Source of the DNA: an archaeon
GTDB taxonomy: Archaea; B1Sed10-29; WALL01; JAGHAM01
Length of the DNA stretch: 64,000 bases
NCBI GenBank assembly: GCA_021107635.1
Contig: JAIOSL010000038.1
Coordinates: 3,512-67,511, forward strand
Direction of reading: 5' to 3'
The first letter of the stretch is position 1. The number at the start of each line of letters is the position of its first letter. Positions 1 to 64,000 of this stretch are shown here, in pieces. The notes beneath the pieces are model-generated. The model ran no database searches, had not been told where the DNA came from, and worked only from the letters and a program-made list of their open reading frames with translations. A program made the position numbers and the translations under genes.

Positions 1-1
1 A

Positions 2-1039
2 CAAGAAGACCTCAACGAATTCGTTATCCGACTATCACAACGCTGCGGAAGACACATCTCAGTAGCAGAACCCTTACTAGACGCAGCACTACCAGACGGA
101 TCCAGAGTACAAGCCACGTTCTCCTCTCATCGCGATATCGCAATGCATGGCTCCACGTTCACAATAAGGAAATTCACAAAAGACCCACTCACAATAATAG
201 ACATAGTCAACTTTGGAACAGTCCCCCCAATGATAGCAGCATACCTCTGGCTAGCCATAGAATACGGACACTCCCTACTCATTGCAGGAGGAACAGCAAC
301 AGGAAAAACATCATTCCTAGGCGCGCTCTCCATGTTCTTACCTGCTGACGCAAAAATAGTCAGCATAGAAGACACTCCAGAAGTCAGACTACCACACGAA
401 CACTGGGTACAAAAAGTAGTTAGAACAGGATTCGGAAGAGCAGACTTGACAGGCAGAAAACAAGGCGAAGTCACAATGTACGACTTGCTTAGAGCAGCAC
501 TACGTGAACGTCCAGACGAAATCATCGTAGGAGAAGTAAGAGGAAAAGAAGCATACGTGCTGTTCCAAGGAATGGCTACTGGACACAGTGGAATGGCCAC
601 TATCCACGGAGACTCTGTTGACTCAGTAATGCACCGTTTGCAAACCAAACCAATCAATCTTTCTCCTGGACTAATGCAACACCTAGACATAATCATTATT
701 CTAACTCGAGCAAAAGTAAAAGGCGTTGAAGTAAGACGCGCAAAACAAATCGTTGAAATACTCGGCTTGACACGTGACCAACAACCAATAGTGAACACTC
801 TATTCGAATGGACTCCAGCAGACGAAAGCTTCAAATTTTCTTCAGATAAATCATACATACTACAAGAAATCATTCATGAAAAAGGTGTTGAAGAAAGTGA
901 AGTATGGAAAGAACTTCAAAGAAGAACCAAAATCGTTGAATGGATGAGAAAAAATGATATAAGATACTACAAAGACGTTGGAAAAATAATCCAACGATAC
1001 TACTCAGATCCAGAAGCTATCCTAAGAGGAATAACGTGA
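2..1039 (+). CDS. Type IV filament/archaellum-type assembly ATPase (FlaI/PilB/VirB11 superfamily, T2SSE-like), 5' end cut by window edge
   Basis: Reading frame open from nt 2 (..LPDGSRVQATF..GSTFTIRKF); Walker A GGTATGKTS (nt 287-313), Asp box SIEDTPE, Walker B DEIIVGEVRGKEA, His box TGHSGMATIHG. Confidence 0.85.
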   Translation, partial: QEDLNEFVIRLSQRCGRHISVAEPLLDAALPDGSRVQATFSSHRDIAMHGSTFTIRKFTKDPLTIIDIVNFGTVPPMIAAYLWLAIEYGHSLLIAGGTATGKTSFLGALSMFLPADAKIVSIEDTPEVRLPHEHWVQKVVRTGFGRADLTGRKQGEVTMYDLLRAALRERPDEIIVGEVRGKEAYVLFQGMATGHSGMATIHGDSVDSVMHRLQTKPINLSPGLMQHLDIIIILTRAKVKGVEVRRAKQIVEILGLTRDQQPIVNTLFEWTPADESFKFSSDKSYILQEIIHEKGVEESEVWKELQRRTKIVEWMRKNDIRYYKDVGKIIQRYYSDPEAILRGIT

Positions 1040-1045
1040 GCTAAA

Positions 1046-1927
1046 ATGATCTCCACAAAAAAATACAGTCTCCTTGCATACTCCCTCTTCGAACCAATGA
1101 TACCATCCATACTACCATACTTCTCAAAACTTAAACAAATCCTCCACAAAACAGGAACAAAAACAACCCTAGAAGAATACGTAGCATCATTCATGCTAAC
1201 AGCAACAATACTAGTACCAGGAATATTTCTAGTAATACTAATCTACCTAAACTCCCTACTCAAAACAGGAATAGGACTAACAGTAATCTTTTCAATACTA
1301 GGAAGCCTCATAGTACTAGCAAGCATAATCGCAATATACCTAATGTATCCATCATACAAAGTCAACACACTCAAACACGAACTAGACAAACATATTCCAT
1401 TCGCAGCAATGCACATGGCAACCATTGCCGGAACCGGCGTGCCACCACACATGATATTCAAAATGATAGGAGACTTCGAAGAATACGGAGAAGTAGCCAA
1501 AGTATGCAGAAAAGTCTACAGAAACATCTCAGTGCTAGGTTATGACACCATCAGCGCACTCTCAAAAGAAGCACAAATAACACCCTCAAACAACTTCCGA
1601 GACCTACTCTGGAGTATTGTCGCAGTCACTCGCAGTGGAGGAGATCTCAGAGAAATGCTCTTGAAAAGAGCCGAAGCATTAATGGATGAAGAACGAAGAA
1701 CAGAAGCAAAATATATTGACACACTATCAATGCTAGCAGAAATCTACTCCACAATATTCGTAGCAGGAACAGTAGTAATTTTCGTGCTAGTCGCAATCAT
1801 GGGAATCATCGGAGGACTGCCACTACCAATGAGACTAGTACTACAAGCAACAACATACTTCATAATACCACTAGCATCAATAGCATTTATCCTAGTAATA
1901 GAAAGCAGCAAACCATCAGGAGTCTAA
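1046..1927 (+). CDS. Platform membrane protein, single T2SSF-like domain (FlaJ/TadB-like half)
   Basis: 293 aa; starts 6 nt after ATPase stop; N-terminal TM helices, helical domain (HIPFAAMHMATIAGTGVPP..VAVTRSGGDLREML), C-terminal TM helices. Confidence 0.7.
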   Translation: MISTKKYSLLAYSLFEPMIPSILPYFSKLKQILHKTGTKTTLEEYVASFMLTATILVPGIFLVILIYLNSLLKTGIGLTVIFSILGSLIVLASIIAIYLMYPSYKVNTLKHELDKHIPFAAMHMATIAGTGVPPHMIFKMIGDFEEYGEVAKVCRKVYRNISVLGYDTISALSKEAQITPSNNFRDLLWSIVAVTRSGGDLREMLLKRAEALMDEERRTEAKYIDTLSMLAEIYSTIFVAGTVVIFVLVAIMGIIGGLPLPMRLVLQATTYFIIPLASIAFILVIESSKPSGV

Positions 1928-1929
1928 AA

Positions 1930-3192
1930 ATGGAAGAAAAAAAATCATTCATGGACTGGTTCCTAGGGAAAAAAACCAAAAAAACAACCAAAGCAAACCT
2001 ACCGCTCAAAACCAAAATTAGATATGAACTCAGAAAAGAAAAATGGAAGCCAGTTGCAGCATCAATAGTAACAGCACTAATACTGATTGTACTAGGAACC
2101 ATCTTCTTCAGAACAAACCTTGCACTACTAGTAATAGTAGTGTTTTTCGGCACTAGCATGCCAATAGCAATATACATTTACCTGAAACAAAGAAGACTCG
2201 AAAGCATAGAAGAACAATTTCCAAATTTCCTCAGAGACATAGCAGAATTCAAAAGATCTGGCCTTCCCCTGAACAGAGCCATTCAAAACACAACCAAAAA
2301 TGATTACGGACAACTAACCTCAGAAGTCAAAAGAATGGCACTTGAACTTTCTTGGGGAGTATCATTCCAAAAAACACTCGAAAAATTTTCAGAAAGAACC
2401 AACAGTCACATAATTGAAAGAGCAGTCTCAATAATTGTAGTAGCCCAATCAAGTGGAGGAGAAGTAACCGAAGTTCTAGACACTGTCTCCGCAGACCTAA
2501 GAAAACTCAAAGAAATAGAAAAAGAACGTAAAAGCAAACTCTCAGTCTACACTCTAACAATATACGCAGTCTACCTACTCCTACTCTTCATAATAATCAT
2601 GCTAATGGGCTCCTTTGTGCCATCAATACCAAAAATCCAAGCAGCAGGCAAGTTCATGGGAGGAGGCCTAGAAGAAACTATAACAGAATTTGAGTTTAGG
2701 ACATTGTTATTCCATGTTAGCTTAATAGAAGCATTCTTCGCTGGCCTGATTTCAGGAGACATGGGAGAAGGAAAAATAACTGCAGGAATAAAACACGCCA
2801 TAATTTTAGTACTAATAACAATGCTAGCATTCCAGCTTGTCCCACCAAGTCCAGCAACATACAAAATAGCAGACTCAATATTAGACATCCCGCCATCACA
2901 AGGAACACCAACAGAAGGAATAGAAAGCATAACACATCTTACAGACACCTTCGATAACAAAGAAATAGCACGACTAGTAGGAGAAAAAGCAAAAGAACGA
3001 GGACTCGCACGGCATAAAGGAATAACCTCCGCAGACATCAGCTTCAACGCCCTGTCAGGAGAGTGCATACCATGCGCAGAAGGAAAAATAGTAGTACTAC
3101 CCAACAAAGTCACAGTACACGAACAAGTACCAATAAAATACAAAGTAAGATACTCAGGAACACAATACCAAATAATGTTTAGAACAGCATGA
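1930..3192 (+). CDS. Platform membrane protein, second T2SSF-like domain (FlaJ/TadC-like half) with ~120-aa C-terminal soluble extension
   Basis: 420 aa; FPNFLRDIAEFKRSGLPLNRAI..VVAQSSGGEVTEVL resembles a T2SSF domain; flanking TM helices; 2 nt after previous stop. Confidence 0.7.
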   Translation: MEEKKSFMDWFLGKKTKKTTKANLPLKTKIRYELRKEKWKPVAASIVTALILIVLGTIFFRTNLALLVIVVFFGTSMPIAIYIYLKQRRLESIEEQFPNFLRDIAEFKRSGLPLNRAIQNTTKNDYGQLTSEVKRMALELSWGVSFQKTLEKFSERTNSHIIERAVSIIVVAQSSGGEVTEVLDTVSADLRKLKEIEKERKSKLSVYTLTIYAVYLLLLFIIIMLMGSFVPSIPKIQAAGKFMGGGLEETITEFEFRTLLFHVSLIEAFFAGLISGDMGEGKITAGIKHAIILVLITMLAFQLVPPSPATYKIADSILDIPPSQGTPTEGIESITHLTDTFDNKEIARLVGEKAKERGLARHKGITSADISFNALSGECIPCAEGKIVVLPNKVTVHEQVPIKYKVRYSGTQYQIMFRTA

Positions 3193-3671
3193 GGATTAAA
3201 ATGAAAAAAGGAGTAAGCGGAATAGAATTTATAGTTGCAGTAACATTCTTCCTAATTGCATTCTGGTACGTGTTCATAGAAACAAGCGAAATGATAATGG
3301 ACAAACCAGTGCAAGTCGATGTCAGACAACCAGCACTACAATTCTATTCAGGATACATAATAAAAAATCCAGGTGAACCAGCAGACTGGGATGAAAACCC
3401 AGATGATTTCGCCCTAGCCTACTACGACGAAAAAACACACCGCAACATACTAGACCACACAAAACTAAACTATGCAAACCAAACCAACTGCAGCTCTTTG
3501 ACACCCGCAATAATGAACGGCATAGACATAGGATTCAAAGTAACAAGCCAATACGGAACATGGCAATGCCAAAACCCACCAAGAAAAGACGCAATGATAA
3601 CAAGACTAGTCTACATACACGTTCCCAGAAGAACTCAATACGCAGGCACTTTGGAGGTATGGGTAGCATGA
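3189..3671 (+). CDS. Pilin-like protein with class III (prepilin-type) signal peptide
   Basis: 160 aa; N-terminus MRIKMKKG-VSGIEFIVAVTFFLIAFWYVF (basic residues, Gly, hydrophobic helix, Glu at +5 after Gly); ATGA overlap with upstream gene. Confidence 0.5.
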   Translation: MRIKMKKGVSGIEFIVAVTFFLIAFWYVFIETSEMIMDKPVQVDVRQPALQFYSGYIIKNPGEPADWDENPDDFALAYYDEKTHRNILDHTKLNYANQTNCSSLTPAIMNGIDIGFKVTSQYGTWQCQNPPRKDAMITRLVYIHVPRRTQYAGTLEVWVA

Positions 3672-4111
3672 AAAACATTAAATACCATCACTCCTTCTAT
3701 AAAATAAGAAATAAAGGATTCAGCAAAATACTTGAACTTGTACTAGTGCTTGTTTTGCTATTCTCACTCGTCATAACAGTAAGCCAAAATATTCCACCCA
3801 CAACAACAAGCAAACACAACCTACAAGTACTATCACGCTACGCATCAGACATTAGAAACATGATATGTAACTCCGAGCGCGACAGAAGAATCATGATAAA
3901 AAATGCGACTATGACCACTATCAACCAATCCATCAATTACATAGCACCACCAGATCTCAAACATCGCATAGTAATCCTGAATACCACAGATGACAGCCTA
4001 ATCCAAGCCACGGGATACCCAAACCCAGATGAAGAAAATTTGATGACCGCATCATGCATCATAGTAGATGATGAAACCACAATAGAAGCAGAGGTAATGG
4101 TATGGTACTAG
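3668..4111 (+). CDS. Pilin-like protein (class III signal-like N-terminus)
   Basis: In-frame ATG 3668 forms ATGA overlap with upstream stop (alt ATG 3659 behind GGAGGT); ..KIRNKG-FSKILELVLVLVLLFSLVI; ORF-track start 3560 lies inside the upstream gene. Confidence 0.45.
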   Translation: MKNIKYHHSFYKIRNKGFSKILELVLVLVLLFSLVITVSQNIPPTTTSKHNLQVLSRYASDIRNMICNSERDRRIMIKNATMTTINQSINYIAPPDLKHRIVILNTTDDSLIQATGYPNPDEENLMTASCIIVDDETTIEAEVMVWY

Positions 4112-5379
4112 GAAAACGCGCACAATTCTTTCTCATAATACTAGTATTCATGATAATCATAATCGTCGGCCTTGCTTATTACGCAATAGAATCACGCAAC
4201 CTACCAGCAGAAACCAGTGCAACCCCAGAAAGAGGAACACCACTGCTCTCACAAATAAAATCAGAAATCCTGAATGCACTCGAACGCAAACCATACACAG
4301 GAAAAAACATCAGCGAATACTATACCACGTTTCACAGAGAAGCAAACCGAACCAACTTTGACCTAAGCATAAACTGCAACGAAACAAACACCACAACCGG
4401 AGCAAACAACTACCCAAAATATGACATTGAATGTATACTAGACTTATCCTGGAAAAACGCCAATTTAACCACCAGTTTTACTCATAGTTACACAGTCCCA
4501 TACGAAATAATAACATACTTAGATTCTGATTATACCACAGAAAGCGATTATTTCAACCTTAACGACACAATATACTATAGGATTACAGGAAGAAACAACG
4601 ACAAAATCAACTTTACAGCAACACGCCAAAACACCCAAAAAAACACTCAAAACCACACCCTTTCCGACCACTACTCAGACGGCAGCTTTACAGTAGATGC
4701 AGGAGGAGCCTGGATCCTAAAAGCAGACAACTACAACACCTCAGAAATAAGCTATAAAACAATATATGTACAAGAAATAGAAATAAAAATAACCATTGAA
4801 GGAACATGCCCAGGCTGGTGCCCAAGAAACAGTTACATAAGAGGAGAAAACTTCAGATACAACATTGAAACAATCAACGTAAAAGGTCACCCAGTAAGCG
4901 TACCAATAATGATTACAGTACAACGTCCAGACGGCACACCTCCAGTAGGAGAATACGACCTAGAAACACTAACCAACACAAGCGGCATTTTTATCAGCGA
5001 AAATCAGACAATCCATTCAAGCGAAGTAGTAACAAACCTCACAATAAAAGTCACAGAACTAGACTACTACTCATACAACACCACCACCATCCAAATACTC
5101 GCACAAAACTATGACAGATTCATAGAAGTACCTGCAGAAGACATGAACTACACAGCACTCTCAAATGAAACCTTCAGTTCAACCTGCGGATACGACACTT
5201 GGTTTACCAACAGCACCCAAAACTATTACAACGGAAGCCTCGACATACCATTCTACCGCGAAAAAACTGATGAAACCACAATCAGACTCAACCAAACCAC
5301 AAAAACCATTGACCTACCCCAAGTGCACGCAAAAGTCCTGCACATCATAGGAGCAAGACATAACATAAGTGAAGAATAA
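4102..5379 (+). CDS. Large pilin-like/exported glycoprotein (class III signal-like N-terminus)
   Basis: 425 aa; MVLGKRAQ-FFLIILVFMIIIIVGLAYY; many N-x-S/T sequons (NETNTTTGANN, NLTTS, NFTAT); short overlaps with both neighbours. Confidence 0.5.
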   Translation: MVLGKRAQFFLIILVFMIIIIVGLAYYAIESRNLPAETSATPERGTPLLSQIKSEILNALERKPYTGKNISEYYTTFHREANRTNFDLSINCNETNTTTGANNYPKYDIECILDLSWKNANLTTSFTHSYTVPYEIITYLDSDYTTESDYFNLNDTIYYRITGRNNDKINFTATRQNTQKNTQNHTLSDHYSDGSFTVDAGGAWILKADNYNTSEISYKTIYVQEIEIKITIEGTCPGWCPRNSYIRGENFRYNIETINVKGHPVSVPIMITVQRPDGTPPVGEYDLETLTNTSGIFISENQTIHSSEVVTNLTIKVTELDYYSYNTTTIQILAQNYDRFIEVPAEDMNYTALSNETFSSTCGYDTWFTNSTQNYYNGSLDIPFYREKTDETTIRLNQTTKTIDLPQVHAKVLHIIGARHNISEE

Positions 5380-8300
5380 TGAAAAAAATAGCATTAATTG
5401 CACTAGCCCTGATACTCATCTCGCCAGCACTAGCACAAAAAGAAGAAATAAAAACAATCACAGCATCACAACCCTGGATCTTCCTAGAAGAAAAATGCAT
5501 CCCAGAGACCTGTAACCTCAATGACTATTGTACCGCTTATGGCAGTTGGTCCTGTCATGATGACTGCAAACGAATAAGAAGCAAAACCTGCTACGACTAC
5601 TGCTGCAACCCTGCCTGCGTACTCTGCGACACAACCATACAATATCAATACAGCAACTGTGCAATTGAGACAGTATGCTCGGGAGGCACTTGCAGTAGTG
5701 GAACATGCGATGAAGGAACAGACTGCACAAACATCTGCACGAGACGACCATGGTTTAAAAAATGTAACGGAGTAGGCAGTTGCAGTATAGAAGGAGGCAC
5801 CAACTACTACTGTAGCGGAAACCAGCACTGCAGCGGAGGAAGCTGCGTGAGCGGAAACTGTGGAACCTGCAAGCAATGCGAAGGCCTCGGAGACTGCAAC
5901 AACGTCGCCTCAGGAACAGACCCGTACGGCGACTGCAGCACATGGGAATGCCAGACAGGAGACTGCAGCGGAGGAAGCTGCTCTGTCTACAGCGATGGAA
6001 GAAAAGACAGTTGTGGAACCTGTGAATACTGCAATGATGGCGACTCTCCTTGCGATTCCATTCCAAACGGCCAAGACCCATTCGGAGAGTGCTCGTCAAG
6101 CTCCTACCAAAGCTGCACTCCCAGCGGAGAAATAAGCGCGTGTGGGTGGCAGCAAGCCAGTGGAGATTGCAACGGAGGAGGCGCGTGCGGATGGGGCTCC
6201 TGCAATGATTGTGGCCCCCATGAAGCATCGACCAGCAGCTGTTACTCTGACCTAGCCCACTGCAACTCTGCCTGCCTCGACGGGTTCGAGTGCGACGAAC
6301 ACGCGGACTGCTCTGACGACTGTGGAGTAACCCACACAGAAGATCTAAGCATCTATCACTGTTCCGATAACTGTGATTGTTATAAACTAGACACGCTTTC
6401 TTGTAGCCCTAGAGGCGAGTACTCGCCATGCGACCAAGCATCATGCAACGGAGCCACCTACAATTGCACTGTAAGCAATGAAGGAGAATGGGCGTGGAGA
6501 CTGTCTGTACAAGCACCCGAAGCAGAAACTAACTGCACTGACGGATACGATAACGATTGTAATGGACTCTCAGACAGCCAAGAAAACATTTGCCAACCCC
6601 CAGAATGGCAAAACCAAGGACAGAACGCCTCAAGCGTTTTAATCGGAGGGCAACTGCTTTTATACGCACAAGGAAGAGACAGCATAGCATTAAACGAATC
6701 ATGGCTTTCAACCAACGAAAGCGGTTCCTGGCAAAATTATAGCACGTGGGGCAACTGCTCAGGCACACCAACCAACTGCACAAATTACACTGACACCACC
6801 AACTGCACTGGCGCAGGCTGTTCATGGGACAGCGCTGACTGTTACGGCACATGCACTGGCTGCAGCAAATTCAGTAATTCTGAGGACTGTGCCAAGCAAG
6901 GAGGATGCTCCTGGGAAGAAACAAGCAGTTGTGCAGGAACAGTAACCGCATGCTCAAGCCTCTCAGATTCAACCTCCTGTAACAATCAATACGGCTGTAG
7001 CTGGACTCCAGGAAGCTGCAGTGGTTCCTGCTTTTGTGGGCTCATTCCAAGCTGTGAATGTGACGCAATAGGCTGTGAAATTATGATAAAAATGGGACCA
7101 CCCCCAGAAGAGAAGTGTATAGGATTATGCACATGTGCCATAGCAAATGATCAAGCATGCTGTGAAGACCATTCTTGCACTTGGACTGCAGGCAGCTGCA
7201 GTGGCACGGCAACCACATGCCCAAACATAGACAACGCCACAGGCTGCGGAACACAAGAAGATTGCTCATGGAATGTCACCTGTGAATCAGGAGATGTTGA
7301 CATAGAACAAACAGCCAATGATGTGGGCTACAACCTTGCATTGTATAGTTACACAGCACAAACATTCAAAACAAATGGTGCTATAAGAGTCGACCAAGTA
7401 GATGTGAACATAAACTGCGGGAAATGCAGCGGAACCGTCTACATGGCAATAACCAACACAGATGTTTTCGGAAATCCAAGCACAACAGTATATGGAAACA
7501 CCACAGTCACCGGAATCAATGGTACACCACAATGGGTCAGCGCAGACTATACCAGTGACATACCAGAACTTGCTGCCAGCACTACGTACGCATTAGTAAT
7601 ACTCAAACCAACAACATCACTTGACTACCTTTGGTACTACAACAGCAGCAGTAGCACATATACAAACGGTTCTGCAAAATACTATAACAGCGGATGGTAC
7701 AATATTAACGGAGACTTCACATTCAAAATATACGGCAATTGTTCAGGATCCAACGGCGAATGCAACGGCACATGTACCAACTGCACCACCTATGGAACTT
7801 CTTCCCATTGCAGCAACCAAGACGGATGCACATGGGACAACGAAGACTGCTCAGGCACGCCATCTAACTGCAACACACATAACAGCACAGTCTGCGACAA
7901 GTATGGCTGCAGCATCGCGCCAGGAGAACACGGTTCACCAATGAACATGAACGAAACAGTAAACACGTGGACCTGGTCAAACTTTACATGGCAAAACGTA
8001 AGCGTTGAATTCAACAATAGTGTCTGCTGGAAAATCTGGTACTGGGACACCCACGAACTAGTCAACGGAACAAACACACTATGCTTTAACGTCACTCAAA
8101 ACACCGCACCAACAGTAATGCAAGTAGAAATAAGTCCAGAATATCCTACAGACGACCAAGCATTAACATGCAACTGGAAAACCGCTGACAACGAAACAGC
8201 CACCATCTACGCTAACGTAACCTGGCGTAAAAATGGAGGAATATGGGCAACATACAACCAACTAGAATGCTACAACGCAAGCTCATGCAGCACCAATGCA

Positions 8301-8699
8301 ACCACAGGACCAGGCAGCGCGAACACAACGCTAGGCGATGAATGGAACTGCAGCGTAACAGTCTATGACGTTCAAAGCCTTAACATGACAGGCTCAGACA
8401 ACACCACAATAATGAGAGACGTGACAGTAATATTCACTGACGGCCAATGGGAAACCTTTGCATGGGAAGACATTAAACCTCAATTATGGACCAACTCAAC
8501 AAACCAACTAGCAAACTTTACTTCAACCTGCACAGAAACAGGCAGTTCAGGAGTAACAAGATACACACCATACTGGACAATAGAACTAACAAACACAGAC
8601 AAAATAGTAAAACAAATAAAATTCGGAGACACAACAAACGCTGATTCTTATCAACTAACAGCAATAACCGTGGAAAAAGTAGAAGGAAGCACCCCCTGA
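5379..8699 (+). CDS. Cysteine-rich secreted giant protein (1105 aa), function unknown
   Basis: Sec-type signal MKKIALIALALILISPALA-QKE; very many Cys in repeated motifs (CSGGxC, G-x-DP-[YF]-G-[DE]-C, G-C-[ST]-W); CTDGYDNDCNG motif; dense N-x-S/T sequons. Confidence 0.8.
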   Translation: MKKIALIALALILISPALAQKEEIKTITASQPWIFLEEKCIPETCNLNDYCTAYGSWSCHDDCKRIRSKTCYDYCCNPACVLCDTTIQYQYSNCAIETVCSGGTCSSGTCDEGTDCTNICTRRPWFKKCNGVGSCSIEGGTNYYCSGNQHCSGGSCVSGNCGTCKQCEGLGDCNNVASGTDPYGDCSTWECQTGDCSGGSCSVYSDGRKDSCGTCEYCNDGDSPCDSIPNGQDPFGECSSSSYQSCTPSGEISACGWQQASGDCNGGGACGWGSCNDCGPHEASTSSCYSDLAHCNSACLDGFECDEHADCSDDCGVTHTEDLSIYHCSDNCDCYKLDTLSCSPRGEYSPCDQASCNGATYNCTVSNEGEWAWRLSVQAPEAETNCTDGYDNDCNGLSDSQENICQPPEWQNQGQNASSVLIGGQLLLYAQGRDSIALNESWLSTNESGSWQNYSTWGNCSGTPTNCTNYTDTTNCTGAGCSWDSADCYGTCTGCSKFSNSEDCAKQGGCSWEETSSCAGTVTACSSLSDSTSCNNQYGCSWTPGSCSGSCFCGLIPSCECDAIGCEIMIKMGPPPEEKCIGLCTCAIANDQACCEDHSCTWTAGSCSGTATTCPNIDNATGCGTQEDCSWNVTCESGDVDIEQTANDVGYNLALYSYTAQTFKTNGAIRVDQVDVNINCGKCSGTVYMAITNTDVFGNPSTTVYGNTTVTGINGTPQWVSADYTSDIPELAASTTYALVILKPTTSLDYLWYYNSSSSTYTNGSAKYYNSGWYNINGDFTFKIYGNCSGSNGECNGTCTNCTTYGTSSHCSNQDGCTWDNEDCSGTPSNCNTHNSTVCDKYGCSIAPGEHGSPMNMNETVNTWTWSNFTWQNVSVEFNNSVCWKIWYWDTHELVNGTNTLCFNVTQNTAPTVMQVEISPEYPTDDQALTCNWKTADNETATIYANVTWRKNGGIWATYNQLECYNASSCSTNATTGPGSANTTLGDEWNCSVTVYDVQSLNMTGSDNTTIMRDVTVIFTDGQWETFAWEDIKPQLWTNSTNQLANFTSTCTETGSSGVTRYTPYWTIELTNTDKIVKQIKFGDTTNADSYQLTAITVEKVEGSTP

Positions 8700-8708
8700 G
8701 GCACAATT

Positions 8709-9029
8709 ATGAAGATAAGTAAAGCAGAACTAGCAGACACGTGGTACAAAAGAGCACTAGGATTAATGTTCAGAACCAAACAAGAAAAACCATTAATATT
8801 CAAACTAGGCAGAGAAAGCCTTCTTGGAGCAAACATTCACTGCTGTTTCATGCGGTTCCCCATTGACGTGCTTTTCTTGAACGCGCAGAAGTGTGTGGTT
8901 GATAAAGCTTTGAACGTGAAGCCGTGGACTTTGAACGTGGCGCCAAGAAAACCAGCCAAGTATATCATTGAATTTCCAGTAGGACAAGGAACCGCCAAAC
9001 TCGGAGAACAAATCGAATGGAAAGAATAA
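8709..9029 (+). CDS. DUF192-family protein
   Basis: 106 aa; ..RALGLMFR..FMRFPIDVLFLN..KPW..KYIIEFPVG fits the DUF192 pattern as recalled (GLM-R, P-x-D-h-h-F, Y-h-h-E). Confidence 0.55.
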   Translation: MKISKAELADTWYKRALGLMFRTKQEKPLIFKLGRESLLGANIHCCFMRFPIDVLFLNAQKCVVDKALNVKPWTLNVAPRKPAKYIIEFPVGQGTAKLGEQIEWKE

Positions 9030-9074
9030 AGCTTTTATTCAAAGCCTGAGCAAGTACTACCAGGGGAGAGAGAA

Positions 9075-10637
9075 TTGAAGTTAGTAGTCGAGCAATGCAT
9101 AGAATGTGGAGCATGCATAGATGCCTGCCCACACGCTTTATCCACAAAAATATTAAACTGCACTCACTGCAACGCATGCGTAGAAACATGCACAAAAAAC
9201 GCTTTCTATGAAGTTATGCCTGGAATATATGCCATAGATCCAGAAAAATGCGATGGCTGCGGAGAATGCTTTTGTCCATACGATGCACTCGAAATCAAAG
9301 GATATGCAAGAAAATGCGATTTATGTCAAGGCAATCCTCGCTGCACACAAGTATGCTTGAAAGGCCTTTCTCTGGAAAAAACTAAAGAAGAAAAACAAAA
9401 AATGGCAGAAATACTAGGCTGGGAAAAAATTCAAGGAGAATATACTACTAACATAGAAGACCTTTTACCACACGAAATAACAATACTAGCCAACACCAAA
9501 GAAGTATTCAAAGAACTAATAAAAGAGAAAAACAGCAGTCTCTCACAAACACTTCAAGAATACCTTGAAGAAGAACACATAATACTGCCGAAACACAGAC
9601 AAGAAATACTAGAAAAAACATTAGAAAGAGAACTAAAAAGCTTTTCTATTCTAGACTCACTCCTAGAAGACGGACAACTAGAAGAAATAACCATAAACGG
9701 TCTAGACGCAATACGAGTATTCCATCGAGAAAAAGGATGGCAAAAAACAGACTTGAAATTCACTAAAACCGAAAAGATAATAGAACTAATCAACAAAATT
9801 GCCAGACCAATAGGAAGAAGAATAAGTCTTCAAAACCCAAGATTAAACGCAGTCCTTCCTAACGGTTCAAGATTACATGCAATTGTACCTCCACTAACAA
9901 AAGAACCAAACATGACAATACGAAAATTCAACAAACAACTATTCTCACCAAAAGAACTAGTAAAAAACAAAACCATAAGCGCAGAAGCCCTAGCATTCCT
10001 TTGGATGACCCTACAAAGCAACCTAAACATACTAATCTGTGGCTCCACAGGCTCAGGAAAAACCACTACTCTTGACTGTTTAGCAACATTCATCCCAAAA
10101 AAAGAACGCATTATCATCGTAGAAGAAATTCCAGAAGTGCAATTACCACACGCACACCAAGTAAGACTAATCGTTAACCCTTCCCTAAAAATCAGTATGA
10201 GCGACTTGATAACAGACACACTCAGAATGAGACCTGACCGCGTGATCATTGGAGAAATCAGAACAGAAAAAGAAGTCAAAGCATACATGAACTCAATCCT
10301 AGCAGGACAAGGCAAAGGATCAATAGCTACCTTCCACGCACTAGACGCAAAAGAAGCACTTCACAGACTTGAACTACTAGGAGCTAAAAAAAATGAACTC
10401 AAAGCAATAGACCTAATAATAATCCAAAAAAGATGGACTCAATACGACAAAGAAAAAAGCACTGAAAAACGAAGAATAGTAAGCATAACCGAACAAACAA
10501 ACCCCATATACAAATATGACTACAGCCAAGACACCATCAAAAAAATTCAAGAACCAAAACTCAAACAAGAACTAGAAAAAACCTTCAAAAACTATGAAAA
10601 AGAACTTCTTGAACGAGAAAAAAAACTTCAAGGATAA
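9075..10637 (+). CDS. Ferredoxin-like (4 x Cys4) domain fused to FlaI/VirB11-type secretion ATPase
   Basis: TTG start behind GGGGAGAG; residues 8-94 hold 16 Cys in four CxxCxxCxxxC-like groups; Walker A GSTGSGKTT (nt 10041-10067), Walker B PDRVIIGEIRTEKE, His box GQGKGSIATFHA. Confidence 0.8.
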   Translation: MKLVVEQCIECGACIDACPHALSTKILNCTHCNACVETCTKNAFYEVMPGIYAIDPEKCDGCGECFCPYDALEIKGYARKCDLCQGNPRCTQVCLKGLSLEKTKEEKQKMAEILGWEKIQGEYTTNIEDLLPHEITILANTKEVFKELIKEKNSSLSQTLQEYLEEEHIILPKHRQEILEKTLERELKSFSILDSLLEDGQLEEITINGLDAIRVFHREKGWQKTDLKFTKTEKIIELINKIARPIGRRISLQNPRLNAVLPNGSRLHAIVPPLTKEPNMTIRKFNKQLFSPKELVKNKTISAEALAFLWMTLQSNLNILICGSTGSGKTTTLDCLATFIPKKERIIIVEEIPEVQLPHAHQVRLIVNPSLKISMSDLITDTLRMRPDRVIIGEIRTEKEVKAYMNSILAGQGKGSIATFHALDAKEALHRLELLGAKKNELKAIDLIIIQKRWTQYDKEKSTEKRRIVSITEQTNPIYKYDYSQDTIKKIQEPKLKQELEKTFKNYEKELLEREKKLQG

Positions 10638-10639
10638 AC

Positions 10640-11179
10640 ATGCACACACAAAAAGTAGAAAAAGAACTACCACTCGCACTAAGAACACTCTCAACCGAAC
10701 TAGCAATCAACATGCCATTCGAACAAAGTCTTGAAAGCCTCTCAGAAGGACATGGAGAACTATCAAAAGACTTTCAGAAAATAACCCAAAGAATAAACGC
10801 AGGCTACACAGTAAGAGAATCACTCCTAGCCTGGACACAAGACACCCCCTCAAAACAAGTAAAAAGAGTCGCGCTCCAACTAATCTCAAACTACGAAAAC
10901 AAAGAAGACCCACTTGCTCTCAGAAAACTAAGCGAAGAACTACTCTCTCAACAAAAAACCAAAATGCGCGAATATACAAGCCAACTAGCAGTATATTCTC
11001 TTTTATTCATAGCAGTCTCAGCAATATTTCCTGCATTGTTTCAAGCATATGTAATCATAGGATCCAGTTTCATGAGCCAAACAGTCACACCAGAACAAGC
11101 ACTACTCATTCCAATAATCGGGTTTCCGCTAGCAGACATAGCCATTCTAGCAATAATTAAAAAGAGGAAACCGTTATGA
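10640..11179 (+). CDS. Small T2SSF-like platform protein
   Basis: 179 aa; LPLALRTLSTELAINMPFEQSLESL..LALRKLSEELL helical domain then 2 TM helices; 2 nt after ATPase stop. Confidence 0.6.
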   Translation: MHTQKVEKELPLALRTLSTELAINMPFEQSLESLSEGHGELSKDFQKITQRINAGYTVRESLLAWTQDTPSKQVKRVALQLISNYENKEDPLALRKLSEELLSQQKTKMREYTSQLAVYSLLFIAVSAIFPALFQAYVIIGSSFMSQTVTPEQALLIPIIGFPLADIAILAIIKKRKPL

Positions 11180-11898
11180 ACATGGAACTGCTTTTGATAG
11201 TGCCAATAATAGCAATAGCTTATGCTATTCCTAAATGGAAAAAAGCCAAAAAGATAAGAGAAATAGAAGAAAATCTTCCAGAAGCACTACTGCAAGTATC
11301 AACCCTAACAGAAATAACAAGTTTTGAACGATTAATTGAAAAAATGGCTGAAGGACAAAACCAGCTCTCACAAGAATTCAAAAAAGTAAACCGTCAAATA
11401 AAAAATGGCATCCCAGTAAAAGAATCCCTCCAAAGCCTAGAACAAGAAAGTCCGTTACTCTCAAGAACAGCCAAACTTTTAAAACAAAGCTATCGCACAG
11501 GAGCAAACATGAGCAAAGCACTACGCGAAACAGCTGAAGACATCACTCAAACACAAGAAATACTAAGAGAACGCTCTTCCAGCACAATGATAGAAAAATA
11601 CACCCTGTTGCTTGCAGGAGGCTGCATCGTACCGCTCATTTTAGGAGTGCTTGTAGCACTAATTAACAACATAGGATTCATAGACATTGGCATGGGCATG
11701 AACATTCAAACCAGACAAGCCATAGTAAACAACGCTTCTCTCGCCAACCAAATATACCTAGCAGAATATGCCCTCCTAGCATCAGTTTTTGTGAGCCTGC
11801 AAGAAACCAAACCAGAAAAAGCATTAATATACGCTTGTGTGCTAATCCCATTAAGTTTGATATTATTCCACCTAGCAAGCACTAGCATAGCTTTTTAA
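11176..11898 (+). CDS. Small T2SSF-like platform protein (second half)
   Basis: 240 aa; N-terminal TM, NLPEALLQVSTLTEITSFERLIEKM..SKALRETAEDI helical domain, C-terminal TMs; ATGA overlap with upstream gene. Confidence 0.6.
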   Translation: MNMELLLIVPIIAIAYAIPKWKKAKKIREIEENLPEALLQVSTLTEITSFERLIEKMAEGQNQLSQEFKKVNRQIKNGIPVKESLQSLEQESPLLSRTAKLLKQSYRTGANMSKALRETAEDITQTQEILRERSSSTMIEKYTLLLAGGCIVPLILGVLVALINNIGFIDIGMGMNIQTRQAIVNNASLANQIYLAEYALLASVFVSLQETKPEKALIYACVLIPLSLILFHLASTSIAF

Positions 11899-11922
11899 AC
11901 CGGTAGCGCTTATTTTTCAAGT

Positions 11923-12669
11923 ATGGGACAAGTGGAATTCAAAATAGTAGGAAAACCAAAATTAGCAGGATACACGCTAATAGAAGGATTTCCAGGCATT
12001 GGTTTGATAGGAACGATAGCAGCAGGATACCTAACAGAAAAACTAGAAACAGAATGCATTGGATACGTTTTCTCAAAAGATTTTCCGCCAATGGCATCAA
12101 TCCACAAAGGCAAACCAGTATTCCCAGCAAGAATATACATAGACAAAAAACACAAGCTAGTCATACTATTCTCAGAGCTTGTTGTACCATCAAACACAGT
12201 CTATGACATCTCCACAACCATACTAGAATGGGCTAAACAAAACAAGATAAAAAGAATCATTTCACTAGCAGGAATGACAGCCAAACCAGGAGAAGAACCA
12301 AAAAAACCAATAATATATGGAATAGCCGCAGATGATGATATCGCCAAACAAATGGTAGACAGAAACGTAAAACTAATAACAGAAGGCGTTACCACAGGTG
12401 TTTCCGGCGTTCTAATGGCACAATGCAGAGTAGAGAATTTTCCGGCAATGAGCTTGCTCATAGAATCCAAGCGAGGATATCCTGACCCGGGAGCAGCAGC
12501 TGAACTGCTAGAAAAACTAGAAGAATTCCTAGACTTTGACATCAAAACTCAAGACCTAATGGAAGAAGCAAAACAAATAGAAATCAAAATGAGACGCATG
12601 CTCAGCAGAATCAGTTCAGGCAAACGACAATACGAACGAGCAGAAAAACACTCCCTAATGTACGGGTAA
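11923..12669 (+). CDS. PAC2-family protein (proteasome assembly chaperone-like)
   Basis: 248 aa; ..YTLIEGFPGIGLIGTIAAGYL..PARIY..LAGM.. typical of the archaeal PAC2 family as recalled. Confidence 0.55.
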   Translation: MGQVEFKIVGKPKLAGYTLIEGFPGIGLIGTIAAGYLTEKLETECIGYVFSKDFPPMASIHKGKPVFPARIYIDKKHKLVILFSELVVPSNTVYDISTTILEWAKQNKIKRIISLAGMTAKPGEEPKKPIIYGIAADDDIAKQMVDRNVKLITEGVTTGVSGVLMAQCRVENFPAMSLLIESKRGYPDPGAAAELLEKLEEFLDFDIKTQDLMEEAKQIEIKMRRMLSRISSGKRQYERAEKHSLMYG

Positions 12670-13593
12670 AAAGCTCTTCTCATTATGTGAAAGAATAACA
12701 AGCGTTTCAGTATCATACACATGCCTAGTAGAATAAATGTTTCTGATATTATCAAAACAATGAGAAATATCACTAGAACGCATCACAGCAAGCAAATCAT
12801 GCCTGAAAGCCAAAGAAAACAACTCATGAACACACTCCTCTCCAACAAGCCGTTTAATCACCTGCTCTCGCTCACCTGGAATAGCATCAATAAACACACA
12901 AGAACTTACCCCAAACCCCAAATCATTATACACCTCAGGCGGAATAAAAATACTCTTCTTTAATAACACTCCATTACGCCATAACAAACCCCACTTACGC
13001 GAAACAGTATTCCTATGAAAACCCAATGCATCAGCAACCTTCTTCAAAGACGCTCCAGTATTAACAAACTTATACTTAAGAATAGCCAGGGAAGTATCAT
13101 CCAAAACATCACACTCAAGCGACAAATCATGAACCTGATTTAATTTTTCCACTCTCATGACAGGAACCAAAGAAATTCGTGAAATAGTATCCCTAAAATT
13201 AACTCCAAGCCACTCAATCAAATTCTGTAACTCCTTATGCTCAGAATAAAACACCTTAGCAAACATATCCATTTGACCAGTCAAAGTAAAAATAGAAAAC
13301 ACATTAGGATGAGACAAAATCTTCTCATCCAAATCCTTTCTATCCAAATTCCTAGTAATATCCAAAGCACACCAAGCCATATTCTTATAACCAAGCTTAT
13401 ACGGATTAACCCTATAACGATAAGAAAGAATAATCCCCTTACGCTCAAACTGCTTTATCTTATACGCAACAGTCTGAGGACTAACCCTCAAAATCTTACC
13501 AATCTCATAAATAGAATAATGCGCGCCCTTCAACATCAAAAACTTCAACAAACGATGATCCAAATCCGACAAATAAACCTTTTCACGAGCCAT
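12655..13593 (-). CDS. Transcriptional regulator with two Lrp/AsnC-type winged-HTH domains
   Basis: 312 aa; LDHRLLKFLMLKGAHYSIYEIGKILRVSPQTVAYKIKQFERKGII and LDDTSLAILKYKFVNTGASLKKVADALGFHRNTVSRKWGLLWRNGVL. Confidence 0.55.
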   Translation of the reverse strand: MAREKVYLSDLDHRLLKFLMLKGAHYSIYEIGKILRVSPQTVAYKIKQFERKGIILSYRYRVNPYKLGYKNMAWCALDITRNLDRKDLDEKILSHPNVFSIFTLTGQMDMFAKVFYSEHKELQNLIEWLGVNFRDTISRISLVPVMRVEKLNQVHDLSLECDVLDDTSLAILKYKFVNTGASLKKVADALGFHRNTVSRKWGLLWRNGVLLKKSIFIPPEVYNDLGFGVSSCVFIDAIPGEREQVIKRLVGEECVHELFSLAFRHDLLAVMRSSDISHCFDNIRNIYSTRHVYDTETLVILSHNEKSFLPVH

Positions 13594-13751
13594 ATATATT
13601 ATATTTGTATAAACCTATTTATTAGTTCCTTTTATAAAAGCATATAAATGCATATTCTTTTATGTCTTTTTGTGTGCAATATCAAGTTAACCATTAACTA
13701 GTTGTAACAAACTAGTATTAGTGTGGCTATATGCCATGGGGGTGGTAACGT

Positions 13752-13985
13752 ATGGAAAAATATGTAAAGGTTCACTCCCCCGGGATAGCCGGATTTCCAA
13801 GAGCGATGGTTGCCGCGGGGGAAGATTTGGTCTTGGGTGTAGTGCATGTGTTTTTGACTATTGTACTACTAACGGCAATATGCATGATAGCGTTCAATCC
13901 GATTTTATTCCAGAACATCCAGCTAATTTTAGTGATCGGAGGCATAGCAGTAATTGACTTGTGGATCTCTCACCAAATGAAATAG
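13752..13985 (+). CDS. Small membrane protein (2 TM), unknown
   Basis: 77 aa; ATG 6 nt after GGGGGTGGT SD-like site; two hydrophobic helices; followed by hairpin plus T8. Confidence 0.4.
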   Translation: MEKYVKVHSPGIAGFPRAMVAAGEDLVLGVVHVFLTIVLLTAICMIAFNPILFQNIQLILVIGGIAVIDLWISHQMK

Positions 13986-14014
13986 AGGGGTTAACGCCCC
14001 CTCACCTTTTTTTT
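13985..14014 (+). terminator. Hairpin plus T8 tract
   Basis: GAGGGG (13985-13990) / CCCCTC (13998-14003) stem, then TTTTTTTT 14007-14014, directly after the stop codon. Confidence 0.4.
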
Positions 14015-14071
14015 AGGAAATGTTTTTAAACCATAACAACGTAATTAGAACTTATAACCGGGGGGTTTAGA

Positions 14072-14608
14072 ATGAAAATTAATAATTTTTTTAAGTTAAT
14101 GTCACCCAAGCTTACTGTACTAGTTACTACTGTTGATGAAAAGGGACGTCCAGAGGTTTCAACGTTCTCTTTTGTTACGCCTATTTCGTTTAATCCACCT
14201 ATGTTAGGATTATCTGTGGGTCCTAACAAGCACAGTTATTGGAACATGACGCGTGTTAAAGAGTTTGTGGTTAACATTCCTAGTGAAAAAATGCTTGATC
14301 AGGTTTGGGAAGCTGGCGGCAAATATGATCAGGAGGAAAGCAAGATAGAAAAACTTGGTTTCAAGACTTTGCCTAGTGATAAAGTCAGGCCTCCAAGGCT
14401 TGCGGATTGTCCAGCACATATTGAGTGCTATGAAGAGTTTTCAAAGAAAGCAGGAGATCATGTGATGGTGCTTGGTAGGGTAGTGGCAGTGCATGCGGAT
14501 GAGGATATGGTTGATTCTAAGGGTAATCTTAAGGTTGATGTGGTCAGGCCTCCTTTGCACGTGAGCGATAATCTTTTCGCTTTTCCGTATGTAACTAAGA
14601 GTGTTTGA
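14072..14608 (+). CDS. Flavin reductase-like FMN-binding domain protein
   Basis: 178 aa; ..LTVLVTTVDEKGRPEVSTFSFVTPISFNPPMLGLSV.. and ..GDHVMVLGRVVAVH.. typical of the flavin reductase-like split-barrel family; GGGGGG SD. Confidence 0.6.
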   Translation: MKINNFFKLMSPKLTVLVTTVDEKGRPEVSTFSFVTPISFNPPMLGLSVGPNKHSYWNMTRVKEFVVNIPSEKMLDQVWEAGGKYDQEESKIEKLGFKTLPSDKVRPPRLADCPAHIECYEEFSKKAGDHVMVLGRVVAVHADEDMVDSKGNLKVDVVRPPLHVSDNLFAFPYVTKSV

Positions 14609-15533
14609 GTCTTTGCTCTACAGCTGAGATTAGCAGGGGCAGTAGCACGGTTACGTCTCCTTGTACGGTTACTTGTTTTGCGTTTTCTTTTACTTTTCCC
14701 CAGCTGATGCCTTCTCTCATTCTTGCTCCGCTCAGTGAACCGTCATATTCTCCTGCGCTAGTGATACCCACTGCATAATCTAGGCCTCCTCTGAATTGGT
14801 TCCACCAGATTGTGTGATGTTTGGAAATGCCGCCCCCTAGGATAAGCGCGCCGGCTTTTTTTGCGTCAAAGACTAGTTCTGCTAGTTTGTTTTCGTCTAG
14901 GAACAGGTCTATGTTGAAGTCTTTGTGGTCTTGCCAGAAGAAGTATAGTTGTGAGCCGAATGCTCCGTCAGTGATTCCAGGGATGATTACTGGAATTTTG
15001 TTTTTCCATGCCCAGTATGTTATTGATTCTTTAGCTTTTTTTTCTTTTGAAATGGCTTTTCCTACGTCCCAGACTAGTTCGTATGTTGAGTAGTGCTTGT
15101 TTTTTTTGTATAGTTTTGAGAGGATTGGTTGGAGTTTTTTTTCTAGGATTGTGCCGTAACTGTCGATTGGAGCAAAAATGTTGCCTATTCTGTGTATGCC
15201 TTTTCTGTGTAGTTCAATGTCATTTGCCTGGAAGCTTCCGTGATAATAGTTTTTCCATAGTTTTGATAAGTCGTAATCTAGCGTGCCACTTGCGGTGATT
15301 ATTGCTTGGACTCGTTTTTTCTTGACTAGTTCTGTTAGTATGCCGCGTGTGCCTGTGGAGGCTATGCATGCTGGGAAGGAGAGGAAGGTTGTGCATTGTG
15401 GGTCACGGAACATTTTTTCTGTGATTTGTGCTGCTTCTCCTAGGTGTTTGGCTGTGAAGCCTCCTGCGTTGTATAATTGTTTTAGTAGTTCGTCTGTGGA
15501 GTCAGTTGCATGAATATCTTTAACTGTTTTCAT
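14595..15533 (-). CDS. dys: Deoxyhypusine synthase
   Basis: 312 aa; GGGISKHH, GITSAGEYDGSLSGA and REGISWGK (catalytic-Lys motif) are DHS signatures. Confidence 0.85.
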   Translation of the reverse strand: MKTVKDIHATDSTDELLKQLYNAGGFTAKHLGEAAQITEKMFRDPQCTTFLSFPACIASTGTRGILTELVKKKRVQAIITASGTLDYDLSKLWKNYYHGSFQANDIELHRKGIHRIGNIFAPIDSYGTILEKKLQPILSKLYKKNKHYSTYELVWDVGKAISKEKKAKESITYWAWKNKIPVIIPGITDGAFGSQLYFFWQDHKDFNIDLFLDENKLAELVFDAKKAGALILGGGISKHHTIWWNQFRGGLDYAVGITSAGEYDGSLSGARMREGISWGKVKENAKQVTVQGDVTVLLPLLISAVEQRLKHS

Positions 15534-15548
15534 TTTTATCGCCTTAAG

Positions 15549-18500
15549 TTAGGGAGTGGTTCTTTTTTTTAGTCTTGTTCTTGCTAGGAATATGCCTCCT
15601 GCAAGAGCTAGAATGTATAGTAGGAATGTCCAGTCTGTTTCTTCTGGTCGTGTTGGGATTTGAATACCAGTTGGTGTTGGGGGTTTCCATGGTGGTATGC
15701 CTTCGTCTATTGCGCTTGGCTGGAGTAGTGGTGGTTCTGGTCTTCCTGTTATTGCATCGAAGCCGTGAGTTTTGAATTCGTTGTTCATTTGGATTGGTTG
15801 TCCGTTGACGAACACGTAGTTGTTGTTGTCTCTATCGTATTTTATTGATCCACCAGTGCCTATTATCCAGTCTACTATAGCTTCGCCAAGAGTTTCTCCG
15901 GTCTGTGGGTTGGTGATGTTTATTACTGTGCTTCCGTCTGGTTTTGATTCTAGGCAGACTCTGCGTATCAGATTTGCTTCCACGTGTGGCTTGCCTTTTT
16001 CGTATACTAGTATGCATCCAGAGTCTTCATCTATTTCTATTTGGTCTATGTCAAAGACTTCTGTTTGGTTTCCGTGCATTAGTTCTAGGTGCATTGTACC
16101 ATTTTCGTCTTTTGTGAATGCAAAGCCTACTGTCTGGTTCTGGTCGTCCAGTCCAAAGACTTTAGTGATTGTACCAAGCTTGTCTCCACCGGGTATGCGA
16201 GTGAGTGAACCGTTAATGCCCATGATTTGTCCTTGATCATCATATATTTCCAGTGGCAGGCCTGTGTCTGAGACCAAGGGTTTTCCTTTGGTTAGTTCAT
16301 ACCATTCTGTTCCGCTTATTGCTGGTCTGAAGTATTTTGGAACAATGTAAATGAAGTCTCCTTTTTTGATTACTACTCCGCCTTCAAATATCGCTGAACG
16401 GAACCCAAAGGTCTCATTCTCAAATTCTACTTTAGCTTTCGCGGTCACGGCAATTGGATTGAGACTATAAGCATAAGAGCCATCTGGTACGTCACGTTCC
16501 CAGCGATAATCTCCGTTATAATCAATGTTCGGGTAAATTGCGCCGCTGTCTGTTTCTATGTCTCTAAGCGCGCCCATCATTCTTTCAAGTTCTTCAAAGT
16601 GTTCGCCTTCAAAAGTGCTTATTATGTCTTGGTTGAATTTGATGTTTTTGCCGGATGGGTCTGAAGTAAATATCGCACAGTCTGTTGTTTCGTTAATGTT
16701 TATTTTTATTGCTGTGTTTGGAATGATTAGCGCGGGAAGGTTCTCATCAAGCCATTTGAATGGAACGAGTTCATGGGTAAGTATGGGCTTGTCTCCTACA
16801 TAGATTGTATCGCCTGAGACTCTTACGCACAATTCATCTTGTGGATTGCCTCCAATCATTGGGCAAAAGTGTAGGTCTAAGTCGCTTCTGAGCCAGTCGA
16901 TTACTGCATCTTTCAAGTGGAAGTAGTAGATATCTTCAAACATCATTCTTCCGGTTGCATTGTCCATTTCTGAGTGGATATTTAATTGCATTTGTGCTGG
17001 CTTTAGGAGGGAATCATCTTGTCCTATGTTTAATCCTTCTAAGAAGTTGTCTATTGGAAGTGCGTCTAGGCCTGGAAGACCTTTTATTTGTTGTGATTCT
17101 TCTATTTCTGCTTGTATGACTGATGGATCTCTGTAGTCTGATCCTCCAATAATCATGAATGATCGCTCGTTGCAGGTGAGAAGTTCTTCCATGCAATCGG
17201 TTGTCAATTCTATTTTTCCTTTCCATTCTCCAACACCTGAAAGCACAACAAAATCGGAGATTCCGAGCGCGAGGTTCAGCGCGCTGAATGCCACGGATTT
17301 TTCTGCTGCCATTTGGACTATGCCGCTTGCTCCAAGGTACATGCTCATCATGCCAATGCTTGCTTCGCATTTGGCGTGGACTGCTTCGCATGGTGGTCGT
17401 GAGGTACAGTCTATGAATTCACTTGTGTAGTTTGGTTGGACGTAGCATTGTTCAAGGTCTTTCATTGAGGTTGTCTGGGAGGTCAGGAGTTCTTCTCCTC
17501 CACCAAATACACCTCTTCCTACTATTCCTGCTATGACTGGAGCAAGAGAGTATCTGGCAATGGGTATTGAAGGCCATAGGTAGATTAGAGAGCCTAAAGC
17601 TATTGTTTCTGTTCTTGAGCCAAGTTTGCGGAGGGCAGTTGATATACCCCATGTCCAAGGGAAGACGCTTCTCACTTCGTTGGGTTGTCCGAATGAGTGC
17701 TTGTAGATGTCCATGTTGGTTGTTCGCATTCCTAGTGCAGATACTGCAGTGTCTTCTGCGAGAATTCTCATTGAGGCAGGGTCTTCTATCAGTACCATGT
17801 CATGGTTTTCCCAGTTGGTGATTCGCATTAGGTAGCCTTTGTCTGTAAGTTCTACTTCTGTTGAACCGCGTGGATTTTCTTTGTCATACATTGATATTAT
17901 CTGTGGAGTGTTGTCGTACATTATTCCGCCAAATAGAAGGTTTTGTCCTAGTTCACTGTATTTGGTTGCCATTGTCGGTTCGTATCCACCGATTGCAACC
18001 AGGAAATCTCTCACGTGCTTTCCAACAAAATATCCTCCAACACCACTCTCGTGCAACGCATCAACTTCTTTGGGTATTCCTAGGAGTATGAGTGAGGAAG
18101 TTGGAGTGAATAGGGTGTCGGTTGATTCTGGATCCCAGTGCAATGTTATTCCGGGGGATGCTAGGGTTAAGAATCCTTCTTTTTCGAACATGAGGCCGCC
18201 TAAGTGTAATCCATATGCAACTAGAGTGATTGGTCTGGCAGCAAAGTATAGTCCTTGCAGGACAGCTGCAAGGGATTTGAGCGGGAGTCGTGCTAGCCCT
18301 GCTATAGCCGGGTTTGATATTTTTAGTGCACTAACTTTTCCGCTTAGTCCTCCATGGCCTAACCAATCCATGCTTAAAATTCTTCTTTGTGTTGCAAAAG
18401 ATTTTTGGCCTTTACTGTATTTTTCTAGAGGTTTGATTTCGTATCCTTTCTTGACTATGTGATAAATTTCATCGTTAGATAATGCTCCTGCAGAGGGAAT

Positions 18501-20240
18501 TCGCATATTTTTTAGTTCGCCTATTTTAGCAGCGTATGAAACATCGCCTATAGATCCTCCAGCAGCAGCTGCTATTTGAGCATCAGATAGAAGACCTCTT
18601 TGAATCATAAGATCTTTGCGATATCGATCTAGAGGTTTAATCGTTTCAAGGAGTTCATTGGATTTAGCCTTGTGGAAAAATTTGTATTTATCCCCGTCTT
18701 TGGCAATGAATTTAGTTGTTTCTCCTTTGAAGGAAAACTGATCAAAGTTATCTAAGTGTGTAGCAAGAGCAGATAAGTCATCTGTATTAGCAACAATGTC
18801 ATCAGTACTAACAATCGCAAGTCGTGTAAAAACATCGTCAGCCGTTATTCCTGCTCTAGTATTCAATAAGGTATCATCTGCATAAGAAGGAAGTACTTTC
18901 AGGACGGACTCCTTTGAGAAACCAGTACCTATAAGATTATTGCCTACTTCTTTAACAGTATGAGACTTCTTTATATTTAGAGTTTTTTTGATAGTATAAG
19001 CAGAAGGTGAAATGCTTTTGCCTTTAACATGCTTAACAATCTCTGCATAATCTGATTTTTTGACCCCACGAACAAGTGCGGTATCAAGTTCTCTTGATGC
19101 TTTATTGTTGACATGCCTCAAGGCATCATCATGAGTGCCAATAAAGGATTTAAGTTTTTCCACAATAGAAGACCTAACTCCTCTTTTCGTGAAATCGGCT
19201 TTCATCATGCCTGTCAAAGCTTCATCCATCTTATTGAGGTTTTTAGCAGTATAAGTCATTTCTGTTGTCTCAGAGAGGAACAACCTACGCACATCATCAT
19301 GAGAACGCGAGGTGGTCTTTAGCCAGAGCGTGTCTCTTTTGAAGAGTCCGGAAATTGCTGGCTTCATTATTGTTCCGAAAGCATGAGCCATAAAGACTCC
19401 TTGAGTCGCACCATCAAACCACGCGAGTCTTTTCATTCTGGCAGTGAAATACATGTAAGTTCGTGGAATGATAAAAACAGAGCCGCTGGACGGAAACACT
19501 GCCATTGAAGTAGACCATTTTCCTGCCTTCATTCTGGAATAATCCAATGCCACATACCCCCAAGAGCCATCAACACCTTCTTCCATGTTCAAAGTGTTAA
19601 TAAGTGAAATCCAGCTTGTGCCAACAGTCTCAAAAGTCCCATTTATGATTCCAGTGGTATACCCACCAGGCTTAATATTAAAGTCATCAGTTGCCTCGCC
19701 CACACGCTTAGTGCAAACTCCATCGTCAGTATCATTTATTGGAAGTTCTGGACACATAGCAAGGTCTTCTGCCATCATCGCGCCATATTCTACTCTACCA
19801 TCAATCTTAGTGCCAATGATAATTGCATTGTCTGGTCTTAATTTTTGACCTAGTTTAGGTGCGTAAAACACCATTCCGTCAGGGCCATGAAAATATAAAT
19901 TGTATTTTTCCAATCGTTTCTGGGATTCAGTCTGAACACTTGCATTTAAGCCTAGTTCTTCTACAACCTGTGCTTCTCTGTAACGCTGTGCGCTTGTTGC
20001 AACGTCTTGTTGGACTATGCCTTGTATTGCTAGGGCTTGGTCATAGTTTAAGTTGGTGACGTTTATTCCTCCAAGAGAACAGAGTCTGGCATTGATATCA
20101 AAAGGTTCTGTGATTGGAGGGGTTGTTTCGTTAAATGTCATGTTAGCATTGTTCTGTGCCATTACGCCCACAGGCCAGAAAAGAGAGACTAGAAGTATGA
20201 GAGCGAACGTTAAAGGTATGGTTTTGTGCCTCGCGAGCAT
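15549..20240 (-). CDS. Giant exported protein (1563 aa) with N-terminal signal peptide and C-terminal TM anchor; no recognisable domain
   Basis: 4.7-kb uninterrupted ORF; ATG 20240 gives MLARHKTIPLTFALILLVSLFWPVGVMA-QNN; C-terminus ..PEETDW-TFLLYILALAGGIFLA-RTRLKKRTTP; TTG 20258 is an alternative start. Confidence 0.8.
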   Translation of the reverse strand: MLARHKTIPLTFALILLVSLFWPVGVMAQNNANMTFNETTPPITEPFDINARLCSLGGINVTNLNYDQALAIQGIVQQDVATSAQRYREAQVVEELGLNASVQTESQKRLEKYNLYFHGPDGMVFYAPKLGQKLRPDNAIIIGTKIDGRVEYGAMMAEDLAMCPELPINDTDDGVCTKRVGEATDDFNIKPGGYTTGIINGTFETVGTSWISLINTLNMEEGVDGSWGYVALDYSRMKAGKWSTSMAVFPSSGSVFIIPRTYMYFTARMKRLAWFDGATQGVFMAHAFGTIMKPAISGLFKRDTLWLKTTSRSHDDVRRLFLSETTEMTYTAKNLNKMDEALTGMMKADFTKRGVRSSIVEKLKSFIGTHDDALRHVNNKASRELDTALVRGVKKSDYAEIVKHVKGKSISPSAYTIKKTLNIKKSHTVKEVGNNLIGTGFSKESVLKVLPSYADDTLLNTRAGITADDVFTRLAIVSTDDIVANTDDLSALATHLDNFDQFSFKGETTKFIAKDGDKYKFFHKAKSNELLETIKPLDRYRKDLMIQRGLLSDAQIAAAAGGSIGDVSYAAKIGELKNMRIPSAGALSNDEIYHIVKKGYEIKPLEKYSKGQKSFATQRRILSMDWLGHGGLSGKVSALKISNPAIAGLARLPLKSLAAVLQGLYFAARPITLVAYGLHLGGLMFEKEGFLTLASPGITLHWDPESTDTLFTPTSSLILLGIPKEVDALHESGVGGYFVGKHVRDFLVAIGGYEPTMATKYSELGQNLLFGGIMYDNTPQIISMYDKENPRGSTEVELTDKGYLMRITNWENHDMVLIEDPASMRILAEDTAVSALGMRTTNMDIYKHSFGQPNEVRSVFPWTWGISTALRKLGSRTETIALGSLIYLWPSIPIARYSLAPVIAGIVGRGVFGGGEELLTSQTTSMKDLEQCYVQPNYTSEFIDCTSRPPCEAVHAKCEASIGMMSMYLGASGIVQMAAEKSVAFSALNLALGISDFVVLSGVGEWKGKIELTTDCMEELLTCNERSFMIIGGSDYRDPSVIQAEIEESQQIKGLPGLDALPIDNFLEGLNIGQDDSLLKPAQMQLNIHSEMDNATGRMMFEDIYYFHLKDAVIDWLRSDLDLHFCPMIGGNPQDELCVRVSGDTIYVGDKPILTHELVPFKWLDENLPALIIPNTAIKININETTDCAIFTSDPSGKNIKFNQDIISTFEGEHFEELERMMGALRDIETDSGAIYPNIDYNGDYRWERDVPDGSYAYSLNPIAVTAKAKVEFENETFGFRSAIFEGGVVIKKGDFIYIVPKYFRPAISGTEWYELTKGKPLVSDTGLPLEIYDDQGQIMGINGSLTRIPGGDKLGTITKVFGLDDQNQTVGFAFTKDENGTMHLELMHGNQTEVFDIDQIEIDEDSGCILVYEKGKPHVEANLIRRVCLESKPDGSTVINITNPQTGETLGEAIVDWIIGTGGSIKYDRDNNNYVFVNGQPIQMNNEFKTHGFDAITGRPEPPLLQPSAIDEGIPPWKPPTPTGIQIPTRPEETDWTFLLYILALAGGIFLARTRLKKRTTP

Positions 20241-20260
20241 GGATAGATATACTATCAATG

Positions 20261-20270
20261 CATATATAAA
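20261..20270 (-). promoter_or_regulatory. TATA-box-like element upstream of giant gene
   Basis: Minus-strand TTTATATATG centred ~26 nt upstream of ATG 20240, the spacing expected for a leaderless archaeal transcript. Confidence 0.35.
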
Positions 20271-20285
20271 GCTAATCTCATTTTT

Positions 20286-20735
20286 TTAGTATTGTAGTGG
20301 CATGTTAGAGAATAGCCCAAAGACAAAGAATATTGTCCCCCAGAATGCTGCACTTGCTATGAGACAAAGCAGAAATTGTAAGAGATGCCAGGGTAGCATG
20401 GGATATTTTTTCAAGAGTTTTTGGTAAGCTAGTGTAGCAGGTGTCACAGCTAAAAAGAATATTGCCAGGCCGTATAGCAGTGGCACTTGAAATGCTTGAG
20501 GTGTGACTCCGCTGGTTATGAAAACAAAAATCCACGCTAAGAATAGATATATTTCTAAGAGGACTAGTCTCAAGAGCCAATTGAATTCTTTCTTGATTTT
20601 TTTGAAATAGTAGCTGGTGATAGCTACGACTATAAACACTATTATGGATGTTAGGAATGAAGTTATTGCCCAACAGGAAAGTTTTCCATATTCTGAACAG
20701 GTATAAAACAGAGTTAAAAAGAGTTCTAGTAGCAT
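20286..20735 (-). CDS. Polytopic membrane protein (4-5 TM), unknown
   Basis: 149 aa, almost entirely hydrophobic helices; lies between the pilin-like genes and the giant gene on the same strand. Confidence 0.5.
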   Translation of the reverse strand: MLLELFLTLFYTCSEYGKLSCWAITSFLTSIIVFIVVAITSYYFKKIKKEFNWLLRLVLLEIYLFLAWIFVFITSGVTPQAFQVPLLYGLAIFFLAVTPATLAYQKLLKKYPMLPWHLLQFLLCLIASAAFWGTIFFVFGLFSNMPLQY

Positions 20736-20756
20736 TGTTATCTCCTTATCGCATTC

Positions 20757-21404
20757 TCAGTAATAAATCTTTGCTTCCATCATGCAAGCTATTTTTCCAC
20801 AAATCTTTCTTTGCTCGCCTGAAGAATAGTATGGGGGTTTTGGTTTGCATTTGGTTGGAACTCCGGCTTGATCTGGACAAGTATACTTTGGTGTTGGAAG
20901 AGAGTCACAAGCCATTATATTGCCATCTCCATCTCTATTGCATGCTCCTTTCTGGAAATCTTCGACCCACTTACTTATGTTTTCTCCATAAGGATCACTT
21001 GAAGAGATAGGGCAACTGAAAAGGAGAGGGTCTGCATATGTTCCAAAAACAACTGGTGTGTCTGGAGCATATACTGAAAGTTCTAGAGGATGTGGCGATT
21101 GTAAACATAGTGTATGCCATTGCATCATCATAGCCTCATAACGAGGATCAGCATTATCAAATGCTCCAATCATGTAGTAGCCTATTTCATCCAAAAAAAA
21201 GCGTTTCGCTCCTGCGGGTTGCTCGTATTCGATTTCTGTCAGTGTATTAAGAATTCCACTGTCGAATTCGCCCATGTACATGAAATAATATGCTTTAAAT
21301 GAGGTTGCTCCATAAACTGATGCTGCCCAGAATAGTAGTGCTGCTGCGGAAGCACATAACATTAGGAAAAAAATTCCATCAATTATAACTGCTTGGGCTT
21401 TCAT
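20757..21404 (-). CDS. Pilin-like protein (class III signal-like), Cys-rich
   Basis: ATG 21404 makes ATGA overlap with upstream stop; MKAQ-AVIIDGIFFLMLCASAAALLFWAA; C-terminal part has many Cys. Confidence 0.45.
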   Translation of the reverse strand: MKAQAVIIDGIFFLMLCASAAALLFWAASVYGATSFKAYYFMYMGEFDSGILNTLTEIEYEQPAGAKRFFLDEIGYYMIGAFDNADPRYEAMMMQWHTLCLQSPHPLELSVYAPDTPVVFGTYADPLLFSCPISSSDPYGENISKWVEDFQKGACNRDGDGNIMACDSLPTPKYTCPDQAGVPTKCKPKPPYYSSGEQRKICGKIACMMEAKIYY

Positions 21405-21961
21405 GTCCATGTTATCACTTCCAATTCTGCTGTAAGAGCTCGCTTGGTTCCACCATCATCAACATCAACTACAATAGGATATTTCATTGAAACAAAGTCT
21501 CTCCCGTCCATGAATTCCTGAACTGGAACATACTTACCCCAATCATCAAAAGTGGTTCCTCCTTCATAGCATACTGCTTCTGTAGTGGCATCTGAAGGAT
21601 CAAAAGAAAAGTTTTTTGATTCAAAAACATAATTTGGTGTAGATGTATCATAAGTAGTATAGTTGGTTCTGTCTATTCTCATTGCTGCATGAATACCATA
21701 ATTAGAACGAGATGTTTTGAGCAAAGGGCAAGCATAATCCTTCCAATAGTCATGATCCATGTGTTTTCTTTCACGTATTGCTCTAGATATCATGATGTTT
21801 GCACGCATTGCATTTACTCTTGAATTTTTTGCTTCATATACGTTGTAAGTGACTGTGACTGCTCCAAAAAACAGCATTAGTCCTAACAGTATTGGGAACA
21901 TTGCGGGAAAATCATCCCCTATTGGACCGATATACCCTTTTTTCATGTTTAACACAATCAT
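21401..21961 (-). CDS. Pilin-like protein
   Basis: 186 aa; MIVLNMKKG-YIGPIGDDFPAMFPILLGLMLFFGAVTV; ATGA overlap with upstream gene. Confidence 0.4.
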   Translation of the reverse strand: MIVLNMKKGYIGPIGDDFPAMFPILLGLMLFFGAVTVTYNVYEAKNSRVNAMRANIMISRAIRERKHMDHDYWKDYACPLLKTSRSNYGIHAAMRIDRTNYTTYDTSTPNYVFESKNFSFDPSDATTEAVCYEGGTTFDDWGKYVPVQEFMDGRDFVSMKYPIVVDVDDGGTKRALTAELEVITWT

Positions 21962-22668
21962 TTACAATCGATAGGAATATCTGCTGGATCAAGGAAACAA
22001 CACTCAATAAGTCTATCCATTGATTCTTTAGCATTAGTATCTAATTTTTTCTTGCTTGCGATGCAAAGCACGGGACCGTCTCTATAAAAGAGCAAACCGT
22101 CATCTCGTTTAGACCCGTCTATGGAAGGTCTTAAAACCAGGTCTTTATCAACAGTGTCTAGGAATAATGGATAAGTAGGTATATTTGTACTAGTAAGACG
22201 TCCTTTGAACATGTGAACTTTCCGAATGTCATCTGGAGGTTGACTGGGAAGTTCTAGTGCAACTGCTGCAACAAATTGTTCTATGTCATTGATTTCATCA
22301 TTGGCATAAGCATCTTCTGCTGGTTGTCCTGTTTCCCACGTAAGAAGGAATACGATTCTTTCAGAAGATGGAGACCCCTGATGAGTGATGCCTGCAGTAT
22401 AACTTCTTATTTGAGTACTTTTGCCTGTACCTCCACTAATCATAATTTTGTTTTCTATTGGCAAGATAATGCTTCCGGAGGGAAACATGACTACTGAGTT
22501 AGCTGATTCGGCCCATAGCATAATTACTGCTCGAGCATTATCTTCAATTACTCTTTCTTGATATATGCTCAACACTCCAGTTAATACTACTACAAGTCCT
22601 AACAAGAATACCATTAGAACAGTCTTTGACATAACCCACATTCCGAGACCGCGTTTAGCTTGAATCAT
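21958..22668 (-). CDS. Pilin-like protein
   Basis: ATG 22668 gives ATGA overlap with upstream stop; MIQAKRG-LGMWVMSKTVLMVFLLGLVVVLTGV. Confidence 0.4.
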   Translation of the reverse strand: MIQAKRGLGMWVMSKTVLMVFLLGLVVVLTGVLSIYQERVIEDNARAVIMLWAESANSVVMFPSGSIILPIENKIMISGGTGKSTQIRSYTAGITHQGSPSSERIVFLLTWETGQPAEDAYANDEINDIEQFVAAVALELPSQPPDDIRKVHMFKGRLTSTNIPTYPLFLDTVDKDLVLRPSIDGSKRDDGLLFYRDGPVLCIASKKKLDTNAKESMDRLIECCFLDPADIPIDCK

Positions 22669-23267
22669 GTGCATTCACTTAAAGTCCCATAACAACAAAT
22701 TCTGAACTTGTTTGCAGTGCCAGTAGAATCTTTGAGAAAAACTAGAGAGTAGGATTTAGGTTCTGTTAAGTTAAGGCCAAACATGCGTTCTCCGCCAGAA
22801 GTCATTTCAATATTCCTATAACCTCTGTCAGTATCAAGCATGGGAGCAGGACATCCTCTAGTATCTAGAGTCAAACCCATTGGAATTCTAACACATACTG
22901 GTTGTCCAACAACACTAGCAAATCCATCTTGTTCCCCTTCCGCAACAATTATTCTACATGAACCTACATTACAAAATTTAATGCAATCTTCTGCTCTAGG
23001 ATTACGTATTGTAATATTTTTTGTCATTACACTGCCACAGGAAAGATCTCCAAAGTTTAGGTTAATCATAGTTGCGTTTCCGGTTAAACCGGTTGCTATT
23101 TCTATTTCACTAGCAAATCTTTGCATGTTTGATTGAATTTTGTTTTCACATTGCAATCTGTCATAATTAGTGTACATTTGTGCAATTATTGGAAGTAGTA
23201 GCGCTAGCATTGCTGCTGCAAGAAATAGAGCAAAAGGTCCTTCTTCTTGTCCTTTAGTCCCGAACAT
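22665..23267 (-). CDS. Pilin-like protein, Cys-rich
   Basis: 200 aa; MFGTKGQ-EEGPFALFLAAAMLALLLPIIA; 10 Cys in the globular part. Confidence 0.5.
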   Translation of the reverse strand: MFGTKGQEEGPFALFLAAAMLALLLPIIAQMYTNYDRLQCENKIQSNMQRFASEIEIATGLTGNATMINLNFGDLSCGSVMTKNITIRNPRAEDCIKFCNVGSCRIIVAEGEQDGFASVVGQPVCVRIPMGLTLDTRGCPAPMLDTDRGYRNIEMTSGGERMFGLNLTEPKSYSLVFLKDSTGTANKFRICCYGTLSECT

Positions 23268-23325
23268 ATGAGAGAATACGATAAACTAGGTTATAAATGT
23301 TATCTGGAGGAAGATTACGGTATTA

Positions 23326-23454
23326 TTAGAAGCCCATGCCAAAAGATGCTGATTGAAACATAGGCTTGATAACACTTACTAAGAGAATAATGGCGATGGC
23401 AGCCAGTATCAAAAGGTAGATGGGCGTCCAGTTGACATCACCTTTAGAGTTCAC
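23326..23454 (-). CDS. Unlisted 42-aa ORF: mini pilin-like/single-TM protein
   Basis: GTG start; MNSKG-DVNWTPIYLLILAAIAIILLVSVIKPMFQSASFGMGF*; below the 60-aa ORF-track cutoff; fills the only gap in the pilin gene run. Confidence 0.3.
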   Translation of the reverse strand: MNSKGDVNWTPIYLLILAAIAIILLVSVIKPMFQSASFGMGF

Positions 23455-23463
23455 TTAAACACC

Positions 23464-23943
23464 TTATGCGTTAACGTTAAAACCAATGATATACTTTCCA
23501 TTATTGTTGTATACTCTGATTTTTCCGCTTACATCCTTAGTTGCAGTAATCACCATTGGATTATCAGCATCACCACAAGAACCAGTTAAATCAAAGAATA
23601 TGCTAGTGAAGTTATAACCAGCTGGGCAGGAAGCTAGGTCACCTGGAGTTAAAGTACCATTACAGAAACAAACGGTTCCTTGGTTGACTCCTGCTTGGTC
23701 AGCTATACCTGAAGTGGACATGACATCTCCTTTAACAAATTGTACATTTTGAGGAGATACTGTTCCAGAGCCTCTGGCCTGTTTTACTGAAGAAATGCTT
23801 TGAGTTATTACGTGCATTGGTTCTCCTACAGGCACAATAAAGCCTTGGAGCATTCCAAGAATTATTACTAGAATGGTTCCTGCTACTACAGCAGCAATCA
23901 AAAGTTTAAAAGCATCAAAAGCTTGTCCTTTTTCATTAAACAT
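23464..23943 (-). CDS. Pilin-like protein (candidate major pilin)
   Basis: 159 aa; MFNEKGQ-AFDAFKLLIAAVVAGTILVIILGML; GAGGT SD ~9 nt upstream and own TATA-like CTTTTTAAAC; 4 Cys near C-terminus. Confidence 0.55.
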   Translation of the reverse strand: MFNEKGQAFDAFKLLIAAVVAGTILVIILGMLQGFIVPVGEPMHVITQSISSVKQARGSGTVSPQNVQFVKGDVMSTSGIADQAGVNQGTVCFCNGTLTPGDLASCPAGYNFTSIFFDLTGSCGDADNPMVITATKDVSGKIRVYNNNGKYIIGFNVNA

Positions 23944-23998
23944 GGGGTATTACCTCAAAATAAACTACAGAAAAGAGGTTTAAAAAGGTTTCTGTTAT

Positions 23999-24448
23999 TT
24001 ACCAGTTGGCAGGAGAACATTCTTCTTTATCAATGTAAACTCTACACTCTCCCAAATCGTCACATGAGGAACAAACTTTTACTTCGTATCCTTTAGTCAA
24101 AGAAATAAACGTGCAACCATTGCCAGGAAGAGCACAACCAGGAAATTCACAGAATGCTGCATCACAAAATATTTTTACATTAGTTGAGGGGGGTATGCCT
24201 GATTTTATTATAAGGCTATCAGAACTGAAATCTTGATTTTTAAGCCAGGCTGTTTTAACAAAAGAGTGTCCTGTACCTCTTGCATTATACGCACTTTTTA
24301 GGACATCAGAGCTGATGGTTTGCACATCAGTGCCATGAGTGATGTAAGTAATCCATTGAACAACACCCCACAAAATTGCTAAAAAAGCCATTGCGAAGAC
24401 AGCACCTTGTAATAGCTTAAACACTGAAGAGTATTGTCCTCGATTCAT
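23999..24448 (-). CDS. Pilin-like protein, Cys-rich
   Basis: 149 aa; MNRGQ-YSSVFKLLQGAVFAMAFLAILWGVV; 8 Cys in the last ~60 aa. Confidence 0.5.
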   Translation of the reverse strand: MNRGQYSSVFKLLQGAVFAMAFLAILWGVVQWITYITHGTDVQTISSDVLKSAYNARGTGHSFVKTAWLKNQDFSSDSLIIKSGIPPSTNVKIFCDAAFCEFPGCALPGNGCTFISLTKGYEVKVCSSCDDLGECRVYIDKEECSPANW

Positions 24449-26544
24449 GCTTGCACCATTTTCAAGGAAAAGAACGCTACTATAAAGAAAATCATCATTG
24501 CTATTGGTAATGCTTTTGAAATACTAATTTTGAAAGCTAAGTCGTTCTCTCCTTCTGTGACTTGAGATGCAAAATACATTAAAATTGTCACTATTTGAAC
24601 CATGTATATTACAATCACTAAGAATAAAATGTTCTGGTCAAAGACAGGACCTCCTTCAGCTCCCCCAAACATGCTTCCAACACTGGTAAGAGGAGCAGCT
24701 AAGCCACCGACCCCTCCAGGTATTGACCCAGAAGAAGCAGGCATTTGACCTGAAACAGAACCTAAAGCATTACTTATTACTCTTTGAAGAGCTACAGTAA
24801 TTCCAAGTACTGAAGGCGCTATGAGCGTGCTCATGACGCTCATCATGCTTGTGATATCTTCTAGCATTCCTTTCAATGATCTTTCTACTTTTTGAGAGTC
24901 TTGTAATTGAAATGAAAGTGAAACTAACGATCTGGCTGCTGTTTGAACGCCTAGAGTTAATGATTCTACAACTATTTGCATGGTTCCTCTTATAAAGTCT
25001 GATGGCACGTACCTCAATGAACCATATGCTTTGTCAAACAAAGCCATTTTGAGTGTCATGCCCATTACTGTGATGTTTTGAAGTGTAGGAATGAATATTT
25101 TTTTGGTAACTGGTGAATTAGGAAGAAAGTCAGCTGTATGTTTGAGAGCTTCTTCCATGGGTTTGCCTTCTCCTAACCGTGATGCAAGAATGTATAAAGT
25201 GTCTTGAAAATCATTCTCCATTTTAACTAGTTCTAATTGGGCGTGACGTTTGTCTTTGTTGTTTGCCCAGAGATAAAAACAGATTGCAAAGACTATTCCA
25301 AGAGACCATCCCATGTATTCTATTAAAGGCATGTATGCGTCTACTTGTTCTGTTTGCCATGCTGGAGGCATTGGATTGACTATTGGATTGAATATGTACC
25401 CTGCTATTATTGTTGCAGCCATGATAGCTAAAGAAACAACAATCACGGGCAACTGATACTTGCCTATTTGGAACCATCCTCGTTTTGGGAGCCCAGGCAG
25501 GTTATCAGGAATTTTTGGTATTGGCCTGGCAGGGGGTCTTTTTCCTAGAATAGACTTGGCCATTATTAGAGCAATCAATGGAATGATAATGTTGTAGATT
25601 AGTATTAATGCGACTGGAGATCCAAGAAAACCCATTGACTCTGATGCCATCATTGAACCAACAGGAATTACAATGATTAGTAGTAGAGGAAGCAGAACAC
25701 CGAGATAGTATAGGTATATGGAAGGCTGATGCATTGCACGAGAATACATGTCCATTTTGTCTTTGATTCCTTGTAAGGCATCAGTTACTGCTTTGTCCAA
25801 GAGTTCATTGCGTTTGCCTTCATCTACTTCCATTACTGAAGAACGAATCAGCATGAGCGCGTGTTTGAATTCTTCTGAATATTCTCCCCATTTCCATGCC
25901 ATGTAATCGAGTGCTTCTTCTACTGTTCTGTATTTTCCTATGTGAATATCATAGCGTAGCTTGCGAAAGTCTTTTGCTACCCTGCCATGTCCATGATCTG
26001 CTGCAAATTTGATTGATCGTTCTAGATTGGGAGAGACTTTCATTGCCATGACGATATAGTTTATGATTTCAGGAATGTATCCAAGAGATTTTATTTTTTC
26101 TTTTTCTGCTGCTTTGAACGGATAAATTTGAATGTAGTAGCCTAGACCAAATGCTACTGCGAAAGGTACAAGATAAAGGATCATAGACATTCCTGACAGA
26201 GGATGACCAATTAGAGTGGTTCCACTCCATATAATCGGTTGTGATAGGATGTATTTGAGCAGGTAGTTGAGTAAAGCCCATCCAAAGGCTAGGACAAATC
26301 CTATGACCATGACAAACATTGGCGCAGAATTAAATTCTTGTGGAGTGAGATTCCAATCAAGAAAAGCTAGCGTGACTTCATATTTAGGATCTATTTCTTT
26401 TTTAGCGTTTTTCCCGAAGTATTTGTGCGAAAACTTACAGAGTTTAACATACCAGTGTTCTTTTTGGTCTATCCCATCCAGTTTATGTTTTCCTCCGCCA
26501 AACACGGCATCAAAAAAGGCTTTACTGCTGTTTTGCTTCTTCAC
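24445..26544 (-). CDS. FlaJ/PilC-like platform protein with two T2SSF-like domains (fused form)
   Basis: 699 aa; two helical domains (IINYIVMAMKVSPNLERSIKFAA..; DTLYILASRLGEGKPMEEALKHTA..), each followed by TM bundles; overlaps the end of the ATPase gene. Confidence 0.7.
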   Translation of the reverse strand: MKKQNSSKAFFDAVFGGGKHKLDGIDQKEHWYVKLCKFSHKYFGKNAKKEIDPKYEVTLAFLDWNLTPQEFNSAPMFVMVIGFVLAFGWALLNYLLKYILSQPIIWSGTTLIGHPLSGMSMILYLVPFAVAFGLGYYIQIYPFKAAEKEKIKSLGYIPEIINYIVMAMKVSPNLERSIKFAADHGHGRVAKDFRKLRYDIHIGKYRTVEEALDYMAWKWGEYSEEFKHALMLIRSSVMEVDEGKRNELLDKAVTDALQGIKDKMDMYSRAMHQPSIYLYYLGVLLPLLLIIVIPVGSMMASESMGFLGSPVALILIYNIIIPLIALIMAKSILGKRPPARPIPKIPDNLPGLPKRGWFQIGKYQLPVIVVSLAIMAATIIAGYIFNPIVNPMPPAWQTEQVDAYMPLIEYMGWSLGIVFAICFYLWANNKDKRHAQLELVKMENDFQDTLYILASRLGEGKPMEEALKHTADFLPNSPVTKKIFIPTLQNITVMGMTLKMALFDKAYGSLRYVPSDFIRGTMQIVVESLTLGVQTAARSLVSLSFQLQDSQKVERSLKGMLEDITSMMSVMSTLIAPSVLGITVALQRVISNALGSVSGQMPASSGSIPGGVGGLAAPLTSVGSMFGGAEGGPVFDQNILFLVIVIYMVQIVTILMYFASQVTEGENDLAFKISISKALPIAMMIFFIVAFFSLKMVQA

Positions 26545-28810
26545 TTGCCTTCCTCCTTGATAAAAGCTCTTTCAGTAATTGATTTTCTACCCAATTTGTC
26601 CACTCGTTGTATACTTTGTCGTATACTACGCTTCCATGTTCTCTTCTGCTCTGTTCTTGGAATAATAAATACATGTCATTGGCTCGCACGCTATTCACTG
26701 CTTCCAAAAGTTCTGGAATTTTGTGCGTGTTTTTTAGATCCACCAAGTGTTGTTTGCTTTTGCCTCTGTACGTTATGTCTGTCCAAATAGTATCAATGTC
26801 CATTCCACGCATTTTACGTATTTTTTTAAAGAATTCAGAATCTTCATACAACGTGTTTTTGTGAATAGTATGCTTGTCTTTTGTTGCATCGTAGGTAACA
26901 AGATCAATCAACCCGCCTTCTTTTTGAGGATCTTCATACCAATGCTTTCCTATTTCAGTAATTTCAATAAGCCTTCTCGCACGCCTTATTGAACCTTTGA
27001 AACGAATAGGCGCAGAAGTAACACACATGTCTGTAGCTTTAAATGAAGTGTTTGGCACGCCCAGATCATTCACTACCCTATCCCAAATAGAATAAGCATT
27101 CTCTCCGTGAATAGTACCCATAACAACGTTTCCTACTGCACCAACGCGCATTGCTTCATATAGTACTAAGGCTTCTCTGCTCCTGACTTCACCCATTATG
27201 AGTACGGATTCTCCAAGCCTGAGCGCGGTTCTGAGTGCGTCTTCTGGACTGACTTCTGATGCGACTGCTCCTACTGAGATTGAGGATCTTGTTTTTAGTC
27301 TGCAGATGTTGTAGCCGATTTTGCGCATTTGTTCGACTGGAATTTCTAGTGTGTCTTCTATTGTAATGATTCTTTGTGAGCGTAGGATTTCAAGCATGAG
27401 TGACATCAGCATTGAGGTTTTGCCTGAGCCTCTGCTTCCGACGACTAGCGTGGATGCTTGGGCATCCAAGAGGAATGAGAGTAGTCCTGCTACGTCTGAG
27501 GGAAACATGTTCACGTCTATGAATTGGGGGATAGTCCATGGAGTGGATTTGTGGATTCTTAGAGCAAAACCAATGCCATCCGGTGATAATGGTTTGCCGA
27601 TGGTTGCTGTTCTAGTATGATATTCTTGTAAGTCGAAGTCTATGACTGGATGTGCTTCATCGAATGGCCTGCCGCTCATTGAACGGAACCGGGATACAAT
27701 GCTTTCTGCTTCTTCGTTTGAGAAAATGACGTTGGTTTGACAAGGTCCGTATTCACTGTGTACTATGTACACTGGTTTGTATCCTAGTGGTGCATCTAGG
27801 TATACGTCAGTAAGTTTTTCGTCTGAAAGCAACAAGCCCATGATGCCAAAGCCTATGGTATACCTTACTACAATGCTTGCTAGTGCACTTACTTCTTCTG
27901 GTGAAAGAGCTATCTTGTTTTCTCTTGCTATGTCGTTTATTGTTGTTTCATAGATTTTTTTGAAATATTCTTTGCTTGTAGCTAAATCAGTGAACTCTAG
28001 TCCTTCTGGATGGTATCCGCTTACTATTTCTTTGGTTTTGGACATGAGAAAATAGTGTTCTGGGCTGAGAGCGTACTCTGGCGGATCCAGGTAATACAAG
28101 TATTCTATTTTTTCTGGATGTTTGTAAATGCTTATGTTTGTGTCTTTTACTTTGTACTGGTCAAGCAATTCTATTTCTTTCGGAAGGTCAAAAGAGATTC
28201 TTGAACCGATAAAAGAAGGTTTTAATTGTGCTTCAAACATGCTCCTGTAAAATCCTCTGCCTGGTGGCACTGTCTTAAGTTTACGAATATAGCTTTTTAG
28301 TTCTTGAATTAGTTCGGTAGATTCCAGGTTAGCGCGTAGGAATTCTAGTGTTTGAATGTACTTTTCTGTGCAGTGCTTGTATTCTGGTTGGATTATTCCA
28401 AGCTTGGCTTTTTCTAGTTCAATTGCTTCCAAGCATTTTATGTAAGAGCGTATTGGGTCTGTGCGTAGTAGGTTGCTTGCTATGTCTACTACAATGCCTC
28501 TGCGTTTTGGTAGGAATCTAGAGCATTTTTCTCCGCCTAGTAAGGAGGGTGCCCAGACTGCTGCTGCTTTAAATTTGTTGACTAGGCCTGCAATTTCTTT
28601 TAGCATTAAAGTTTGTTTTTCATCGTATACTCTTTCGTATACGTCAGAAAGAATTATTCGATCTACTTCACCAGTGGTCAGAAATTCTACAACTTGTGCC
28701 ATTCTTTGTGGATAATCTGCTATGCTTGGGCCGTGAGGAGAGTCGCTGCAGTCAATTGTCAAGTATCTTTTTCCGCCCTTGTTGACTACTTTAACTTTGT
28801 CACTAGCCAT
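26522..28810 (-). CDS. FlaI/PilB-type secretion ATPase with long N-terminal extension
   Basis: ATG 28810 (MASDKVKV..; TTG 28825 alt); Walker A GSRGSGKTS (27423-27449), Walker B SVLIMGEVRSREA, His box GNVVMGTIHGENA. Confidence 0.85.
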   Translation of the reverse strand: MASDKVKVVNKGGKRYLTIDCSDSPHGPSIADYPQRMAQVVEFLTTGEVDRIILSDVYERVYDEKQTLMLKEIAGLVNKFKAAAVWAPSLLGGEKCSRFLPKRRGIVVDIASNLLRTDPIRSYIKCLEAIELEKAKLGIIQPEYKHCTEKYIQTLEFLRANLESTELIQELKSYIRKLKTVPPGRGFYRSMFEAQLKPSFIGSRISFDLPKEIELLDQYKVKDTNISIYKHPEKIEYLYYLDPPEYALSPEHYFLMSKTKEIVSGYHPEGLEFTDLATSKEYFKKIYETTINDIARENKIALSPEEVSALASIVVRYTIGFGIMGLLLSDEKLTDVYLDAPLGYKPVYIVHSEYGPCQTNVIFSNEEAESIVSRFRSMSGRPFDEAHPVIDFDLQEYHTRTATIGKPLSPDGIGFALRIHKSTPWTIPQFIDVNMFPSDVAGLLSFLLDAQASTLVVGSRGSGKTSMLMSLMLEILRSQRIITIEDTLEIPVEQMRKIGYNICRLKTRSSISVGAVASEVSPEDALRTALRLGESVLIMGEVRSREALVLYEAMRVGAVGNVVMGTIHGENAYSIWDRVVNDLGVPNTSFKATDMCVTSAPIRFKGSIRRARRLIEITEIGKHWYEDPQKEGGLIDLVTYDATKDKHTIHKNTLYEDSEFFKKIRKMRGMDIDTIWTDITYRGKSKQHLVDLKNTHKIPELLEAVNSVRANDMYLLFQEQSRREHGSVVYDKVYNEWTNWVENQLLKELLSRRKASEEAKQQ

Positions 28811-28854
28811 GAATAAAAAACGCAAGAGTTTTATTTATAGGTGATGGTAGCCTG

Positions 28855-30591
28855 CTAGGAACAAGTAGCACTTCCTGGACTACCACTACAAGTCGTTCCT
28901 TCAACTAGACAAACAGTAGCGTTATAGCAAACGCACTTATCACTTCCGGTGCATGTACTGTCTTCTCCAGTGTTGATTTTTGTATTAAGAACTGCACTTG
29001 GATTAGTGACATCACATCGTGGTATTGAACCACTTGATTCACAGAATGCATATAGTGAACCTTCACAGAGTCCTCCTGGCAAAACAGAACAATCTGTGCA
29101 TGTGTGTGGAACGAATTCAGTTCCACATCCTGTTTCATTTGTGCATCCACACCATTTTCCATTTAGAGTGTCACAATCTGTTTGTTTCTCAAAACAAGAA
29201 CAGCTTGTGGCACAATCAACAAGGCCACCTATAGGAGGATCGCTTGATCTGTTTAATACTTGAGTATTGCCTGTGCCGCATTTTGTTTGAGCTACAGGTT
29301 CTTCACAAACTGCTAGTAAATGCCCTGCAGCGGAATCACAATGACTGAATGTTCCACCGAGAGTACAGCCAGTAGTACAATCGCCGTTTCCAAAAGTTGC
29401 ATCACAATAGCCTCCTTGACCTTCACAGTCTATTGTAGTGTAACAAGTGCAAAGTTCTGTTCCAATGCAACCAAAAACATCATCTCGAGTATCTGGCTTT
29501 GTCTTTAGGACTCCGCTTTCACATTCAGGAAGAGATGCACCAGAATCTGTTTTACACTGTGCACCTTTGCCAACTGTTGCTCCTTTACCAGTTACATCAT
29601 ATGCATAGTAATCACTACAAGCTATATCTGGAGTACAGTTAAATGAGAAGCCTGCTGCACATTCGGGCTTCAAATCATCAAGCACAAATTTAAGAGGACG
29701 CCGTTTCAGTTCAACCTTAAAACCGGAAAGTTGGTCTTCACAACAAAGATCCATCCCATCACTCAAATCGTTTCTGCAAGTAGGTTTATGGAATAGATTA
29801 GAACCACATTTAGTTGTGTCAGTAGAAACCCAAGTATCAACAAGCAGGTCAATATCATCACAATCATTTCTAGTATCCTCACAACAATGAAACTGTCCAT
29901 CTGTACACTTCTGATTATCAGCAAGATCATACCAATAAACATCAGCCCATTCGTAACGATAACATCCGCCTCCACACCATGCCCGATTCCATTTCATATA
30001 TGCTTTGAATTTTTCAATATAAACTTCAACACCATCAGGCAATGATGCAGTAAATAAGATATAATTACCACCACACCAAGCCCAACTTTGGTCAGTCATA
30101 CTTCCAGTAATACTCATACTCATAAGATCTTTTGAAGTATCTGGTTGTATTGTTCCCACTGTACTGGAAAGTTCATATGGATTGCCTAAAGCGTCTTCTA
30201 CTTCAACTACAATATGCCAAGGAGGATCTCTGCCAGTAACCATTGTTTGAACGTTCTCAACTAAGAATAGACCGTCCTCATCCAAAGTTGTTACTGTTTC
30301 AGTTCCCTCTATAGTAACTATGACTGTAGCTCCATTAATGATTCCAACTCCTTCTCTTCCATCAATTAAATCAGGATCACACACAAAACCAAGCACATCA
30401 AAATGCGTGAAATCAATATCTCTTATTGCAATATTTACTTTAGGACCTGCAGTATCCTTAGCAATATAAACAGTAATATTGGCTTGTCCTTCCTCATCAC
30501 CATCTGCAGCTGAAACTAAAGGACTGTCACCTAAAAAAAGCATTCCTGCTACAACCAACAAAACCAAAAAAGCAACGAACCACGCTCTCAT
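28855..30591 (-). CDS. Cysteine-rich secreted protein (578 aa), unknown
   Basis: ATG 30591 gives signal peptide MRAWFVAFLVLLVVAGMLFLGDSPLVSA-ADG; C-terminal two thirds packed with Cys (..CCEDTRNDCDD.., ..CTCYTTIDCEGQGGYCD..); first gene of the minus-strand block. Confidence 0.75.
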   Translation of the reverse strand: MRAWFVAFLVLLVVAGMLFLGDSPLVSAADGDEEGQANITVYIAKDTAGPKVNIAIRDIDFTHFDVLGFVCDPDLIDGREGVGIINGATVIVTIEGTETVTTLDEDGLFLVENVQTMVTGRDPPWHIVVEVEDALGNPYELSSTVGTIQPDTSKDLMSMSITGSMTDQSWAWCGGNYILFTASLPDGVEVYIEKFKAYMKWNRAWCGGGCYRYEWADVYWYDLADNQKCTDGQFHCCEDTRNDCDDIDLLVDTWVSTDTTKCGSNLFHKPTCRNDLSDGMDLCCEDQLSGFKVELKRRPLKFVLDDLKPECAAGFSFNCTPDIACSDYYAYDVTGKGATVGKGAQCKTDSGASLPECESGVLKTKPDTRDDVFGCIGTELCTCYTTIDCEGQGGYCDATFGNGDCTTGCTLGGTFSHCDSAAGHLLAVCEEPVAQTKCGTGNTQVLNRSSDPPIGGLVDCATSCSCFEKQTDCDTLNGKWCGCTNETGCGTEFVPHTCTDCSVLPGGLCEGSLYAFCESSGSIPRCDVTNPSAVLNTKINTGEDSTCTGSDKCVCYNATVCLVEGTTCSGSPGSATCS

Positions 30592-30614
30592 GACATAGCT
30601 ATAATCAAATCTTC

Positions 30615-30623
30615 TATAAAAAA
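30615..30623 (-). promoter_or_regulatory. TATA-box-like element in divergent intergenic region
   Basis: Plus TATAAAAAA = minus TTTTTTATA, ~24-27 nt upstream of ATG 30591 (leaderless spacing); a second TATA-like GTTAAATAT (30638-30646) faces the plus-strand gene. Confidence 0.35.
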
Positions 30624-30655
30624 CCGACCCTGGAAAGGTTAAATATGATTCATGC

Positions 30656-31180
30656 ATGAAGAAAAAAACAATGCAATCCAATAACCTAACCAAAGCAGTA
30701 AAATTCACACCCACTTTGATGATAGTTGGAATCATAACATACCTAGCATTTTCACTCGTAATGACTTCATTGCAATCATTCACAGCATTGACTTCAAGCT
30801 TAATTCTTTTCTTGTTTGGAATAAACTCAATAGTGATTGGTACTGCACTAACAGGGATTTTTTCAATGCCAGTAGAAGTAGCTCCTCTATGCGTTGGAGA
30901 CTTGGAAATAGCGGTGCTGGTTGGTGCTATTGCTGCAACAGAAGACAGAACTCACAGAGAACGCTTACTAGGAATAATAAGTGGAATTGCCTTTGTGCTT
31001 TTTTTGAATCCAATAAGGATAGCAATGACCATTGCAGCAGGAGTATGGTGGGGTTTTCAAACAATGGATTTTATTCATTCAATCTTGTTCAGAATAACTC
31101 TTGTGACAGTAATCATTGGCTTTTATGTTCTCTGGTACTTAGGCTGGCCATCAATAAAGCGTAAGCTTAAAAAGCATTAA
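30656..31180 (+). CDS. Exosortase/archaeosortase-family protein, short form (candidate)
   Basis: 174 aa, ~5 TM; PLC79VGD, then ~39 aa, then LNPIR121I, then DFIH141S reproduces the Cys / N-x-x-R / His order and spacing of the exosortase-archaeosortase core; ATG 30671 is an alt start. Confidence 0.5.
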   Translation: MKKKTMQSNNLTKAVKFTPTLMIVGIITYLAFSLVMTSLQSFTALTSSLILFLFGINSIVIGTALTGIFSMPVEVAPLCVGDLEIAVLVGAIAATEDRTHRERLLGIISGIAFVLFLNPIRIAMTIAAGVWWGFQTMDFIHSILFRITLVTVIIGFYVLWYLGWPSIKRKLKKH

Positions 31181-31196
31181 GTGATTATTAGAACCC

Positions 31197-33428
31197 ATGA
31201 AACGGGGGTTTAGTATATTTACTCCGATGGTGGGGACTATTTTAATCACTATTGCACTTCTTATTGTAGCATCCATACTACAAAGTGAAAGATTTGCTGT
31301 TGCTGGAACACTACAAAGCTACCAAAGCATCAAAATAGCAAATGTGATGAGAGAAGCCAAAAGCAGAATAGAAGAAGAACTTAGAACTAGCGTATTCGAA
31401 AAAGCGATGACTTCAAGAGTATGGATTAACAACTGTTATGAAGATGGAATAGTAACTGATTATTATGCTGGAACAAAATGCGAAAGGGTTATGACCGATG
31501 GAGCACTCACAGAACTAGAAACAAAAATAGCAGATTTATTGACCAAAGAAACCATGACGTCAGTGACAAACAGGTTTGAAACCGCCTACAAGTCAGAAGA
31601 CATAACACTTGAATTCAATCCTGAATTAGAAACAGGAGGAAAATATGAGGGAAATCTTTCAAAAATTTTGGTGAAACCAATAGAATTTCCGCCAGAACTT
31701 AAGGGAAGAGCTAGAATAACCCTTAATTTTAGCAAACTAGTTGACAAGGATACAGGAGAACGAATCGCCATTGCAACACTAAAAACAGAAACCATCTCAA
31801 TGAAAATATACTTAGACCCAACAGTAAAAGTGTTTGAAAGTCCCGACCCTATCAACAGTTATTCAAAAGAACTTGGAAAAGCATTCCAAGGATTCACACT
31901 AATGAACAAAGACTGGCATGAAGTTGGAGACTTAACAATGGCAGAGTACACTGGCAGTTATGGGAAGATAACTGCAGGTGTGAGCGCCCATGGAGATGGA
32001 AGCAAATGGTATCACTATGCGTATGCACTTCAAGCAAGACAGCCCAAAAAGAATAATGATGGAAGAGGACCTGGATATATCACAACAGGCTGGCAAAAAG
32101 GAACTGAGTGGGAAGAAGGACATGGATTTAGATATACCAACAACATCAAAGAACCAATAGTAATCCATGATAAAATAAGCAACCTCATGAGCAAAATAAA
32201 ATCAACCGCGATTACGCCGTTTATTGGAGACACTAGCACACCAATAGATTCTACATGTCAAATAGACATAATGAAAAAATCCGAGATGACAAAACTAAGC
32301 AAATATTTATACCAAGACCAGATATCTGGAGCTAATCCCAAAAAGGTAGAAGAATACTTTGTGGCAGGATACCTAAAACATGAAAATGATGAATTATATT
32401 TAATGAACAGCTATTACCCTACAAAAAAATTCATTGAAGATGTATATACTAAGTATACTGGAAATTGTGACGCAAATAGCGTAGCAGATCCTAACAATTA
32501 TGACATTATTCCTGGTGGACATATAACCCCAACTGCTAGTCCAGTAGACAATTGGCTCCCAACAGGAAAACCATGTGCAGATGGTACTTTAGGCGCATCC
32601 AATGCAAATGATGCTACCTTTGAAGACTGGGCACTTTACTTAAGAAACAGAGATCCTACAGATGGGGGAGCTAAAGATTTGACGGTTGTAAACACAATAG
32701 AAAAATACGATGACAAGTACGTTCCAACTGGTCTTAAAAAAACAGTAGATGACATTACAAATCACATTAAAAGCACCACAGAAGTCAAAGCAGCCATGGG
32801 TTATGGAACAGCAGATACAGTCAAATATAAAATAAATGTAACAAGCTATCAATTCTATGCAATAAACACAAACATAACTGGAGGAAACAATTGGCAATGC
32901 GGAGAATTCATGGCATATTACGTTCCACAATTTTCATTTACAGGAGTAACCTGCGCGAGTGATTTAGTAAACTACATTGGAGGGCTAACTAGTGAAAAAG
33001 ATGCGTTCTTCCTCTCACTACCATTGAATTACACATGTCCAACATTCACAATGGTAGCTGTGAAAGAAGAAATGGACCTTTTCAGAAACAACAAAACCCA
33101 TCCTGGAGAAATAATACATCCAGTTTATCATGTTACATTTACCAGAAGAAAAGCAGATTATAGTAAGGGACCTGCAGAAAATAACGTGCCAACAACAGAA
33201 TTATGGGAAGGCAGCCAACTAGACAAAACAGATGACGCATTCGCAGACAGATTCTTCCAACAAACTGAAACACTCCTAACAAATGACGTCAACAACAACT
33301 ACCGAACTAATATGACTGTAAGAAAATGCATTTACACCTATGAAACAGGGCAACCAGGAGCAGAAATATTTGGTGGGAGCTGTACTTGGCTGGCAAACAA
33401 TCCAGAAAGCTCAGAGTACATAAAATAA
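31197..33428 (+). CDS. Very large pilin-like protein (743 aa)
   Basis: MKRG-FSIFTPMVGTILITIALLIVASIL class III signal-like N-terminus followed by a ~700-aa hydrophilic domain. Confidence 0.5.
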   Translation: MKRGFSIFTPMVGTILITIALLIVASILQSERFAVAGTLQSYQSIKIANVMREAKSRIEEELRTSVFEKAMTSRVWINNCYEDGIVTDYYAGTKCERVMTDGALTELETKIADLLTKETMTSVTNRFETAYKSEDITLEFNPELETGGKYEGNLSKILVKPIEFPPELKGRARITLNFSKLVDKDTGERIAIATLKTETISMKIYLDPTVKVFESPDPINSYSKELGKAFQGFTLMNKDWHEVGDLTMAEYTGSYGKITAGVSAHGDGSKWYHYAYALQARQPKKNNDGRGPGYITTGWQKGTEWEEGHGFRYTNNIKEPIVIHDKISNLMSKIKSTAITPFIGDTSTPIDSTCQIDIMKKSEMTKLSKYLYQDQISGANPKKVEEYFVAGYLKHENDELYLMNSYYPTKKFIEDVYTKYTGNCDANSVADPNNYDIIPGGHITPTASPVDNWLPTGKPCADGTLGASNANDATFEDWALYLRNRDPTDGGAKDLTVVNTIEKYDDKYVPTGLKKTVDDITNHIKSTTEVKAAMGYGTADTVKYKINVTSYQFYAINTNITGGNNWQCGEFMAYYVPQFSFTGVTCASDLVNYIGGLTSEKDAFFLSLPLNYTCPTFTMVAVKEEMDLFRNNKTHPGEIIHPVYHVTFTRRKADYSKGPAENNVPTTELWEGSQLDKTDDAFADRFFQQTETLLTNDVNNNYRTNMTVRKCIYTYETGQPGAEIFGGSCTWLANNPESSEYIK

Positions 33429-33469
33429 TATTCAACACTTAATATAATACTATATAGAGGGGATTAAAA

Positions 33470-36400
33470 ATGGGACTTGACGAAACATACGCAAAACTTG
33501 AAGACAAATACTACGCGTTCTTAGACGGACTCGAAAAGAAAGGCATACCAATATACAGCATAGTTGACCCAATCGAGCACGCAGGCATACCATCACTTCC
33601 ACTGTTTGTGGGATTGGTAATACTTCTAATAGGACTAGCATGGTATTACATGATGCCATCAGTTGGAGGAATGCAAGACGTAACCTTTGTAATAACCTCA
33701 CAAGCTGACGGAAAATTCCTGGACGGAGCAACAATAACAGCTAAACTTGAAGGAAACGAAATAGCAACAGCAACAACCATTCAAGGTCAAGCCACACTCA
33801 GAAACGTTCCCTCAGATTCAGAAATAGACTTAATAATAAACAAGCCCGGCTGCACAGAATATCGAACAACAGTAACCCCCTCTCTAAAAAATGAACTTAA
33901 AATCAGCATGCAGTGCGGAGGCGGAGGAGGTCTAGAAGGATGTCTTGAAATCTCAAGCGACATGGAACAAACATTCCTAAAAGACGAAAACGGCAACCCT
34001 CCAGAATCATGCGAAATAAGAATCTATGACCCAATAGATCCACTTACCACAATAAACCATGGATGGCTAATCGTAGATGGTGCTCTTTATGTAGACGATA
34101 TAACAGAAGCCACATGCCCCTCAAACATCAACGCACACAAAGTTGAAATCACATGCAAAAACAGCAAATATGAAAGCACAGTATCCGCACTTTTAGATAA
34201 AATAAAAACAGAAAACGAACTCATACTAGAAACAATATCCATTGAACCAACACAACAAAATGCCACCTCAGACGTGCTAAGAGAAATAATCGTACACATA
34301 GAATCAATGGACGGCAATCCACTAGAAGGCATTATAGTAAAAGCAGTAAACGCAGAAGCCGAACCAATAACAAGCGAATTCAGCAACGTTATTCTAGAAT
34401 ACACAACAGGAAGCACAGGCAACACCCAACTAATAATCCCAGATGGACAAGCTTTTTACATTGCAGTAGAAGATCCAAAAGGAGTCTACAGAAACAAAGT
34501 TGGAGAAACCGAATATATTGCAAGCCTTGAGATGATAACCAGAGAAATCAACCTTCAAATGTCAAAAGGAGCAGGCACAATAGTCACAGTCAAAGAAAGC
34601 GGAACCCAAGACCCAATAACCAGTGCAATGGTAACAATCATCGACTCCAGCGGAAAACATGCAGGATTCCCACAAAGAACAAACTCAAAAGGAGAAGCCA
34701 GCTTTGTCCTATACAAAGGCAAAGAGTATAGCCTAGAAGTAAGACATGCAATGTACGAACCGATTAACCAAACCGTTACCGGAGGAACAGATATCACAGT
34801 ATTCCTAGAAACAGTAGACCCAACAAAAACAGGAAGCCTAGCAATTAAAACCATTAAAGCACACGGAGCAAAAGACAGGCTAGGAGGAGTAAGAATCAAA
34901 CTAATCAAAAATGGAAAAACATACACTGAAACAACAACAAGCTCTTCCGGGGAAGCCTACTTAACAGGCATACTCGCAGGAAGTTACACTCTCAAACTTT
35001 TGCCGCCAGGAGCAACAAACTATCAAGAAGGACCCACAGTAGACATTCAACCACAAAACACAACAGAAATAACCATTGAAGTCATACCAGAACAGATAAC
35101 CCTGGAACTAACAACACTAGTAAGAATAAACGGAAAAGACATCCCAAAGAAAAACGTTGAAGTACAACTATGGGACGCATACTACGAAGAACGAATAGAA
35201 ACCAAAACCTCAGGAATAGAACGCAAAGTTACATTCCAAATAGACAAATGCACAGAAGTATACTTTGTTCTAGCATACACAGAAACAGAAGAACCAAACG
35301 CAGGCAAAAAATACGGTCCACTAACAAGCACCCCAGAAGAATACTGCACAAACAAAGAAATCAAAGACCTAATCCTCAAAGAAAAACCAGACCAAACAGA
35401 ACTAAACCTAGACATATTCACACAAACAGGAGAAATAGAAGAAGAACTAATCCCAGGAACACACTATAACGCAAAACTTTCAGTTGCACTACCAGAATAC
35501 ACTCCAAACGTAATATACAAACAAATAACAGTAGAACTCTTTGTAGGCAATGACGGATACCTAGCAAGAACAGACCAAACACCACTAGTAATAGAAGACA
35601 TAGACCTAACAGACATATCCGTACAAGACCCATACATCACATCCCTACACACAGCAGATGAATACCACTATGGAGAACCAACACCACCAGAAAACGAAGA
35701 AGGAAACAGCAAATACCTAAAAGTAACCATTGGCAAATACACTCCAGGAACATACGAACTAAGCATACCCATTTATGTAAGAAGCCTAGCAGAACAAGGA
35801 AACACAATAATCAGCTACCGAGCAACCTGGATGAAACCAGACGGAGGACTAGTCTACTCACAAAGCGGAAACTGGGACGAAAAAAACATAACAATACTAC
35901 CCCCAAGCAGCTCAAACTACCACGAACTAGAAACAGGCTCCTTTTATGCATACAAAGCATGGCTCACAGCAACCAAAAGCCCAGAACCAATCCTGAACAC
36001 ATCAATAACAAAAAACGCATACTTCTACCTACACATCGACGCAATAACAAGAGACGACATCGCAGCATGGGAAGTACCACTCACAACAATACCAGACATA
36101 GCAGAAATGATAACATATGACGGAACAGTATACAGAGCAAGCGGAATGACCACAGAAATAGCCGCAACCAACATCACAGGCGACACACTAACCAACGACA
36201 ACAATATCTACAACCTCGAAAAAGACGACAAAGTAAGCCTTACAATAACACTAAAAGCAATAGGACCAGGAAAAGCATCCCTGATAACATTCAACGACAT
36301 AAGACACACACTCAGCTTCGCAGTCTCAGAAATACCAGCACTACAAAAAGAAACACTCATATCCGGAATCACAGCAACACTACAAGCACAAGCACACTTC

Positions 36401-39400
36401 ACAGGAGGAGAAGAACAATACGCAGAAAACCACTGGGGCACATTTGACATAGAAGAAGAAACCATCCCAACAAACAACAAAAAATTCAAACTAACCTTCC
36501 AATTCCAAAACACTGACACCATTGCAAAAACAGGAAAAATGATACTAGACGCAAAAGACAAAAGCCTAAGCTTCACAGGAGTAACCCAAAACGGAGCATT
36601 CTCAACAGGCACTCAAACCTACATACAAGACATAGAATTTGAAATACCTCCAGACGGAAGCGAAGTAATCATAGAAGGAACAGGCACCACCCAAACCACA
36701 AACGACATGGACATCTACATCTACGAACTAGGCACACTCAGACCCAAAGAACCATGGACTTCCATCCAATACGGCAGAATAGACTACACAGCAAGCATAA
36801 AAACATACAAAGAAGGCGGCCTACTACAAGAACCAAGCCAAGGAGCAGACGAAATCAGAGTATGGGCATACAAAGAACACGACGGAACAGAAAGCAATCT
36901 AGAAGGAGGAACAATCACTGGAGACCAAGTACAACTAGCATATCCAGGCACCAACCCAGTAGCCTACCTAAAAGAAGACCAATACTACCAACACATGATA
37001 GCCTGGGACAAACCCCTAAAAGAAACACTAAAAGCAACCCTTCTAAGCGACAAATTCGGTAAAATAATAATAGAAAAAGACGTCTCCTACCTAACATTCA
37101 ACCCAAACCCAGGAAGCGCAATAAAAACATTCACAGGAGTCTCACTCAACCCACCACAAACCAAAAGCAAAGAAATAACCCTCACAAGCTACTACGACAA
37201 AGCCATAGGAATAAACATCGGCAAAATAGAACGCATTGGATGGGAAATAACAATTAAAGCCACCACAAGAATGAAAGAAAGCGAAATATCAGGAAGTTAC
37301 GTAGACAAAGAAACCAGAGAAAACCCCTCAAGCATGATGATACCATCAAGAGGCCAACTAATAATAGAAGTCACCGCCACACCAACATCTACAGAATGCA
37401 GAGGAGAAGACTGGTACAACGGAAACGAACTCCTAGAAATAGAAGTAGACGAACTCAAAGAACCAATAGTCTATGCATTTACCCTCGACTGCACCATCCA
37501 AGGTACACCAGACATAGGCTTCCCAGGAGAACAAACATACATAGTCAGATCAGACGTAAACCCATCAAGCATAACTCACTATGACTGTTTCAACAACACG
37601 CACGAAAACCAAAAAGAAACAGCATACATCTGCGACGCAGAACAACTAGGCGCAGCACTGCTTGATGGAGCTCAAAACTTATACAGCGACCCATACACAT
37701 ACGAAACAACATTTAATTATGCACTAGGAAAAGACCGCCTAGACTACAACGTTCTATCAAAAGTACTTGAAAAACATGCAAACAGATGGACAATGGACCA
37801 CGTATACTCAAGAGAATCACTAGCAAAAGAAACAGACACCATGGACATAATTCTAGAAGATAGTATTGAATGTGGAATAACCAAAGTAAAACTAGAAAAA
37901 GTCAATTTTGACCAAGACATAAAAATCACAGTACTCAACACAGAAAATAAAGGACGCTGGTGCGAAAACACAGGTCAATCCTATATGATAGGACTACTAA
38001 ACTATGACCAAAACATTAGACCAGACAATGGACAATACTACTCCTTTGAAGGCACACAAGCAGAACGCATTCCAAAAGCAATACAATACGCTCAAACCAA
38101 AGGAAACAACATAACAATTTCCAGCCTACTAGCATACGACGCTACAGGAATAGAACCATCATCAATTGGACTCTCTCCTACTCGACTAGGAGGAACACCC
38201 CAAACATTCCTAAAATACATGGACTGTGAAATGCACGATACAACACAATGCCCAACATTCGCAATAAACGAATTCACAGGACTAAGAAAAGAATGTGAAA
38301 CAGACGGAGACTGCGGAGACCAGAATTGTATTAATGGCATATGTGCCACACCCTGTTCAGATAACACTGAATGCACAACCGGAGAAACATGCAACGGAGA
38401 ATACTGCATAACCAACGAACAAGTAACCGGAAAAGACACATCAGAAGAAGCACTAAAAGACGCATACCCAATAATAGGCTACTTCGACATAGACACCAAA
38501 GACAACATAAACCTAGGACTAATCTATGACCAAAGCAGAATAACAACAGAACAACTAGACCAATACAGAGCACTCTTCATGACAAGAATAACCCAATACG
38601 CAACCACTGGAATCGAACAAGGACAAGAAACAGCATACGGATGGTACAGCGGCTCAACAAACACCAGAATGATCTACGTTCCAACACTAGACACACACAA
38701 AGATGAAACAATAGACCTAAGCTCAATGGACATAAACGTCTACATATACTACTACGAATACAATGAAGAAGAAGACCCAATCAAAAACACTAAAATAGCA
38801 GGAGACAACAACATCTTCGTAACAATCGAAATGAATGAAAGGCCACAATACTGCATGATTGGCGACCTAATGCCCAATGGCACGATACTCTACAAAGAAC
38901 CAGAAACATCTCAAAAAGACGAAGTAGTAGACAACCCCGATCTAAGAAGACCCTATGCAATCAACAGCGAATGGGAACTACTAGGAAAAGACGGAAGAAA
39001 ACGAGTAGCAGCATACTGCGTAGACCAAAAAGGAATCACATCCAAAATTGCAATAGCAGAAATAAGACTAGACACAAGCGGCGTTGAATTCGCAAGCAGA
39101 AAACCAGAAAGAATAGCAATGTACAAACCCATGCTATTCAAAGACAACATGCCCTTCCTAGTAAGAAGCAAATACGCAGACGTCACACAATGCTGGATAA
39201 GTCTCAAAGGCAGCCCAACAGAAGGAGAAACAGACTATGAACCAAACAGACCCAGAGATGGATCAGGAAGCCTATGCTGGAACGACAAAGATGACAACAA
39301 AGGCAACCAAAGCATTCCAGAAAAATACAGAAAAGAAGACGGATGCTGTACGATCACCAAAAAAGAAGACTCCAGCTCAGGAGAACACCACTACTTTAAC

Positions 39401-42103
39401 TTATGGGAAGTCGAATGCAACAGCCCGACAATAGAAAAAGTCAATGAGGATATACCAGTCGAATTCTGGTGTGCAACAAACCTAAACCACAAAGTAATGT
39501 TAGCAGACTTTAGCATGTACAGATGGGACACAGAAAAGCCAGTATTCCCAATGCCAAGACACTTCACCCTCTCAGTAAACGGCACAGCACAATCAAGACC
39601 AATAGGAACAGTCACAACAAACACCTACAACAAAGGAGGAATAGGACTATTCTTCAACGAAGAAATCGTCTGGAAAACAAATACCACAGGAGAACTGGAA
39701 ACATATGAACCACTTAATGCAAGCGTTAATGCAGAAAAAATAACAGAAAAAGGACTATGGCTAAAATACTCTGAAGAAAACACAGCAATACTACACGACG
39801 CCAGAGACGAAAATGGCTACAAAGAATTCGAGCTAGTCAGAAAAAGCGAAAAAAGATATGACTTTAAATTCATAGCAACAGACAGCGATGGAGTAGAAGC
39901 TTGCACAGCAGAAAGCGGACTACAAGGAGAAACACACCCATACATAACATCCTGTGAAAGAACACACGCTGGAGACACCACTAAAGTAATAGTCAACTGC
40001 TCAATAGAACTGAAAGAAGGACCTAATGAAGTAAACATCTCCTGCAGAGATACCATCGGCAAAAGCGTAAACTATACTCTAAACATACTCCTAGATGAAA
40101 CACCCCCACAAGTTGACTGGAATAGTATTGCCATGACAGAAATGGGAGGAATGGTATCAGAAGACGAAAGAGAGATGATTCCGGAAATAACCTTTACAGT
40201 AAATGATACACACTCGGACGTAGAACAATGCACAGTAACAGTAGACAGCGTACTCAAAGGACTAAAATCAAGATTTTACAAGTGTACCCTAACAGATAAC
40301 CCAGACGGAAAAAACAAAAACGCAGTATGCAGACCAGAAGGAGAAATATTCTTACCTTTGCTTCTTATGAGCATAGAAGAAAACTCAGTGACAGTAAATT
40401 GTACCGACGAAGTACAAAATCTGTTCAGTGGAACTCCAATAGATGAAAGAGGAGACCCAAGAAATTTCATAGGAGAAGCATCCAGACCGATAGAAGCAAT
40501 GCCAGCAGACATAGTAAAAATGTGCGAAGTACTAAGATATGGAGCAACCCAAGACAAAATATCCTCACTAGGCTTCTCTGACCAATCAGAAGACCTAGAT
40601 GGAGTGAAAGAACTCAAAGACGACATAATAAACCAAATAGACGAAGACGGAATCTACTTTGACATGTTCTATTGTGGTGCAGACACATGCGGACAAAAAA
40701 CTAATATAACAAAAATAGAACTAGACGAGGTGTCTCACATAGTAGGAGAACAAACAAAAGAATTCAAAGTACCAATGCACGCAGAATGCCTGACAGAAGC
40801 AGCATGCGACATAGCAATAACCATACTCACCCTAGGAACAGGAAAAGTAGCACAAGCAGCTCCAAAAGCATCAAAGGCAGCTATAGCCACGGGACGTACT
40901 GCCAGAGTCCTACAAAGATTTAAACACACTCTGAAATGGATGAAACAAACAAAACTCAGTATGCTGTTCAGTAGAAGCGCGATAATACAGAAAGTAGGAA
41001 AAACAGGAAAATTAACAAAAGGCTTAGGAGGACTATCAAAGACTGCAAAGGCATGGAGCCCATTACTAAGACTAACCACAGCATATTTAGGTAAAGGAGC
41101 AACAGAAGCCCTTGGAGCAGCATACTTCAACACAGGAGCAAGCTACATGAAAGCATCATACAGCAAAATAAAAACCCCAAGCGAATGCCAACAACACCCA
41201 GGAGGAAGCATAGCAGATATAGCAGTAGATACAGTATGGCATATAGTTCCAGTACTGCCCACGCTTGCTAAAATGGCAACAGGAGACGAATTTGAAGCAC
41301 ACATATGTGCAGCAGGCAAAACAATACCCGCAGATCGCTACTACACAATCTTTGCAAAACCAGTAGCAAAAGACTCTTCCGCGGCAGGGGTTGCAGGAGC
41401 AGCATTCTCAGTATGCTTCGACTCATGTGATGACTTTGAATGTCAAGTAGTAATAGGAGAACACCCAATGCGAGAAGAAATAATAGACTTGATAAATCAA
41501 GAGATAGAGGAAGTCGAAGATGTTGAAGAAGAAGGCTGCCTAGTAAACGGCAAAGAAGATTCTGACTGTGATGGAACACCGGATGATACAGACAATTGCG
41601 TTGATGTTCCAAACGTACAGGTAAACTCAGACACAGACAAGTACGGAGACGCATGCGACAACTGCCCAGAAACCAGCAATGAAGACCAAGCAGACACAGA
41701 TGGAGATGATGTCGGGGATGTATGCGACAACTGTAAAGATGCAATCAATCCAGGACAAGTAAACTCAGATGGAGACACTCACGGAGACCTTTGTGACAAT
41801 TGTCCAGAAACCGACAATGAAGACCAAGCAGACACAGATGGAGACGGAGTAGGAGACGCATGCGACAACTGTAAAACAACCAAAAACTACTTCCAACTAG
41901 ATAATGACAACGACACATACGGAAACGCGTGTGATGGAGACATTGATGGAGATGGAACGCCCAACGAAGACGAAACAGGAGACGATGATGACCTAGATGG
42001 AGACGGAGAAAAGAACAAAGATGATCCAGACGATGACGATGATGCAGAACTAGACGAAGACGACAATACCCCATACGGGCCGACAACAACAACGGGACTC
42101 TAA
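33470..42103 (+). CDS. Giant surface protein (2877 aa): N-terminal anchor module, beta-sandwich (CarboxypepD_reg-like) repeats, C-terminal thrombospondin type-3 repeats and poly-acidic tail
   Basis: 8.6-kb uninterrupted ORF behind GAGGGG SD; TM LPLFVGLVILLIGLAWYYM near residue 43-61; motifs like GGVRIKLIKNGKTYTETTTSSSGEAYLTGILAGSYTL; C-term DNCPETxNEDQADTDGDxVGDxCDNC. Confidence 0.9.
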   Translation: MGLDETYAKLEDKYYAFLDGLEKKGIPIYSIVDPIEHAGIPSLPLFVGLVILLIGLAWYYMMPSVGGMQDVTFVITSQADGKFLDGATITAKLEGNEIATATTIQGQATLRNVPSDSEIDLIINKPGCTEYRTTVTPSLKNELKISMQCGGGGGLEGCLEISSDMEQTFLKDENGNPPESCEIRIYDPIDPLTTINHGWLIVDGALYVDDITEATCPSNINAHKVEITCKNSKYESTVSALLDKIKTENELILETISIEPTQQNATSDVLREIIVHIESMDGNPLEGIIVKAVNAEAEPITSEFSNVILEYTTGSTGNTQLIIPDGQAFYIAVEDPKGVYRNKVGETEYIASLEMITREINLQMSKGAGTIVTVKESGTQDPITSAMVTIIDSSGKHAGFPQRTNSKGEASFVLYKGKEYSLEVRHAMYEPINQTVTGGTDITVFLETVDPTKTGSLAIKTIKAHGAKDRLGGVRIKLIKNGKTYTETTTSSSGEAYLTGILAGSYTLKLLPPGATNYQEGPTVDIQPQNTTEITIEVIPEQITLELTTLVRINGKDIPKKNVEVQLWDAYYEERIETKTSGIERKVTFQIDKCTEVYFVLAYTETEEPNAGKKYGPLTSTPEEYCTNKEIKDLILKEKPDQTELNLDIFTQTGEIEEELIPGTHYNAKLSVALPEYTPNVIYKQITVELFVGNDGYLARTDQTPLVIEDIDLTDISVQDPYITSLHTADEYHYGEPTPPENEEGNSKYLKVTIGKYTPGTYELSIPIYVRSLAEQGNTIISYRATWMKPDGGLVYSQSGNWDEKNITILPPSSSNYHELETGSFYAYKAWLTATKSPEPILNTSITKNAYFYLHIDAITRDDIAAWEVPLTTIPDIAEMITYDGTVYRASGMTTEIAATNITGDTLTNDNNIYNLEKDDKVSLTITLKAIGPGKASLITFNDIRHTLSFAVSEIPALQKETLISGITATLQAQAHFTGGEEQYAENHWGTFDIEEETIPTNNKKFKLTFQFQNTDTIAKTGKMILDAKDKSLSFTGVTQNGAFSTGTQTYIQDIEFEIPPDGSEVIIEGTGTTQTTNDMDIYIYELGTLRPKEPWTSIQYGRIDYTASIKTYKEGGLLQEPSQGADEIRVWAYKEHDGTESNLEGGTITGDQVQLAYPGTNPVAYLKEDQYYQHMIAWDKPLKETLKATLLSDKFGKIIIEKDVSYLTFNPNPGSAIKTFTGVSLNPPQTKSKEITLTSYYDKAIGINIGKIERIGWEITIKATTRMKESEISGSYVDKETRENPSSMMIPSRGQLIIEVTATPTSTECRGEDWYNGNELLEIEVDELKEPIVYAFTLDCTIQGTPDIGFPGEQTYIVRSDVNPSSITHYDCFNNTHENQKETAYICDAEQLGAALLDGAQNLYSDPYTYETTFNYALGKDRLDYNVLSKVLEKHANRWTMDHVYSRESLAKETDTMDIILEDSIECGITKVKLEKVNFDQDIKITVLNTENKGRWCENTGQSYMIGLLNYDQNIRPDNGQYYSFEGTQAERIPKAIQYAQTKGNNITISSLLAYDATGIEPSSIGLSPTRLGGTPQTFLKYMDCEMHDTTQCPTFAINEFTGLRKECETDGDCGDQNCINGICATPCSDNTECTTGETCNGEYCITNEQVTGKDTSEEALKDAYPIIGYFDIDTKDNINLGLIYDQSRITTEQLDQYRALFMTRITQYATTGIEQGQETAYGWYSGSTNTRMIYVPTLDTHKDETIDLSSMDINVYIYYYEYNEEEDPIKNTKIAGDNNIFVTIEMNERPQYCMIGDLMPNGTILYKEPETSQKDEVVDNPDLRRPYAINSEWELLGKDGRKRVAAYCVDQKGITSKIAIAEIRLDTSGVEFASRKPERIAMYKPMLFKDNMPFLVRSKYADVTQCWISLKGSPTEGETDYEPNRPRDGSGSLCWNDKDDNKGNQSIPEKYRKEDGCCTITKKEDSSSGEHHYFNLWEVECNSPTIEKVNEDIPVEFWCATNLNHKVMLADFSMYRWDTEKPVFPMPRHFTLSVNGTAQSRPIGTVTTNTYNKGGIGLFFNEEIVWKTNTTGELETYEPLNASVNAEKITEKGLWLKYSEENTAILHDARDENGYKEFELVRKSEKRYDFKFIATDSDGVEACTAESGLQGETHPYITSCERTHAGDTTKVIVNCSIELKEGPNEVNISCRDTIGKSVNYTLNILLDETPPQVDWNSIAMTEMGGMVSEDEREMIPEITFTVNDTHSDVEQCTVTVDSVLKGLKSRFYKCTLTDNPDGKNKNAVCRPEGEIFLPLLLMSIEENSVTVNCTDEVQNLFSGTPIDERGDPRNFIGEASRPIEAMPADIVKMCEVLRYGATQDKISSLGFSDQSEDLDGVKELKDDIINQIDEDGIYFDMFYCGADTCGQKTNITKIELDEVSHIVGEQTKEFKVPMHAECLTEAACDIAITILTLGTGKVAQAAPKASKAAIATGRTARVLQRFKHTLKWMKQTKLSMLFSRSAIIQKVGKTGKLTKGLGGLSKTAKAWSPLLRLTTAYLGKGATEALGAAYFNTGASYMKASYSKIKTPSECQQHPGGSIADIAVDTVWHIVPVLPTLAKMATGDEFEAHICAAGKTIPADRYYTIFAKPVAKDSSAAGVAGAAFSVCFDSCDDFECQVVIGEHPMREEIIDLINQEIEEVEDVEEEGCLVNGKEDSDCDGTPDDTDNCVDVPNVQVNSDTDKYGDACDNCPETSNEDQADTDGDDVGDVCDNCKDAINPGQVNSDGDTHGDLCDNCPETDNEDQADTDGDGVGDACDNCKTTKNYFQLDNDNDTYGNACDGDIDGDGTPNEDETGDDDDLDGDGEKNKDDPDDDDDAELDEDDNTPYGPTTTTGL
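41621..41896 (+). repeat. Tandem 2 x 138-bp (46-codon) duplication inside the TSP3 region
   Basis: 41621-41758 and 41759-41896 both read GTAAACTCAGA..GACAA(C/T)TG(C/T)CCAGAAACC..AATGAAGACCAAGCAGACACAGATGGAGA..TGCGACAACTGTAAA. Confidence 0.8.
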
Positions 42104-42113
42104 AGATACAATT

Positions 42114-42149
42114 AGCGCGCTCCAAAAGCGCGCGCTCTCTTCTTTTTTT
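42114..42149 (+). terminator. GC-rich hairpin plus T7 tract after the 2877-aa gene
   Basis: AGCGCGC (42114-42120) pairs with GCGCGCT (42130-42136); TTTTTTT at 42143-42149; conspicuous in AT-rich context. Confidence 0.55.
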
Positions 42150-42188
42150 GTAGTAAAGATTAAATAAATCCTCTTCTTATCTTAGAGT

Positions 42189-45100
42189 ATGCCGGTCAAA
42201 GACTATTATTATGAAATAGAGGACCAATATTACTCTCTTCTCGACAAACTTGATGAAAAAGGGATACCCGTTTACAACTTAGTGGATCCCCTCGAGGAAA
42301 GAGGAATCCCTACATTCCCACTACTGATAGGATTAGTCCTACTACTATTGCTATTGTTCATATACTTCCTGGTAGGTGGGTTCGGACAAAGCTTAACCAT
42401 TGACTTAATGGGAAACAGTATAGGCACCTTTGACCTGCCAACAATACATAATGTTTTAGGCGGAACACTTCCGTGGATAGATGATATCATTCCTGTTCTA
42501 AACATTGGAGACGAAATAACAATTAAAGTAAATGTAAATAGTAATGATGCTCCATTAGAAGGAGCTAAAGTAAGTGTAGTACAAGGCGGTTGGGCTAGAA
42601 CAGAAACCACAGGAACAGACGGAAAAGTAGAATTCAAAAGAGTTCCACGAGGAGAAGCCACAGTTACAGCAAAAAAAGAGAACTGCAGCAAAGAAACCAA
42701 AACAATAAACGAAACCGGCGAGATTACCTTTAATCTAAAATGTGGACTCTCCTGGCCTGGTGTAGAAGGATGTATGGAAATAGATGAAACTCTTTACAAA
42801 GCTAACTTAGTAGGAACAGATAACAAGAGACCAGAACAATGCACGCTAGCGATATACGACAATCAAACAAAAACAGTCAACCTTGACTGGAGAATAGACC
42901 CAATAAAGAATATTCTGTATATAGACCCAAGCGAATGTGTAATATCAGATTATGTTGTTGTAATAGATTGTCTAGCACACGAAAGAAGAGACCAAGCTAG
43001 AATCATAATAATAGAAATGGATGGAATTGGAGACGTCAGACTAAATCCAAAAGACACAAACCCAACAGACTGTCCACCAGGAGAACAATGGGACGACGCT
43101 CTACTAGAATGTGTACCCATAACCAACCCCTGCGGAGACAATGAAATATGGAACGAAGAACTCCAAGAATGCATTCCGATAATACCAGACGATGAAGTAG
43201 CAATATACATAGTAGTGAACGACACTAACGGAGACTACCTAAGCGGGATAACAGTAAAAGCAATAGATTCAACCGGAGCAGAAATCACTGAAGGGACAAC
43301 TCAAGACGTAACCGGAACAGCAGGTACAGCTACGCTCTCACTCAAAGAAAACCAAAACTTTAGGATAACAGCAGAAGACCCAAAAGGAGACTATTCTACG
43401 ATAACCACAGGAGAATACGTTGCAGACGAAACCCAAACAATAACAATAACAATGGAAGCAGGCGCACAAACCACGATAAGAGTAATAGACAAAGAAGACA
43501 AAAGCAGAATAAGCGGAGCAGTAGTATGGCTCTATGAAATACCACACACAGAAGTAACTAACACCAATGGAGAAGTAGAACTCACCCTACCAGCAAGCGA
43601 AACATTCAAAGTACAAGTATACAAAAATTACAGTCCATACATTGGAATAGAAAGTTCCGTTAACTCAGGTGAAGTCAACATAATTGAACTAGAAAAAGTA
43701 CTTCCAATAATGAGCGGTAACCTAACACTAACCGCAAAAAATTATCACGATCACGAAGAAACAATGGAAGGAGTAACATTTAAAGTGACAACAAAAATTG
43801 GAAACGTCACCCAAAAATCATGCATCACTGACTCAAACGGAGAATGTTACATGCCATTCCTAGAAAAAGGAGATTATAACGTATATGCCACGCCAAGAAT
43901 GGGAGAAAGTCAACACGCAGGAGATGTAACAATAGTAGCAGGAACAACAACAGAAAAAACATTCTATGTTAAACCAGCAACAACCCTGCTAAAAATCTGG
44001 GTAAAACACGGCAACAACCCATACACACCAAACGCAATGGTCTCAATACTAACAGAAAACCAGTTCAACGAATGGGAAATAATGCCAGGAATGTCAGGAG
44101 AAACAGATGGATACGGCTACAAAGAATTTGAAATTCCAAAAAATACTAAAATAAAAGTAAAAGGAACCCACGACGAAAGCGGAACACACTACTCAGCAAT
44201 ATGGGGACCACAAACAATAACAGAAAGCGAAAAAGAAATAACCCTAGAACTCAAAAAAACAGAAGTCGCAATAAGCTTCTCCCCAGAAATGGAACTAACC
44301 CCAAAAGACACTAAAACAGGAAACCTCTACTTTGGCCTACCATACGTAGACGAAGTAACACAAACAAAATACGACACAATACTAATAGAACTATGGGTAG
44401 GAAGCGACGGAGAAGCAACAGACCCAATAGCAACACCAATACTCATAAATGGATTCAACTCCAACAGCCTAGAACAAGACGACGTAAGCGTACTACGCTG
44501 CAGTAAATATCCATGCTCAAGCAGTTCCTGCTGCAACATAGGAGACGGAGAACAATTCAAATACCTAAAACTTGAAATCCAAAACACAGACGAATTCTAT
44601 GAAGACATCGGAACAGCATCCATCGAACTAGAACTCTATGCAAAAGAAATCCTTTCAACAGACCACACATACGTCAACATGAAAGGAACCTGGACTTCAA
44701 CCGCAGGAGACAGAACATCAGAAAACAAAACACTCATAAACCTAACAAGCGGAAGCCCCTGGACACCCCACCCACCACCAGGAGAGGGATTCACAGGACA
44801 CAGAGCAGGATACACAGAAGACCCATTCCAAGAAAAACCATGGTCACCACAATGGAGCACATACAACGGAAGCAACTTCTACCTAATGATAGACGCAGTA
44901 GCAGCAGGAGACATGAGCACATACCAAATCAAAATAGAAGACCAACCAGACGCAAAATCCTACCTAATGATAAACAACTACAACATCTCAATCACAAAAC
45001 AAGACGGCACACAACTATCCGAATCCAAAAAAACACTCAACCAAAAACTTCCAACAGGAGGCTACAACATAAATCCAGTAGCAGACCTAGGAAACTACTA

Positions 45101-48100
45101 CGCACTAGAAATGGAAGACACACTCCACCTAAAAATAGAACTTCAAGCCATCGCACCAACAGAAGGACAATACTACGAAACATACATTTTCGAAGACTAT
45201 GACGACCTGAAATTCAAAATAATAGAACTAGACGGAGAAAACAACGAAACAACAGAAGTAACCAACATAACCTCAAGCAACAGAGCCTGGCAAACATACA
45301 TCTGCGCGCCGCCAACATTCATACCTGGATGCGGATGGGGAACAATAAACGAAACCAAAATAGAACAAGGCTACCTTCTGCCAGTCTGGTCACAACAAGG
45401 TGCACGCAACTTCCAATTCAAATTCACATTAAACAACATTGGAGACCAAGACAAAGTACTAGACTTTGCTGCAACCGGAGCAATAACACTAGATTATATC
45501 CCACAAGATATAATAGTGCCTGCAGGAAGCTCAGTCAGCACATTCATTAACGGAACAGGCCTCGCTTCCACACAAGGAACACTTGAAATATCCATGGGAT
45601 TAGATGGAGGTACAATGAAACTATGGAAAACCGCAAACTTCGGTCAAGTAGACTATGAATATACACTATGGACAACCACAAGTATGATAGAACTAGAAGA
45701 AGAAGTTCTCACAAACATCGACTCACTAAAAGCAAAGCTATCCCGAAACGGAAACGCACTAGAAGACAACGCAATAAAAGTAGAATTCCAGTGCTGGGAA
45801 GGCGGAGACTACAACAACGTCAAAACACTATGGAGAGACAACGACTACTACAAATACGAAACCGCACTCCAACTAGAACCAGGAGAAAACGCGTGCATAC
45901 TCTTCGCAGAACACCCAGAAATCGGAAGCATGGGCAAATTCTACCACGTACAAGGAATGAAAATTGAACCAATTGGAAGTGATTTCCCACTACATACATT
46001 TAGTCAAGACTATCAAGAATACAGCATTGACATAGTAATGATTAATTCCTCATGGCTAGAACCTAAAAACTTTACGCTTGACACACTTGAATTCTTTGAA
46101 CTAACAGAAGCATACGACATGACAATACAAGTAGAAACATTCAATCAAGATGGAAGCACATATGACACAAAAAGCTCCACAACACCAATAACAGAAAACA
46201 TAACCATCCCAGAACAAGGAAGCGCACTCATAACATTAATAGCAACATATGATCCCCCTTCAGTAGGAAATGAACCATTATGCAGCCAAAGCGGCTTTGA
46301 CTTCAATGGAAACATTAAAATCACACCATACTCACAGCCAACAACACAATACAACTATAATTATAACTGTACTGCAGGAGGATCTGGAGGTGGATGGGGA
46401 GACTGTGAATGTGACAGAGATGGAGACACAATTACAACAGAATTAACTGCAGCAGATTCATCCGAAATACACACAGTAAACTTAATATCAAAAACAGAAG
46501 AAGACCTAGAAGTTACCATAGATTTCTCCGAAGACTCAGATGCCACATCTAAAGGCTACACGATGACACCAAGCATAAAAATATATAATTCTACAGATGA
46601 CTTAATTGAACAACAAACCGTCTCCCCTGGAACACCAATAATAGTAACACTCCCAGCTGAAGGGACCATTAAATTCCAACTAAATGCTTCAATAGACCCC
46701 CTAGAACAAGAAGGTAATGGTTGGACATGTGAAGGAGGGCTTGGTTGGTATGCATACAACATACTAACATTTACTCCAGAAGGAAACTCAGACAAAGAAG
46801 TATACTTCATACACACATGCAGCAAAACTGGAGGAAATGGAGGAGCTACAGGAGAATTAATACTCAGAGAAACACTCACTCCAACAGAAATTCTAGGCAC
46901 AGACTACGATTATTCTTGTGATTACATAGAAGATGTAAAAACAAGACTATGCGACGCAAAACAACTAGCAAATGCAATAAAAAGATTCAAACAAGACTAT
47001 GAAGAAGACATGCCCCTAAGCCTTACAGCAACATTTGCTTTCGGAGAAGACCATCTAGACAAACCAGACATGGAAAAAGCCACAGGAAACACAGTATCAT
47101 TTAATCCGGATAACCATCAAGCAGAATTAGTTTTTGACTTACAAGGTGCTACAGCAATAACCTGCGGAGTGATATCAGTAACGGCAACAAGACAAGCAGA
47201 AGGATACACTCTCCTAACAATAAACAATGACCAAAACAAACCATGGTGTGATTCAACCCCGAAAAAACCATACTTTTTCACAGGAACTGCAAACTATGAT
47301 GAAGGACTATCAACAGACAGCGAAAACACAAAATACATGAGATTTGAAGGAGATGACACAGAACTAACCTACTTCAAAAATGCAATGCTAACCTCAATAA
47401 ATGGCATTGAAATAGAAGATGTACTAGGATATCACTACAAAGGAGGAGCAGACCTAGAAAAACCAGGAACCACAATACCTCCAATCCACGTAATATACAA
47501 TGACCTAAACTGCACAGAAGAAGGAGACAGCGGCCCAAGAGATTATCTTGACTGTCCAAAACCAGATGGAACACCAGTAGATTTAGCTTGGCTGCAACAA
47601 GCATTCAGAGAACAAGGACACGAACTAGGAGGATACTATCATTATGTACAAGACAATGGAGTAGACAAATTTTACATAGGCCTTATATACTCCAGTGCTA
47701 CCCTAACAGAAAATAGTGATCTTAACCTAATGAGGAGACTGCTAGTAGGAAACCTTATGAGTCACTGGACAATAGGAAACAACTCATGCATACAAGACGA
47801 AGAAGAAGAACTCATACTAAGAGGCTCAACAACCTGTGGATACTGCTCTTCAGGAATATATGATGAGATACTCTTAGAAGAATACACTACTACAAAACCA
47901 AGCACAACAACACCAAAAGAGTCAGTAGGAAAATCACCAGACCATAACAGTATAGGAATACACCTAAAAGTTCATTTAGATGCAGGCAAATGCAAAATAT
48001 GGAACAAACAAAAAGAAACCAACGTCCAATGGATAACCCGCGGAGACGGAAACTGGAACAGCAATGAATTCACAGAAAACTTCCCAATAGACACAACAGG

Positions 48101-49082
48101 AATGACCGAACAACACAAAGTAGAAGAAAATGACATTGCAGTAAGATGCTTCACAATTGGAGGTTCACCAGGAAAAGAACTGCCAAAAGAAAGAGAAGTC
48201 ACAATAGACTATCAAGAACCAGAAATAACAGTTAGTTCTACAAACTATAACAAAAAAGAAGGAAACCTCTATAACCTAACATTTTACGTCCAAGACAACT
48301 TTGACGTCGAAAGCTGTAGCGTCAAATACCTAAACGATACAGACCAAGACGGAACACACGAAGAATACGACTGCCCACAATGCTCATGCGAAACAATAGC
48401 ACCAAACCAGCCAGGAGACACACAAATAGAAACACAATGCGAACTCTATCTCGCACAAGAAATGGATGCAACCGAATGCGGAGGAGAACAAAAAGGCAGC
48501 GAATGCCACAACAAATTCAAAATCACATGCACAGACGAAAATGCTAACGAAATAAGTGCAGATGTATCAGTAGCAAATGGAGAATCTTCACTAAACATAA
48601 CCTTCCCCAATGAAATCTTCGCTGCATTAATAAGACTAACAGGAAACTATGGAATCGCTACAACAGAACCAGGATACATAGAACCAAAAAACGCAAGCAC
48701 TAAAGTAGTATACAAAGAATCAAACAATGTATACTATACCAACTCAGAAGTAAATGACCTAGAATTCCACATAATGGGAAACTACAATATTGACGAAACG
48801 TGTGTTATGTACTTAAGAGACCCTGATGATCCAGATGGAACAGAACTAGGAACAAGTTGGTATGACCAAGTACACTACCCCAGCACGATAACATCAATAG
48901 TAGGAGAATCAACACCAACAGATAAAAAATTCTATCTTTCAACCACCTCAGACGAAATAAAACTAAAAGAAGATGGACATTACCTCTTCAGAGTAATATG
49001 CGGAATCCCAGAAAACTATGATAATCTGCAAGCAGAGGGAGGAACCCTCAACGACCTAACAGAAGATTCACCACTTCCTTGA
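42189..49082 (+). CDS. Giant surface protein (2297 aa), paralogue of the upstream gene
   Basis: 6.9-kb uninterrupted ORF; 28 of the first 53 aa identical to the 33470 gene product without gaps; same TM position; CarboxypepD_reg-like motifs (GAKVSVVQGGWARTETTGTDGKVEFKRVPRGEATV). Confidence 0.9.
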   Translation: MPVKDYYYEIEDQYYSLLDKLDEKGIPVYNLVDPLEERGIPTFPLLIGLVLLLLLLFIYFLVGGFGQSLTIDLMGNSIGTFDLPTIHNVLGGTLPWIDDIIPVLNIGDEITIKVNVNSNDAPLEGAKVSVVQGGWARTETTGTDGKVEFKRVPRGEATVTAKKENCSKETKTINETGEITFNLKCGLSWPGVEGCMEIDETLYKANLVGTDNKRPEQCTLAIYDNQTKTVNLDWRIDPIKNILYIDPSECVISDYVVVIDCLAHERRDQARIIIIEMDGIGDVRLNPKDTNPTDCPPGEQWDDALLECVPITNPCGDNEIWNEELQECIPIIPDDEVAIYIVVNDTNGDYLSGITVKAIDSTGAEITEGTTQDVTGTAGTATLSLKENQNFRITAEDPKGDYSTITTGEYVADETQTITITMEAGAQTTIRVIDKEDKSRISGAVVWLYEIPHTEVTNTNGEVELTLPASETFKVQVYKNYSPYIGIESSVNSGEVNIIELEKVLPIMSGNLTLTAKNYHDHEETMEGVTFKVTTKIGNVTQKSCITDSNGECYMPFLEKGDYNVYATPRMGESQHAGDVTIVAGTTTEKTFYVKPATTLLKIWVKHGNNPYTPNAMVSILTENQFNEWEIMPGMSGETDGYGYKEFEIPKNTKIKVKGTHDESGTHYSAIWGPQTITESEKEITLELKKTEVAISFSPEMELTPKDTKTGNLYFGLPYVDEVTQTKYDTILIELWVGSDGEATDPIATPILINGFNSNSLEQDDVSVLRCSKYPCSSSSCCNIGDGEQFKYLKLEIQNTDEFYEDIGTASIELELYAKEILSTDHTYVNMKGTWTSTAGDRTSENKTLINLTSGSPWTPHPPPGEGFTGHRAGYTEDPFQEKPWSPQWSTYNGSNFYLMIDAVAAGDMSTYQIKIEDQPDAKSYLMINNYNISITKQDGTQLSESKKTLNQKLPTGGYNINPVADLGNYYALEMEDTLHLKIELQAIAPTEGQYYETYIFEDYDDLKFKIIELDGENNETTEVTNITSSNRAWQTYICAPPTFIPGCGWGTINETKIEQGYLLPVWSQQGARNFQFKFTLNNIGDQDKVLDFAATGAITLDYIPQDIIVPAGSSVSTFINGTGLASTQGTLEISMGLDGGTMKLWKTANFGQVDYEYTLWTTTSMIELEEEVLTNIDSLKAKLSRNGNALEDNAIKVEFQCWEGGDYNNVKTLWRDNDYYKYETALQLEPGENACILFAEHPEIGSMGKFYHVQGMKIEPIGSDFPLHTFSQDYQEYSIDIVMINSSWLEPKNFTLDTLEFFELTEAYDMTIQVETFNQDGSTYDTKSSTTPITENITIPEQGSALITLIATYDPPSVGNEPLCSQSGFDFNGNIKITPYSQPTTQYNYNYNCTAGGSGGGWGDCECDRDGDTITTELTAADSSEIHTVNLISKTEEDLEVTIDFSEDSDATSKGYTMTPSIKIYNSTDDLIEQQTVSPGTPIIVTLPAEGTIKFQLNASIDPLEQEGNGWTCEGGLGWYAYNILTFTPEGNSDKEVYFIHTCSKTGGNGGATGELILRETLTPTEILGTDYDYSCDYIEDVKTRLCDAKQLANAIKRFKQDYEEDMPLSLTATFAFGEDHLDKPDMEKATGNTVSFNPDNHQAELVFDLQGATAITCGVISVTATRQAEGYTLLTINNDQNKPWCDSTPKKPYFFTGTANYDEGLSTDSENTKYMRFEGDDTELTYFKNAMLTSINGIEIEDVLGYHYKGGADLEKPGTTIPPIHVIYNDLNCTEEGDSGPRDYLDCPKPDGTPVDLAWLQQAFREQGHELGGYYHYVQDNGVDKFYIGLIYSSATLTENSDLNLMRRLLVGNLMSHWTIGNNSCIQDEEEELILRGSTTCGYCSSGIYDEILLEEYTTTKPSTTTPKESVGKSPDHNSIGIHLKVHLDAGKCKIWNKQKETNVQWITRGDGNWNSNEFTENFPIDTTGMTEQHKVEENDIAVRCFTIGGSPGKELPKEREVTIDYQEPEITVSSTNYNKKEGNLYNLTFYVQDNFDVESCSVKYLNDTDQDGTHEEYDCPQCSCETIAPNQPGDTQIETQCELYLAQEMDATECGGEQKGSECHNKFKITCTDENANEISADVSVANGESSLNITFPNEIFAALIRLTGNYGIATTEPGYIEPKNASTKVVYKESNNVYYTNSEVNDLEFHIMGNYNIDETCVMYLRDPDDPDGTELGTSWYDQVHYPSTITSIVGESTPTDKKFYLSTTSDEIKLKEDGHYLFRVICGIPENYDNLQAEGGTLNDLTEDSPLP

Positions 49083-49098
49083 GTAACAACTCAAGGAA
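49075..49098 (+). terminator. 10-bp hairpin spanning the stop codon of the 2297-aa gene
   Basis: TTCCTTGAGT (49075-49084), loop AACA, ACTCAAGGAA (49089-49098); perfect inverted repeat. Confidence 0.35.
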
Positions 49099-49242
49099 TT
49101 TCAACAATCTCCTAGAAAACGCTCAAGAACTACTCTTAAACATATTGTCCTACTAGGCTAGAATGTATACAAATACTACACCAAGGATAAACTAGTGCGT
49201 ACATTCACCACAATAAACCTGCTAACGCGTTAACGGCAAGGC

Positions 49243-49250
49243 TTTTATAT
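49243..49250 (+). promoter_or_regulatory. TATA-box-like element for the small-membrane-protein array
   Basis: TTTTATAT centred ~25 nt upstream of GTG 49272 (leaderless spacing). Confidence 0.35.
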
Positions 49251-49271
49251 TCTAGTAGCATTGATACAAAC

Positions 49272-49583
49272 GTGGTATTTGAAATCCTAGGAGAAATAAA
49301 AAACAGTTTTGAACTCCTAATGCTAGGATTCAAAATAGTCCTCATGATATTCCTAATAGGCTGGGTAAGAGGACATCTAGGAGGAGGACTCATAGCAGCA
49401 GTAGTCATACTAATCCTAGGATACTTTGTAATATTCGAATACTTCATAATATTCGGACCAATGTTCCTATTCTACCTCATAATAATCATAGGAGGCGGAG
49501 TAGTAGTCCAAGACCTAGCATTCGGCAAAGAACACTACACTAAAGGCGGAAATGACTACAGTGAAGGATACCCACACCCATAA
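49272..49583 (+). CDS. Small membrane protein 1 of 8 (about 3 TM)
   Basis: GTG start downstream of TATA-like box; 103 aa, hydrophobic Gly-rich helices, short polar tail. Confidence 0.5.
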   Translation: MVFEILGEIKNSFELLMLGFKIVLMIFLIGWVRGHLGGGLIAAVVILILGYFVIFEYFIIFGPMFLFYLIIIIGGGVVVQDLAFGKEHYTKGGNDYSEGYPHP

Positions 49584-49681
49584 GGTGATAAAAAACGAAA
49601 ATAAATCAAAAAGGATTCCTGCCAGCCCTAGCTGGAATACCGCTAGCACTAATCGTAATAGTAACAATATTCCTATTCCTA

Positions 49682-49951
49682 ATGGTAGGACTTCCCGCAA
49701 TCATGGAATTCTTTCCTATACTCAAGCTGCTCTTCATGCTCTTCGCAGCACTAATCATATTCAACTGGATAAGAAACACAGTAGGACCCGGAACACTATC
49801 CCTAGTAATCGCAGCAATACTAATATACATATTCGTATTCCAACTCACATGGATCACCTGGGGAATATGGGTAATGTACGCACTACTAACATACGGACTA
49901 TGGTCAATACTCTTCTGGGGCATACCACTCGTATTCAAAGGAAAAACTTAA
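49682..49951 (+). CDS. Small membrane protein 2 of 8
   Basis: 89 aa from the first ATG; hydrophobic; in-frame upstream codons 49592-49681 encode a further TM helix without a canonical start. Confidence 0.5.
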   Translation: MVGLPAIMEFFPILKLLFMLFAALIIFNWIRNTVGPGTLSLVIAAILIYIFVFQLTWITWGIWVMYALLTYGLWSILFWGIPLVFKGKT

Positions 49952-49991
49952 AAAAGAAAGAATGCAAAAAATATGTAAGAGGTAGTTGGTT

Positions 49992-50231
49992 ATGGGAGAT
50001 ATATTCAACGACGTGCGACTCGCACTAACACTGATAGTACTAATATACCTATCCCAATGGGCCATATCAGGAACCGGCTCAAGAAAGATAGGAATAGTAG
50101 TAGCACTCGTGCTCGTATACCTCACAGTTTACCAACACTTCATACTACTAGTACTAGTAATGGCATTCTTCTTCGGATATGCCTTCTTTGAATCATTTGA
50201 ATCAACATTCATCCCATTAAATCCAGAATAG
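49992..50231 (+). CDS. Small membrane protein 3 of 8
   Basis: ATG 49992 8 nt after AGAGGT (TTG 49986 alt); 79 aa, 2-3 TM. Confidence 0.5.
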   Translation: MGDIFNDVRLALTLIVLIYLSQWAISGTGSRKIGIVVALVLVYLTVYQHFILLVLVMAFFFGYAFFESFESTFIPLNPE

Positions 50232-50241
50232 AGGTAAAAAA

Positions 50242-50541
50242 ATGATAGACACATTCACACTAGTGGTCTTCCTCATCCTAATAATGATAACACTGCAAGT
50301 TCAACGCCTAGAAATAGCAGCAGTAATCATACTCATATTCCTACTAACCCTCAAATCACACACAATGATATTCATAGTCCTAATCGCAGGAGCAATAGGC
50401 TACATAGTACACCAAACACTAGGAATAGAACTACAACTAGTCATGATAAGCATAGTAGTCCTCATAATCGCAGCAGCAATGTTCACAAACAAAAAAGAAG
50501 GCCCAGGCGCGTACACGCCAGGAATGTTTGGAGTGATATGA
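50242..50541 (+). CDS. Small membrane protein 4 of 8
   Basis: 99 aa; GAGGT SD; ~3 TM; tail KKEGPGAYTPGMFGVI. Confidence 0.5.
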   Translation: MIDTFTLVVFLILIMITLQVQRLEIAAVIILIFLLTLKSHTMIFIVLIAGAIGYIVHQTLGIELQLVMISIVVLIIAAAMFTNKKEGPGAYTPGMFGVI

Positions 50542-50886
50542 ATGGATGTGCTCACGCTAGTACTGCTTTTTCTCATAATAGTGATGGGCATGACAGTTCC
50601 AAACATGCAATTCATTTCATTGATTGGAGGAATAATCATGGCAACATACATTTTTGGAGCTAGAGAAGACCATCGACCTCCAGCACCTGCAGGAGGAATA
50701 AAAGTCAGGCCAATAGTAGTACAAAGAAGATATGTAGGACCAGACTCAATATACCCTCAAGAAATGAAAATGAGAGTAAATCCAGCCTGGGACAGCAGAC
50801 CATGGTTTGAACAAGCATCTGCTGCAGCAGGACAGTTCGCTGGATTCGTAGCTAACACAGGCAAACCCAGTAGACCAAAGGATTAA
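50542..50886 (+). CDS. Small membrane protein 5 of 8, PAGG-motif family
   Basis: 114 aa; ATG abuts previous TGA; 2 TM then RPPAPAGGIKVRPIVVQ..MKMRVNPAW..GQFAGFV. Confidence 0.6.
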   Translation: MDVLTLVLLFLIIVMGMTVPNMQFISLIGGIIMATYIFGAREDHRPPAPAGGIKVRPIVVQRRYVGPDSIYPQEMKMRVNPAWDSRPWFEQASAAAGQFAGFVANTGKPSRPKD

Positions 50887-50925
50887 AATACCACAAAATG
50901 TATATTTATTGCATTGGGTGTGTGA

Positions 50926-51315
50926 ATGGATAAACCGATAGGTTTAATGATAGTAGTGGCGTTGCTAGCGTTCTTTCTTAAATTAGAATGGCTGGCAATG
51001 GTCATGATAATAGGAATACTGCTCATTCTAGTTGCATCCATAGAGTTAAGAAGACCTTCTCCAGTACCAGCAGGAGGAAGAAAAGAGGAGATTCTCACTC
51101 CTGTAGTAGTTCAAGACCTAGGAGAACCACCTTATTTGTACCCACCGAACTTTGAGCTCAAATATAATCCGAACGAATCATTGATGCCACTTTATGATAT
51201 AGCAGGACAATCACTAGGCTCACTAGTAAGATTCTTCGTTAGAGCAGCAAGAGGAGACCCTCAAGCATACAGAAGCGGCAAAGGCAAAGTTGGCAGAAAG
51301 GTGAAATGGAGATAA
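50926..51315 (+). CDS. Small membrane protein 6 of 8, PAGG-motif family
   Basis: 129 aa; 2 TM then RRPSPVPAGGRKEEILTPVVVQ..FELKYNPNE..GSLVRFFV; basic tail. Confidence 0.6.
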   Translation: MDKPIGLMIVVALLAFFLKLEWLAMVMIIGILLILVASIELRRPSPVPAGGRKEEILTPVVVQDLGEPPYLYPPNFELKYNPNESLMPLYDIAGQSLGSLVRFFVRAARGDPQAYRSGKGKVGRKVKWR

Positions 51316-51319
51316 GAAC

Positions 51320-51685
51320 ATGGATTTAGATATGCTGCTTTTGTTAGTGATTTTAGGAGGACTTACTTATTACTCGCCTTATCAATGGGCAGCATACATA
51401 ATCGGAGCGATAATTCTTCTCGTCTTCTTGGTTGGAGGAACCAACAGCAAGAAACAAGACTATCGCATCCCTGTAGGGGGAGTGCGAGTGCATGGAGCTG
51501 AAATGGTTGAACCAATCATAATAGAAACGACCAAGACAGCTCCCTTCCGCATACCAAAAAGCATTGATATGAAAGTCAATCCAACCTGGAAAGCATTAAG
51601 CCAACTAGAAAAAATGAGTTATAAGGGAGGCGCAGGCTTAGCCAGGTTTGTTTACCGGAGTGTGTTTGGAGGTAGGTGGGAGTGA
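51320..51685 (+). CDS. Small membrane protein 7 of 8, PAGG-motif family (PVGG variant)
   Basis: 121 aa; 2 TM then YRIPVGGVRVHGAEMVEPIIIE..IDMKVNPTW..AGLARFVY. Confidence 0.6.
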   Translation: MDLDMLLLLVILGGLTYYSPYQWAAYIIGAIILLVFLVGGTNSKKQDYRIPVGGVRVHGAEMVEPIIIETTKTAPFRIPKSIDMKVNPTWKALSQLEKMSYKGGAGLARFVYRSVFGGRWE

Positions 51686-52104
51686 ATCCATTCCTCCTGA
51701 CAATAGCTATTGCTTTTTTTGGTTTGTTGTTCAATGCACAATGGCTTTTCTTGTTAGGTGCATTAGGACTCATCATAACAGCATTATTCAAACTTACTGC
51801 CAAGCCAATACGTGCTCCGGCAGGAGGAACCGTGGTTTCACATAAACTAATGCAGGCTCCGATAGACGCATGGGATGAAGAGAACATTGCCACGTACATG
51901 ACTGCATTGGGAGGACAGAGAACTCTTACCATGGGTAACATGGATGATCCGTTCAAAGTACTCTCAGATAGCAGTAAAGGATCAGTACCAGCTGATTTAA
52001 TACGTAATAGGCTTCCTTTCAGTAATTATGGCAGAGAAAGCCTTTTCGAACATTTTTTCATTGGTCTGCCAATTAACATGGGCACACTATTCCGAAAGAA
52101 GTGA
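51676..52104 (+). CDS. Small membrane protein 8 of 8, PAGG-motif family (divergent tail)
   Basis: GTG start overlapping previous gene; 2 TM then KPIRAPAGGTVVSHKLMQAPID; longer divergent tail. Confidence 0.5.
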   Translation: MGVNPFLLTIAIAFFGLLFNAQWLFLLGALGLIITALFKLTAKPIRAPAGGTVVSHKLMQAPIDAWDEENIATYMTALGGQRTLTMGNMDDPFKVLSDSSKGSVPADLIRNRLPFSNYGRESLFEHFFIGLPINMGTLFRKK

Positions 52105-52138
52105 AAGTTTATTAAACGGGATTGCTTTAAAGAGGTTT

Positions 52139-52747
52139 ATGCGAGCCTCTAGCGCAATTTTATTTTTGATTCTAGTTTCTGGAGCATTTGCAATAGAACC
52201 AGTAATAAACAAAGAAGATTTAACTGAACTTGGCTGCACAGTAGAAGAAAACTATGTTATGTGTCCTCAAGTAGCAACTGTCAGAAACGCTCAAATACAA
52301 TACACCAGTGACGTAGAATGCCAAACTTTGCTTGGAGAAGACCAAGGATGCATAGGCACAGCAAAAATTGGTGAAATTAAGTTCAAAGAATGTCAAGTAT
52401 ACATGCCTTTACTCCAAGGAGACGTTGATTACAGTGGAGTGCAATACAATTATAATTGCATAGACAAAGAACTGCCCGCAAACACAGAAGTCAACATTGT
52501 TACGTTTCAAGATTTGGTAACTGATTGCACGCTGGTTGAAGGCGATGAATACTATGAAGTCAAAACTTGCAAAACCAGCGGGTCAAGAATAATAGCTAAC
52601 ATTTCCGTGTCTGAAGAAGAAGGAGAAAAATATGTTCTGGTAGGAAACTCTTTTCCTGACACTGGCTTCCACTTTGAATTATGGCAATTTGCTGTACTGA
52701 TTGTCTTGGCAATAGCTTTGTGGGTATGGTACAAAAACAGAAAATAG
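52139..52747 (+). CDS. Secreted Cys-containing protein with C-terminal TM anchor (202 aa)
   Basis: ATG 52139 behind AGAGGT gives signal peptide MRASSAILFLILVSGAFA-IEP; 8 Cys; C-terminus ..FPDTGFHFELW-QFAVLIVLAIALWVW-YKNRK. Confidence 0.6.
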   Translation: MRASSAILFLILVSGAFAIEPVINKEDLTELGCTVEENYVMCPQVATVRNAQIQYTSDVECQTLLGEDQGCIGTAKIGEIKFKECQVYMPLLQGDVDYSGVQYNYNCIDKELPANTEVNIVTFQDLVTDCTLVEGDEYYEVKTCKTSGSRIIANISVSEEEGEKYVLVGNSFPDTGFHFELWQFAVLIVLAIALWVWYKNRK

Positions 52748-53209
52748 TTACTGACCGCCTAAACGAGTAAGCATTTTCTTGTTTATTTTAATCAAACTTT
52801 CATTCAACCGCTTAGTCGCTGCAATCATTGGCTTTATTTCTTCAATATCAGTTCTTATCTGCTCCAAATCTTCACGAATCTGTTTAATTTCTTCAGTAGT
52901 AAACACTTGCTTTTCATGCACTTCACCTAACTGAGTATGAACGCGCTCTATGTCATTCTTATGCTCATCTAACTTTTTTATCGCAGGTCTTAAATGATCT
53001 CCACTCTCAAGAATCTCCTTAGTTTCAACAGCCTGCTCATGCACTTCAGCCACATTTACCGTTGGCTTAGCCTCAATGATAATATCATTAATTTCCTCGT
53101 CATTCAAACCCATCTGACGCAAATTAGTCTCAATGTCTTTTCGAGGCACACCCTGCGCGCTCATTTCTTTGACTATTGACACAATTTTATTGAAAACTGA
53201 GCGCTCCAT
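52748..53209 (-). CDS. Coiled-coil protein, unknown
   Basis: ATG 53209 behind GGGGGT SD (MERSVFNKIV..); heptad-rich E/K/I/L C-terminal half; ORF-track start 53254 less likely. Confidence 0.45.
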   Translation of the reverse strand: MERSVFNKIVSIVKEMSAQGVPRKDIETNLRQMGLNDEEINDIIIEAKPTVNVAEVHEQAVETKEILESGDHLRPAIKKLDEHKNDIERVHTQLGEVHEKQVFTTEEIKQIREDLEQIRTDIEEIKPMIAATKRLNESLIKINKKMLTRLGGQ

Positions 53210-53616
53210 TGTTACCCCCAACATTTTTAAGTTATGAGGTAATAAAACAATCACTAGATATATAAAAGGTTAGGGTGATTTAACGAAGACTCTTGAACTT
53301 CCTCATGGGCCATGGAGGCAGGTATTATCCGGAATCTGGGATAACCGTGAAATATCATATCATGAAAATCCAGACAAACTCTTACTAGTAATGATCTATG
53401 ACAGGAAAGGAGAAGAAGTAAGAGGAATGGCCACCCTAATGACCAAATTTTTTTTCATTAAAGGAAACGCTTCCAGTCTAGCCAATGAACTAGAAGGAAA
53501 CATCATACTAATCCAAAAAAAAAACAAGTGAATTCAAAGGATCTTTCCTAGGATTAACCACAGACCCAGTCTACGTCGAATACAGTCCACGAAACCTCAT
53601 CAACCAAATAGACAAC

Positions 53617-54747
53617 ATGCACAAAACAATAGAACAACTAAACCAAGAAACACTCAGAAAATCAAGAGATTACAACATAGACTTAATAGACATAAAACAT
53701 GCACCTAAAGAAACACTAAGAGAACTGCTCGGCGAACCACTTGCCCTGCCCTCTGCAATAACAAGAAAAATAGGACCCCAAACAACAATGGAAAACCCAA
53801 CAGGACAAGTATTCCTAGGCATTGACCTGCAAAGAAAACCCGTGAAAGAACCAATAAAAAACTTTGCTTTAACCATACTATCAGGAGAAGACACAAAAGC
53901 AGCAGCACACGTAATAATGGAAGGATTCATACTAAATGGCATACCTGGCATCATTTTTGACGCTAAAGACGAATTCGCACGAATGGACACACCAAACCGC
54001 AAATCAACAATCCAACAATATAGCCAAGAATTAGAACCATTAAGCATGCCACTAAGAAACTTTAACCCAGGCAACGATGTGTTCATTGATTTAAGCGCAA
54101 TAAATGAAAAATTGTTCTCGGATATTGCAGGAATGAACGATAAAAAAACCGCCGAATTAATAGGAAAAGCCATATCAGGAAAAAAAATACGAAGACTAGA
54201 AGAAATAATCAAACGCATGGAAAGAGTAACAGAAGAAGAACAACGATATTATGCTTCTCGCGCATCACGCATTTGTAGACTATTAGAAGATATTCACCCC
54301 GGCTTGTTCAATGGACCAGTAGAAGCAAACGAACTAATCGCACCCTGGATGAAAAGAATAGGACGAATCGCACATATCAATTTAGTCGGCCTCGACAAAC
54401 GCATAATAAAAGGCATCCTATACTCAGTAGTACGCACTGTCTACGAAGAACTAAAAAATGAAGCATCTCCAGAACAAATTAAAATAGCTATTCTGATAGA
54501 AGGACCAGACATAGTAAGCGGAAAAGGAAACTACATAGACAAAGAGATAAACGCTTTAATCAAACTTTGTACAAGCACAGGCATAGGCATTTGCATACGC
54601 ACACCAAACGAAAACGATTTAGACAGAGATTTACTAATGAACGCAACAGCAAAAGTAACATGCCTAGAAAAAAACCAAATTTCAATAAAAACCCAGACCA
54701 ACAAACCCTACAGACTCTTATTAAGACCAACACTTAGCTCTTATTGA
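53617..54747 (+). CDS. HerA/FtsK-superfamily (DUF87-like) protein with degenerate Walker motifs
   Basis: 376 aa; order GQVFLGID..TILSGEDTKAAAHVI..GIIFDAKDEF..IAHINLVGLD..KIAILIEGPD..STGIGICIRTPN parallels HerA, but the GxxGxGK[ST] P-loop and acidic Walker B are not conserved. Confidence 0.4.
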   Translation: MHKTIEQLNQETLRKSRDYNIDLIDIKHAPKETLRELLGEPLALPSAITRKIGPQTTMENPTGQVFLGIDLQRKPVKEPIKNFALTILSGEDTKAAAHVIMEGFILNGIPGIIFDAKDEFARMDTPNRKSTIQQYSQELEPLSMPLRNFNPGNDVFIDLSAINEKLFSDIAGMNDKKTAELIGKAISGKKIRRLEEIIKRMERVTEEEQRYYASRASRICRLLEDIHPGLFNGPVEANELIAPWMKRIGRIAHINLVGLDKRIIKGILYSVVRTVYEELKNEASPEQIKIAILIEGPDIVSGKGNYIDKEINALIKLCTSTGIGICIRTPNENDLDRDLLMNATAKVTCLEKNQISIKTQTNKPYRLLLRPTLSSY

Positions 54748-55259
54748 ACCTTCTTACGCTTCCCTAATTCTTTCTCAACCTTCTTCTCAATAATATCACT
54801 AAGCTCAGTGATAGTAACATACTCCATAGGATTAACAGAAGCAAGAATATACTTCAACTCATCCACTTCCTGCTTCAAATTAGACATAGCCTTCCTTAAA
54901 CTACGCACATCATTCTCAGCATCCGCCGTCTTAAAAGATCCAGCCTCTTCAACCATCAAAGAAGTAGGAACACGCAAAGCAGCTTTACGAGAATCCGCCT
55001 TAATCTGATCCAATTCAGGACGAATAGAAGCAAGAACCTCAAGTTTAGTCTGAGATAAATCAGGCATTGCACTCCCAAAATGCTCAAGCTCCTTCAACTT
55101 TTTATTATGAGAAACCAAGGTTCTGCCAATCACCTGCTCATTCATTTCAATAATTTTCAGCCTCTGAGCCAACAATTTCATCTTTGCATCAATAGAACTA
55201 ATCGCACTGTTTACTTCAACAGCACCCTGTTCACCTGATCGCGGAGTTCTTCTAGGCAA
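54741..55259 (-). CDS. Coiled-coil protein, unknown
   Basis: 172 aa (TTG start; ATG 55181 alt); long heptad-like stretches (KMKLLAQRLKIIEMNEQ.., LRKAMSNLKQEVDELKYIL). Confidence 0.4.
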   Translation of the reverse strand: MPRRTPRSGEQGAVEVNSAISSIDAKMKLLAQRLKIIEMNEQVIGRTLVSHNKKLKELEHFGSAMPDLSQTKLEVLASIRPELDQIKADSRKAALRVPTSLMVEEAGSFKTADAENDVRSLRKAMSNLKQEVDELKYILASVNPMEYVTITELSDIIEKKVEKELGKRKKVQ

Positions 55260-55327
55260 GCCAACACCTTTAAAATATAGATTTGACTCAATTAACTACA
55301 CCTCAGTATAAAAAGCTTGTGATAAAA

Positions 55328-57604
55328 ATGAAGGGTGTCTTACTAAACGTACAAAGCGAAAACTCGCTCATAAAGCTCTTCATAAAAAATACAGAAACCG
55401 GCAAAATAGAAATACTTGAAGATGATACATTCCAACCCTACTTTTACCTTCAAACTGATGTACCAGAAGAAGCTGAAAAACTAGGACCAGGACTCAAAAA
55501 AATAGAAAAAGGCAAAATGCTTAAAATAATCACTGAAGGTCCTGGAGACGTTCCAATACTAAGAGAAAAAGCAGCAAAACTAGGCGAAATCAGAGAATAT
55601 GACATTCCATACACACAACGCTACTTGATAGATAAAGGCATCAAACCAATGAAACGCTACGAATGGCAAAGCCAAAACGGCAAACTAATCTCATACAAAG
55701 AATCACCAGGAGAATGGAAAATCACCAGACAAGCATTTGACATAGAAACATATAGTGCAGACGGCGTCTTCCGCATGGGAGAAGACCCAGTCATAATGGC
55801 ATCATTTTGGAACGACCTGCAAGGAAAAGTCCTCACATGGAAACCCTGCGACAAAGGCTTCGTCCAAATACTAAAAGATGAACAAGAACTAATAGAAGCA
55901 ATAAACAAAGAACTTGAAACCGTAGACGTAGTCTATACCTACAACGGAGACAACTTTGACCTACCATACATCAAAAAAAGAAGCGAAAAATTAGGCTTGA
56001 CCCACCAAATAAACGTCAAAAACGCAGGACCACGCCTAAAATCAATACTCAAAAAAAGCATTCACTTAGACGCATACACTGGCGTCAACTTCATGCGCGT
56101 AATCGGTTCACTACGCTTACCACGATACACCCTAGAAGACGTTTACAAAGAATTCACAGGAAAAGAAAAAATAGACATAGAAATACCAGACCTATGGGAA
56201 AACTGGGAAAAAGGACAACTAGACACAGTAACAGAATATTCCCTGCAAGACGCAGAAGCTGCCTATGTCATAGGTGAACGACTACTACAATTGTACATTG
56301 AGCTCGCTAAACTACTCAATCAAACAGTCTATGACGTCTCACGAATGAGTGCATCACAAATGGTAGAACTACTACTAGTAAAAAAAGCCTTCGAAAGAAA
56401 TGAAATCTCACCAAACAGACCAGACGAAAACGAATTCCGCACTCGCATCCGCGAACCAATCAAAGGAGCATTCGTACGCCAACCAGAAAGCGGACTCCAC
56501 GAAAACCTAGTAGTACTAGACTTCAGATCACTATACCCCTCAATAATAATCAGCCACAACGTAAGTCCTGACACACTGGACTCCAACGCAAAAGAAGCGT
56601 TTACTTCACCCAACGGATACAAATTCCGCAAAGACAAACGAGGCATCATTCCAGAAATGCTTGAAGAAGTCCTAAACAAACGTTTCGAAATAAAAACTAA
56701 ACTCAAACAAACCAAAGGAGAAGAACAAAAACGCTTAAACGCAGAACAACAAGCCCTGAAAATCCTAGCAAACGCCACATACGGCTACACACTTTACGCA
56801 AGAGCACGCTGGTACAGCCGAGAATGCGGAGAATCAATCACAGCATGGGGAAGACAATACATCCAAGATATCATAACAAAAGCAGAAGAAGCAGGATTCA
56901 AAGTACTCTATGGAGATACTGATTCGGTTTTTTTAAAGCGCGAGGGAAAAACCAAAGAAGAGGTTCTCACGTTCCTGAACGACTACAACAAGAAACTTCC
57001 CGAAGCCATGCAGCTTGAACTTGAAGGATTCTACACAAGAGGTATTTTCGTAACCAAACGCGAAGGCGGAGCAGCAAAAAAACGCTACGCACTCATCAGA
57101 GAAGACGGACAAGTAGAAATCAAAGGCCTTGAATTCGTGCGCAGAGACTGGAGCGCACTAGCAAAAAAAACCCAACGAAAAGTCATTCAAGCAGTCCTAG
57201 AAAACAAAATAGAAAAAGCCAAGGAAATAGTCTGCTCTACCATAGAAGACATTCGAGCAGAAAAAGTCCCAGTAGAAGAATTTGTCATTTACACGCAACT
57301 CAAACGCAGAATAAAACAATACACAGCCATAGGCCCACACGTCAAAGCTGCAATAAGACTTAAAGAAAGCGGTTCAAAAGTCAGAGTCGGCACAACCATT
57401 GGCTACGTAGTAACACGAGGCGCAGGAAATATTGGTGATAAAAGCCATCCAATACAATTAATCGGCTCGCGCAAACCAGATCCAGAATATTACATTTCGC
57501 ACCAAGTCTTGCCTGCAGTAATGAAAATTCTCGCAGAACTAGACATAAACGAAGACGATTTAAGCATAGGCGGAAAACAAAGCAGTTTAGATGCTTGGAC
57601 TTAA
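55328..57604 (+). CDS. polB: Family B DNA polymerase (archaeal replicative type)
   Basis: Exo I FDIET, Exo II YNGDNFDLPY, Exo III YSLQDA, motif A DFRSLYPSII (56519-56548), motif B KILANATYGY, motif C YGDTDS (56909-56926), KKRYA; ATG 55328 (MKGVLLNV..) preferred over TTG 55283. Confidence 0.92.
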   Translation: MKGVLLNVQSENSLIKLFIKNTETGKIEILEDDTFQPYFYLQTDVPEEAEKLGPGLKKIEKGKMLKIITEGPGDVPILREKAAKLGEIREYDIPYTQRYLIDKGIKPMKRYEWQSQNGKLISYKESPGEWKITRQAFDIETYSADGVFRMGEDPVIMASFWNDLQGKVLTWKPCDKGFVQILKDEQELIEAINKELETVDVVYTYNGDNFDLPYIKKRSEKLGLTHQINVKNAGPRLKSILKKSIHLDAYTGVNFMRVIGSLRLPRYTLEDVYKEFTGKEKIDIEIPDLWENWEKGQLDTVTEYSLQDAEAAYVIGERLLQLYIELAKLLNQTVYDVSRMSASQMVELLLVKKAFERNEISPNRPDENEFRTRIREPIKGAFVRQPESGLHENLVVLDFRSLYPSIIISHNVSPDTLDSNAKEAFTSPNGYKFRKDKRGIIPEMLEEVLNKRFEIKTKLKQTKGEEQKRLNAEQQALKILANATYGYTLYARARWYSRECGESITAWGRQYIQDIITKAEEAGFKVLYGDTDSVFLKREGKTKEEVLTFLNDYNKKLPEAMQLELEGFYTRGIFVTKREGGAAKKRYALIREDGQVEIKGLEFVRRDWSALAKKTQRKVIQAVLENKIEKAKEIVCSTIEDIRAEKVPVEEFVIYTQLKRRIKQYTAIGPHVKAAIRLKESGSKVRVGTTIGYVVTRGAGNIGDKSHPIQLIGSRKPDPEYYISHQVLPAVMKILAELDINEDDLSIGGKQSSLDAWT

Positions 57605-57798
57605 ATGCTTTGAACAACTTGAGCACACATTTGATTCCAAATGTACGGCTTCTCAATCTTCAAAACCTGTTGATTAGCATAACCTTTTTGCTTAGCCATT
57701 TCATCTAAACGATACAACACCCTATGCTTAGTAGCAGCATCCATCTGCTCAAACTTCTCAAGTGCCATTTGTTCCTGCAAACGCAAAGCATTTTCCAT
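57601..57798 (-). CDS. Hypothetical small protein (65 aa)
   Basis: ORF only; helical, charged; 4-nt convergent overlap with the polB stop. Confidence 0.3.
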   Translation of the reverse strand: MENALRLQEQMALEKFEQMDAATKHRVLYRLDEMAKQKGYANQQVLKIEKPYIWNQMCAQVVQSI

Positions 57799-57857
57799 TT
57801 AAATCACCTTTGTAAGTGAAATAATAATTCAAACAAGATATTTAAGACTTTGCCCGA

Positions 57858-58139
57858 TTAAAAACTCGTCTTCTTTTTGATTTCTTTTTTATGCCCAACT
57901 TTCAAAACATCTATTGTTTCCAAGGAAAAATCTATGTCCACAAGCACCCGATACTTTCCAGACCTCAACTCGTAGATTCCAAGTCCTTTCAAAAACTTAA
58001 AAAAGTGCCTTGGATTCTCTGCTGCTTCTCTCAGCTTTTCTTCAATCCTCTTTTTTGGCAATCGCTCAAACTGTTTATCCACTTTCTTTGGTATTCTCAC
58101 TAAAAAAGCCAGTGACTCCACTCTCCCCCCAATTCTCAA
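57858..58139 (-). CDS. RelE/ParE-family toxin
   Basis: ..NPRHFFKFLKGLGIYELRSGKYRVLVDIDFSLETIDVLKVGHKKEI matches the RelE/ParE C-terminal pattern; 3 nt after the RHH gene; TTG 58139 or GTG 58121 start. Confidence 0.6.
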   Translation of the reverse strand: MRIGGRVESLAFLVRIPKKVDKQFERLPKKRIEEKLREAAENPRHFFKFLKGLGIYELRSGKYRVLVDIDFSLETIDVLKVGHKKEIKKKTSF

Positions 58140-58142
58140 CTA

Positions 58143-58379
58143 TTACAACTTTCTGTATTTCCCATCTTTTATTTGCTTGCGAGAAACCATAATATCCTCA
58201 AGATCTTTCTCAGTCAAGCCATGCTCTTCCAAGAGAGACTTTTTTCTTGTCACAGCATCCCTCAGCAAGTCCCTGACCAATTCAGCCCTACTCCTGTAAA
58301 AGTTTTCTTTTTTGTACCTGTCTATCTCTTTCAGGAAATGTCCTTCAACCTCTACCTGTATCACACTCGTTTTAGTCAT
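58143..58379 (-). CDS. Ribbon-helix-helix (CopG-like) antitoxin
   Basis: 78 aa; N-terminal strand plus RSRAELVRDLLRDAV helix pattern; strong GAGGTGGTGA SD. Confidence 0.55.
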   Translation of the reverse strand: MTKTSVIQVEVEGHFLKEIDRYKKENFYRSRAELVRDLLRDAVTRKKSLLEEHGLTEKDLEDIMVSRKQIKDGKYRKL

Positions 58380-58554
58380 TTTTCACCACCTCAAAGCATA
58401 CAGTATAATTTACGATATCTCATATAAAAAGGTTATTGATTTCATATGAAAAAACAATGAACTAGATAGAATCAATCCTCTTGAAGAAGTCTATTAGCAT
58501 CCACGCGCACAATAAAAAAAACTATATAAACATTGCTTATCAAGAATAAGGATT

Positions 58555-59451
58555 ATGCCAGACAAAAAAGAAAAAACCGAAGAAGAACAATTCCACGAAG
58601 CAGGAAAAATAAGCTATTCTGCCCTACAAACAGGTGCCAAAAAAATCAAGAAAGGCGCGCGACTATTAGACGTCACAAAAGCCGTAGAAAAAAAGATTAA
58701 AGACCTAGGCGGAGAAATGGCCTTCCCAGTAAACATCTCTCAAAACGAACGCGCAGCACACTACACTTGTCCAGCAGGAGATGAAACTGTTTTTGGACTA
58801 GACTTAGTCAAACTGGACGTAGGCGCGCACATAGATGGATACATAGGAGATAACGCACTCACTGTTGACATAAGTGGAAAGAACACTAAACTTGTGAAAG
58901 CAAGTGAAGACGCACTTAAAAATGCTGTGAATGCAATTGCTCCAGGCGTTAAAAATATTGAGATAGGCACAATAATCCAAGAAACTATTGAAAAAGCAGG
59001 ATTCAAGCCAGTAGAAAACCTTTGTGGTCACGTTATACAACAAAACTTGTTACACACAGGACTTTCAATTCCAAACATGTCCTTTGGAAGTGAATTTGAA
59101 ATAGAAGAAGGCATGATTATCGCTATCGAGCCGTTCGCAACACTAGGAAGAGGACATGTAACAGAAGACCGTCAAGTAGAAATATTCTCACTTGAAAAAC
59201 CAATGCCCGTGCGTAACGCAGAAGCAAGAAAAGTACTTGCTTTTGTGATGGAAAATTATCAATTTCTTCCGTTCGCTGAACGCTGGCTGGAAAACGTTGC
59301 TTCTGGATTCAAACTAAAAGTCGCACTGAAAGAACTTGTTACTCGAGGAGTATTCGCAAGCTATCCAGTACTAAAAGATATTGATTTAGTATCGCAAACA
59401 GAATGGACTATCATAGTAACAAAAGATGGTTGCGAAAGAACGACAAAGTAG
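58555..59451 (+). CDS. map: Methionine aminopeptidase, type 2 (archaeal)
   Basis: 298 aa; FHEAGKI.., FPVNISQNERAAHY, VKLDVGAHIDGYIGDNALTV, CGHVI, IAIEPFAT, EWTIIVTKDG fit the MetAP2 pita-bread fold including metal-ligand positions. Confidence 0.85.
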   Translation: MPDKKEKTEEEQFHEAGKISYSALQTGAKKIKKGARLLDVTKAVEKKIKDLGGEMAFPVNISQNERAAHYTCPAGDETVFGLDLVKLDVGAHIDGYIGDNALTVDISGKNTKLVKASEDALKNAVNAIAPGVKNIEIGTIIQETIEKAGFKPVENLCGHVIQQNLLHTGLSIPNMSFGSEFEIEEGMIIAIEPFATLGRGHVTEDRQVEIFSLEKPMPVRNAEARKVLAFVMENYQFLPFAERWLENVASGFKLKVALKELVTRGVFASYPVLKDIDLVSQTEWTIIVTKDGCERTTK

Positions 59452-59472
59452 GTGCCAAAAAACATTGGCACC
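59451..59472. terminator. Perfect 8-bp hairpin between convergent genes
   Basis: GGTGCCAA (59451-59458), loop AAAACA, TTGGCACC (59465-59472), between the map stop (59451) and the DUF4870 gene stop (59485). Confidence 0.45.
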
Positions 59473-59484
59473 TAACTTGCTTAA

Positions 59485-59931
59485 TTAAATGTTCTTCTGT
59501 TTTTCAGCTATATTGCCAATAACAGGTAGCTTGAACATTGCTCCCTGGTATGCCTTGAACATCAAGAATATCCAAAGCAAAAAGAACACTAATACCAAGA
59601 GAAGCCAAGCTAGTAAAGTTACGAGCGAGAAAATTCCGGCGATGGCAGGAGAAATCATTGCTAAGATTATTGAAAGAATAGTTAAACCGACTCCTAAAAC
59701 AATGCTTAAAACGAACACACCTACTGCGAGCAGCATGCTTTGCATAGCATGAAATCTAACAAAAGTACTCTTTTTTTCAATGAAGAACAAGAGGAGACCG
59801 CTAACAAAACCAAAGAGATAAGCGAGTGCGCCTGCAAGGTTTTCTTCCATTCCAAGGCTTGATCCATTTTTTGCGTTTGAACCAACGCCTGAAGTTCTTT
59901 TTACGTTTGAGTTAACATTAGTAGTTTCCAT
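59485..59931 (-). CDS. DUF4870-like membrane protein
   Basis: 148 aa; EENLAGALAYLFGFVSGLLLFFIEKKSTFVRFHAMQSMLL pattern plus 3-4 TM. Confidence 0.55.
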   Translation of the reverse strand: METTNVNSNVKRTSGVGSNAKNGSSLGMEENLAGALAYLFGFVSGLLLFFIEKKSTFVRFHAMQSMLLAVGVFVLSIVLGVGLTILSIILAMISPAIAGIFSLVTLLAWLLLVLVFFLLWIFLMFKAYQGAMFKLPVIGNIAEKQKNI

Positions 59932-59989
59932 TAAAAAACACCAAGTGGATATTTGAAAAGTTTCCTTCTTAAACCTTATGGAAGAAAAG

Positions 59990-60110
59990 CGGGCCCGAGG
60001 GGATTCGAACCCCTGATCTTCTGGTATCTTCCACCCAAAAAGGGAGGTCTCGAAACTGTAGGTTCCGAAGTCCGAAGCCAGATGCCTTATCCAAGCTAGA
60101 CTACGAGCCC
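59990..60110 (-). tRNA. tRNA-Arg (anticodon UCG) with 46-nt intron at canonical 37/38 position
   Basis: Minus strand GGGCUCG-UA-GUCU..AGGC-A-UCUGG-CUUCGG[intron 60071-60026]A-CCAGA-AGAUC-AGGGG-UUCGAAU-CCCCU-CGGGCCC-G; 7-bp acceptor stem; anticodon at 60075-60073; no encoded CCA; T-rich tract follows. Confidence 0.8.
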
Positions 60111-60136
60111 AACCCGTATTTTTTGGACTAACAGAG

Positions 60137-60143
60137 TTAATAA
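60137..60143 (-). promoter_or_regulatory. TATA-like element upstream of tRNA-Arg
   Basis: Minus-strand TTATTAA ~30 nt upstream of the tRNA 5' end (60110). Confidence 0.35.
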
Positions 60144-60175
60144 GCTATTCTATAAAAAAAAGGAAGGCGGGTTTT

Positions 60176-60490
60176 TTATTGTAAATCGAGTTCTAAACCG
60201 CCAATTCTACCAGCAACAAGATTGTAAACAAAGGCATATACCGCACCCATAATAAACGAGCCGATGGCATAACCAATTGTTGCTCCAACCCAGAATACAA
60301 GACCCATTATTATAGGGAATAAGCCTAATACTGCTGCGTCTCCAGCAAATTGACTTAAAATTGCTCCTAGGAACAAAGACCAAACAAGAATAAATAGAAA
60401 GTATATTCCTCCTATAATGAAGCCCATTACTGCACCTACGACTCCAGTAATCTTTGCTAGCGACATAACTCCAATACGTTTAAGAATCAT
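60176..60490 (-). CDS. Small membrane protein (about 3 TM, Gly-rich helices)
   Basis: 104 aa; strong GGAGGTGA SD just upstream of the ATG. Confidence 0.5.
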   Translation of the reverse strand: MILKRIGVMSLAKITGVVGAVMGFIIGGIYFLFILVWSLFLGAILSQFAGDAAVLGLFPIIMGLVFWVGATIGYAIGSFIMGAVYAFVYNLVAGRIGGLELDLQ

Positions 60491-60604
60491 TTTTTCACCT
60501 CCAAAGTTGAATTAATAGAGCTTTCAGAGAACTAGTATTTAATGGTAGTACTAAAGCTCACACTAAAAAAAGATAAAAATAAGAAAAAAAGAGGGGTTGA
60601 AGCC

Positions 60605-61165
60605 TCATAGTTTAGGATATGTTTCGCCTAAAGCAGTAGCCATGTGAATGTACCCGGGTACCCAAAAGACTACACATTCTATTCCACCAATGATACCAGC
60701 AATCACATATGAGCTAATGTACTCTACAGTTAGTGCTTTACGGATGATGGTCCCAAAGGCAAACGCGCCACCCATGCTTCCATCGATTGCGTACTTCACA
60801 ATTGCAAGAGAACCAAATAAACCTCCAGCAAACAAGAGAATTCCGCCAACAGGAACTAGTAGAAATGCTATCATACCTAAATCTCCAAGAAGTAATCCTC
60901 CGGACATTCCTGCAAACATCAGTATGAAACCAGGTATCATATAAACAAACATTATTACCATGGATAGAATACCTGAAATTATCAGACCACCCCAATCACC
61001 CCATTCAGGAAGAGTGTAATCTCCTTGACTTGCGGTTTTAGCACATTTAAGCATATAACCGATTACTGCAAAATTTAGAATAGGAATAAACATGAAAACT
61101 ATCCCCATCACCAACGATTTTATATCAGTAAAAGGTCTTTTTGCTGCAACTTCAATATTATACAT
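60605..61165 (-). CDS. DUF4013-like membrane protein
   Basis: ATG 61165 (MYNIEVAAKRPF..) avoids overlap with pyrI; IPILNFAVIGYMLKCAKTASQGDYTLPEWGDW pattern and 4-5 TM. Confidence 0.5.
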   Translation of the reverse strand: MYNIEVAAKRPFTDIKSLVMGIVFMFIPILNFAVIGYMLKCAKTASQGDYTLPEWGDWGGLIISGILSMVIMFVYMIPGFILMFAGMSGGLLLGDLGMIAFLLVPVGGILLFAGGLFGSLAIVKYAIDGSMGGAFAFGTIIRKALTVEYISSYVIAGIIGGIECVVFWVPGYIHMATALGETYPKL

Positions 61166-61223
61166 TAAAAAATCACCTTGATAACTAAGAAGACAAAACT
61201 CATTTATAAAGCTAAGCCCTTTT

Positions 61224-61667
61224 TCATGCTGTGAGTAATGAAGTGCCTTCAAATTCTTTGTTGCAGTAAACACAGATGAGTCGGAGAGGCTCTTTCTCAA
61301 CAGTGAACTTGGTTGTCACTGGCTCTCTATCCTTATTAGTAATACACTTGGGATTCAAACAAGTAAGAACACCAGAAACTTCTGTCGGAAGTTTCACAGG
61401 ACGCTTTTCCACAAGCTTGCCGTTTTTAATTATGTTCACAGTAGCAGAAGGAGCAATCAATGAAATTAAATCTAATTTTCGCTCATCCACATACACCCCT
61501 TCCATCTTAAGAATGTCCTTTTTCTTGTGTTTAGTGCTCGGCACGTTAACAGCAATGACTACTGTAGAGCTATTAGGACCACCCATAAGTTTAAGCACTT
61601 CTAAAGCTTTTCCGCCATCAATATGATCTATCACAGTGCCATTCTCAATGTGCTTTACCATCATCAT
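61224..61667 (-). CDS. pyrI: Aspartate carbamoyltransferase regulatory subunit
   Basis: 147 aa; KHIENGTVIDHI allosteric-domain start and Zn domain CLNPKC .. CVYC. Confidence 0.85.
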   Translation of the reverse strand: MMMVKHIENGTVIDHIDGGKALEVLKLMGGPNSSTVVIAVNVPSTKHKKKDILKMEGVYVDERKLDLISLIAPSATVNIIKNGKLVEKRPVKLPTEVSGVLTCLNPKCITNKDREPVTTKFTVEKEPLRLICVYCNKEFEGTSLLTA

Positions 61668-62566
61668 TACTTACCACCTCTCAAAGCTAATTGAATAAGA
61701 GCCATTCTCGTTGGAACTCCATAATATGCTTGTTTGAAATATATGCAACGCGAGTCACTATCACAACGCCAATCAATTTCATTAACCCTTGGCAAAGGAT
61801 GCATCACAATCGCATCTTTTTTCATTGTTTCTAAAATTTTAGGAGTAATCTTATACACACTTTTCAATTTTTCATACTCGGTCGGATCAGCAAAACGCTC
61901 TTTCTGAATGCGCGTCATATAAACAACATCTGCATCTTCAAGCTCTAGCTTGCCAGTTTCATGATATTTCCCTTTCTTGAATTCGTTTGGAATAGCCAAT
62001 GCTTCTGGCGCGATAAAAGTGAATTCAATGCCTTTAAAGTAATTGTTAAAAGCTTTGCAGAGCGAGTGCACTGTCCTGCCGTACTTTAAGTCTCCAATCA
62101 TAGCTACTTTAAGGTTGTCTAAACGTCCTTTCTCTTTTTTGATTGTGAACAAATCAAGCATTGTTTGAGTAGGATGCTCTCTGGAGCCGTCTCCACCATT
62201 AATTATTGGCACGCTTGACACTTCACTAGCTAGCTGTGCAGCTCCAGGAAAAGGACTGCGCATTACTATCACATCAGAGTATTGTGCTACAGTGTTAACA
62301 GTGTCTGCAATGGTTTCAGCTTTTGCCATTGACGTGGAAGCTGGTTCAGCGAAACCCAGCACGCTTCCTCCAAGACGATTCATTGCAGATTCGAAGCTTA
62401 GGCGTGTTCGAGTGCTTGCCTCGAAAAACATTACTGCCATTATTTTGCCTTTCAGCGTGTCTAAAGCTTTGCCTTTCTGAAGCGCAGAATGCATTTTATC
62501 TGCTTCCGCTAAAACGTCAGTAAATTCTTTTTTAGAAAAATCACTAATTGAGATGATATCTTTCAT
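61667..62566 (-). CDS. pyrB: Aspartate carbamoyltransferase catalytic subunit
   Basis: 299 aa; FFEASTRTRLSFE, HPTQ, HPLPR motifs; 1-nt overlap with the pyrI start. Confidence 0.9.
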   Translation of the reverse strand: MKDIISISDFSKKEFTDVLAEADKMHSALQKGKALDTLKGKIMAVMFFEASTRTRLSFESAMNRLGGSVLGFAEPASTSMAKAETIADTVNTVAQYSDVIVMRSPFPGAAQLASEVSSVPIINGGDGSREHPTQTMLDLFTIKKEKGRLDNLKVAMIGDLKYGRTVHSLCKAFNNYFKGIEFTFIAPEALAIPNEFKKGKYHETGKLELEDADVVYMTRIQKERFADPTEYEKLKSVYKITPKILETMKKDAIVMHPLPRVNEIDWRCDSDSRCIYFKQAYYGVPTRMALIQLALRGGK

Positions 62567-62634
62567 TGTCTTTTCCCCCGGCCTATAGAACTAGATTCAA
62601 TCTTACGAAAGACAAGTATAAAAAACTGTTGGAA

Positions 62635-64000
62635 TTATGGCGTGTACTCATAAAAATCTGCGTAAAAACCTTGAGCCCAAGGATTGTTTGACTCGACTCG
62701 CTCAACGAACGTGAAGTGCTCGCTTGAGTTTAAGAACGAGAGATTAGGATGCATATTTCCTTCAGGTTTGTGACCATAATAAGCAAACCAGCCCGTGTGG
62801 GGCATAAATTTGTCCAAGTCAGTGTAAATTCTTTCTTCGTAAGGCATGATTGGAATTGTTTTCTTTTGGCTGTAATAAGCTAAAGCCGCATAATCATAGT
62901 TGGAGTAGAGCACATAGCCTTCCGGCAAGTTTTCTTTCGCGTATAATCCTGCTACGGACGTGGTAGGGTCTCCCCACAAGGTGTAAATCCAGCTGGGAGT
63001 GGCAAAAAGAGTGTAAAAAACAGAAAGTAATAGTATTAAAACTATAAGAACGCCTTTCCAGTTGCGAGAAAGGAAAGAAGAGAAACCCTTGGAAGCGATT
63101 AAGACTAACGGTATGGAAACAGGGATGACATACCTAACTTCCTTGTGGGATATGAGAGTCATCCCAGCCAAGAAAACAAGAGCCATAGCAAGCAGAGCCA
63201 GAGTGCTTTTATGGACTTTCCTGGCTAGAGCATATAGTGTCAATCCAATTAGAGTCACGAAACCGCAAACCGTGAAAGCAGCTAGGATGTAGTAGAATGG
63301 ATTCAAAAGAGGGGTGTGGTTGACAGCATTTGTGGCAGATATAAACGGGAGAGCAAAAAAACCGAGAGTGAGCTGAGCCCACACAAAATACGGAAAAAGT
63401 GTTGCGAAAAAACCTTTTAGGACATTGATGAGTATCTTCTTGTCAATCTTTTTGAAGTAAAAGAAAATGAGGAACGTTGGAAGAATTATCAAAGAATTGA
63501 ACCTCATTAAAACAGCTAAAGCTCCAAAAAAACCTGCCAGGAAAGCCATTTTTTCGTTATTCTTAACAAGGAAGTATAAAGAAATTATCAAAAGAGTGAC
63601 AGCGGGAAAACCTGTGAGGATGAAATCTGAGAGCGTTATCAAATAATGAGAGAATGCCAGGATGAACGCCGCTATCAAACCTGTCACATCATCGTAAAGC
63701 TCTCTTCCCAGTAAGTATATGAATGGTATTGCAAGAGAAGAGATAAATGAAACAACCATTAATGCCATGAAAGGATCGTCCCAGAAAGGGGCTATTAGGA
63801 AAGAGATAAGAGGAGGACGGTAACTAAATTCGTTGTAGACATCCTGTCCAGTCCATAGAAGCTCTGCATTCAACAAGTAGACATACTCATCCCAAAAGTG
63901 GTTGTGCTGCCAAGACTCATTCTCGTTTAAAGGAGGAGCTCTGAGCAGAAAGCCTGACAAGAAAAGGAAAGCAATAGCTAGGAATAACAAATGCTTTCTC
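62635..64000 (-). CDS. GT-C-fold glycosyltransferase (ArnT/PMT_2-like), 5' end probably beyond the window
   Basis: At least 451 aa, many TM helices; early loop motif DEYVY; frame stays open to nt 63999 upstream of the TTG at 63990. Confidence 0.5.
   Translation of the reverse strand, partial: RKHLLFLAIAFLFLSGFLLRAPPLNENESWQHNHFWDEYVYLLNAELLWTGQDVYNEFSYRPPLISFLIAPFWDDPFMALMVVSFISSLAIPFIYLLGRELYDDVTGLIAAFILAFSHYLITLSDFILTGFPAVTLLIISLYFLVKNNEKMAFLAGFFGALAVLMRFNSLIILPTFLIFFYFKKIDKKILINVLKGFFATLFPYFVWAQLTLGFFALPFISATNAVNHTPLLNPFYYILAAFTVCGFVTLIGLTLYALARKVHKSTLALLAMALVFLAGMTLISHKEVRYVIPVSIPLVLIASKGFSSFLSRNWKGVLIVLILLLSVFYTLFATPSWIYTLWGDPTTSVAGLYAKENLPEGYVLYSNYDYAALAYYSQKKTIPIMPYEERIYTDLDKFMPHTGWFAYYGHKPEGNMHPNLSFLNSSEHFTFVERVESNNPWAQGFYADFYEYTP

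Follow-up and report, generated by a model that had tools for sequence, protein, structure and literature searches.

Organization of the Sortase Locus

The mini archaeosortase-family gene is located at 30656..31180 on the plus strand of the window (the whole 64-kb stretch of DNA that was analyzed), and it encodes, from an ATG start, a protein of 174 amino acid residues that is hydrophobic along its whole length. Its sole cysteine, C79 (codon 30890-30892), stands in the context APLC79VGDLE. It is followed at a spacing of 42 by R121 (31016-31018) in LNPIR121IAM, where N118 (31007-31009) opens the sequence N118-P-I-R121-I, and further on by H141 (31076-31078) in DFIH141SIL. The residues C79, R121 and H141 had been pointed out in a first-pass annotation, and the translation of the open reading frame agrees with it exactly.

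As had also been described there, the sortase gene is divergent from a minus-strand pilus-type operon and comes first in a string of plus-strand genes. The hinge between the two is AT-rich and 64 bp long (30592..30655); it carries TATA-like elements, with TTCTATAAAAAA at 30611-30622, and is probably a bidirectional archaeal promoter region. The overlapping minus-strand open reading frame was listed as 642 aa, but its true start is at 30591, which gives 578 aa, and therefore the sortase gene and this minus-strand gene do not overlap.

The 578-aa protein, which is Cys-rich and secreted, is encoded by the first gene of the minus-strand operon (28855..30591), facing the sortase gene. Its homologs were found in the related loci L003 and L022, and polytopic membrane proteins take its place in distant loci. 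Next on the minus strand are the genes of a type IV pilus/secretion ATPase of the T2SSE family (26522..28825; PF00437, 75.2 bits with a cut-off of 24.9) and of a PilC/TadC-like polytopic platform protein of 699 aa (24445..26544). The PilC-like protein gave a weak T2SSF match (E=7e-4; 19.9 bits, under the cut-off of 25.2), and its orthologs, with 55-68 % identity, occupy the same position in all related loci. In the block at 20286..24448 (minus strand), a membrane protein of 149 aa is encoded at 20286-20735, and six further genes are pilin-like; their products have class-III-type N-termini (e.g., MFNEKGQAFDAFKLLIAAVVAG) in which KGQ precedes a hydrophobic helix. No Pfam match was obtained for the genes of this block; orthologous sets of the membrane-protein and pilin-like genes were found in L003, L005, L007, L008, L012, L013, and L022. 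The last gene of the pilin operon (15549..20240, minus strand) encodes a protein of 1563 aa, here termed protein X, with a Sec signal, a beta-rich body, a disordered Pro-rich linker and a tripartite tail.

On the plus strand, the sortase stop codon is separated by 16 bp from the start (31197) of a gene for a 743-aa protein (31197..33428) with the class-III (prepilin-type) N-terminus MKRGFSIFTPMVGTILITIALLIV. Its orthologs lie directly 3' of the sortase gene in L004, L005, L007, L008, L022, and L023. Two giant proteins follow, giant 1 of 2877 aa (33470..42103) and giant 2 of 2297 aa (42189..49082), and a gene for a 239-aa protein (52028..52747) stands at the end of the string. No tRNA and no Rfam features were found in the gap at 48.5-52.5 kb.

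With its T2SSE ATPase, T2SSF/PilC-like platform and class-III-signal pilins, the neighboring apparatus is archaeal type IV pilus-like. No Peptidase_A24 prepilin peptidase was found among the scanned open reading frames of the window, and its gene may be located elsewhere in the genome.

Family Assignment of the 174-aa Protein

The family assignment was examined with curated profiles. The exosortase/archaeosortase signature TIGR04178 matched residues 73-161, including C79, R121, and H141, with 40.9 bits (cut-off 23; E=1.9e-10), and the Pfam family PF09721 was matched with 28.3 bits (cut-off 25.7), so that both curated cut-offs were exceeded. A triad of Cys, Arg and His has been described as what defines the family, whose members otherwise diverge strongly (Haft, bioRxiv 10.1101/2023.06.07.544157). 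In ArtA of Haloferax, two residues at a spacing of 41, Cys173 and Arg214, are essential (PMC9263693).

No named subfamily model among the NCBIfam profiles reached its cut-off for the 174-aa protein. The best was ArtB (TIGR04144; 42.5 bits with a cut-off of 150), followed by XrtH (26.4 bits with 86), XrtX (25 with 170) and ArtD (20.7 with 125). The ArtA model TIGR04125 did not match the window protein at E<=10, and the ArtE, ArtF, and pacearchaeosortase models gave no match for it. The family-level call of the first-pass annotation is thus upheld by the family models and the conserved Cys, Arg and His, with the qualification that the protein is not ArtA-like and falls into no named subfamily.

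TIGR04178 matched 61/61 clade members of an aligned set, across which the subfamily models gave weak and inconsistent matches: ArtD in 46 members, XrtX in 38, ArtB in 30, ArtE in 22, and the pacearchaeosortase model in 19 (best E, 4.6e-8), with weak ArtA matches in just 5/61. The proteins form a distinct, unnamed clade. The identical protein in NCBI already bears the name 'archaeosortase/exosortase family protein [archaeon]', so the generic family call is not new. The 174-aa protein is a genuine archaeosortase of an unnamed clade, which is pilus-associated by its gene order.

Relatives, Conservation and Hosts

A single-protein word-index homolog search returned nothing except the protein itself. 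When 1.84 billion representative proteins were searched exhaustively with HMMER, 238 relatives were obtained at E<=1e-3 and 91 at E<=1e-10, nearly all of 160-200 aa. Column conservation was counted in an alignment of 139 relatives. C79, N118, and R121 are invariant (139/139 each), and H141 and W160 are present in 138/139; thus, the Cys, Arg and His columns are kept among the protein's own relatives. E84 is conserved in 94 %, and position 146 is Arg in 85 % and Lys in a further 9 %.

Related loci were scanned for with an alignment of 12 sequences, reduced from 61, and a metagenome scan returned three short contigs only. The hosts of the relatives are Candidatus Iainarchaeum/Diapherotrites (Iainarchaeota), a 'Nanobdellati archaeon', Micrarchaeota, and other archaeal MAGs. 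By its named relatives, the clade occurs in DPANN archaea.

Predicted Fold and Membrane Topology

The AlphaFold2 (AF2) model of the 174-aa protein, built with the 61-sequence alignment, has a pLDDT of 94.8 and a pTM of 0.86. Helices were predicted at residues 4-34, 36-53, 77-94, 100-132, 134-162, and 164-173, with a small hairpin at 59-66; the roughly five transmembrane (TM) segments of the first-pass annotation are therefore a fair description of five long helices and a small beta-hairpin. In the model, C79 opens helix 3 (77-94), R121 is in the last third of helix 4 (100-132), and H141 is near the start of helix 5 (134-162). Because of these places in helices 3, 4, and 5, the three residues are predicted to be directed toward one membrane face. 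PDB sequence and fold searches found no solved structure resembling the 174-aa sortase.

Three clusters of basic residues occur family-wide, with mean K+R of 5.8 at the N-terminus, 3.1 in the loop 95-103, and 4.0 at the C-terminus. A plain alternating 5-TM topology was rejected, since it splits the basic clusters evenly between both faces. For all three to be cytoplasmic, helix 36-53 and the hairpin have to be re-entrant, an arrangement that would place the triad on the outer face. From this charge distribution, we infer that the active site of the modeled protein faces outward, although the N-terminus is as basic as the C-terminus. An outward-facing triad is in line with the way in which ArtA has to work on the S-layer protein.

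Gene Order Across Related Loci

The sortase gene adjoins type IV pilus-like genes in 15 of the 16 loci with usable context, down to ~30 % sortase identity (the window, L003-L008, L013, L016-L019, and L021-L023). The exception is L020, whose contig stops 1.2 kb past the sortase gene. The link between the sortase and a surface apparatus, proposed at first from the window, is thereby supported by gene order.

An order like that of the window was found in L005, L007, L008, and L022 (with L012, from the same genome). One strand carries X, a small membrane protein, 6-8 pilin-like genes, the PilC-like gene and the T2SSE ATPase; the divergent strand carries the sortase gene, the gene of a ~700-aa class-III-signal protein and a giant. 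The visible portions of L004, L006, and L013 fit the same pattern. At lower sortase identity, ATPase and PilC-like genes are divergent from the sortase gene, with a giant after it, in L016 (31 %), L019 (30 %), and L023 (42 %); ATPase and PilC-like genes are likewise divergent from it in L018 (36 %) and L021 (29 %). In L017 (Micrarchaeota), the sortase gene comes directly before a pair of T2SSF genes, which are accompanied by four genes for short Flp-like pilins and a Peptidase_A24 prepilin peptidase gene, and a Class_IIIsignal match was also obtained in this operon.

The reviews consulted describe archaeosortases only in a subset of Euryarchaeota (PMC6098224) or in halophilic and methanogenic archaea (Haft, bioRxiv 10.1101/2023.06.07.544157), and present them as enzymes that serve generally to anchor surface proteins, those of the S-layer included (PMC6098224; Haft preprint). 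No report of an association between sortase and pilus genes was found in the literature searched.

Protein X and Its C-Terminal Tail

Only two proteins of the window end in a TM helix and a basic cluster, namely protein X and the 239-aa protein, and the only canonical tripartite tail is that of protein X. The candidate sorting signal of X (15552..15659, minus strand) is composed of IPTRPE (15642-15659), the spacer ETDW, a TM helix of 16 residues (TFLLYILALAGGIFLA; 15582-15629, minus strand) and the basic end RTRLKKRTTP (15552-15581, minus strand). No PGF-type tail was found in the window.

All eight X orthologs (8/8) have a Sec signal peptide, a conserved TGRxEPPLLQPSA block, a linker of ~25 aa that is unalignable, a TM helix and a terminal Lys/Arg cluster. 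Though the preceding linker is unalignable, the motif [IV]Px[RV]PE is kept in 7/8 of them, 0-4 residues from the TM helix. A motif abutting the TM helix is expected for signals cut by membrane-embedded enzymes (bioRxiv 10.1101/2023.06.07.544157). In the AF2 model of the C-terminal region of X, the linker is disordered and the tail is a single helix. A search over all loci for the pattern [IV]Px[RKV]P with a TM helix behind it retrieved X orthologs only, apart from one spurious open reading frame.

None of the curated NCBIfam sorting-signal models (VPXXXP-, PGF-, PEF-CTERM, and others) reached its cut-off on X, the giants or nine isolated tails; the sole sorting-signal matches at E<=10 were sub-threshold ones to Loki-CTERM. 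Protein X has no Pfam or NCBIfam domain and no PDB sequence match, and a Foldseek search with the AF2 model of its C-terminal 560 residues gave no meaningful match (TM-scores ~0.1). The composition and conservation of the tail suggest that it is probably a new, uncurated sorting signal of the type [IV]PxRPE (RPE-type). Its Pro-Glu core is common to PEP- and PEF-CTERM.

The X gene invariably closes the pilin operon and is ~10 kb from the sortase gene in most loci. In L003, an inversion of the block holding the pilus operon and the sortase gene places X directly 3' of the sortase gene and overlapping it. In L004, the gene ending 4 bp ahead of the sortase gene encodes a signal-peptide protein other than X, whose tail is KPDEEELDITP-TM-YRESKK, and L023 (42 % sortase identity) has a distant X homolog with the tail ..NIPINK-TM-HNKGKEE. 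No X was visible beside the sortase genes of L017, L018, L020, and L021 (L017 and L020 being of Micrarchaeota type).

Taken on its tail and gene position, protein X is the best candidate for a substrate of the sortase and likely a dedicated one. As a counter-reading, X could simply be a TM-anchored protein of the pilus operon. Plain C-terminal TM anchors are common in archaea, and this was counted against X as a substrate. The 239-aa protein, with an N-terminal hydrophobic segment that is a probable signal peptide and the tail ..SFPDTGFHFELW-TM-YKNRK, is considered a weaker, secondary candidate; no homolog of it was found within the fetched loci.

Proposed Mechanism

Family membership, conservation of the Cys79/Asn118-x-x-Arg121/His141 set, a compact helical fold modeled with confidence, and gene order are observed; beyond them, we infer a mechanism to which a probability of roughly 55% is given. 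According to this reading, the 174-aa protein would be an active minimal sortase with an outward-facing site that cleaves and anchors the tail of X, as a dedicated system within a DPANN pilus locus. The enzyme would act as an archaeosortase-family intramembrane cysteine peptidase, possibly a transpeptidase. Protein X would first be exported by Sec, and its tail, with [IV]PxRPE abutting the TM helix and then the Lys/Arg cluster, would be recognized by the sortase. Cleavage may take place at the RPE motif or close to it, after which the TM helix would probably be exchanged for a lipid anchor, as the parallel with Haloferax ArtA suggests. X would then be the membrane-tethered part of an apparatus of which the pilins and giants are other parts. 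By analogy, the X tail and its adjacency fit the description by Haft of a 'dedicated' system, and one enzyme would serve one target here.

Possible Substrates Elsewhere in the Genome

Alternatively, the genes of the substrates could lie in another part of the genome and encode, for instance, an S-layer protein or further surface proteins whose tail does not occur in the window, with the position in the pilus locus due only to the co-regulation of cell-surface genes. This alternative, which we consider unlikely, draws on the fact that most characterized archaeosortases serve several dispersed targets (1-52 in genomes with ArtA; PMC6098224). The search for tails covered 64 kb of this genome, so that further proteins with the tail of X may be encoded outside it, and L017, L018, and L021 show no X. 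Furthermore, the small members ArtE, ArtF, XrtG, and XrtM are named just 'family protein' by NCBIfam. Against it, the adjacency to type IV pilus-like genes holds from 100 % to ~30 % identity in 15/16 loci, which would be difficult to account for if there were no direct functional tie, and tail-bearing secreted proteins adjoin the sortase gene in L003 and L004, as fits a 'dedicated system'.

Giant Proteins and Their N-Module

The substrates could also be proteins of the same operon, namely the giants, by way of their N-terminal module, and/or the large class-III-signal protein; in that case, the sortase would process or couple pilus-associated giant adhesins at their N-termini. The first-pass annotation had placed the sortase gene at the head of the operon with the giants. 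The position is correct; the giants carry no C-terminal sorting signal, and neither of them (33470-42103 and 42189-49082) has a C-terminal TM helix or a basic tail.

Both begin with a conserved module of ~45 aa (N-module), ..KG[IL]P[IV]Y..[IV]DP[IL]E..G[IV]Px[FL]P, which directly abuts a TM helix; it ends in GIPSLPL before the TM helix of giant 1, and giant 2 has the same type (GIPTFPL and TM helix). No family match was found for the module. Giants with it are the most constant same-strand neighbors of the sortase gene, present in the window (two copies), L005, L007, L010, L016, L019, L022, and L023, and this constancy counts against X as the substrate. The Pro-rich motif lies directly against the TM helix, an arrangement also seen in exosortase-type signals, and a tripartite signal need not be C-terminal for ArtA to process it (PMC6098224). 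In addition, P0076 fuses a sortase domain to a class-III-signal protein. This apparent 'Rosetta stone' fusion was discounted, as P0076 has a duplicated segment and is a probable assembly artefact.

The topology argues against the module as a sortase signal, and it was ranked low on this ground. The ectodomains of the giants carry extracellular-type domains: CarboxypepD_reg/Ig-like domains and thrombospondin-like Asp repeats. Giant 1 has CarboxypepD_reg/Ig-like domains and, C-terminally, Asp-rich repeats, and the giant of L016 has an SLT domain. Because of these domains, the anchor must be N-in/C-out; the G[IV]Px[FL]P motif is then cytoplasmic, opposite the presumed outward active site, with the TM helix reversed relative to every known substrate of the family. 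No basic cluster follows the TM helix, and no N-module giant is in view in L003, L017, L018, and L021. The small residues after the helix (GAAP, AAPA, SVGG) resemble an extended Sec signal peptide, and on these features the module looks more like such a signal peptide for very large proteins. Extended signal peptides are known from large autotransporters. A class-III signal with a long leader was also considered for the module and rejected as not canonical, position -2 being Ala in most copies. Thus, the giants themselves are probably not substrates of the sortase, and the same-operon explanation as a whole appears improbable.

Finally, that the gene encodes a degenerate or non-catalytic membrane protein with a coincidental Cys/Arg/His pattern, for which a Pfam score barely over the cut-off (28.3 vs 25.7) and the lack of a solved structure for comparison could be cited, is effectively refuted by a TIGR04178 score 18 bits over its cut-off, 238 relatives with C, N, and R invariant and H near-invariant, the very confident fold prediction, and the conserved synteny.

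Comparison With Known Systems

Haloferax volcanii ArtA (HVO_0915, PGF-CTERM) shares with the window enzyme the superfamily signature, the polytopic membrane character, and the Cys-Arg spacing (41 in ArtA, 42 here). The expected substrate is likewise a Sec-exported surface protein with a flexible linker before the motif, TM helix and basic tail, and the likely outcome would likewise be TM removal and lipid anchoring (PMC9263693, PMC6098224). In contrast to ArtA, the clade described here is embedded in a type IV pilus-like locus, its hosts are DPANN archaea and not Euryarchaeota, TIGR04125 is unmatched by the window protein, the putative motif is [IV]PxRPE and not PGF, and there is apparently one target instead of many. 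The window enzyme is also about half the size of ArtA, which is roughly 300 aa long.

ArtB (TIGR04144, VPXXXP-CTERM) is similarly minimal in size and aligns end to end, residues 21-160 corresponding to positions 9-149 of the 156 in the model; the candidate signal of X likewise opens with [VI]-P and contains another Pro. However, the score of 42.5 bits compares with a cut-off of 150, only 30/61 clade members match ArtB at all, the spacing in the X tail is VPxxP and not the VPxxxP of ArtB, and no curated CTERM model was reached. Pacearchaeosortase (NF033505), heimdallarchaeosortase (NF045528), ArtD, ArtE, and ArtF are also short, archaeal and lineage-restricted, and pacearchaeosortase likewise comes from DPANN archaea, but their matches are weak, with none over ~21 bits for the window protein. 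No pilus association of these small archaeal sortases was recorded in the literature searched.

Two further systems offer partial parallels. In the JDVT-CTERM/MrtJ system (myxosortase-type; Haft 2023), there is one target per genome and the genes of enzyme and target are adjacent or nearby; the enzyme family is unrelated, however, and X is usually ~10 kb off, at the other end of the divergent operon, and adjacent only in L003. In Gram-positive sortase-assembled pili, a Cys/Arg/His enzyme is also encoded inside the pilus gene cluster, although its fold is unrelated and the sortase there polymerizes the pili. Here the filament machinery is of type IV, with an ATPase, PilC, and class-III-signal pilins, and there is no sign of transpeptidation between pilins.

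Significance

What is new here is an unnamed, minimal DPANN archaeosortase clade whose genes are embedded among type IV pilus-like ones, together with a substrate that is probably dedicated and bears an uncurated [IV]PxRPE tripartite signal. From these sequences, a new curated sortase subfamily and a CTERM signal model to go with it can be drawn up. With its 174 residues and confident model, the sortase is in addition a small representative of a family in which the searches found no solved structure.

In a broader and rather doubtful proposal, the clade would be an integral part of a DPANN-specific, type IV pilus-based attachment organelle, in which the sortase covalently tethers X at the cell surface to lipid or to an apparatus protein, and X makes up one host-contact structure together with the large pilin-like protein and the giants that bear the N-module. 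If true, an archaeosortase would for the first time be functionally coupled to the machinery of type IV pili, and giant archaeal surface proteins would have, in the N-module, a targeting signal of a new class. The DPANN archaea concerned, which are uncultivated, are thought to depend on physical attachment to a host, and the clade gives a testable handle on how the contact surface is built.

Type IV pilus-like gene sets in the window

Within the 64 kb of the window, type IV pilus-like genes are grouped in three distinct sets (143-8699, 9075-11898 and 20286-30591), and a prepilin peptidase (Peptidase_A24) was not found in the window. The second set (9075-11898) encodes a T2SSE ATPase whose N-terminus is Cys-rich and ferredoxin-like, and orthologs of this ATPase in related loci gave Fer4 matches. 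As compared with ∼765 aa in every other locus, the pilus ATPase ORF of locus L004 (4485-8402, minus strand) is 1305 aa long; the extra length might represent an intein or another insertion.

Genes adjoining the sortase

Comparison of the L003 locus (1-15149) with window positions 15549-31180 showed that the block comprising the pilus operon and the sortase gene is inverted in one genome relative to the other; the order of the flanking genes (protein X, deoxyhypusine synthase and flavin reductase) is unchanged. Because of this inversion, the gene for protein X, the favoured candidate substrate, lies directly downstream of the sortase gene in L003. The gene facing the sortase in the Iainarchaeota-type loci encodes a 578-aa Cys-rich secreted protein (window 28855-30591, minus strand), whereas in the distant loci (L016 4970-5908, L019 6106-7149 and L021 4403-5602) this position is occupied by the gene for a polytopic membrane protein of 310-400 aa that is unrelated to it. 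In two distant loci, toxin-antitoxin-type genes are inserted directly 3' of the sortase gene, namely a PIN domain gene in L018 (10647-11214) and a nucleotidyltransferase/HEPN pair in L020 (9478-10462).

P0076 (1102 aa), a protein from the exhaustive HMMER search for sortase relatives, combines a sortase domain and a class-III-signal protein, which are linked via a duplicated KREQGSGMERKG.../LKRGMNSKG segment. The joined form probably arose through an error in assembly or gene calling, but P0076 shows one more case of a sortase adjoining a pilin-like gene.

Genes downstream of giant 2

Eight small predicted membrane-protein genes (81-142 aa) are arranged in tandem on the plus strand 3' of giant 2 (49272-52104). 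They include two paralog groups, one of 103, 89 and 81 aa and the other of 114, 129 and 121 aa, the latter with a common P[AV]GG...VNP.W segment. No homologs of these genes were present in the fetched loci, and the region gave no RNA family match. The plus-strand string headed by the sortase is closed by the gene for a 239-aa protein (52028-52747). Its N-terminal hydrophobic segment is probably a signal peptide, and its C-terminal tail reads SFPDTGFHFELW-TM-YKNRK. This protein may be a second sortase target.

Domains of the giant proteins

The C-terminal end of giant 1 (residues ∼2730-2869; window 41660-42100) consists of Asp-rich thrombospondin-type-3-like repeats, which partially matched NF047638 (98 bits). 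An SLT lytic-transglycosylase domain was observed in the L016 giant (6585-15074); in an archaeon, such a domain would be unexpected unless its target were a bacterial or host cell wall.

The giant proteins have in common a strongly conserved N-terminal module. It is acidic and ∼45 aa long, directly abuts a TM helix, and has the consensus ..Y.k[IL]ED..Y..LD....G[IL]P[IV]Y..[IV]DP[IL]E..G[IV]Px[FL]P. Two copies are found in the window (33470-33640 and 42189-42360, plus strand), and others at L005 13487, L007 12635, L010 ∼2600, L016 6585, L019 7697, L022 12760 and L023 ∼11900. The module, which had no match in Pfam or NCBIfam, was confined, among the loci fetched, to the neighbourhood of this sortase clade. 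Possibly the module serves giant surface proteins of archaea as a targeting signal or an extended signal peptide.

Follow-up and report, generated by a model that had tools for sequence, protein, structure and literature searches.

Archaeal type IV pilus loci are known to encode large predicted adhesins and S-layer-like proteins (PMC4858521), and the pilus islands of DPANN archaea contain dark-matter pilins (PMC6393860). Here, we analyzed a 64,000-nt stretch of DNA (the window) from the chromosome of an Iainarchaeota (DPANN) archaeon: it carries archaeal markers (deoxyhypusine synthase, PAC2, a family B polymerase and a 121-nt tRNA), an adjoining secretion ATPase with 77% identity to Candidatus Iainarchaeum, and 19 of 19 related genome loci came from Iainarchaeota or other DPANN. 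Two unbroken plus-strand ORFs, G1 and G2, had been predicted to fill ~24% of the window; they were found at exactly 33470-42103 and 42189-49082 and account for 24.3% (Table 1). In NCBI, G1 is MCD4740340.1, labelled "thrombospondin type 3 repeat-containing protein [archaeon]," and G2 is MCD4740341.1, labelled "hypothetical protein K8R43_04065." The DPANN organism, the N-terminal leader, the thrombospondin type 3 (TSP3) repeats, the alpha/beta module and the pilus/archaeosortase context described below go beyond the original prediction.

Table 1. Features of the giant-protein locus (positions in the window)
Feature	Position	Strand	Basis
1569-aa protein, last of minus-strand operon	15549-20258	-	C-terminus
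Type IV pilus-like machinery, divergent from G1 block	20757-28825	-	Pfam, NCBIfam, N-termini
Six small ORFs, five with class III-like N-termini	20757-24448	-	N-termini
Platform protein	24445-26544	-	Pfam T2SSF (weak)
Secretion ATPase	26522-28825	-	Pfam T2SSE, 75.2 bits; NCBIfam FlaI/TadA-like
Archaeosortase/exosortase-family membrane protein, 174 aa	30656-31180	+	TIGR04178, Pfam Exosortase_EpsH
743-aa protein, type IV pilin-like (class III) N-terminus MKRG/FSIFTPMVGTILITIALLIVA	31197-33428	+	N-terminus, synteny
G1, giant surface protein, 2877 aa	33470-42103	+	ORF, translation, identity to P0001
G1 conserved leader, aa 1-38 (..EDKYYxFLDxLxxKGIPxYxxxDPIExxG)	33470-33583	+	Conservation
G1 G-I-P-S-L-P motif and hydrophobic helix, aa 39-60	33584-33649	+	Kyte-Doolittle scan
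G1 membrane-proximal prealbumin-like/CarboxypepD_reg beta-sandwich region, aa ~70-559	33677-35146	+	Pfam PF13620, PF17802, PF24025
G1 all-beta core, tandem beta-sandwich domains, aa 560-1370	35147-37579	+	AF2 model, Foldseek
G1 family-specific alpha/beta module, aa ~1385-1715	37622-38614	+	18-sequence alignment, AF2 residues 825-1155
G1 second beta-sandwich run, Cys-rich, aa ~1720-2320	38627-40429	+	AF2 model, Foldseek
G1-type C-terminal region, aa ~2440-2669	40787-41476	+	Common to P0002, P0018, P0020-22, P0045, P0047
G1 TSP3 (Ca2+-binding) repeats, aa ~2690-2877	41537-42100	+	Pfam TSP_3, PDB matches
Spacer, 85 nt	42104-42188	+	Sequence, terminator scan, fold -16.2 kcal/mol
G2, giant surface protein, 2297 aa	42189-49082	+	ORF, translation

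The predicted colinear similarity of the two proteins was confirmed by BLASTP (24% identity over 1241 columns, E 2e-51; second block G1 1286-1514/G2 1483-1648, E 2e-6). In the pairwise alignment, the partners of both motif pairs quoted in the original prediction were aligned to each other, and a 4-way alignment of G1, G2 and their orthologues was colinear as far as ~G1 1800/G2 1940. At the DNA level, where divergence had likewise been proposed, blastn (word 11, E 1e-3) found no similarity between the two genes. Orthologues (48% and 36% for G1/G1o, 34% for G2/G2o) were closer to each other than the paralogues, and G1-type and G2-type proteins formed separate deep clades in a quick neighbor-joining tree without support values. 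The G1-type gene precedes the G2-type gene in four genomes (the window, L001, L021 with three giants, and L022), and another six metagenome contigs (L027, L029, L031, L034, L037 and L041) carry tandem arrays of two or three giant genes. This recurrence means that the duplication is old and has been retained; together with the clades, the closer orthologues and an intact copy from a second assembly, these comparisons make the proposed old duplication kept under selection well supported. The neighboring ATPase shares 76% identity with its orthologue, compared with 36-48% for G1 and 34% for G2, and such rapid evolution is typical of exposed proteins.

Between the genes, a GC hairpin followed by a T7 run had been reported. 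It was the top-scoring plus-strand terminator-like match in the 30.5-49.7 kb scanned and consists of GCGCGCT/CCAAA/AGCGCGC at 42115-42133 (7 pairs, 6 of them G-C), followed by TCTCTTC plus T7; the T-rich run spans 42137-42149, T7 occupying 42143-42149. The TATA-like TTAAATAAA lies at 42160-42168, ~25 nt upstream of the G2 ATG. Locus L001 has a 9-bp hairpin directly 3' of the G1o stop and TTAAATAA ~25 nt upstream of the G2o ATG. The hairpin may serve as a terminator and the TATA-like box as a promoter, in which case G2 would be transcribed from its own promoter downstream of the terminator-like hairpin.

A search of 1.84 billion representatives recovered 43 clusters at E <= 1e-3 (30 with the stricter cut-off of E <= 1e-30), nearly all of 1,600-3,600 aa and matching at the same position. 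So far, DPANN archaea, and among them mainly Iainarchaeota (Diapherotrites), are the only organisms in which the family has been seen, and the giant genes are intact throughout the lineage. Its members share a layout of leader and helix, prealbumin-like beta-sandwiches, a Pfam-dark all-beta core, an alpha/beta module and a variable distal end. What was established directly comprises the ORFs and their paralogy, the limits of the family, the layout of its domains, the synteny and the conservation of the tandem order. The protein family is new and little known; the kind of protein is already familiar.

The leader was the best-conserved stretch of the protein (74% identity among orthologues, 46-51% among paralogues) and was present in 21 of 27 family members (intact N-termini only); in 24 metagenome loci, all complete ORFs with the leader were at least 1,701 aa long. 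G1 and G2 each have one N-terminal hydrophobic helix, which in G1 (aa 39-60) is the sole 19-residue Kyte-Doolittle window >= 1.6 of the whole protein and is opened by G-[IVL]-P in 25 of the 27 members. It is predicted to be a signal-anchor or a long-leader signal peptide. The single helix, the cysteines (62 in G1, 47 in G2, with conserved pairs among them) and the Ca2+-binding TSP3 repeats suggest export and this topology. The helix may act as an anchor rather than being cleaved; a Gly/Ala/Pro-rich stretch C-terminal to it in most members could be a signal-peptidase site, and the flanking charges leave its orientation unfixed. The many N-x-S/T sequons noted originally were at chance level (20 in G1 versus 22.8 +/- 4.0 and 27 in G2 versus 22.7 +/- 4.1 in composition-preserving shuffles), and the argument for glycosylation built on them fails.

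The archaeosortase-family gene opens the plus-strand block. Its product scored 40.9 bits against the TIGR04178 exo_archaeo signature (cut-off 23); the best specific model was archaeosortase B, far under its cut-off, and LC.G..E / N..RI / H...FR are kept across 16 loci. The 743-aa pilin-like gene lies directly 5' of G1, is matched by equally placed orthologues in L001-L005, L015 and L021, and its product had no Pfam match. The pilus-like machinery is arranged as in the window in L001 and L021. At its C-terminus, the 1569-aa protein carries a tripartite sorting signal (IPTRPEETDW / TM helix / RTRLKKR; VPIRPADW / TM / KKKKR in the L002 orthologue), making it the likeliest archaeosortase substrate. 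Linkage of the giants to the pilus-like cluster is not universal: of ~7 metagenome loci that were selected by motif and extend at least 8 kb upstream, only one had the ATPase and one the sortase.

This neighborhood, together with the Gly that immediately precedes the helix in 25 of 27 members, raises the possibility that the leader is a long class III-like (prepilin-type) signal and the giants are pilus-borne. A prepilin-type peptidase would then cut between G39 and I40, the pilus-like ATPase and platform would pull the helix from the membrane, and G1, G2 and the 743-aa protein would sit on the pilus or at its tip, resembling minor pilin/tip adhesin complexes and the Sulfolobus bindosome, where a pilus-type machine assembles non-pilin proteins that bear class III signals. 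Lys/Arg at -2 in roughly 40% of members (10 of 27, read by eye, including G2 and G2o), the [KR]-G(-Q) sites found in the 743-aa protein as well as in the small pilin-like proteins nearby, and a 498-aa class III-type protein between two giants in L024 are consistent with such a role. So is the order sortase, 743-aa gene, G1, G2, divergent from ATPase, platform and pilins, which is kept in L001, L021 and L002-L005; pairs of large adhesin-like proteins in archaeal pilus loci provide a precedent (PMC4858521). However, the 38-aa leader far exceeds known archaeal class III leaders in length, and prolines at +2 and +5, like the many members lacking Lys/Arg at -2, fit the canonical motif poorly. That motif is the one used in FlaFind-type rules. 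Moreover, no prepilin peptidase (Peptidase_A24) was found within the window, and most motif-selected metagenome loci have no pilus ATPase within 8-10 kb. We regard pilus-borne giants as unlikely.

The repeated CarboxypepD_reg-like motifs of the original prediction reached Pfam scores of 47.3 bits in one protein and 62.8 in the other, above the cut-off of 32.3, but Pfam-recognizable beta-sandwiches were restricted to the first ~560 aa, so that ~2,000 aa in G1 and ~1,700 aa in G2 are Pfam-dark. The all-beta core, the family-defining stretch in the representative search, had no Pfam match. AF2 modeling of G1 560-1720 (m1a83af77382d, mean pLDDT 80.3) predicted ~810 residues of tandem beta-sandwiches (model residues 1-810, pLDDT mostly 80-90), followed by the alpha/beta domain. 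Foldseek returned Ig/MG-array matches for the core; PrgB Ig-like domains, antigen I/II C123, macroglobulin MG arrays and Ig-array adhesins were among the neighbors of the G1 models, and the TM-scores of the Foldseek matches as a whole were low (0.1-0.29) and reflect generic Ig-array likeness. The alpha/beta module is disulfide-rich and family-specific: C1373, C1388-D1389-x-x-Q1392, C1468-G1469, W1497-C1498 and N1511 were invariant in the 18-sequence alignment, a Cys-rich insert lies at aa ~1610-1665, and Pfam and PDB sequence searches returned nothing. More beta-sandwiches were modeled in G1 1701-2700 (m47b8b7f88588, residues 20-330 and 405-620, pLDDT 70-89), with RTX-adhesin extender repeats, cadherins, SiiE and S-layer proteins as Foldseek matches of this second run. 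As originally stated, no catalytic motif was recognizable; Pfam, NCBIfam, PDB sequence search and Foldseek returned no catalytic family for either protein.

The distal ends differ. The G1-type C-terminal region comprises a basic helical low-complexity stretch (net charge +14 for aa 2461-2520 versus -218 for entire G1) and a conserved C-x-D-S-C-D-D-F-x-C, where most G1-type proteins end; it was modeled with low confidence and is also carried by the upstream gene of L022. The TSP3 repeats (Pfam TSP_3, 34.0 bits versus a cut-off of 25, 5 stretches; COMP 3fby, E 4e-25; thrombospondin-2, E 1e-18) were not found in G1o and other orthologues by sequence comparison and are an add-on limited to G1. From the leader and helix through the prealbumin-like region and the all-beta core to the alpha/beta module, G2 is built like G1; its C-terminal part is its own, without TSP3 repeats or the G1-type end. 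In P0031, P0032 and P0034, the distal ends carry PKD and F5/8-type-C (discoidin) domains.

These ends bear on whether the giants are instead the main envelope proteins, an S-layer-like canopy anchored by the helices on long stalks. SbsB and Sap are among the Foldseek neighbors, the lineage has conserved these genes and always in intact form, the window revealed no other obvious S-layer gene, and S-layer-like proteins are frequent in archaeal pilus loci (PMC4858521). Nevertheless, a set of two or three paralogues that have diverged strongly and differ in their domain-shuffled distal ends (TSP3, PKD, discoidin) suits binding proteins better than a lattice, orthologues diverge very fast, and the 1569-aa protein with its sortase-type signal is a better S-layer candidate in the same cluster, which renders an envelope scaffold improbable. 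A thioester trap, in which C-D-x-x-Q would form an internal Cys-Gln thioester for covalent target attachment, as in CGEQ of alpha-2-macroglobulin and C3 or the thioester domains of Gram-positive adhesins, is very improbable. Cys1388 and Gln1392 are invariant in 18 of 18 diverse members, the top Foldseek matches of the core are thioester proteins (CD109, ECAM, TEP1), and 4 of 18 members had weak bMG3 Pfam matches; yet the spacing is i,i+4 rather than i,i+3, the module is alpha/beta rather than a helical toroid, none of the 18 matched A2M or TED in Pfam, beta-sandwich arrays account for the matches (TM 0.10-0.14), and the module's four invariant cysteines can all pair as disulfides. Finally, assembly chimeras or pseudogenes are effectively refuted by the unbroken ORFs, the intact G1 from the second assembly (1 aa different), full-length orthologues of both proteins in other genomes and a composition uniform with the flanking DNA.

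We therefore favor, with a probability of about 60%, G1 and G2 as anciently diverged paralogues of a giant cell-surface adhesion/contact fiber family, whose members would most likely attach the cell to surfaces or other cells. The leader (~38 residues, ending in G-[IV]-P) and helix would route the remaining 2,240-2,820 residues out of the cell, and the N-terminus, unless cleaved, would also hold them on the membrane as a long, acidic, disulfide-containing domain string. Beyond the 4-5 prealbumin-like beta-sandwiches next to the membrane would come further family-specific ones, then a single alpha/beta module and another set of beta-sandwiches. The distal end varies by lineage: it comprises the basic helical segment, the small Cys motif and the Ca2+-binding repeats in G1, and PKD and discoidin domains in relatives. 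The original assignment as adhesins or host-contact proteins is plausible, with indirect support from the confidently predicted beta-sandwich strings, the relatives' domains and the gene linkage. Host contact is less obvious than in other DPANN, since Iainarchaeota have been suggested to be free-living (PMC10936187). In this lineage, the giants, the archaeosortase-family gene and the large pilin-like gene form one block next to the pilus-like machine, which makes it probable that the cell uses the fibers alongside that surface structure, with which they may cooperate. An adhesive function would have the conserved stalk hold a variable binding tip away from the very small cell, with two (elsewhere three) paralogues providing different tips.

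The two giant ORFs of the original prediction, G1 and G2, were recovered exactly where it had placed them, and they occupy 24.3% of the window (predicted, ~24%). NCBI has the G1 product under accession MCD4740340.1 ('thrombospondin type 3 repeat-containing protein [archaeon]') and that of G2 under MCD4740341.1 ('hypothetical protein'). BLASTP bore out their colinear similarity (24% identity over 1241 columns, E = 2e-51; second block, E = 2e-6), and both motif pairs quoted in support of it aligned with each other. At the DNA level, no similarity was left between the two genes. The predicted CarboxypepD_reg domains were found in both proteins (47.3 bits in G1 and 62.8 bits in G2; Pfam cutoff, 32.3), and no catalytic domain was found anywhere in either. 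By contrast, the claim of many N-x-S/T sequons failed: the counts (20 in G1 and 27 in G2) match those of shuffled sequences (22.8 ± 4.0 and 22.7 ± 4.1), and enrichment of glycosylation sequons was rejected. Self-BLASTP detected no internal repeats, and none of the remaining large window ORFs (1106, 1569, 642, and 743 aa) showed similarity to G1 or G2. Over both giants (34000 to 48000), the plus-strand AT skew was 0.35 to 0.50, clearly above most of the remaining window, because their coding is very A rich (Thr, Glu, Asp, Lys, and Asn rich).

Features of the window in the surroundings of the giant genes G1 and G2
Feature	Coordinates	Strand	Remarks
Pilus-type ATPase/platform set	143-3192		
Cys-rich 1106-aa ORF	5379-8699		
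Pilus-type ATPase/platform set	9075-11898		
Type II/IV secretion ATPase	9075-10637	+	Fused to N-terminal 2x[4Fe-4S] ferredoxin domain
Divergent block		-	642-aa ORF, FlaI/TadA-type ATPase, platform protein, six small ORFs
Small polytopic membrane protein		-	Follows the divergent block, with the 1569-aa protein
1569-aa protein	15549-20258	-	Sortase-type C terminus, IPTRPEETDW / TM / RTRLKKR
Pilus-type ATPase/platform set	24445-28825		
Archaeosortase-family gene	30656-31180	+	Passes TIGR04178; conserved Cys/Arg/His positions, 16 loci
743-aa protein	Between archaeosortase-family gene and G1	+	Pilin-type N terminus
G1	33470-42103	+	2877 aa
Basic stretch of G1	40850-41030	+	aa 2461-2520
Hairpin	42115-42133		7 pairs, 6 of them G-C
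T7 run	42143-42149		Preceded by TCTCTTC
G2	42189-49082	+	2297 aa
8-9 small two-helix membrane ORFs	49272-52104	+	81-142 aa; directly 3' of G2
158-aa ORF	49552-50028		Overlaps small two-helix ORFs; looks spurious
HerA-like protein	53617-54747	+	376 aa
Family B DNA polymerase	55283-57604		773 aa, no intein
tRNA	59990-60110	-	121 nt

The terminator-like element said to separate the two genes was located as a hairpin and T run within a spacer of 85 nt. This was the top plus-strand site in a scan of 30.5 to 49.7 kb, a region in which the total of such sites was not above that of shuffled sequences. Downstream of it, TTAAATAAA lies ~25 nt upstream of the G2 start. Both elements recur in the related genome locus L001, where the hairpin has 9 bp and TTAAATAA stands equally far from the start codon. 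They suggest that G2 is transcribed separately, possibly as a leaderless mRNA. The spacer between giants (as we call members of the G1/G2 family) in other lineages is just 28 to 34 nt, too short for such signals, which would fit cotranscription.

The duplication is old and has been retained, as originally proposed: the order of G1-type and G2-type genes recurs across genomes, and orthologues are closer to each other than paralogues are. L001 contains both genes in the order of the window. Its orthologue of G1 is 48% identical over aa 1 to 1600 and 36% over aa 1667 to 2401, and that of G2 is 34% identical end to end; for comparison, paralogues share 23 to 25%. In a quick neighbor-joining tree, computed without support values, the two types formed separate deep clades. 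Locus L022 contains the end of a G1-type gene, a G2-type gene, and then a run of small ORFs and a polymerase as in the window; this family B DNA polymerase (14621 to 18220, 1199 aa) carries a LAGLIDADG intein. Tandems of two or three giants bearing the conserved N-terminal leader described below were present on 6 metagenome contigs. In Diapherotrites LH_S9 (L021), a G1-type gene is followed by two more giants (18192 to 28133; 2710, 1999, and 2705 aa, all with leader), three leader-bearing giants also follow one another in L027 (2616, 2345, and >1030 aa), and L029 was listed with these two loci. In a second assembly, G1 was intact with one residue different. The adjacent ATPase, 76% identical between the window and L001, evolves far more slowly than the giants.

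When G1, G2, or the leader profile served as the query, word-indexed searches returned almost nothing besides one orthologue and missed that of G2; an exhaustive HMM search was required to recover the family. Run with the profile of the dark core against 1.84 billion representative proteins, it yielded 43 clusters at an E value of ≤1e-3 and 30 at ≤1e-30, with nearly all matches 1,600 to 3,600 residues long and aligned at the same position. G1 and G2 share the three hallmarks of this family of leader-bearing Iainarchaeota/DPANN giants: the leader with G-[IVL]-P and a hydrophobic helix, an all-beta core (G1 residues 560 to 1370), and an alpha/beta module in which C-D-x-x-Q, C-G, W-C, and N are invariant. 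A leader alignment recovered 24 metagenome loci, whose complete leader-bearing ORFs all encode 1,701 to 2,648 aa. The distal ends are variable: PKD domains occur in three members (P0031, P0032, and P0034), the first of which also has an F5/8-type-C (discoidin) domain of carbohydrate-binding type. No description of the family, the leader, the alpha/beta module, or the tandem pilus-linked arrangement was found in the literature searched. The genes are deposited yet essentially unannotated; a giant Ig-rich DPANN surface protein next to a pilus locus is already known as a kind, with nanohaloarchaeal giants (PMC10266531) and PMC4858521 as examples.

The window is archaeal chromosome. It encodes deoxyhypusine synthase, PAC2, family B DNA polymerase, aspartate carbamoyltransferase, and a tRNA, and its base composition is even; because of these housekeeping neighbors and the uniform composition, origin from a mobile element or virus was rejected. 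The tRNA (Rfam, 49.4 bits) was missed by ARAGORN and, because of its length, probably carries an archaeal-type intron. Taxonomy and synteny came from a scan of genome contigs with the neighboring ATPase; the same scan with the core alignment retrieved no relatives. A Candidatus Iainarchaeum genome encodes a secretion ATPase with 77% identity to that adjoining the giants, and all 19 related genome loci were labeled Iainarchaeum, Diapherotrites, or other DPANN.

Beyond the helix, Pfam recognized prealbumin-like beta-sandwiches (PF13620 and PF17802) within aa ~70 to 560, i.e., over ~500 residues (SpaA in G2, 29.4 bits; cutoff, 23.1), and type 3 thrombospondin (TSP3) repeats at the extreme C terminus of G1 (aa ~2690 to 2877; TSP_3, PF02412, 34.0 bits; cutoff, 25; 5 stretches). 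The latter make up 6% of G1 and match COMP (3fby) with an E value of 4e-25; they are absent from its orthologues, and none were found in G2 in Pfam or PDB sequences. TSP3 repeats are a common Ca-binding add-on in prokaryotic surface proteins, and sequence-level likeness to thrombospondin/COMP is confined to this terminus. Searches of PDB sequences with single proteins and family profiles returned just TSP3 and prealbumin-like matches, and ~2,000 residues of G1 and ~1,700 of G2 had no match in Pfam, NCBIfam, or PDB sequences. An AlphaFold2 model of G1 residues 560 to 1720, built on 18 family sequences, was confident (mean pLDDT, 80.3) and consisted of ~810 residues of successive beta-sandwich domains, followed by the alpha/beta module of ~330 residues. 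The model of residues 1701 to 2700 (pLDDT, 61) showed two further beta-sandwich runs and a low-confidence helical region. This region holds the sole strongly basic stretch of the otherwise very acidic G1 (+14 over 60 residues; overall net charge, -218), which recurs in 7 of 8 G1-type proteins (among them P0002, P0018, P0020, P0022, P0045, and P0047), 150 to 250 residues ahead of their canonical end, and which might bind membranes or polyanions. Next comes a conserved C-x-D-S-C-D-D-F-x-C, the terminus of most G1-type proteins.

The Foldseek comparison suggested in the original prediction yielded nothing beyond a generic likeness to multi-Ig arrays (TM-scores, 0.1 to 0.29). Matches in PDB and BFVD included CD109, alpha-2-macroglobulins, PrgB, antigen I/II, extender repeats of RTX adhesins, SiiE, cadherins, S-layer proteins, and phage tail or decoration proteins. 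We interpret G1 and G2 as extended surface fibers in which a conserved stalk would project a variable binding end from the cell, with the paralogues providing different ends, and give this reading a probability of roughly 0.6. Export, anchoring, and adhesion are suggested by several features: a helix at the N terminus, cysteines, Ca-binding repeats, an Ig-array architecture, variable tips of binding type, rapid evolution, and a neighborhood of surface-structure genes.

In this neighborhood, class III-like N termini were present in 5 of the 6 small ORFs of the minus-strand block. Orthologues of the 1569-aa protein carry VPIRPADW and LPSLPEDP ahead of their helix (L002, 2523 to 7094; L008, near position 61). 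Several of the small two-helix ORFs have a common P-x-P-(A)-G-G motif, and their run is kept in three genomes (window; L001, 25144 to 28076; L022, 8370 to 10469). The pilus/sortase layout recurs in the genome loci L001, L021, and L002 to L005 without being universal: a pilus ATPase is missing within 8 to 10 kb upstream in most leader-selected metagenome loci. The window contains three pilus-type ATPase/platform sets within 30 kb, each near large secreted proteins of unassigned family such as the Cys-rich ORF; the ferredoxin fusion of one ATPase is unusual for the pilus type.

Both giants start with the conserved leader ..EDKYYxFLDxLxxKGIPxYxxxDPIExxG, followed by G-[IV]-P-[ST]-[LF]-P and the sole strongly hydrophobic helix of each protein. 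The leader is the best-conserved segment (74% identity between orthologues and 46 to 51% between paralogues) and is ~38 aa long (family range, 16 to 65 aa). Among the 27 members with intact N termini, 25 have G-[IVL]-P at the helix start and 21 have a long leader. A bacterial parallel is the extended signal peptide region (ESPR) of type V-secreted proteins of very large size. It, too, is a conserved N-terminal extension ahead of the signal's hydrophobic core and is restricted to very large exported proteins, although it shares no sequence relationship with the leader and belongs to another domain of life. The Gly at position -1 of the helix (25 of 27 members) and the conserved synteny would be consistent with the giants being mounted on a pilus, with the leader as a long class III-like signal. 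We consider this unlikely. The N terminus departs from the canonical motif in several respects, and the leader is not the short one of type IV pilins. At the helix boundary the picture is mixed: besides the Gly at -1, G2 has Lys/Arg at -2 (ERG|IP) and G1 does not (HAG|IP), and Pro at +2 is atypical. No prepilin peptidase (Peptidase_A24) was found among the ORFs of the window.

Another reading, which we regard as improbable, takes the leader, G-[IVL]-P-x-x-P, and helix as an undescribed N-terminal sorting signal that would be reserved for giant proteins and read by the co-encoded surface-assembly genes, such that the giants would be machine-deployed tips. Either prepilin-type cleavage would pass the helix to a type IV pilus-like machine, or the archaeosortase-family enzyme would be involved. 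The presumed C-terminal substrates of this enzyme in the cluster share [ILV]-P-x-x-P before the helix, a motif found in the N termini of both giants and in the C-terminal sorting signal of the 1569-aa protein. G1 and G2 themselves lack a C-terminal hydrophobic helix and hence the tripartite archaeosortase signal (motif, TM helix, and basic tail), and they were rejected as conventional archaeosortase/exosortase substrates (PGF-CTERM or VPXXXP-CTERM type). On the sorting-signal reading, the giants would be 'grappling' fibers, with the basic helical end of G1-type proteins touching the membrane of another cell; if true, this would be evidence of a cell-contact lifestyle in Iainarchaeota, which are often called free-living. 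That the giants serve instead as an envelope scaffold appears doubtful.

The alpha/beta module, for which Foldseek with whole multidomain models gave no specific match, contains the invariant residues C1373, C1388-D1389-x-x-Q1392 (the 'CDAEQ' of the original prediction), C1468-G1469, W1497-C1498, and N1511. Thioester or macroglobulin-like chemistry, which C-D-x-x-Q and the matches to CD109 and A2M might recall, is very improbable, since the Cys-Gln spacing is unsuited, the motif is not CGEQ and lies in an alpha/beta module of the wrong fold class, the invariant cysteines are even in number, and 18 members showed no A2M/TED Pfam family and weak bMG3 in just 4.

Among the products of archaeal type IV pilus loci are large proteins predicted to be adhesins, along with minor pilins and S-layer-like proteins (Makarova, Koonin & Albers 2016, PMC4858521), and DPANN pilus islands are full of unrecognizable pilins (PMC6393860). 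Like G1 and G2, the adhesins of such loci are large secreted Cys-containing proteins of unrecognized fold, adjoin a FlaI/TadA-type ATPase, a TadC-like platform, and small pilin sets, and owe their proposed function to context alone; methanococcal systems likewise have two large proteins per locus (PMC4858521). Unlike them, G1 and G2 have neither DUF2341 nor arCOG-type annotation, show no detected sequence relationship, are 2 to 5 times larger, and bear their own conserved leader instead of a standard class III or Sec signal; the family moreover forms tandem paralogue arrays, some distant from any pilus cluster.

The SPEARE proteins of Nanohaloarchaeota are, as far as PMC10266531 and, cited through it, Hamm et al. 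2019 describe them, giant membrane-anchored surface proteins; they have 5,000 to 9,400 aa, are single copy, and possess a Sec signal and a VirB4/TraG-like ATPase domain (PMC10266531). Both groups are giant, acidic, Ig-like-rich extracellular proteins of DPANN archaea with ~1-Mb genomes, take up >1% of coding capacity, and are thought to mediate cell contact. However, G1 and G2 are smaller, contain neither an ATPase nor another enzymatic domain according to Pfam and NCBIfam, differ in leader and genomic context, and showed no sequence similarity in the searches run; with <5,000 aa and no VirB4/TraG-like domain, they were rejected as SPEARE-type proteins. The HerA-like protein of the window, which is flanked by two short opposite-strand coiled-coil proteins, was rejected as a SPEARE-like partner, its match to the HerA/DUF87 P-loop ATPases in Pfam being too weak (E = 5.6e-4) and none being found in PDB or NCBIfam.

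With the bacterial Ig-array adhesins (SiiE, Aeromonas RTX extender repeats, PrgB, and antigen I/II), the giants share strings of beta-sandwiches, elements that bind Ca2+, and a distal region for ligand binding (putative in the giants), a generic likeness (TM-scores as low as for other Foldseek matches, 0.1 to 0.29; 6 to 11% identity). They differ in having no RTX repeats, type 1 secretion signal, LPXTG, or outer membrane; the anchor would be the N-terminal helix in the archaeal membrane. As neither RTX nor BIg was matched in Pfam, internal repeats were absent, and the likeness is at fold level alone, G1 and G2 were rejected as RTX/type 1-secreted giant adhesins.

Related contigs of ~1.2 Mb look like whole genomes of that size. 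A DPANN lineage with a tiny genome keeps two or three genes of 6 to 8.6 kb, >1% of such a genome, for a single surface-protein family whose database description stops at some generic beta-sandwich domains. Surface proteins of this giant, Ig-rich kind are to be expected in DPANN archaea; the function is one that we infer, and current ideas are not overturned. For this family, the limits, domains, invariant residues, leader, and conserved tandem and pilus-linked arrangement are now mapped. The tip domains, leader cleavage, and alpha/beta module are targets for studying the attachment of Iainarchaeota to surfaces or to partner cells and bear on whether these archaea are truly free-living.

Follow-up and report, generated by a model that had tools for sequence, protein, structure and literature searches.

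Directly downstream of two giant surface-protein genes of a DPANN archaeon, we find an array of nine small genes (g1-g9) encoding membrane proteins. Their orthologue groups (OG1-OG9) succeed one another unchanged at 18 distinct loci of Iainarchaeota/Diapherotrites and Micrarchaeota. Because this order is kept in two phyla, beside the giants and usually near pilus-assembly genes, the nine-gene set probably belongs to an apparatus of the cell surface, as a component not described so far. More specifically, g1-g9 could together make up a single hetero-oligomeric complex of the cytoplasmic membrane that is specific to these lineages, belonging to a type-IV-filament-like apparatus with the giants as cargo or passengers. 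We put the probability of this reading, in which the single complex, its topology, its binding partners and its function are inferred from genomics, at roughly 45%.

Known cultivated DPANN archaea are tiny cells living attached to host archaea. To our knowledge, there is as yet little explanation of their attachment to the host or of the exchange of material between the two; giant surface proteins are prime suspects for the contact. Nine uncharacterised proteins that travel, in two phyla, with giants, a pilus-type ATPase and platform, and a sortase-like protein offer a testable candidate for the base of a host-contact apparatus. Several of the protein families as well as the N-terminal module (N-module) of the giants are new here, having no match in the Pfam and NCBIfam copies searched. 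If the genes did encode a new assembly or anchoring machine, they would widen the known range of archaeal type-IV-filament-like systems.

Gene organisation and conservation of the array

Eight of the genes lie co-oriented at positions 49,272-52,104 (+ strand) of the window, i.e., the whole analysed stretch of 64,000 nucleotides. The original prediction had described eight small membrane-protein genes behind a TATA-like box, and all eight ORFs were confirmed at these coordinates, with orthologues in 17 other distinct loci. Since the orthologues share 22-73% identity with the window proteins (a range from the first six-locus set) and occur in unchanged order, the ORFs are, by sequence comparison, true genes. 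The box, TTTTATAT (49,243-49,250, + strand), is located 22-29 nt upstream of the g1 start, which implies a leaderless transcript of the array; most other loci carry similar TATA-like boxes ca. 26-38 nt upstream of the OG1 start. The scan for sigma-70 promoters and terminators uses a bacterial model and is uninformative for an archaeon. The genes are tightly packed: across the 18 loci, six of the eight junctions have a median gap of 0-8 nt, and some genes overlap or abut.

Downstream, nearly all loci remain syntenic through the PolB and methionine aminopeptidase genes, and the conserved order may therefore partly reflect a general collinearity of related small genomes. At one locus (L016), an inversion carried the giant together with OG1-OG5. 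Conserved neighbours with a looser link to the array follow g9, namely two coiled-coil proteins (52,748-53,254 and 54,741-55,259, both - strand) and, between them, a HerA/DUF87-like protein (53,274-54,747, + strand), whose gene is split by an A10 run at 53,514-53,523. A viral or mobile origin was rejected, as no relatives of the array were found in IMG/VR and the array resides among chromosomal housekeeping genes. No description of this cluster was found in the literature.

The nine membrane proteins

The first four proteins have almost no soluble parts and contain three to four transmembrane (TM) helices each, not two to three as had been predicted. The 103-residue g1 (OG1; 49,272-49,583, + strand) starts with GTG and has three TM helices, a conserved cytoplasmic loop (GWVRGHLGGG) and a conserved FGP turn. 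The next protein, g2 (OG2; 49,585-49,951, + strand), has ca. 120 residues, four TM helices and the loop NWIRNTVGPG. Its canonical ATG at 49,682 would give 89 residues (49,682-49,951), and a conserved extra N-terminal TM helix is encoded in frame upstream of this ATG (49,592-49,681), where no canonical start codon is present; the OG2 HMM spans residues 1-118 of the stop-to-stop ORF 49,592-49,951. A GTG at 49,585 would fall into the g2 frame given one more A in the A6 run at 49,590-49,595. Because the conserved helix is encoded upstream of the ATG, the 98-nt gap between g1 and g2 is probably an artefact; the same junction measures <=10 nt in 16 of the 18 loci. The best-conserved member of the array is g3 (OG3; 49,992-50,231, + strand), with 45-73% identity in the first six-locus set. 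It comprises 79 residues beginning with MGD (81 residues from an alternative start at 49,986), three short TM helices and the loop QWAISGTGSRK. Weak, sub-threshold matches to the MnhE antiporter subunit appeared for four of 15 OG3 members (best E-value 0.014), MnhE being the sole recurring Pfam signal among the array proteins. The 99-residue g4 (OG4; 50,242-50,541, + strand) has about four TM helices and a conserved C-terminal tail, EGPGxY[ST]P. The first three proteins are weak paralogues with a common W-x-[RK]...G-x-G cytoplasmic loop (hhalign 81% for OG1/OG2).

Proteins g5-g8 had been predicted to form one family. This is supported: g5, g6 and g7 are clear paralogues by profile comparison (mutual hhalign 97.8-98.1%, E-values of 1e-12 to 1e-13), and g8 shares only the N-terminal hairpin (hhalign 93-95% between OG8 and OG5/OG6, limited to the first ca. 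60 residues). The likeness among g5-g8 is above chance, cross-HMM matches within the window reaching E-values of 1e-7 to 1e-11. The 114-residue g5 (OG5; 50,542-50,886, + strand) consists of a 2-TM hairpin, a basic linker, the motif RPIVVQRRYxGPxSIYP and a C-terminal helix. The same architecture is found in g6 (OG6; 50,926-51,315, + strand; 129 residues) with the motif EEILTPVVVQDxGEPPYLYPP and in g7 (OG7; 51,320-51,685, + strand; 121 residues) with the motif LEPIIIETTKxAPFRIP. In g8 (OG8; 51,682-52,104, + strand; 140 residues, or 142 from an alternative GTG start at 51,676), a hairpin related to those of g5 and g6 is followed by a tail unlike that of g5-g7 (HKLxQAPxDxW ... LPFxxYGRxS ... GLP); OG8 was not detected in three Micrarchaeota loci.

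The motifs PAGG and NP-x-W, originally thought to define the family, are restricted to the window's own clade, Micrarchaeota having lost them. The conserved core of the family instead comprises the 2-TM hairpin, the basic linker, the motif x-P-[IV][IV][IV]...P..[IYL][YP]P and the C-terminal helix, and what stays invariant throughout the family alignment A7 (30 sequences) is a set of three proline columns, which correspond to P57, P67 and P72 of g5. The HMM search for homologues that had been suggested was run exhaustively against 1.84 billion representatives and recovered 116 family members, all of 63-146 residues except for one spurious match of 3,130 residues. Among the 116, OG5, OG6 and OG7 account for 35, 35 and 38 sequences (ca. 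1:1:1), which is the pattern of obligate partners. This ratio, the overlapping or abutting genes and the conserved promoter box make it almost certain, on genomic grounds, that g5-g8 are expressed together as subunits of a single membrane assembly.

Throughout the family, a hydrophobic hairpin of ca. 38 residues precedes a tail with 14.1 K+R versus 8.1 D+E. Given this excess of K+R, the tail is presumably cytoplasmic according to the positive-inside rule. The AF2 monomer model of g5 is confident for the hairpin and the C-terminal helix (pLDDT of ca. 80), and its most conserved segment is extended, of low confidence and without a fold of its own, which would suit a motif that takes on its fold upon contact with a partner.

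The original prediction missed a ninth member of the array, g9 (OG9; 52,139-52,747, + strand; 202 residues). Its sequence predicts a signal peptide, an all-β ectodomain with seven invariant cysteines, and a C-terminal TM helix (residues 181-201 in the AF2 model) with a basic tail, the helix and the basic tail being present in all orthologues. Ahead of this helix, the orthologues show no conserved motif of the PGF, VPXXXP or PEF type.

None of the proteins had been recognised as belonging to a known family, and our searches agree with this. Pfam and NCBIfam searches with the nine proteins and 72 orthologues gave only scattered sub-threshold matches typical of hydrophobic sequences, and the profiles of OG1, OG3 and OG5-OG7 gave nothing credible when run against PDB sequences. 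Foldseek searches against the PDB returned zero matches for the g5 model and none of significance for g9 (best E-value 0.04 with a TM-score of 0.25, to OB folds, judged meaningless). The membrane ring or anchor and the chaperone- or usher-like partners that had been suggested are conjectures, and nothing in the array resembles an usher or a chaperone.

Giant proteins and the pilus-type neighbourhood

The two giants upstream of the array comprise 2,877 residues (giant protein 1; 33,470-42,103, + strand) and 2,297 residues (giant protein 2; 42,189-49,082, + strand). Both begin with the N-module (residues 1-45 in giant protein 2) and a TM helix, which are followed in giant protein 2 by CarboxypepD_reg/SpaA-type Ig-like domains. 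The carriers of this conserved module of ca. 45 residues plus TM helix are mostly giants of 1,000-2,900 residues. An ORF of at least 980 residues is located directly 5' of OG1 in 14 of the 18 loci, and an N-module protein, either a giant or a protein of 131-134 residues, was detected 5' of the array in 12 of the 18; in the remaining loci, the N-terminus of the upstream giant is divergent or lies outside the DNA examined. The upstream giants vary in number and size across the loci, and their adjacency to the array persists; at one locus (L013), 7.6 kb of unrelated genes lie between the N-module protein and OG1. In a reciprocal scan of metagenomes with a four-sequence alignment of the N-module, nine of 28 loci had the array downstream, four showed another giant running off the contig, 15 ended inside the giant, and none contradicted the linkage.

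The N-module ends with ...[KRAQH]-G-[IV]-P-[ST]-[FL]-P, and a hydrophobic helix comes next. The arrangement is similar to the class III cleavage site [KR]G|FS[LI]FTP[LM]VG of neighbouring pilin-like proteins, with an exceptionally long leader. Homology between the N-module and the tails of g5-g8 was rejected (hhalign probability <=3%), a result that bears neither way on binding.

Upstream of the giants, a + strand operon is headed by a mini archaeosortase/exosortase-family protein of 174 residues (30,656-31,180; Pfam Exosortase_EpsH, 28.3 bits; TIGR04178, 40.9 bits versus a cut-off of 23), which is kept at the equivalent position in 17 other locus records. Next to it lies a 743-residue pilin-like protein (31,197-33,428, + strand) with the class III-type signal peptide MKRG|FSIFTPMVGT. 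Relatives of this protein adjoin giants in other loci, and pilin-like proteins with [KR]G|FS[LI]FTP[LM]VGT lie on either side of giants both in the window and at many other loci, L019-L022 and L036 among them. A PilC/FlaJ-like protein (699 residues; weak T2SSF match) and a FlaI/PilB-like ATPase (767 residues; T2SSE, 75.2 bits; FlaI model, 144 bits) are divergently transcribed (24,445-28,825, - strand) and followed by pilin genes (20,286-24,448). Inspection and pattern search identified further predicted class III signals in the locus (MFNEKGQ|AFDAF..., MFGTKGQ|EEGPF... and others).

T2SSE/T2SSF-like orthologues occur at the equivalent position in 11-13 other loci. The T2SSF-like, T2SSE and archaeosortase-like genes show the window's arrangement in 11 other loci, one complete case being a Micrarchaeota contig (L037 = L020), and five more loci are partial at contig edges. 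Six N-module loci whose upstream sequence extends for at least 4 kb have no T2SSE and archaeosortase genes directly upstream, and two further T2SSE/T2SSF sets in the window (143-3,192 and 9,075-11,898) have no such array. The original prediction had staked itself on linkage to giant N-anchored proteins and a pilus locus, and the array is indeed linked, in both directions, to N-module, T2SSE, T2SSF, archaeosortase and pilin-like genes.

Candidate function and competing readings

In the preferred reading of a single complex, g1-g4 would form the membrane core, and g5-g8 would each insert a short 2-TM hairpin, with the basic tail exposed to the cytoplasm and the C-terminal helix possibly lying on the membrane. 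Through its motif P-[IV][IV][IV]...P..[IYL][YP]P, the tail could engage a partner by strand addition, the candidates being the other tails, the ca. 45-residue cytoplasmic N-module of the giants and the PilC/ATPase platform. The only extracellular domain would be supplied by g9. Such a complex might dock the giants' membrane-anchored N-termini next to the pilus machine and keep them in place, or assist in their assembly. Counted against this reading are the lack of homology to known pilus, archaellum or secretion accessory proteins, the collinearity through housekeeping genes, the six N-module loci with no T2SSE and archaeosortase genes directly upstream, and the separation of N-module protein and OG1 at L013.

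Other known systems offer partial parallels. LapA-type bacterial adhesins are very large, repetitive Ig-like proteins retained at the envelope by their N-terminus, with dedicated small partner genes adjacent. The giants of the window are alike in size, Ig-like repeats and small-gene neighbours, but they belong to another domain of life with a different envelope, share no homology, and have a cytoplasmic N-module with a TM helix. In the bacterial export gate of flagella and type III secretion, FliP, FliQ and FliR are small, tandem-encoded, paralogous hairpin or 4-TM proteins that form one pseudo-symmetric assembly; the array has only this design principle in common, without a sequence match or an FlhA/FlhB-like partner. 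The TM helix and basic cluster at the end of g9 resemble substrates of archaeosortase systems (ArtA-ArtG; PGF-, VPXXXP- and PEF-CTERM), and a mini archaeosortase gene is present in the cluster; however, g9 lacks a conserved signature motif before the helix and g1-g8 lack such a signal altogether.

A bolder proposal, that OG1-OG9 form an unprecedented machine docking the N-module, unrelated to known secretion and pilus accessories, which assembles or anchors a host-contact appendage of Micrarchaeota/Iainarchaeota with the giants perhaps as "giant pilins", seems to us rather doubtful.

We also consider it unlikely that the proteins form an autonomous membrane complex, such as a transporter of ions, lipids or metabolites or a system for envelope integrity, that is unrelated to giants and pilus and was placed here by the regional gene order shared among related, streamlined DPANN genomes. 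The synteny into the PolB and methionine aminopeptidase genes, the array's own promoter-like box, the genomic nature of its link to the giants and the OG3-MnhE matches would suit such a complex. However, the adjacency stays while the giants vary, the inversion at L016 kept giant and OG1-OG5 joined, and a search that starts from nothing but the N-module leads back to the array at each informative locus. The MnhE matches are far below threshold, and no locus contains large transporter or antiporter subunits; for an Mrp/Mbh antiporter in particular, no MnhB-G family matched above threshold and no MnhA/D-like large subunit was found in any locus.

It is similarly improbable that the array serves only the adjacent type IV pilus, as an accessory of the alignment or stator type (a PilMNO or FlaF/G/X analogue), the giants being unrelated or pilus-associated adhesins. 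Type IV filament systems do employ small accessory proteins, bitopic or polytopic, that are lineage-specific, and the FlaI/PilB-like ATPase, the PilC-like protein and the class-III-signal pilins are divergent neighbours whose conservation accompanies that of the cluster. Like the accessories of the archaellum (FlaF/FlaG/FlaH/FlaX) and PilM/N/O or GspL/M, the array proteins are small, lineage-specific and found with an ATPase, a platform and pilins of these types, and g9 likewise has a β-rich ectodomain on a single TM anchor. The P-loop protein nearby, which is probably incapable of ATP hydrolysis, and the two coiled-coil proteins loosely recall FlaH and FlaX by analogy only. In contrast, the array shows no sequence or fold similarity to these accessories (Pfam, NCBIfam; Foldseek for g5 and g9), and its nine subunits are mostly polytopic or hairpin proteins encoded after giant genes and outside the ATPase operon. 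Moreover, 20 kb of giant genes separate it from the ATPase/PilC genes, it lies directly 3' of N-module proteins, and the other T2SSE/T2SSF sets of the window are without an array.

Far less probable is a Ced/Ted- or type-IV-secretion-like conduit for DNA or macromolecules, with g1-g4 as VirB2/VirB3/CedA1-like proteins and a HerA/VirB4-like motor. The small subunits of these systems (CedA1/CedA2, VirB2, VirB3), including the small 2-TM proteins of Ced systems, are likewise hairpin proteins near a HerA/VirB4-superfamily protein (PMC9905601), and the 2-4-TM array proteins lie near the DUF87/HerA-like gene (Pfam E-values of 3e-4 to 6e-4). Its faint CedB match, however, reaches 14.9 bits versus a cut-off of 700, and the gene forms a transcription unit of its own, convergently flanked and displaced in L001, L011 and L012. 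A Ced/Ted-like system driven by this protein was rejected, because the Walker A motif GK[ST] is missing in 15 of 15 orthologues and no locus has a 6-7-TM VirB6/CedA-like channel protein within or beside the array, whose largest member has four TM helices. The ATPase motifs of these systems are absent, and no homology to them is detectable. The OG1 and OG3 profiles, with which a VirB2/CedA1-like pilin was sought, matched no PDB sequence; such pilins escape recognition by sequence, even when Ced is compared with Ted (PMC9905601).

Finally, the notion that the small ORFs are non-genes or chance hydrophobic ORFs, to which their small size and the irregular starts of g2 and g1 (GTG) might lend some colour, is refuted by the conservation of sequences and motifs in 17 other loci and 116 representative clusters.

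Nine membrane-protein genes downstream of the giants

The evidence supports a predicted nine-subunit membrane assembly, encoded by the small genes g1-g9 (49272-52747, + strand), as part of a larger conserved surface-apparatus supercluster, which also contains a type-IV-filament ATPase and platform, pilins, a sortase-like protein and giant proteins sharing an N-terminal module (N-module). The window originates from a DPANN archaeon of the Iainarchaeota/Diapherotrites type, and the NCBI entries of the array proteins carry the name "archaeon" (K8R43_04090-04110, 81-kb contig). As originally predicted, eight co-oriented small ORFs lie 3' of two giant genes (33470-42103, 2877 aa, and 42189-49082, 2297 aa), and the predicted coordinates were exact. 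A ninth gene directly 3' of g8, g9 (52139-52747), belongs to the array; its 202-residue product has a signal peptide and an ectodomain in which seven cysteines are invariant, and it ends in a TM helix followed by a basic tail. None of the array gene products matched a Pfam or NCBIfam model.

A TTTTATAT box at 49243-49250 is located 22-29 nt 5' of the GTG start of g1. Because similar TATA-like boxes precede the first gene of the array by approximately 26-38 nt in most of the related loci, the array probably has its own promoter and a leaderless transcript. The start of g2 (49584-49690) is irregular: the conserved N-terminal TM helix of its product is encoded in frame from 49592 without a canonical start codon, and one extra A in the A6 run at 49590-49595 would bring the GTG at 49585 into frame. 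This suggests a homopolymer assembly error, a real frameshift or an unusual start being less likely.

Orthologues and paralogous families

A profile search with g5-g8 retrieved 22 unannotated proteins. From the contigs of the profile matches and a scan of one genome per GTDB species, we obtained 17 distinct loci beyond the window. In these loci, the HMM of each gene picked out a single orthologue, and the genes are arranged from OG1 to OG9 (the orthologue groups of g1-g9). The identity to the window proteins was 22-73% in the first set of six loci, and the tblastn identity of OG6 went down to 27-39% in the more divergent loci of the GTDB scan, named Micrarchaeota. The genes are very closely packed: six of the eight junctions have median gaps of 0-8 nt, against approximately 47 nt between OG2 and OG3 and 34 nt between OG8 and OG9; the OG2-OG3 junction is the only one never shorter than 30 nt. 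In two Micrarchaeota loci (L019, 8186-9043; L021, 8110-8913), an unrelated gene is inserted at this junction, the product of which appears nucleotidyltransferase-like by inspection (motif GS..G..D.DM). In another Micrarchaeota record (L037, from the contig of L020), the g9 homologue (621-1220) does not follow g8; it is found beyond the PilC/ATPase genes, about 9 kb 5' of the giant, which still places it within the supercluster. An extra membrane protein of 61-69 residues, "OG0", precedes the array or a short N-module protein in some lineages (L001, 8500-8685; L002, 7834-8043; L005, 1524-1709; L013, 1-168); it is missing from the window, where we found an 11-residue remnant-like match near 49165-49197.

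The proposed g5-g8 family is real, as judged from hhalign profile-profile probabilities of 97.8-98.1% among OG5, OG6 and OG7 and 93-95% for OG8 against OG5/OG6, the latter for the hairpin only, in agreement with cross-HMM matches within the window. By the same comparison, g1-g3 form a second, weaker paralogous set (81% for OG1/OG2, 39% for OG1/OG3) with a common W-x-[RK]-x3-G-x-G loop between the TM helices. The PAGG and NP-x-W motifs, originally taken to define the g5-g8 family, turned out to be features of the window's clade, which are gone in Micrarchaeota in an alignment of 45 members. The conserved core consists of two short TM helices (together about 38 hydrophobic residues), a K/R-rich linker, x-P-[IV]-[IV]-[IV] followed after 6-7 residues by P-x-x-[IYL]-[YP]-P, and a C-terminal helix, with one proline invariant across the 45 sequences and three in a 30-sequence alignment.

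When 1.84 billion cluster representatives were searched exhaustively with an HMM, only 116 family members were recovered, 115 of which have 63-146 residues and the same architecture. A 3,130-residue match without an aligned stretch was treated as spurious. The members divide into OG5, OG6 and OG7 as 35/35/38, which we read as the signature of three subunits always occurring together.

Linkage to giant proteins and pilus-type genes

Both giants begin with the N-module (33470-33652 and 42189-42371), about 45 residues with the consensus [YF]Y-x-[IL]-E-D-K-[YW]-Y-x-[LF]-L-D-x-L-[DE]-x-K-G-[IV]-P-[VI]-Y-x-[VI]-[VI]-D-P-[IL]-E-x-x-G-[IV]-P-[ST]-[FL]-P, followed by a TM helix; no Pfam model describes it. 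Its end (G-[IV]-P-[ST]-[FL]-P and the hydrophobic helix) is similar to the region of class III signal cleavage in the pilin-like proteins encoded nearby. An ORF of at least 980 residues lies immediately 5' of OG1 in 14 of 18 loci, and the module HMM detected an N-module protein upstream in 12, five of which have "mini" versions of 131-134 residues. These are located next to OG1 in L005 (1714-2115), L010 (1842-2237), L011 (7511-7906) and L012 (7381-7779), and apart from it in L013 (165-569), where 7.6 kb of unrelated genes are inserted between them. In the other loci, the N-terminus of the giant lies beyond the fetched DNA or is divergent.

It is unlikely that the array is an unrelated membrane complex, merely syntenic with the giants. 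In L016, an inversion moved the giant and OG1-5 as one, and a metagenome scan starting from the N-module alone found 28 loci, none of which contradicts the linkage: nine continue downstream with OG1 onward, four with another giant running off the contig, and 15 end in the giant. Between the two inverted halves of the L016 array (4581-6577), also from Micrarchaeota, lie unrelated genes, the products of which look radical-SAM-like and TlyA-type methyltransferase-like by inspection only.

Upstream of the giants, the window has a divergent set of PilC-like (699 aa) and FlaI/PilB-like (767 aa) genes on the minus strand and archaeosortase-family and pilin-like ([KR]G|FS[LI]FTP[LM]VGT) genes on the plus strand. 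This order recurs in 11 loci, one complete example being a Micrarchaeota contig, and partially at contig ends in five more. The mini archaeosortase/exosortase-family protein (30656-31180, 174 aa), which heads the giant-gene operon and is kept in the supercluster, has archaeosortase B as its best model, below that model's cut-off. Its possible substrates are g9 and a 1569-residue protein (15549-20258, minus strand). In both, the C-terminus consists of a TM helix and a basic tail, with an acidic residue and Trp in front. Three separate T2SSE/T2SSF sets of pilus-type ATPase and platform occur within the 64 kb (143-3192, 9075-11898, 24445-28825), and in one of the ATPases (9075-10637), 4Fe-4S ferredoxin domains are fused at the N-terminus, which is unusual.

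In working principle, the array comes nearest to the lineage-specific accessory membrane proteins found with type IV filament machines. Neither sequence nor fold places it in any of these families. A complex serving the pilus alone seems improbable to us, with the same odds as mere synteny. A Ced/T4SS-like conduit is very improbable, as it fails on the ATPase motifs and the VirB6-like channel is missing. We would place the array among the surface apparatuses associated with type IV filaments, made up here of protein families that are new; should it prove to be an independent machine, it would be of a wholly new kind. In the searchable literature, we came across no account of the cluster, of the g5-g7 family or of the N-module.

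Topology, proposed function and downstream genes

The tails of the g5-g8 family contain on average 14 K+R versus 8 D+E, and therefore presumably face the cytoplasm according to the positive-inside rule. The AlphaFold2 model of g5, based on 30 sequences (mean pLDDT 70), consists of a hairpin (3-18, 22-42) and a C-terminal helix (87-106) with pLDDT of about 80. Residues 43-86, where conservation is highest, are extended and of low confidence, and we read this stretch as a linear motif that may become ordered upon a partner. The g9 model (pLDDT 73) has an all-beta ectodomain and a TM helix. Foldseek returned no match for the g5 model, and the g9 model had no significant structural neighbour.

Based on genomics, composition and the one monomer model, we propose that the array might be a lineage-specific membrane platform, which would dock the membrane-anchored N-termini of the giants, or help assemble them, beside the pilus machine. 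The cytoplasmic tails of g5-g8 would provide the interaction elements, and g9 would be the only extracellular part.

In most loci, the array is followed by genes for two coiled-coil proteins, with a HerA/DUF87-like gene between them, and then by PolB; insertions in L001, L011 and L012 make this link looser. The HerA-like protein, in which the Walker A lysine/GK[ST] is absent from 15 of 15 orthologues, is probably a non-catalytic P-loop protein. In the window, its gene (53274-54747) is split by an A10 run (53514-53523), and one A fewer gives ...IQKKTSEFKGSF as in the orthologues. No canonical start codon for the conserved N-terminus of the protein (LELPHGPW) is present 3' of the TATA-like ATATATAAAA at about 53259. 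The family B DNA polymerase has 773 residues in the window (55283-57604) versus approximately 1,180-1,200 in three related loci (L001, 16397-19984; L004, 14533-18132; L013, 14445-17993), and according to precomputed Pfam matches, an intein containing a LAGLIDADG domain accounts for the extra length in L001 and L004. A 121-nt tRNA match (59990-60110, minus strand; Rfam, 49.4 bits), missed by ARAGORN, is probably interrupted by an intron of about 50 nt.
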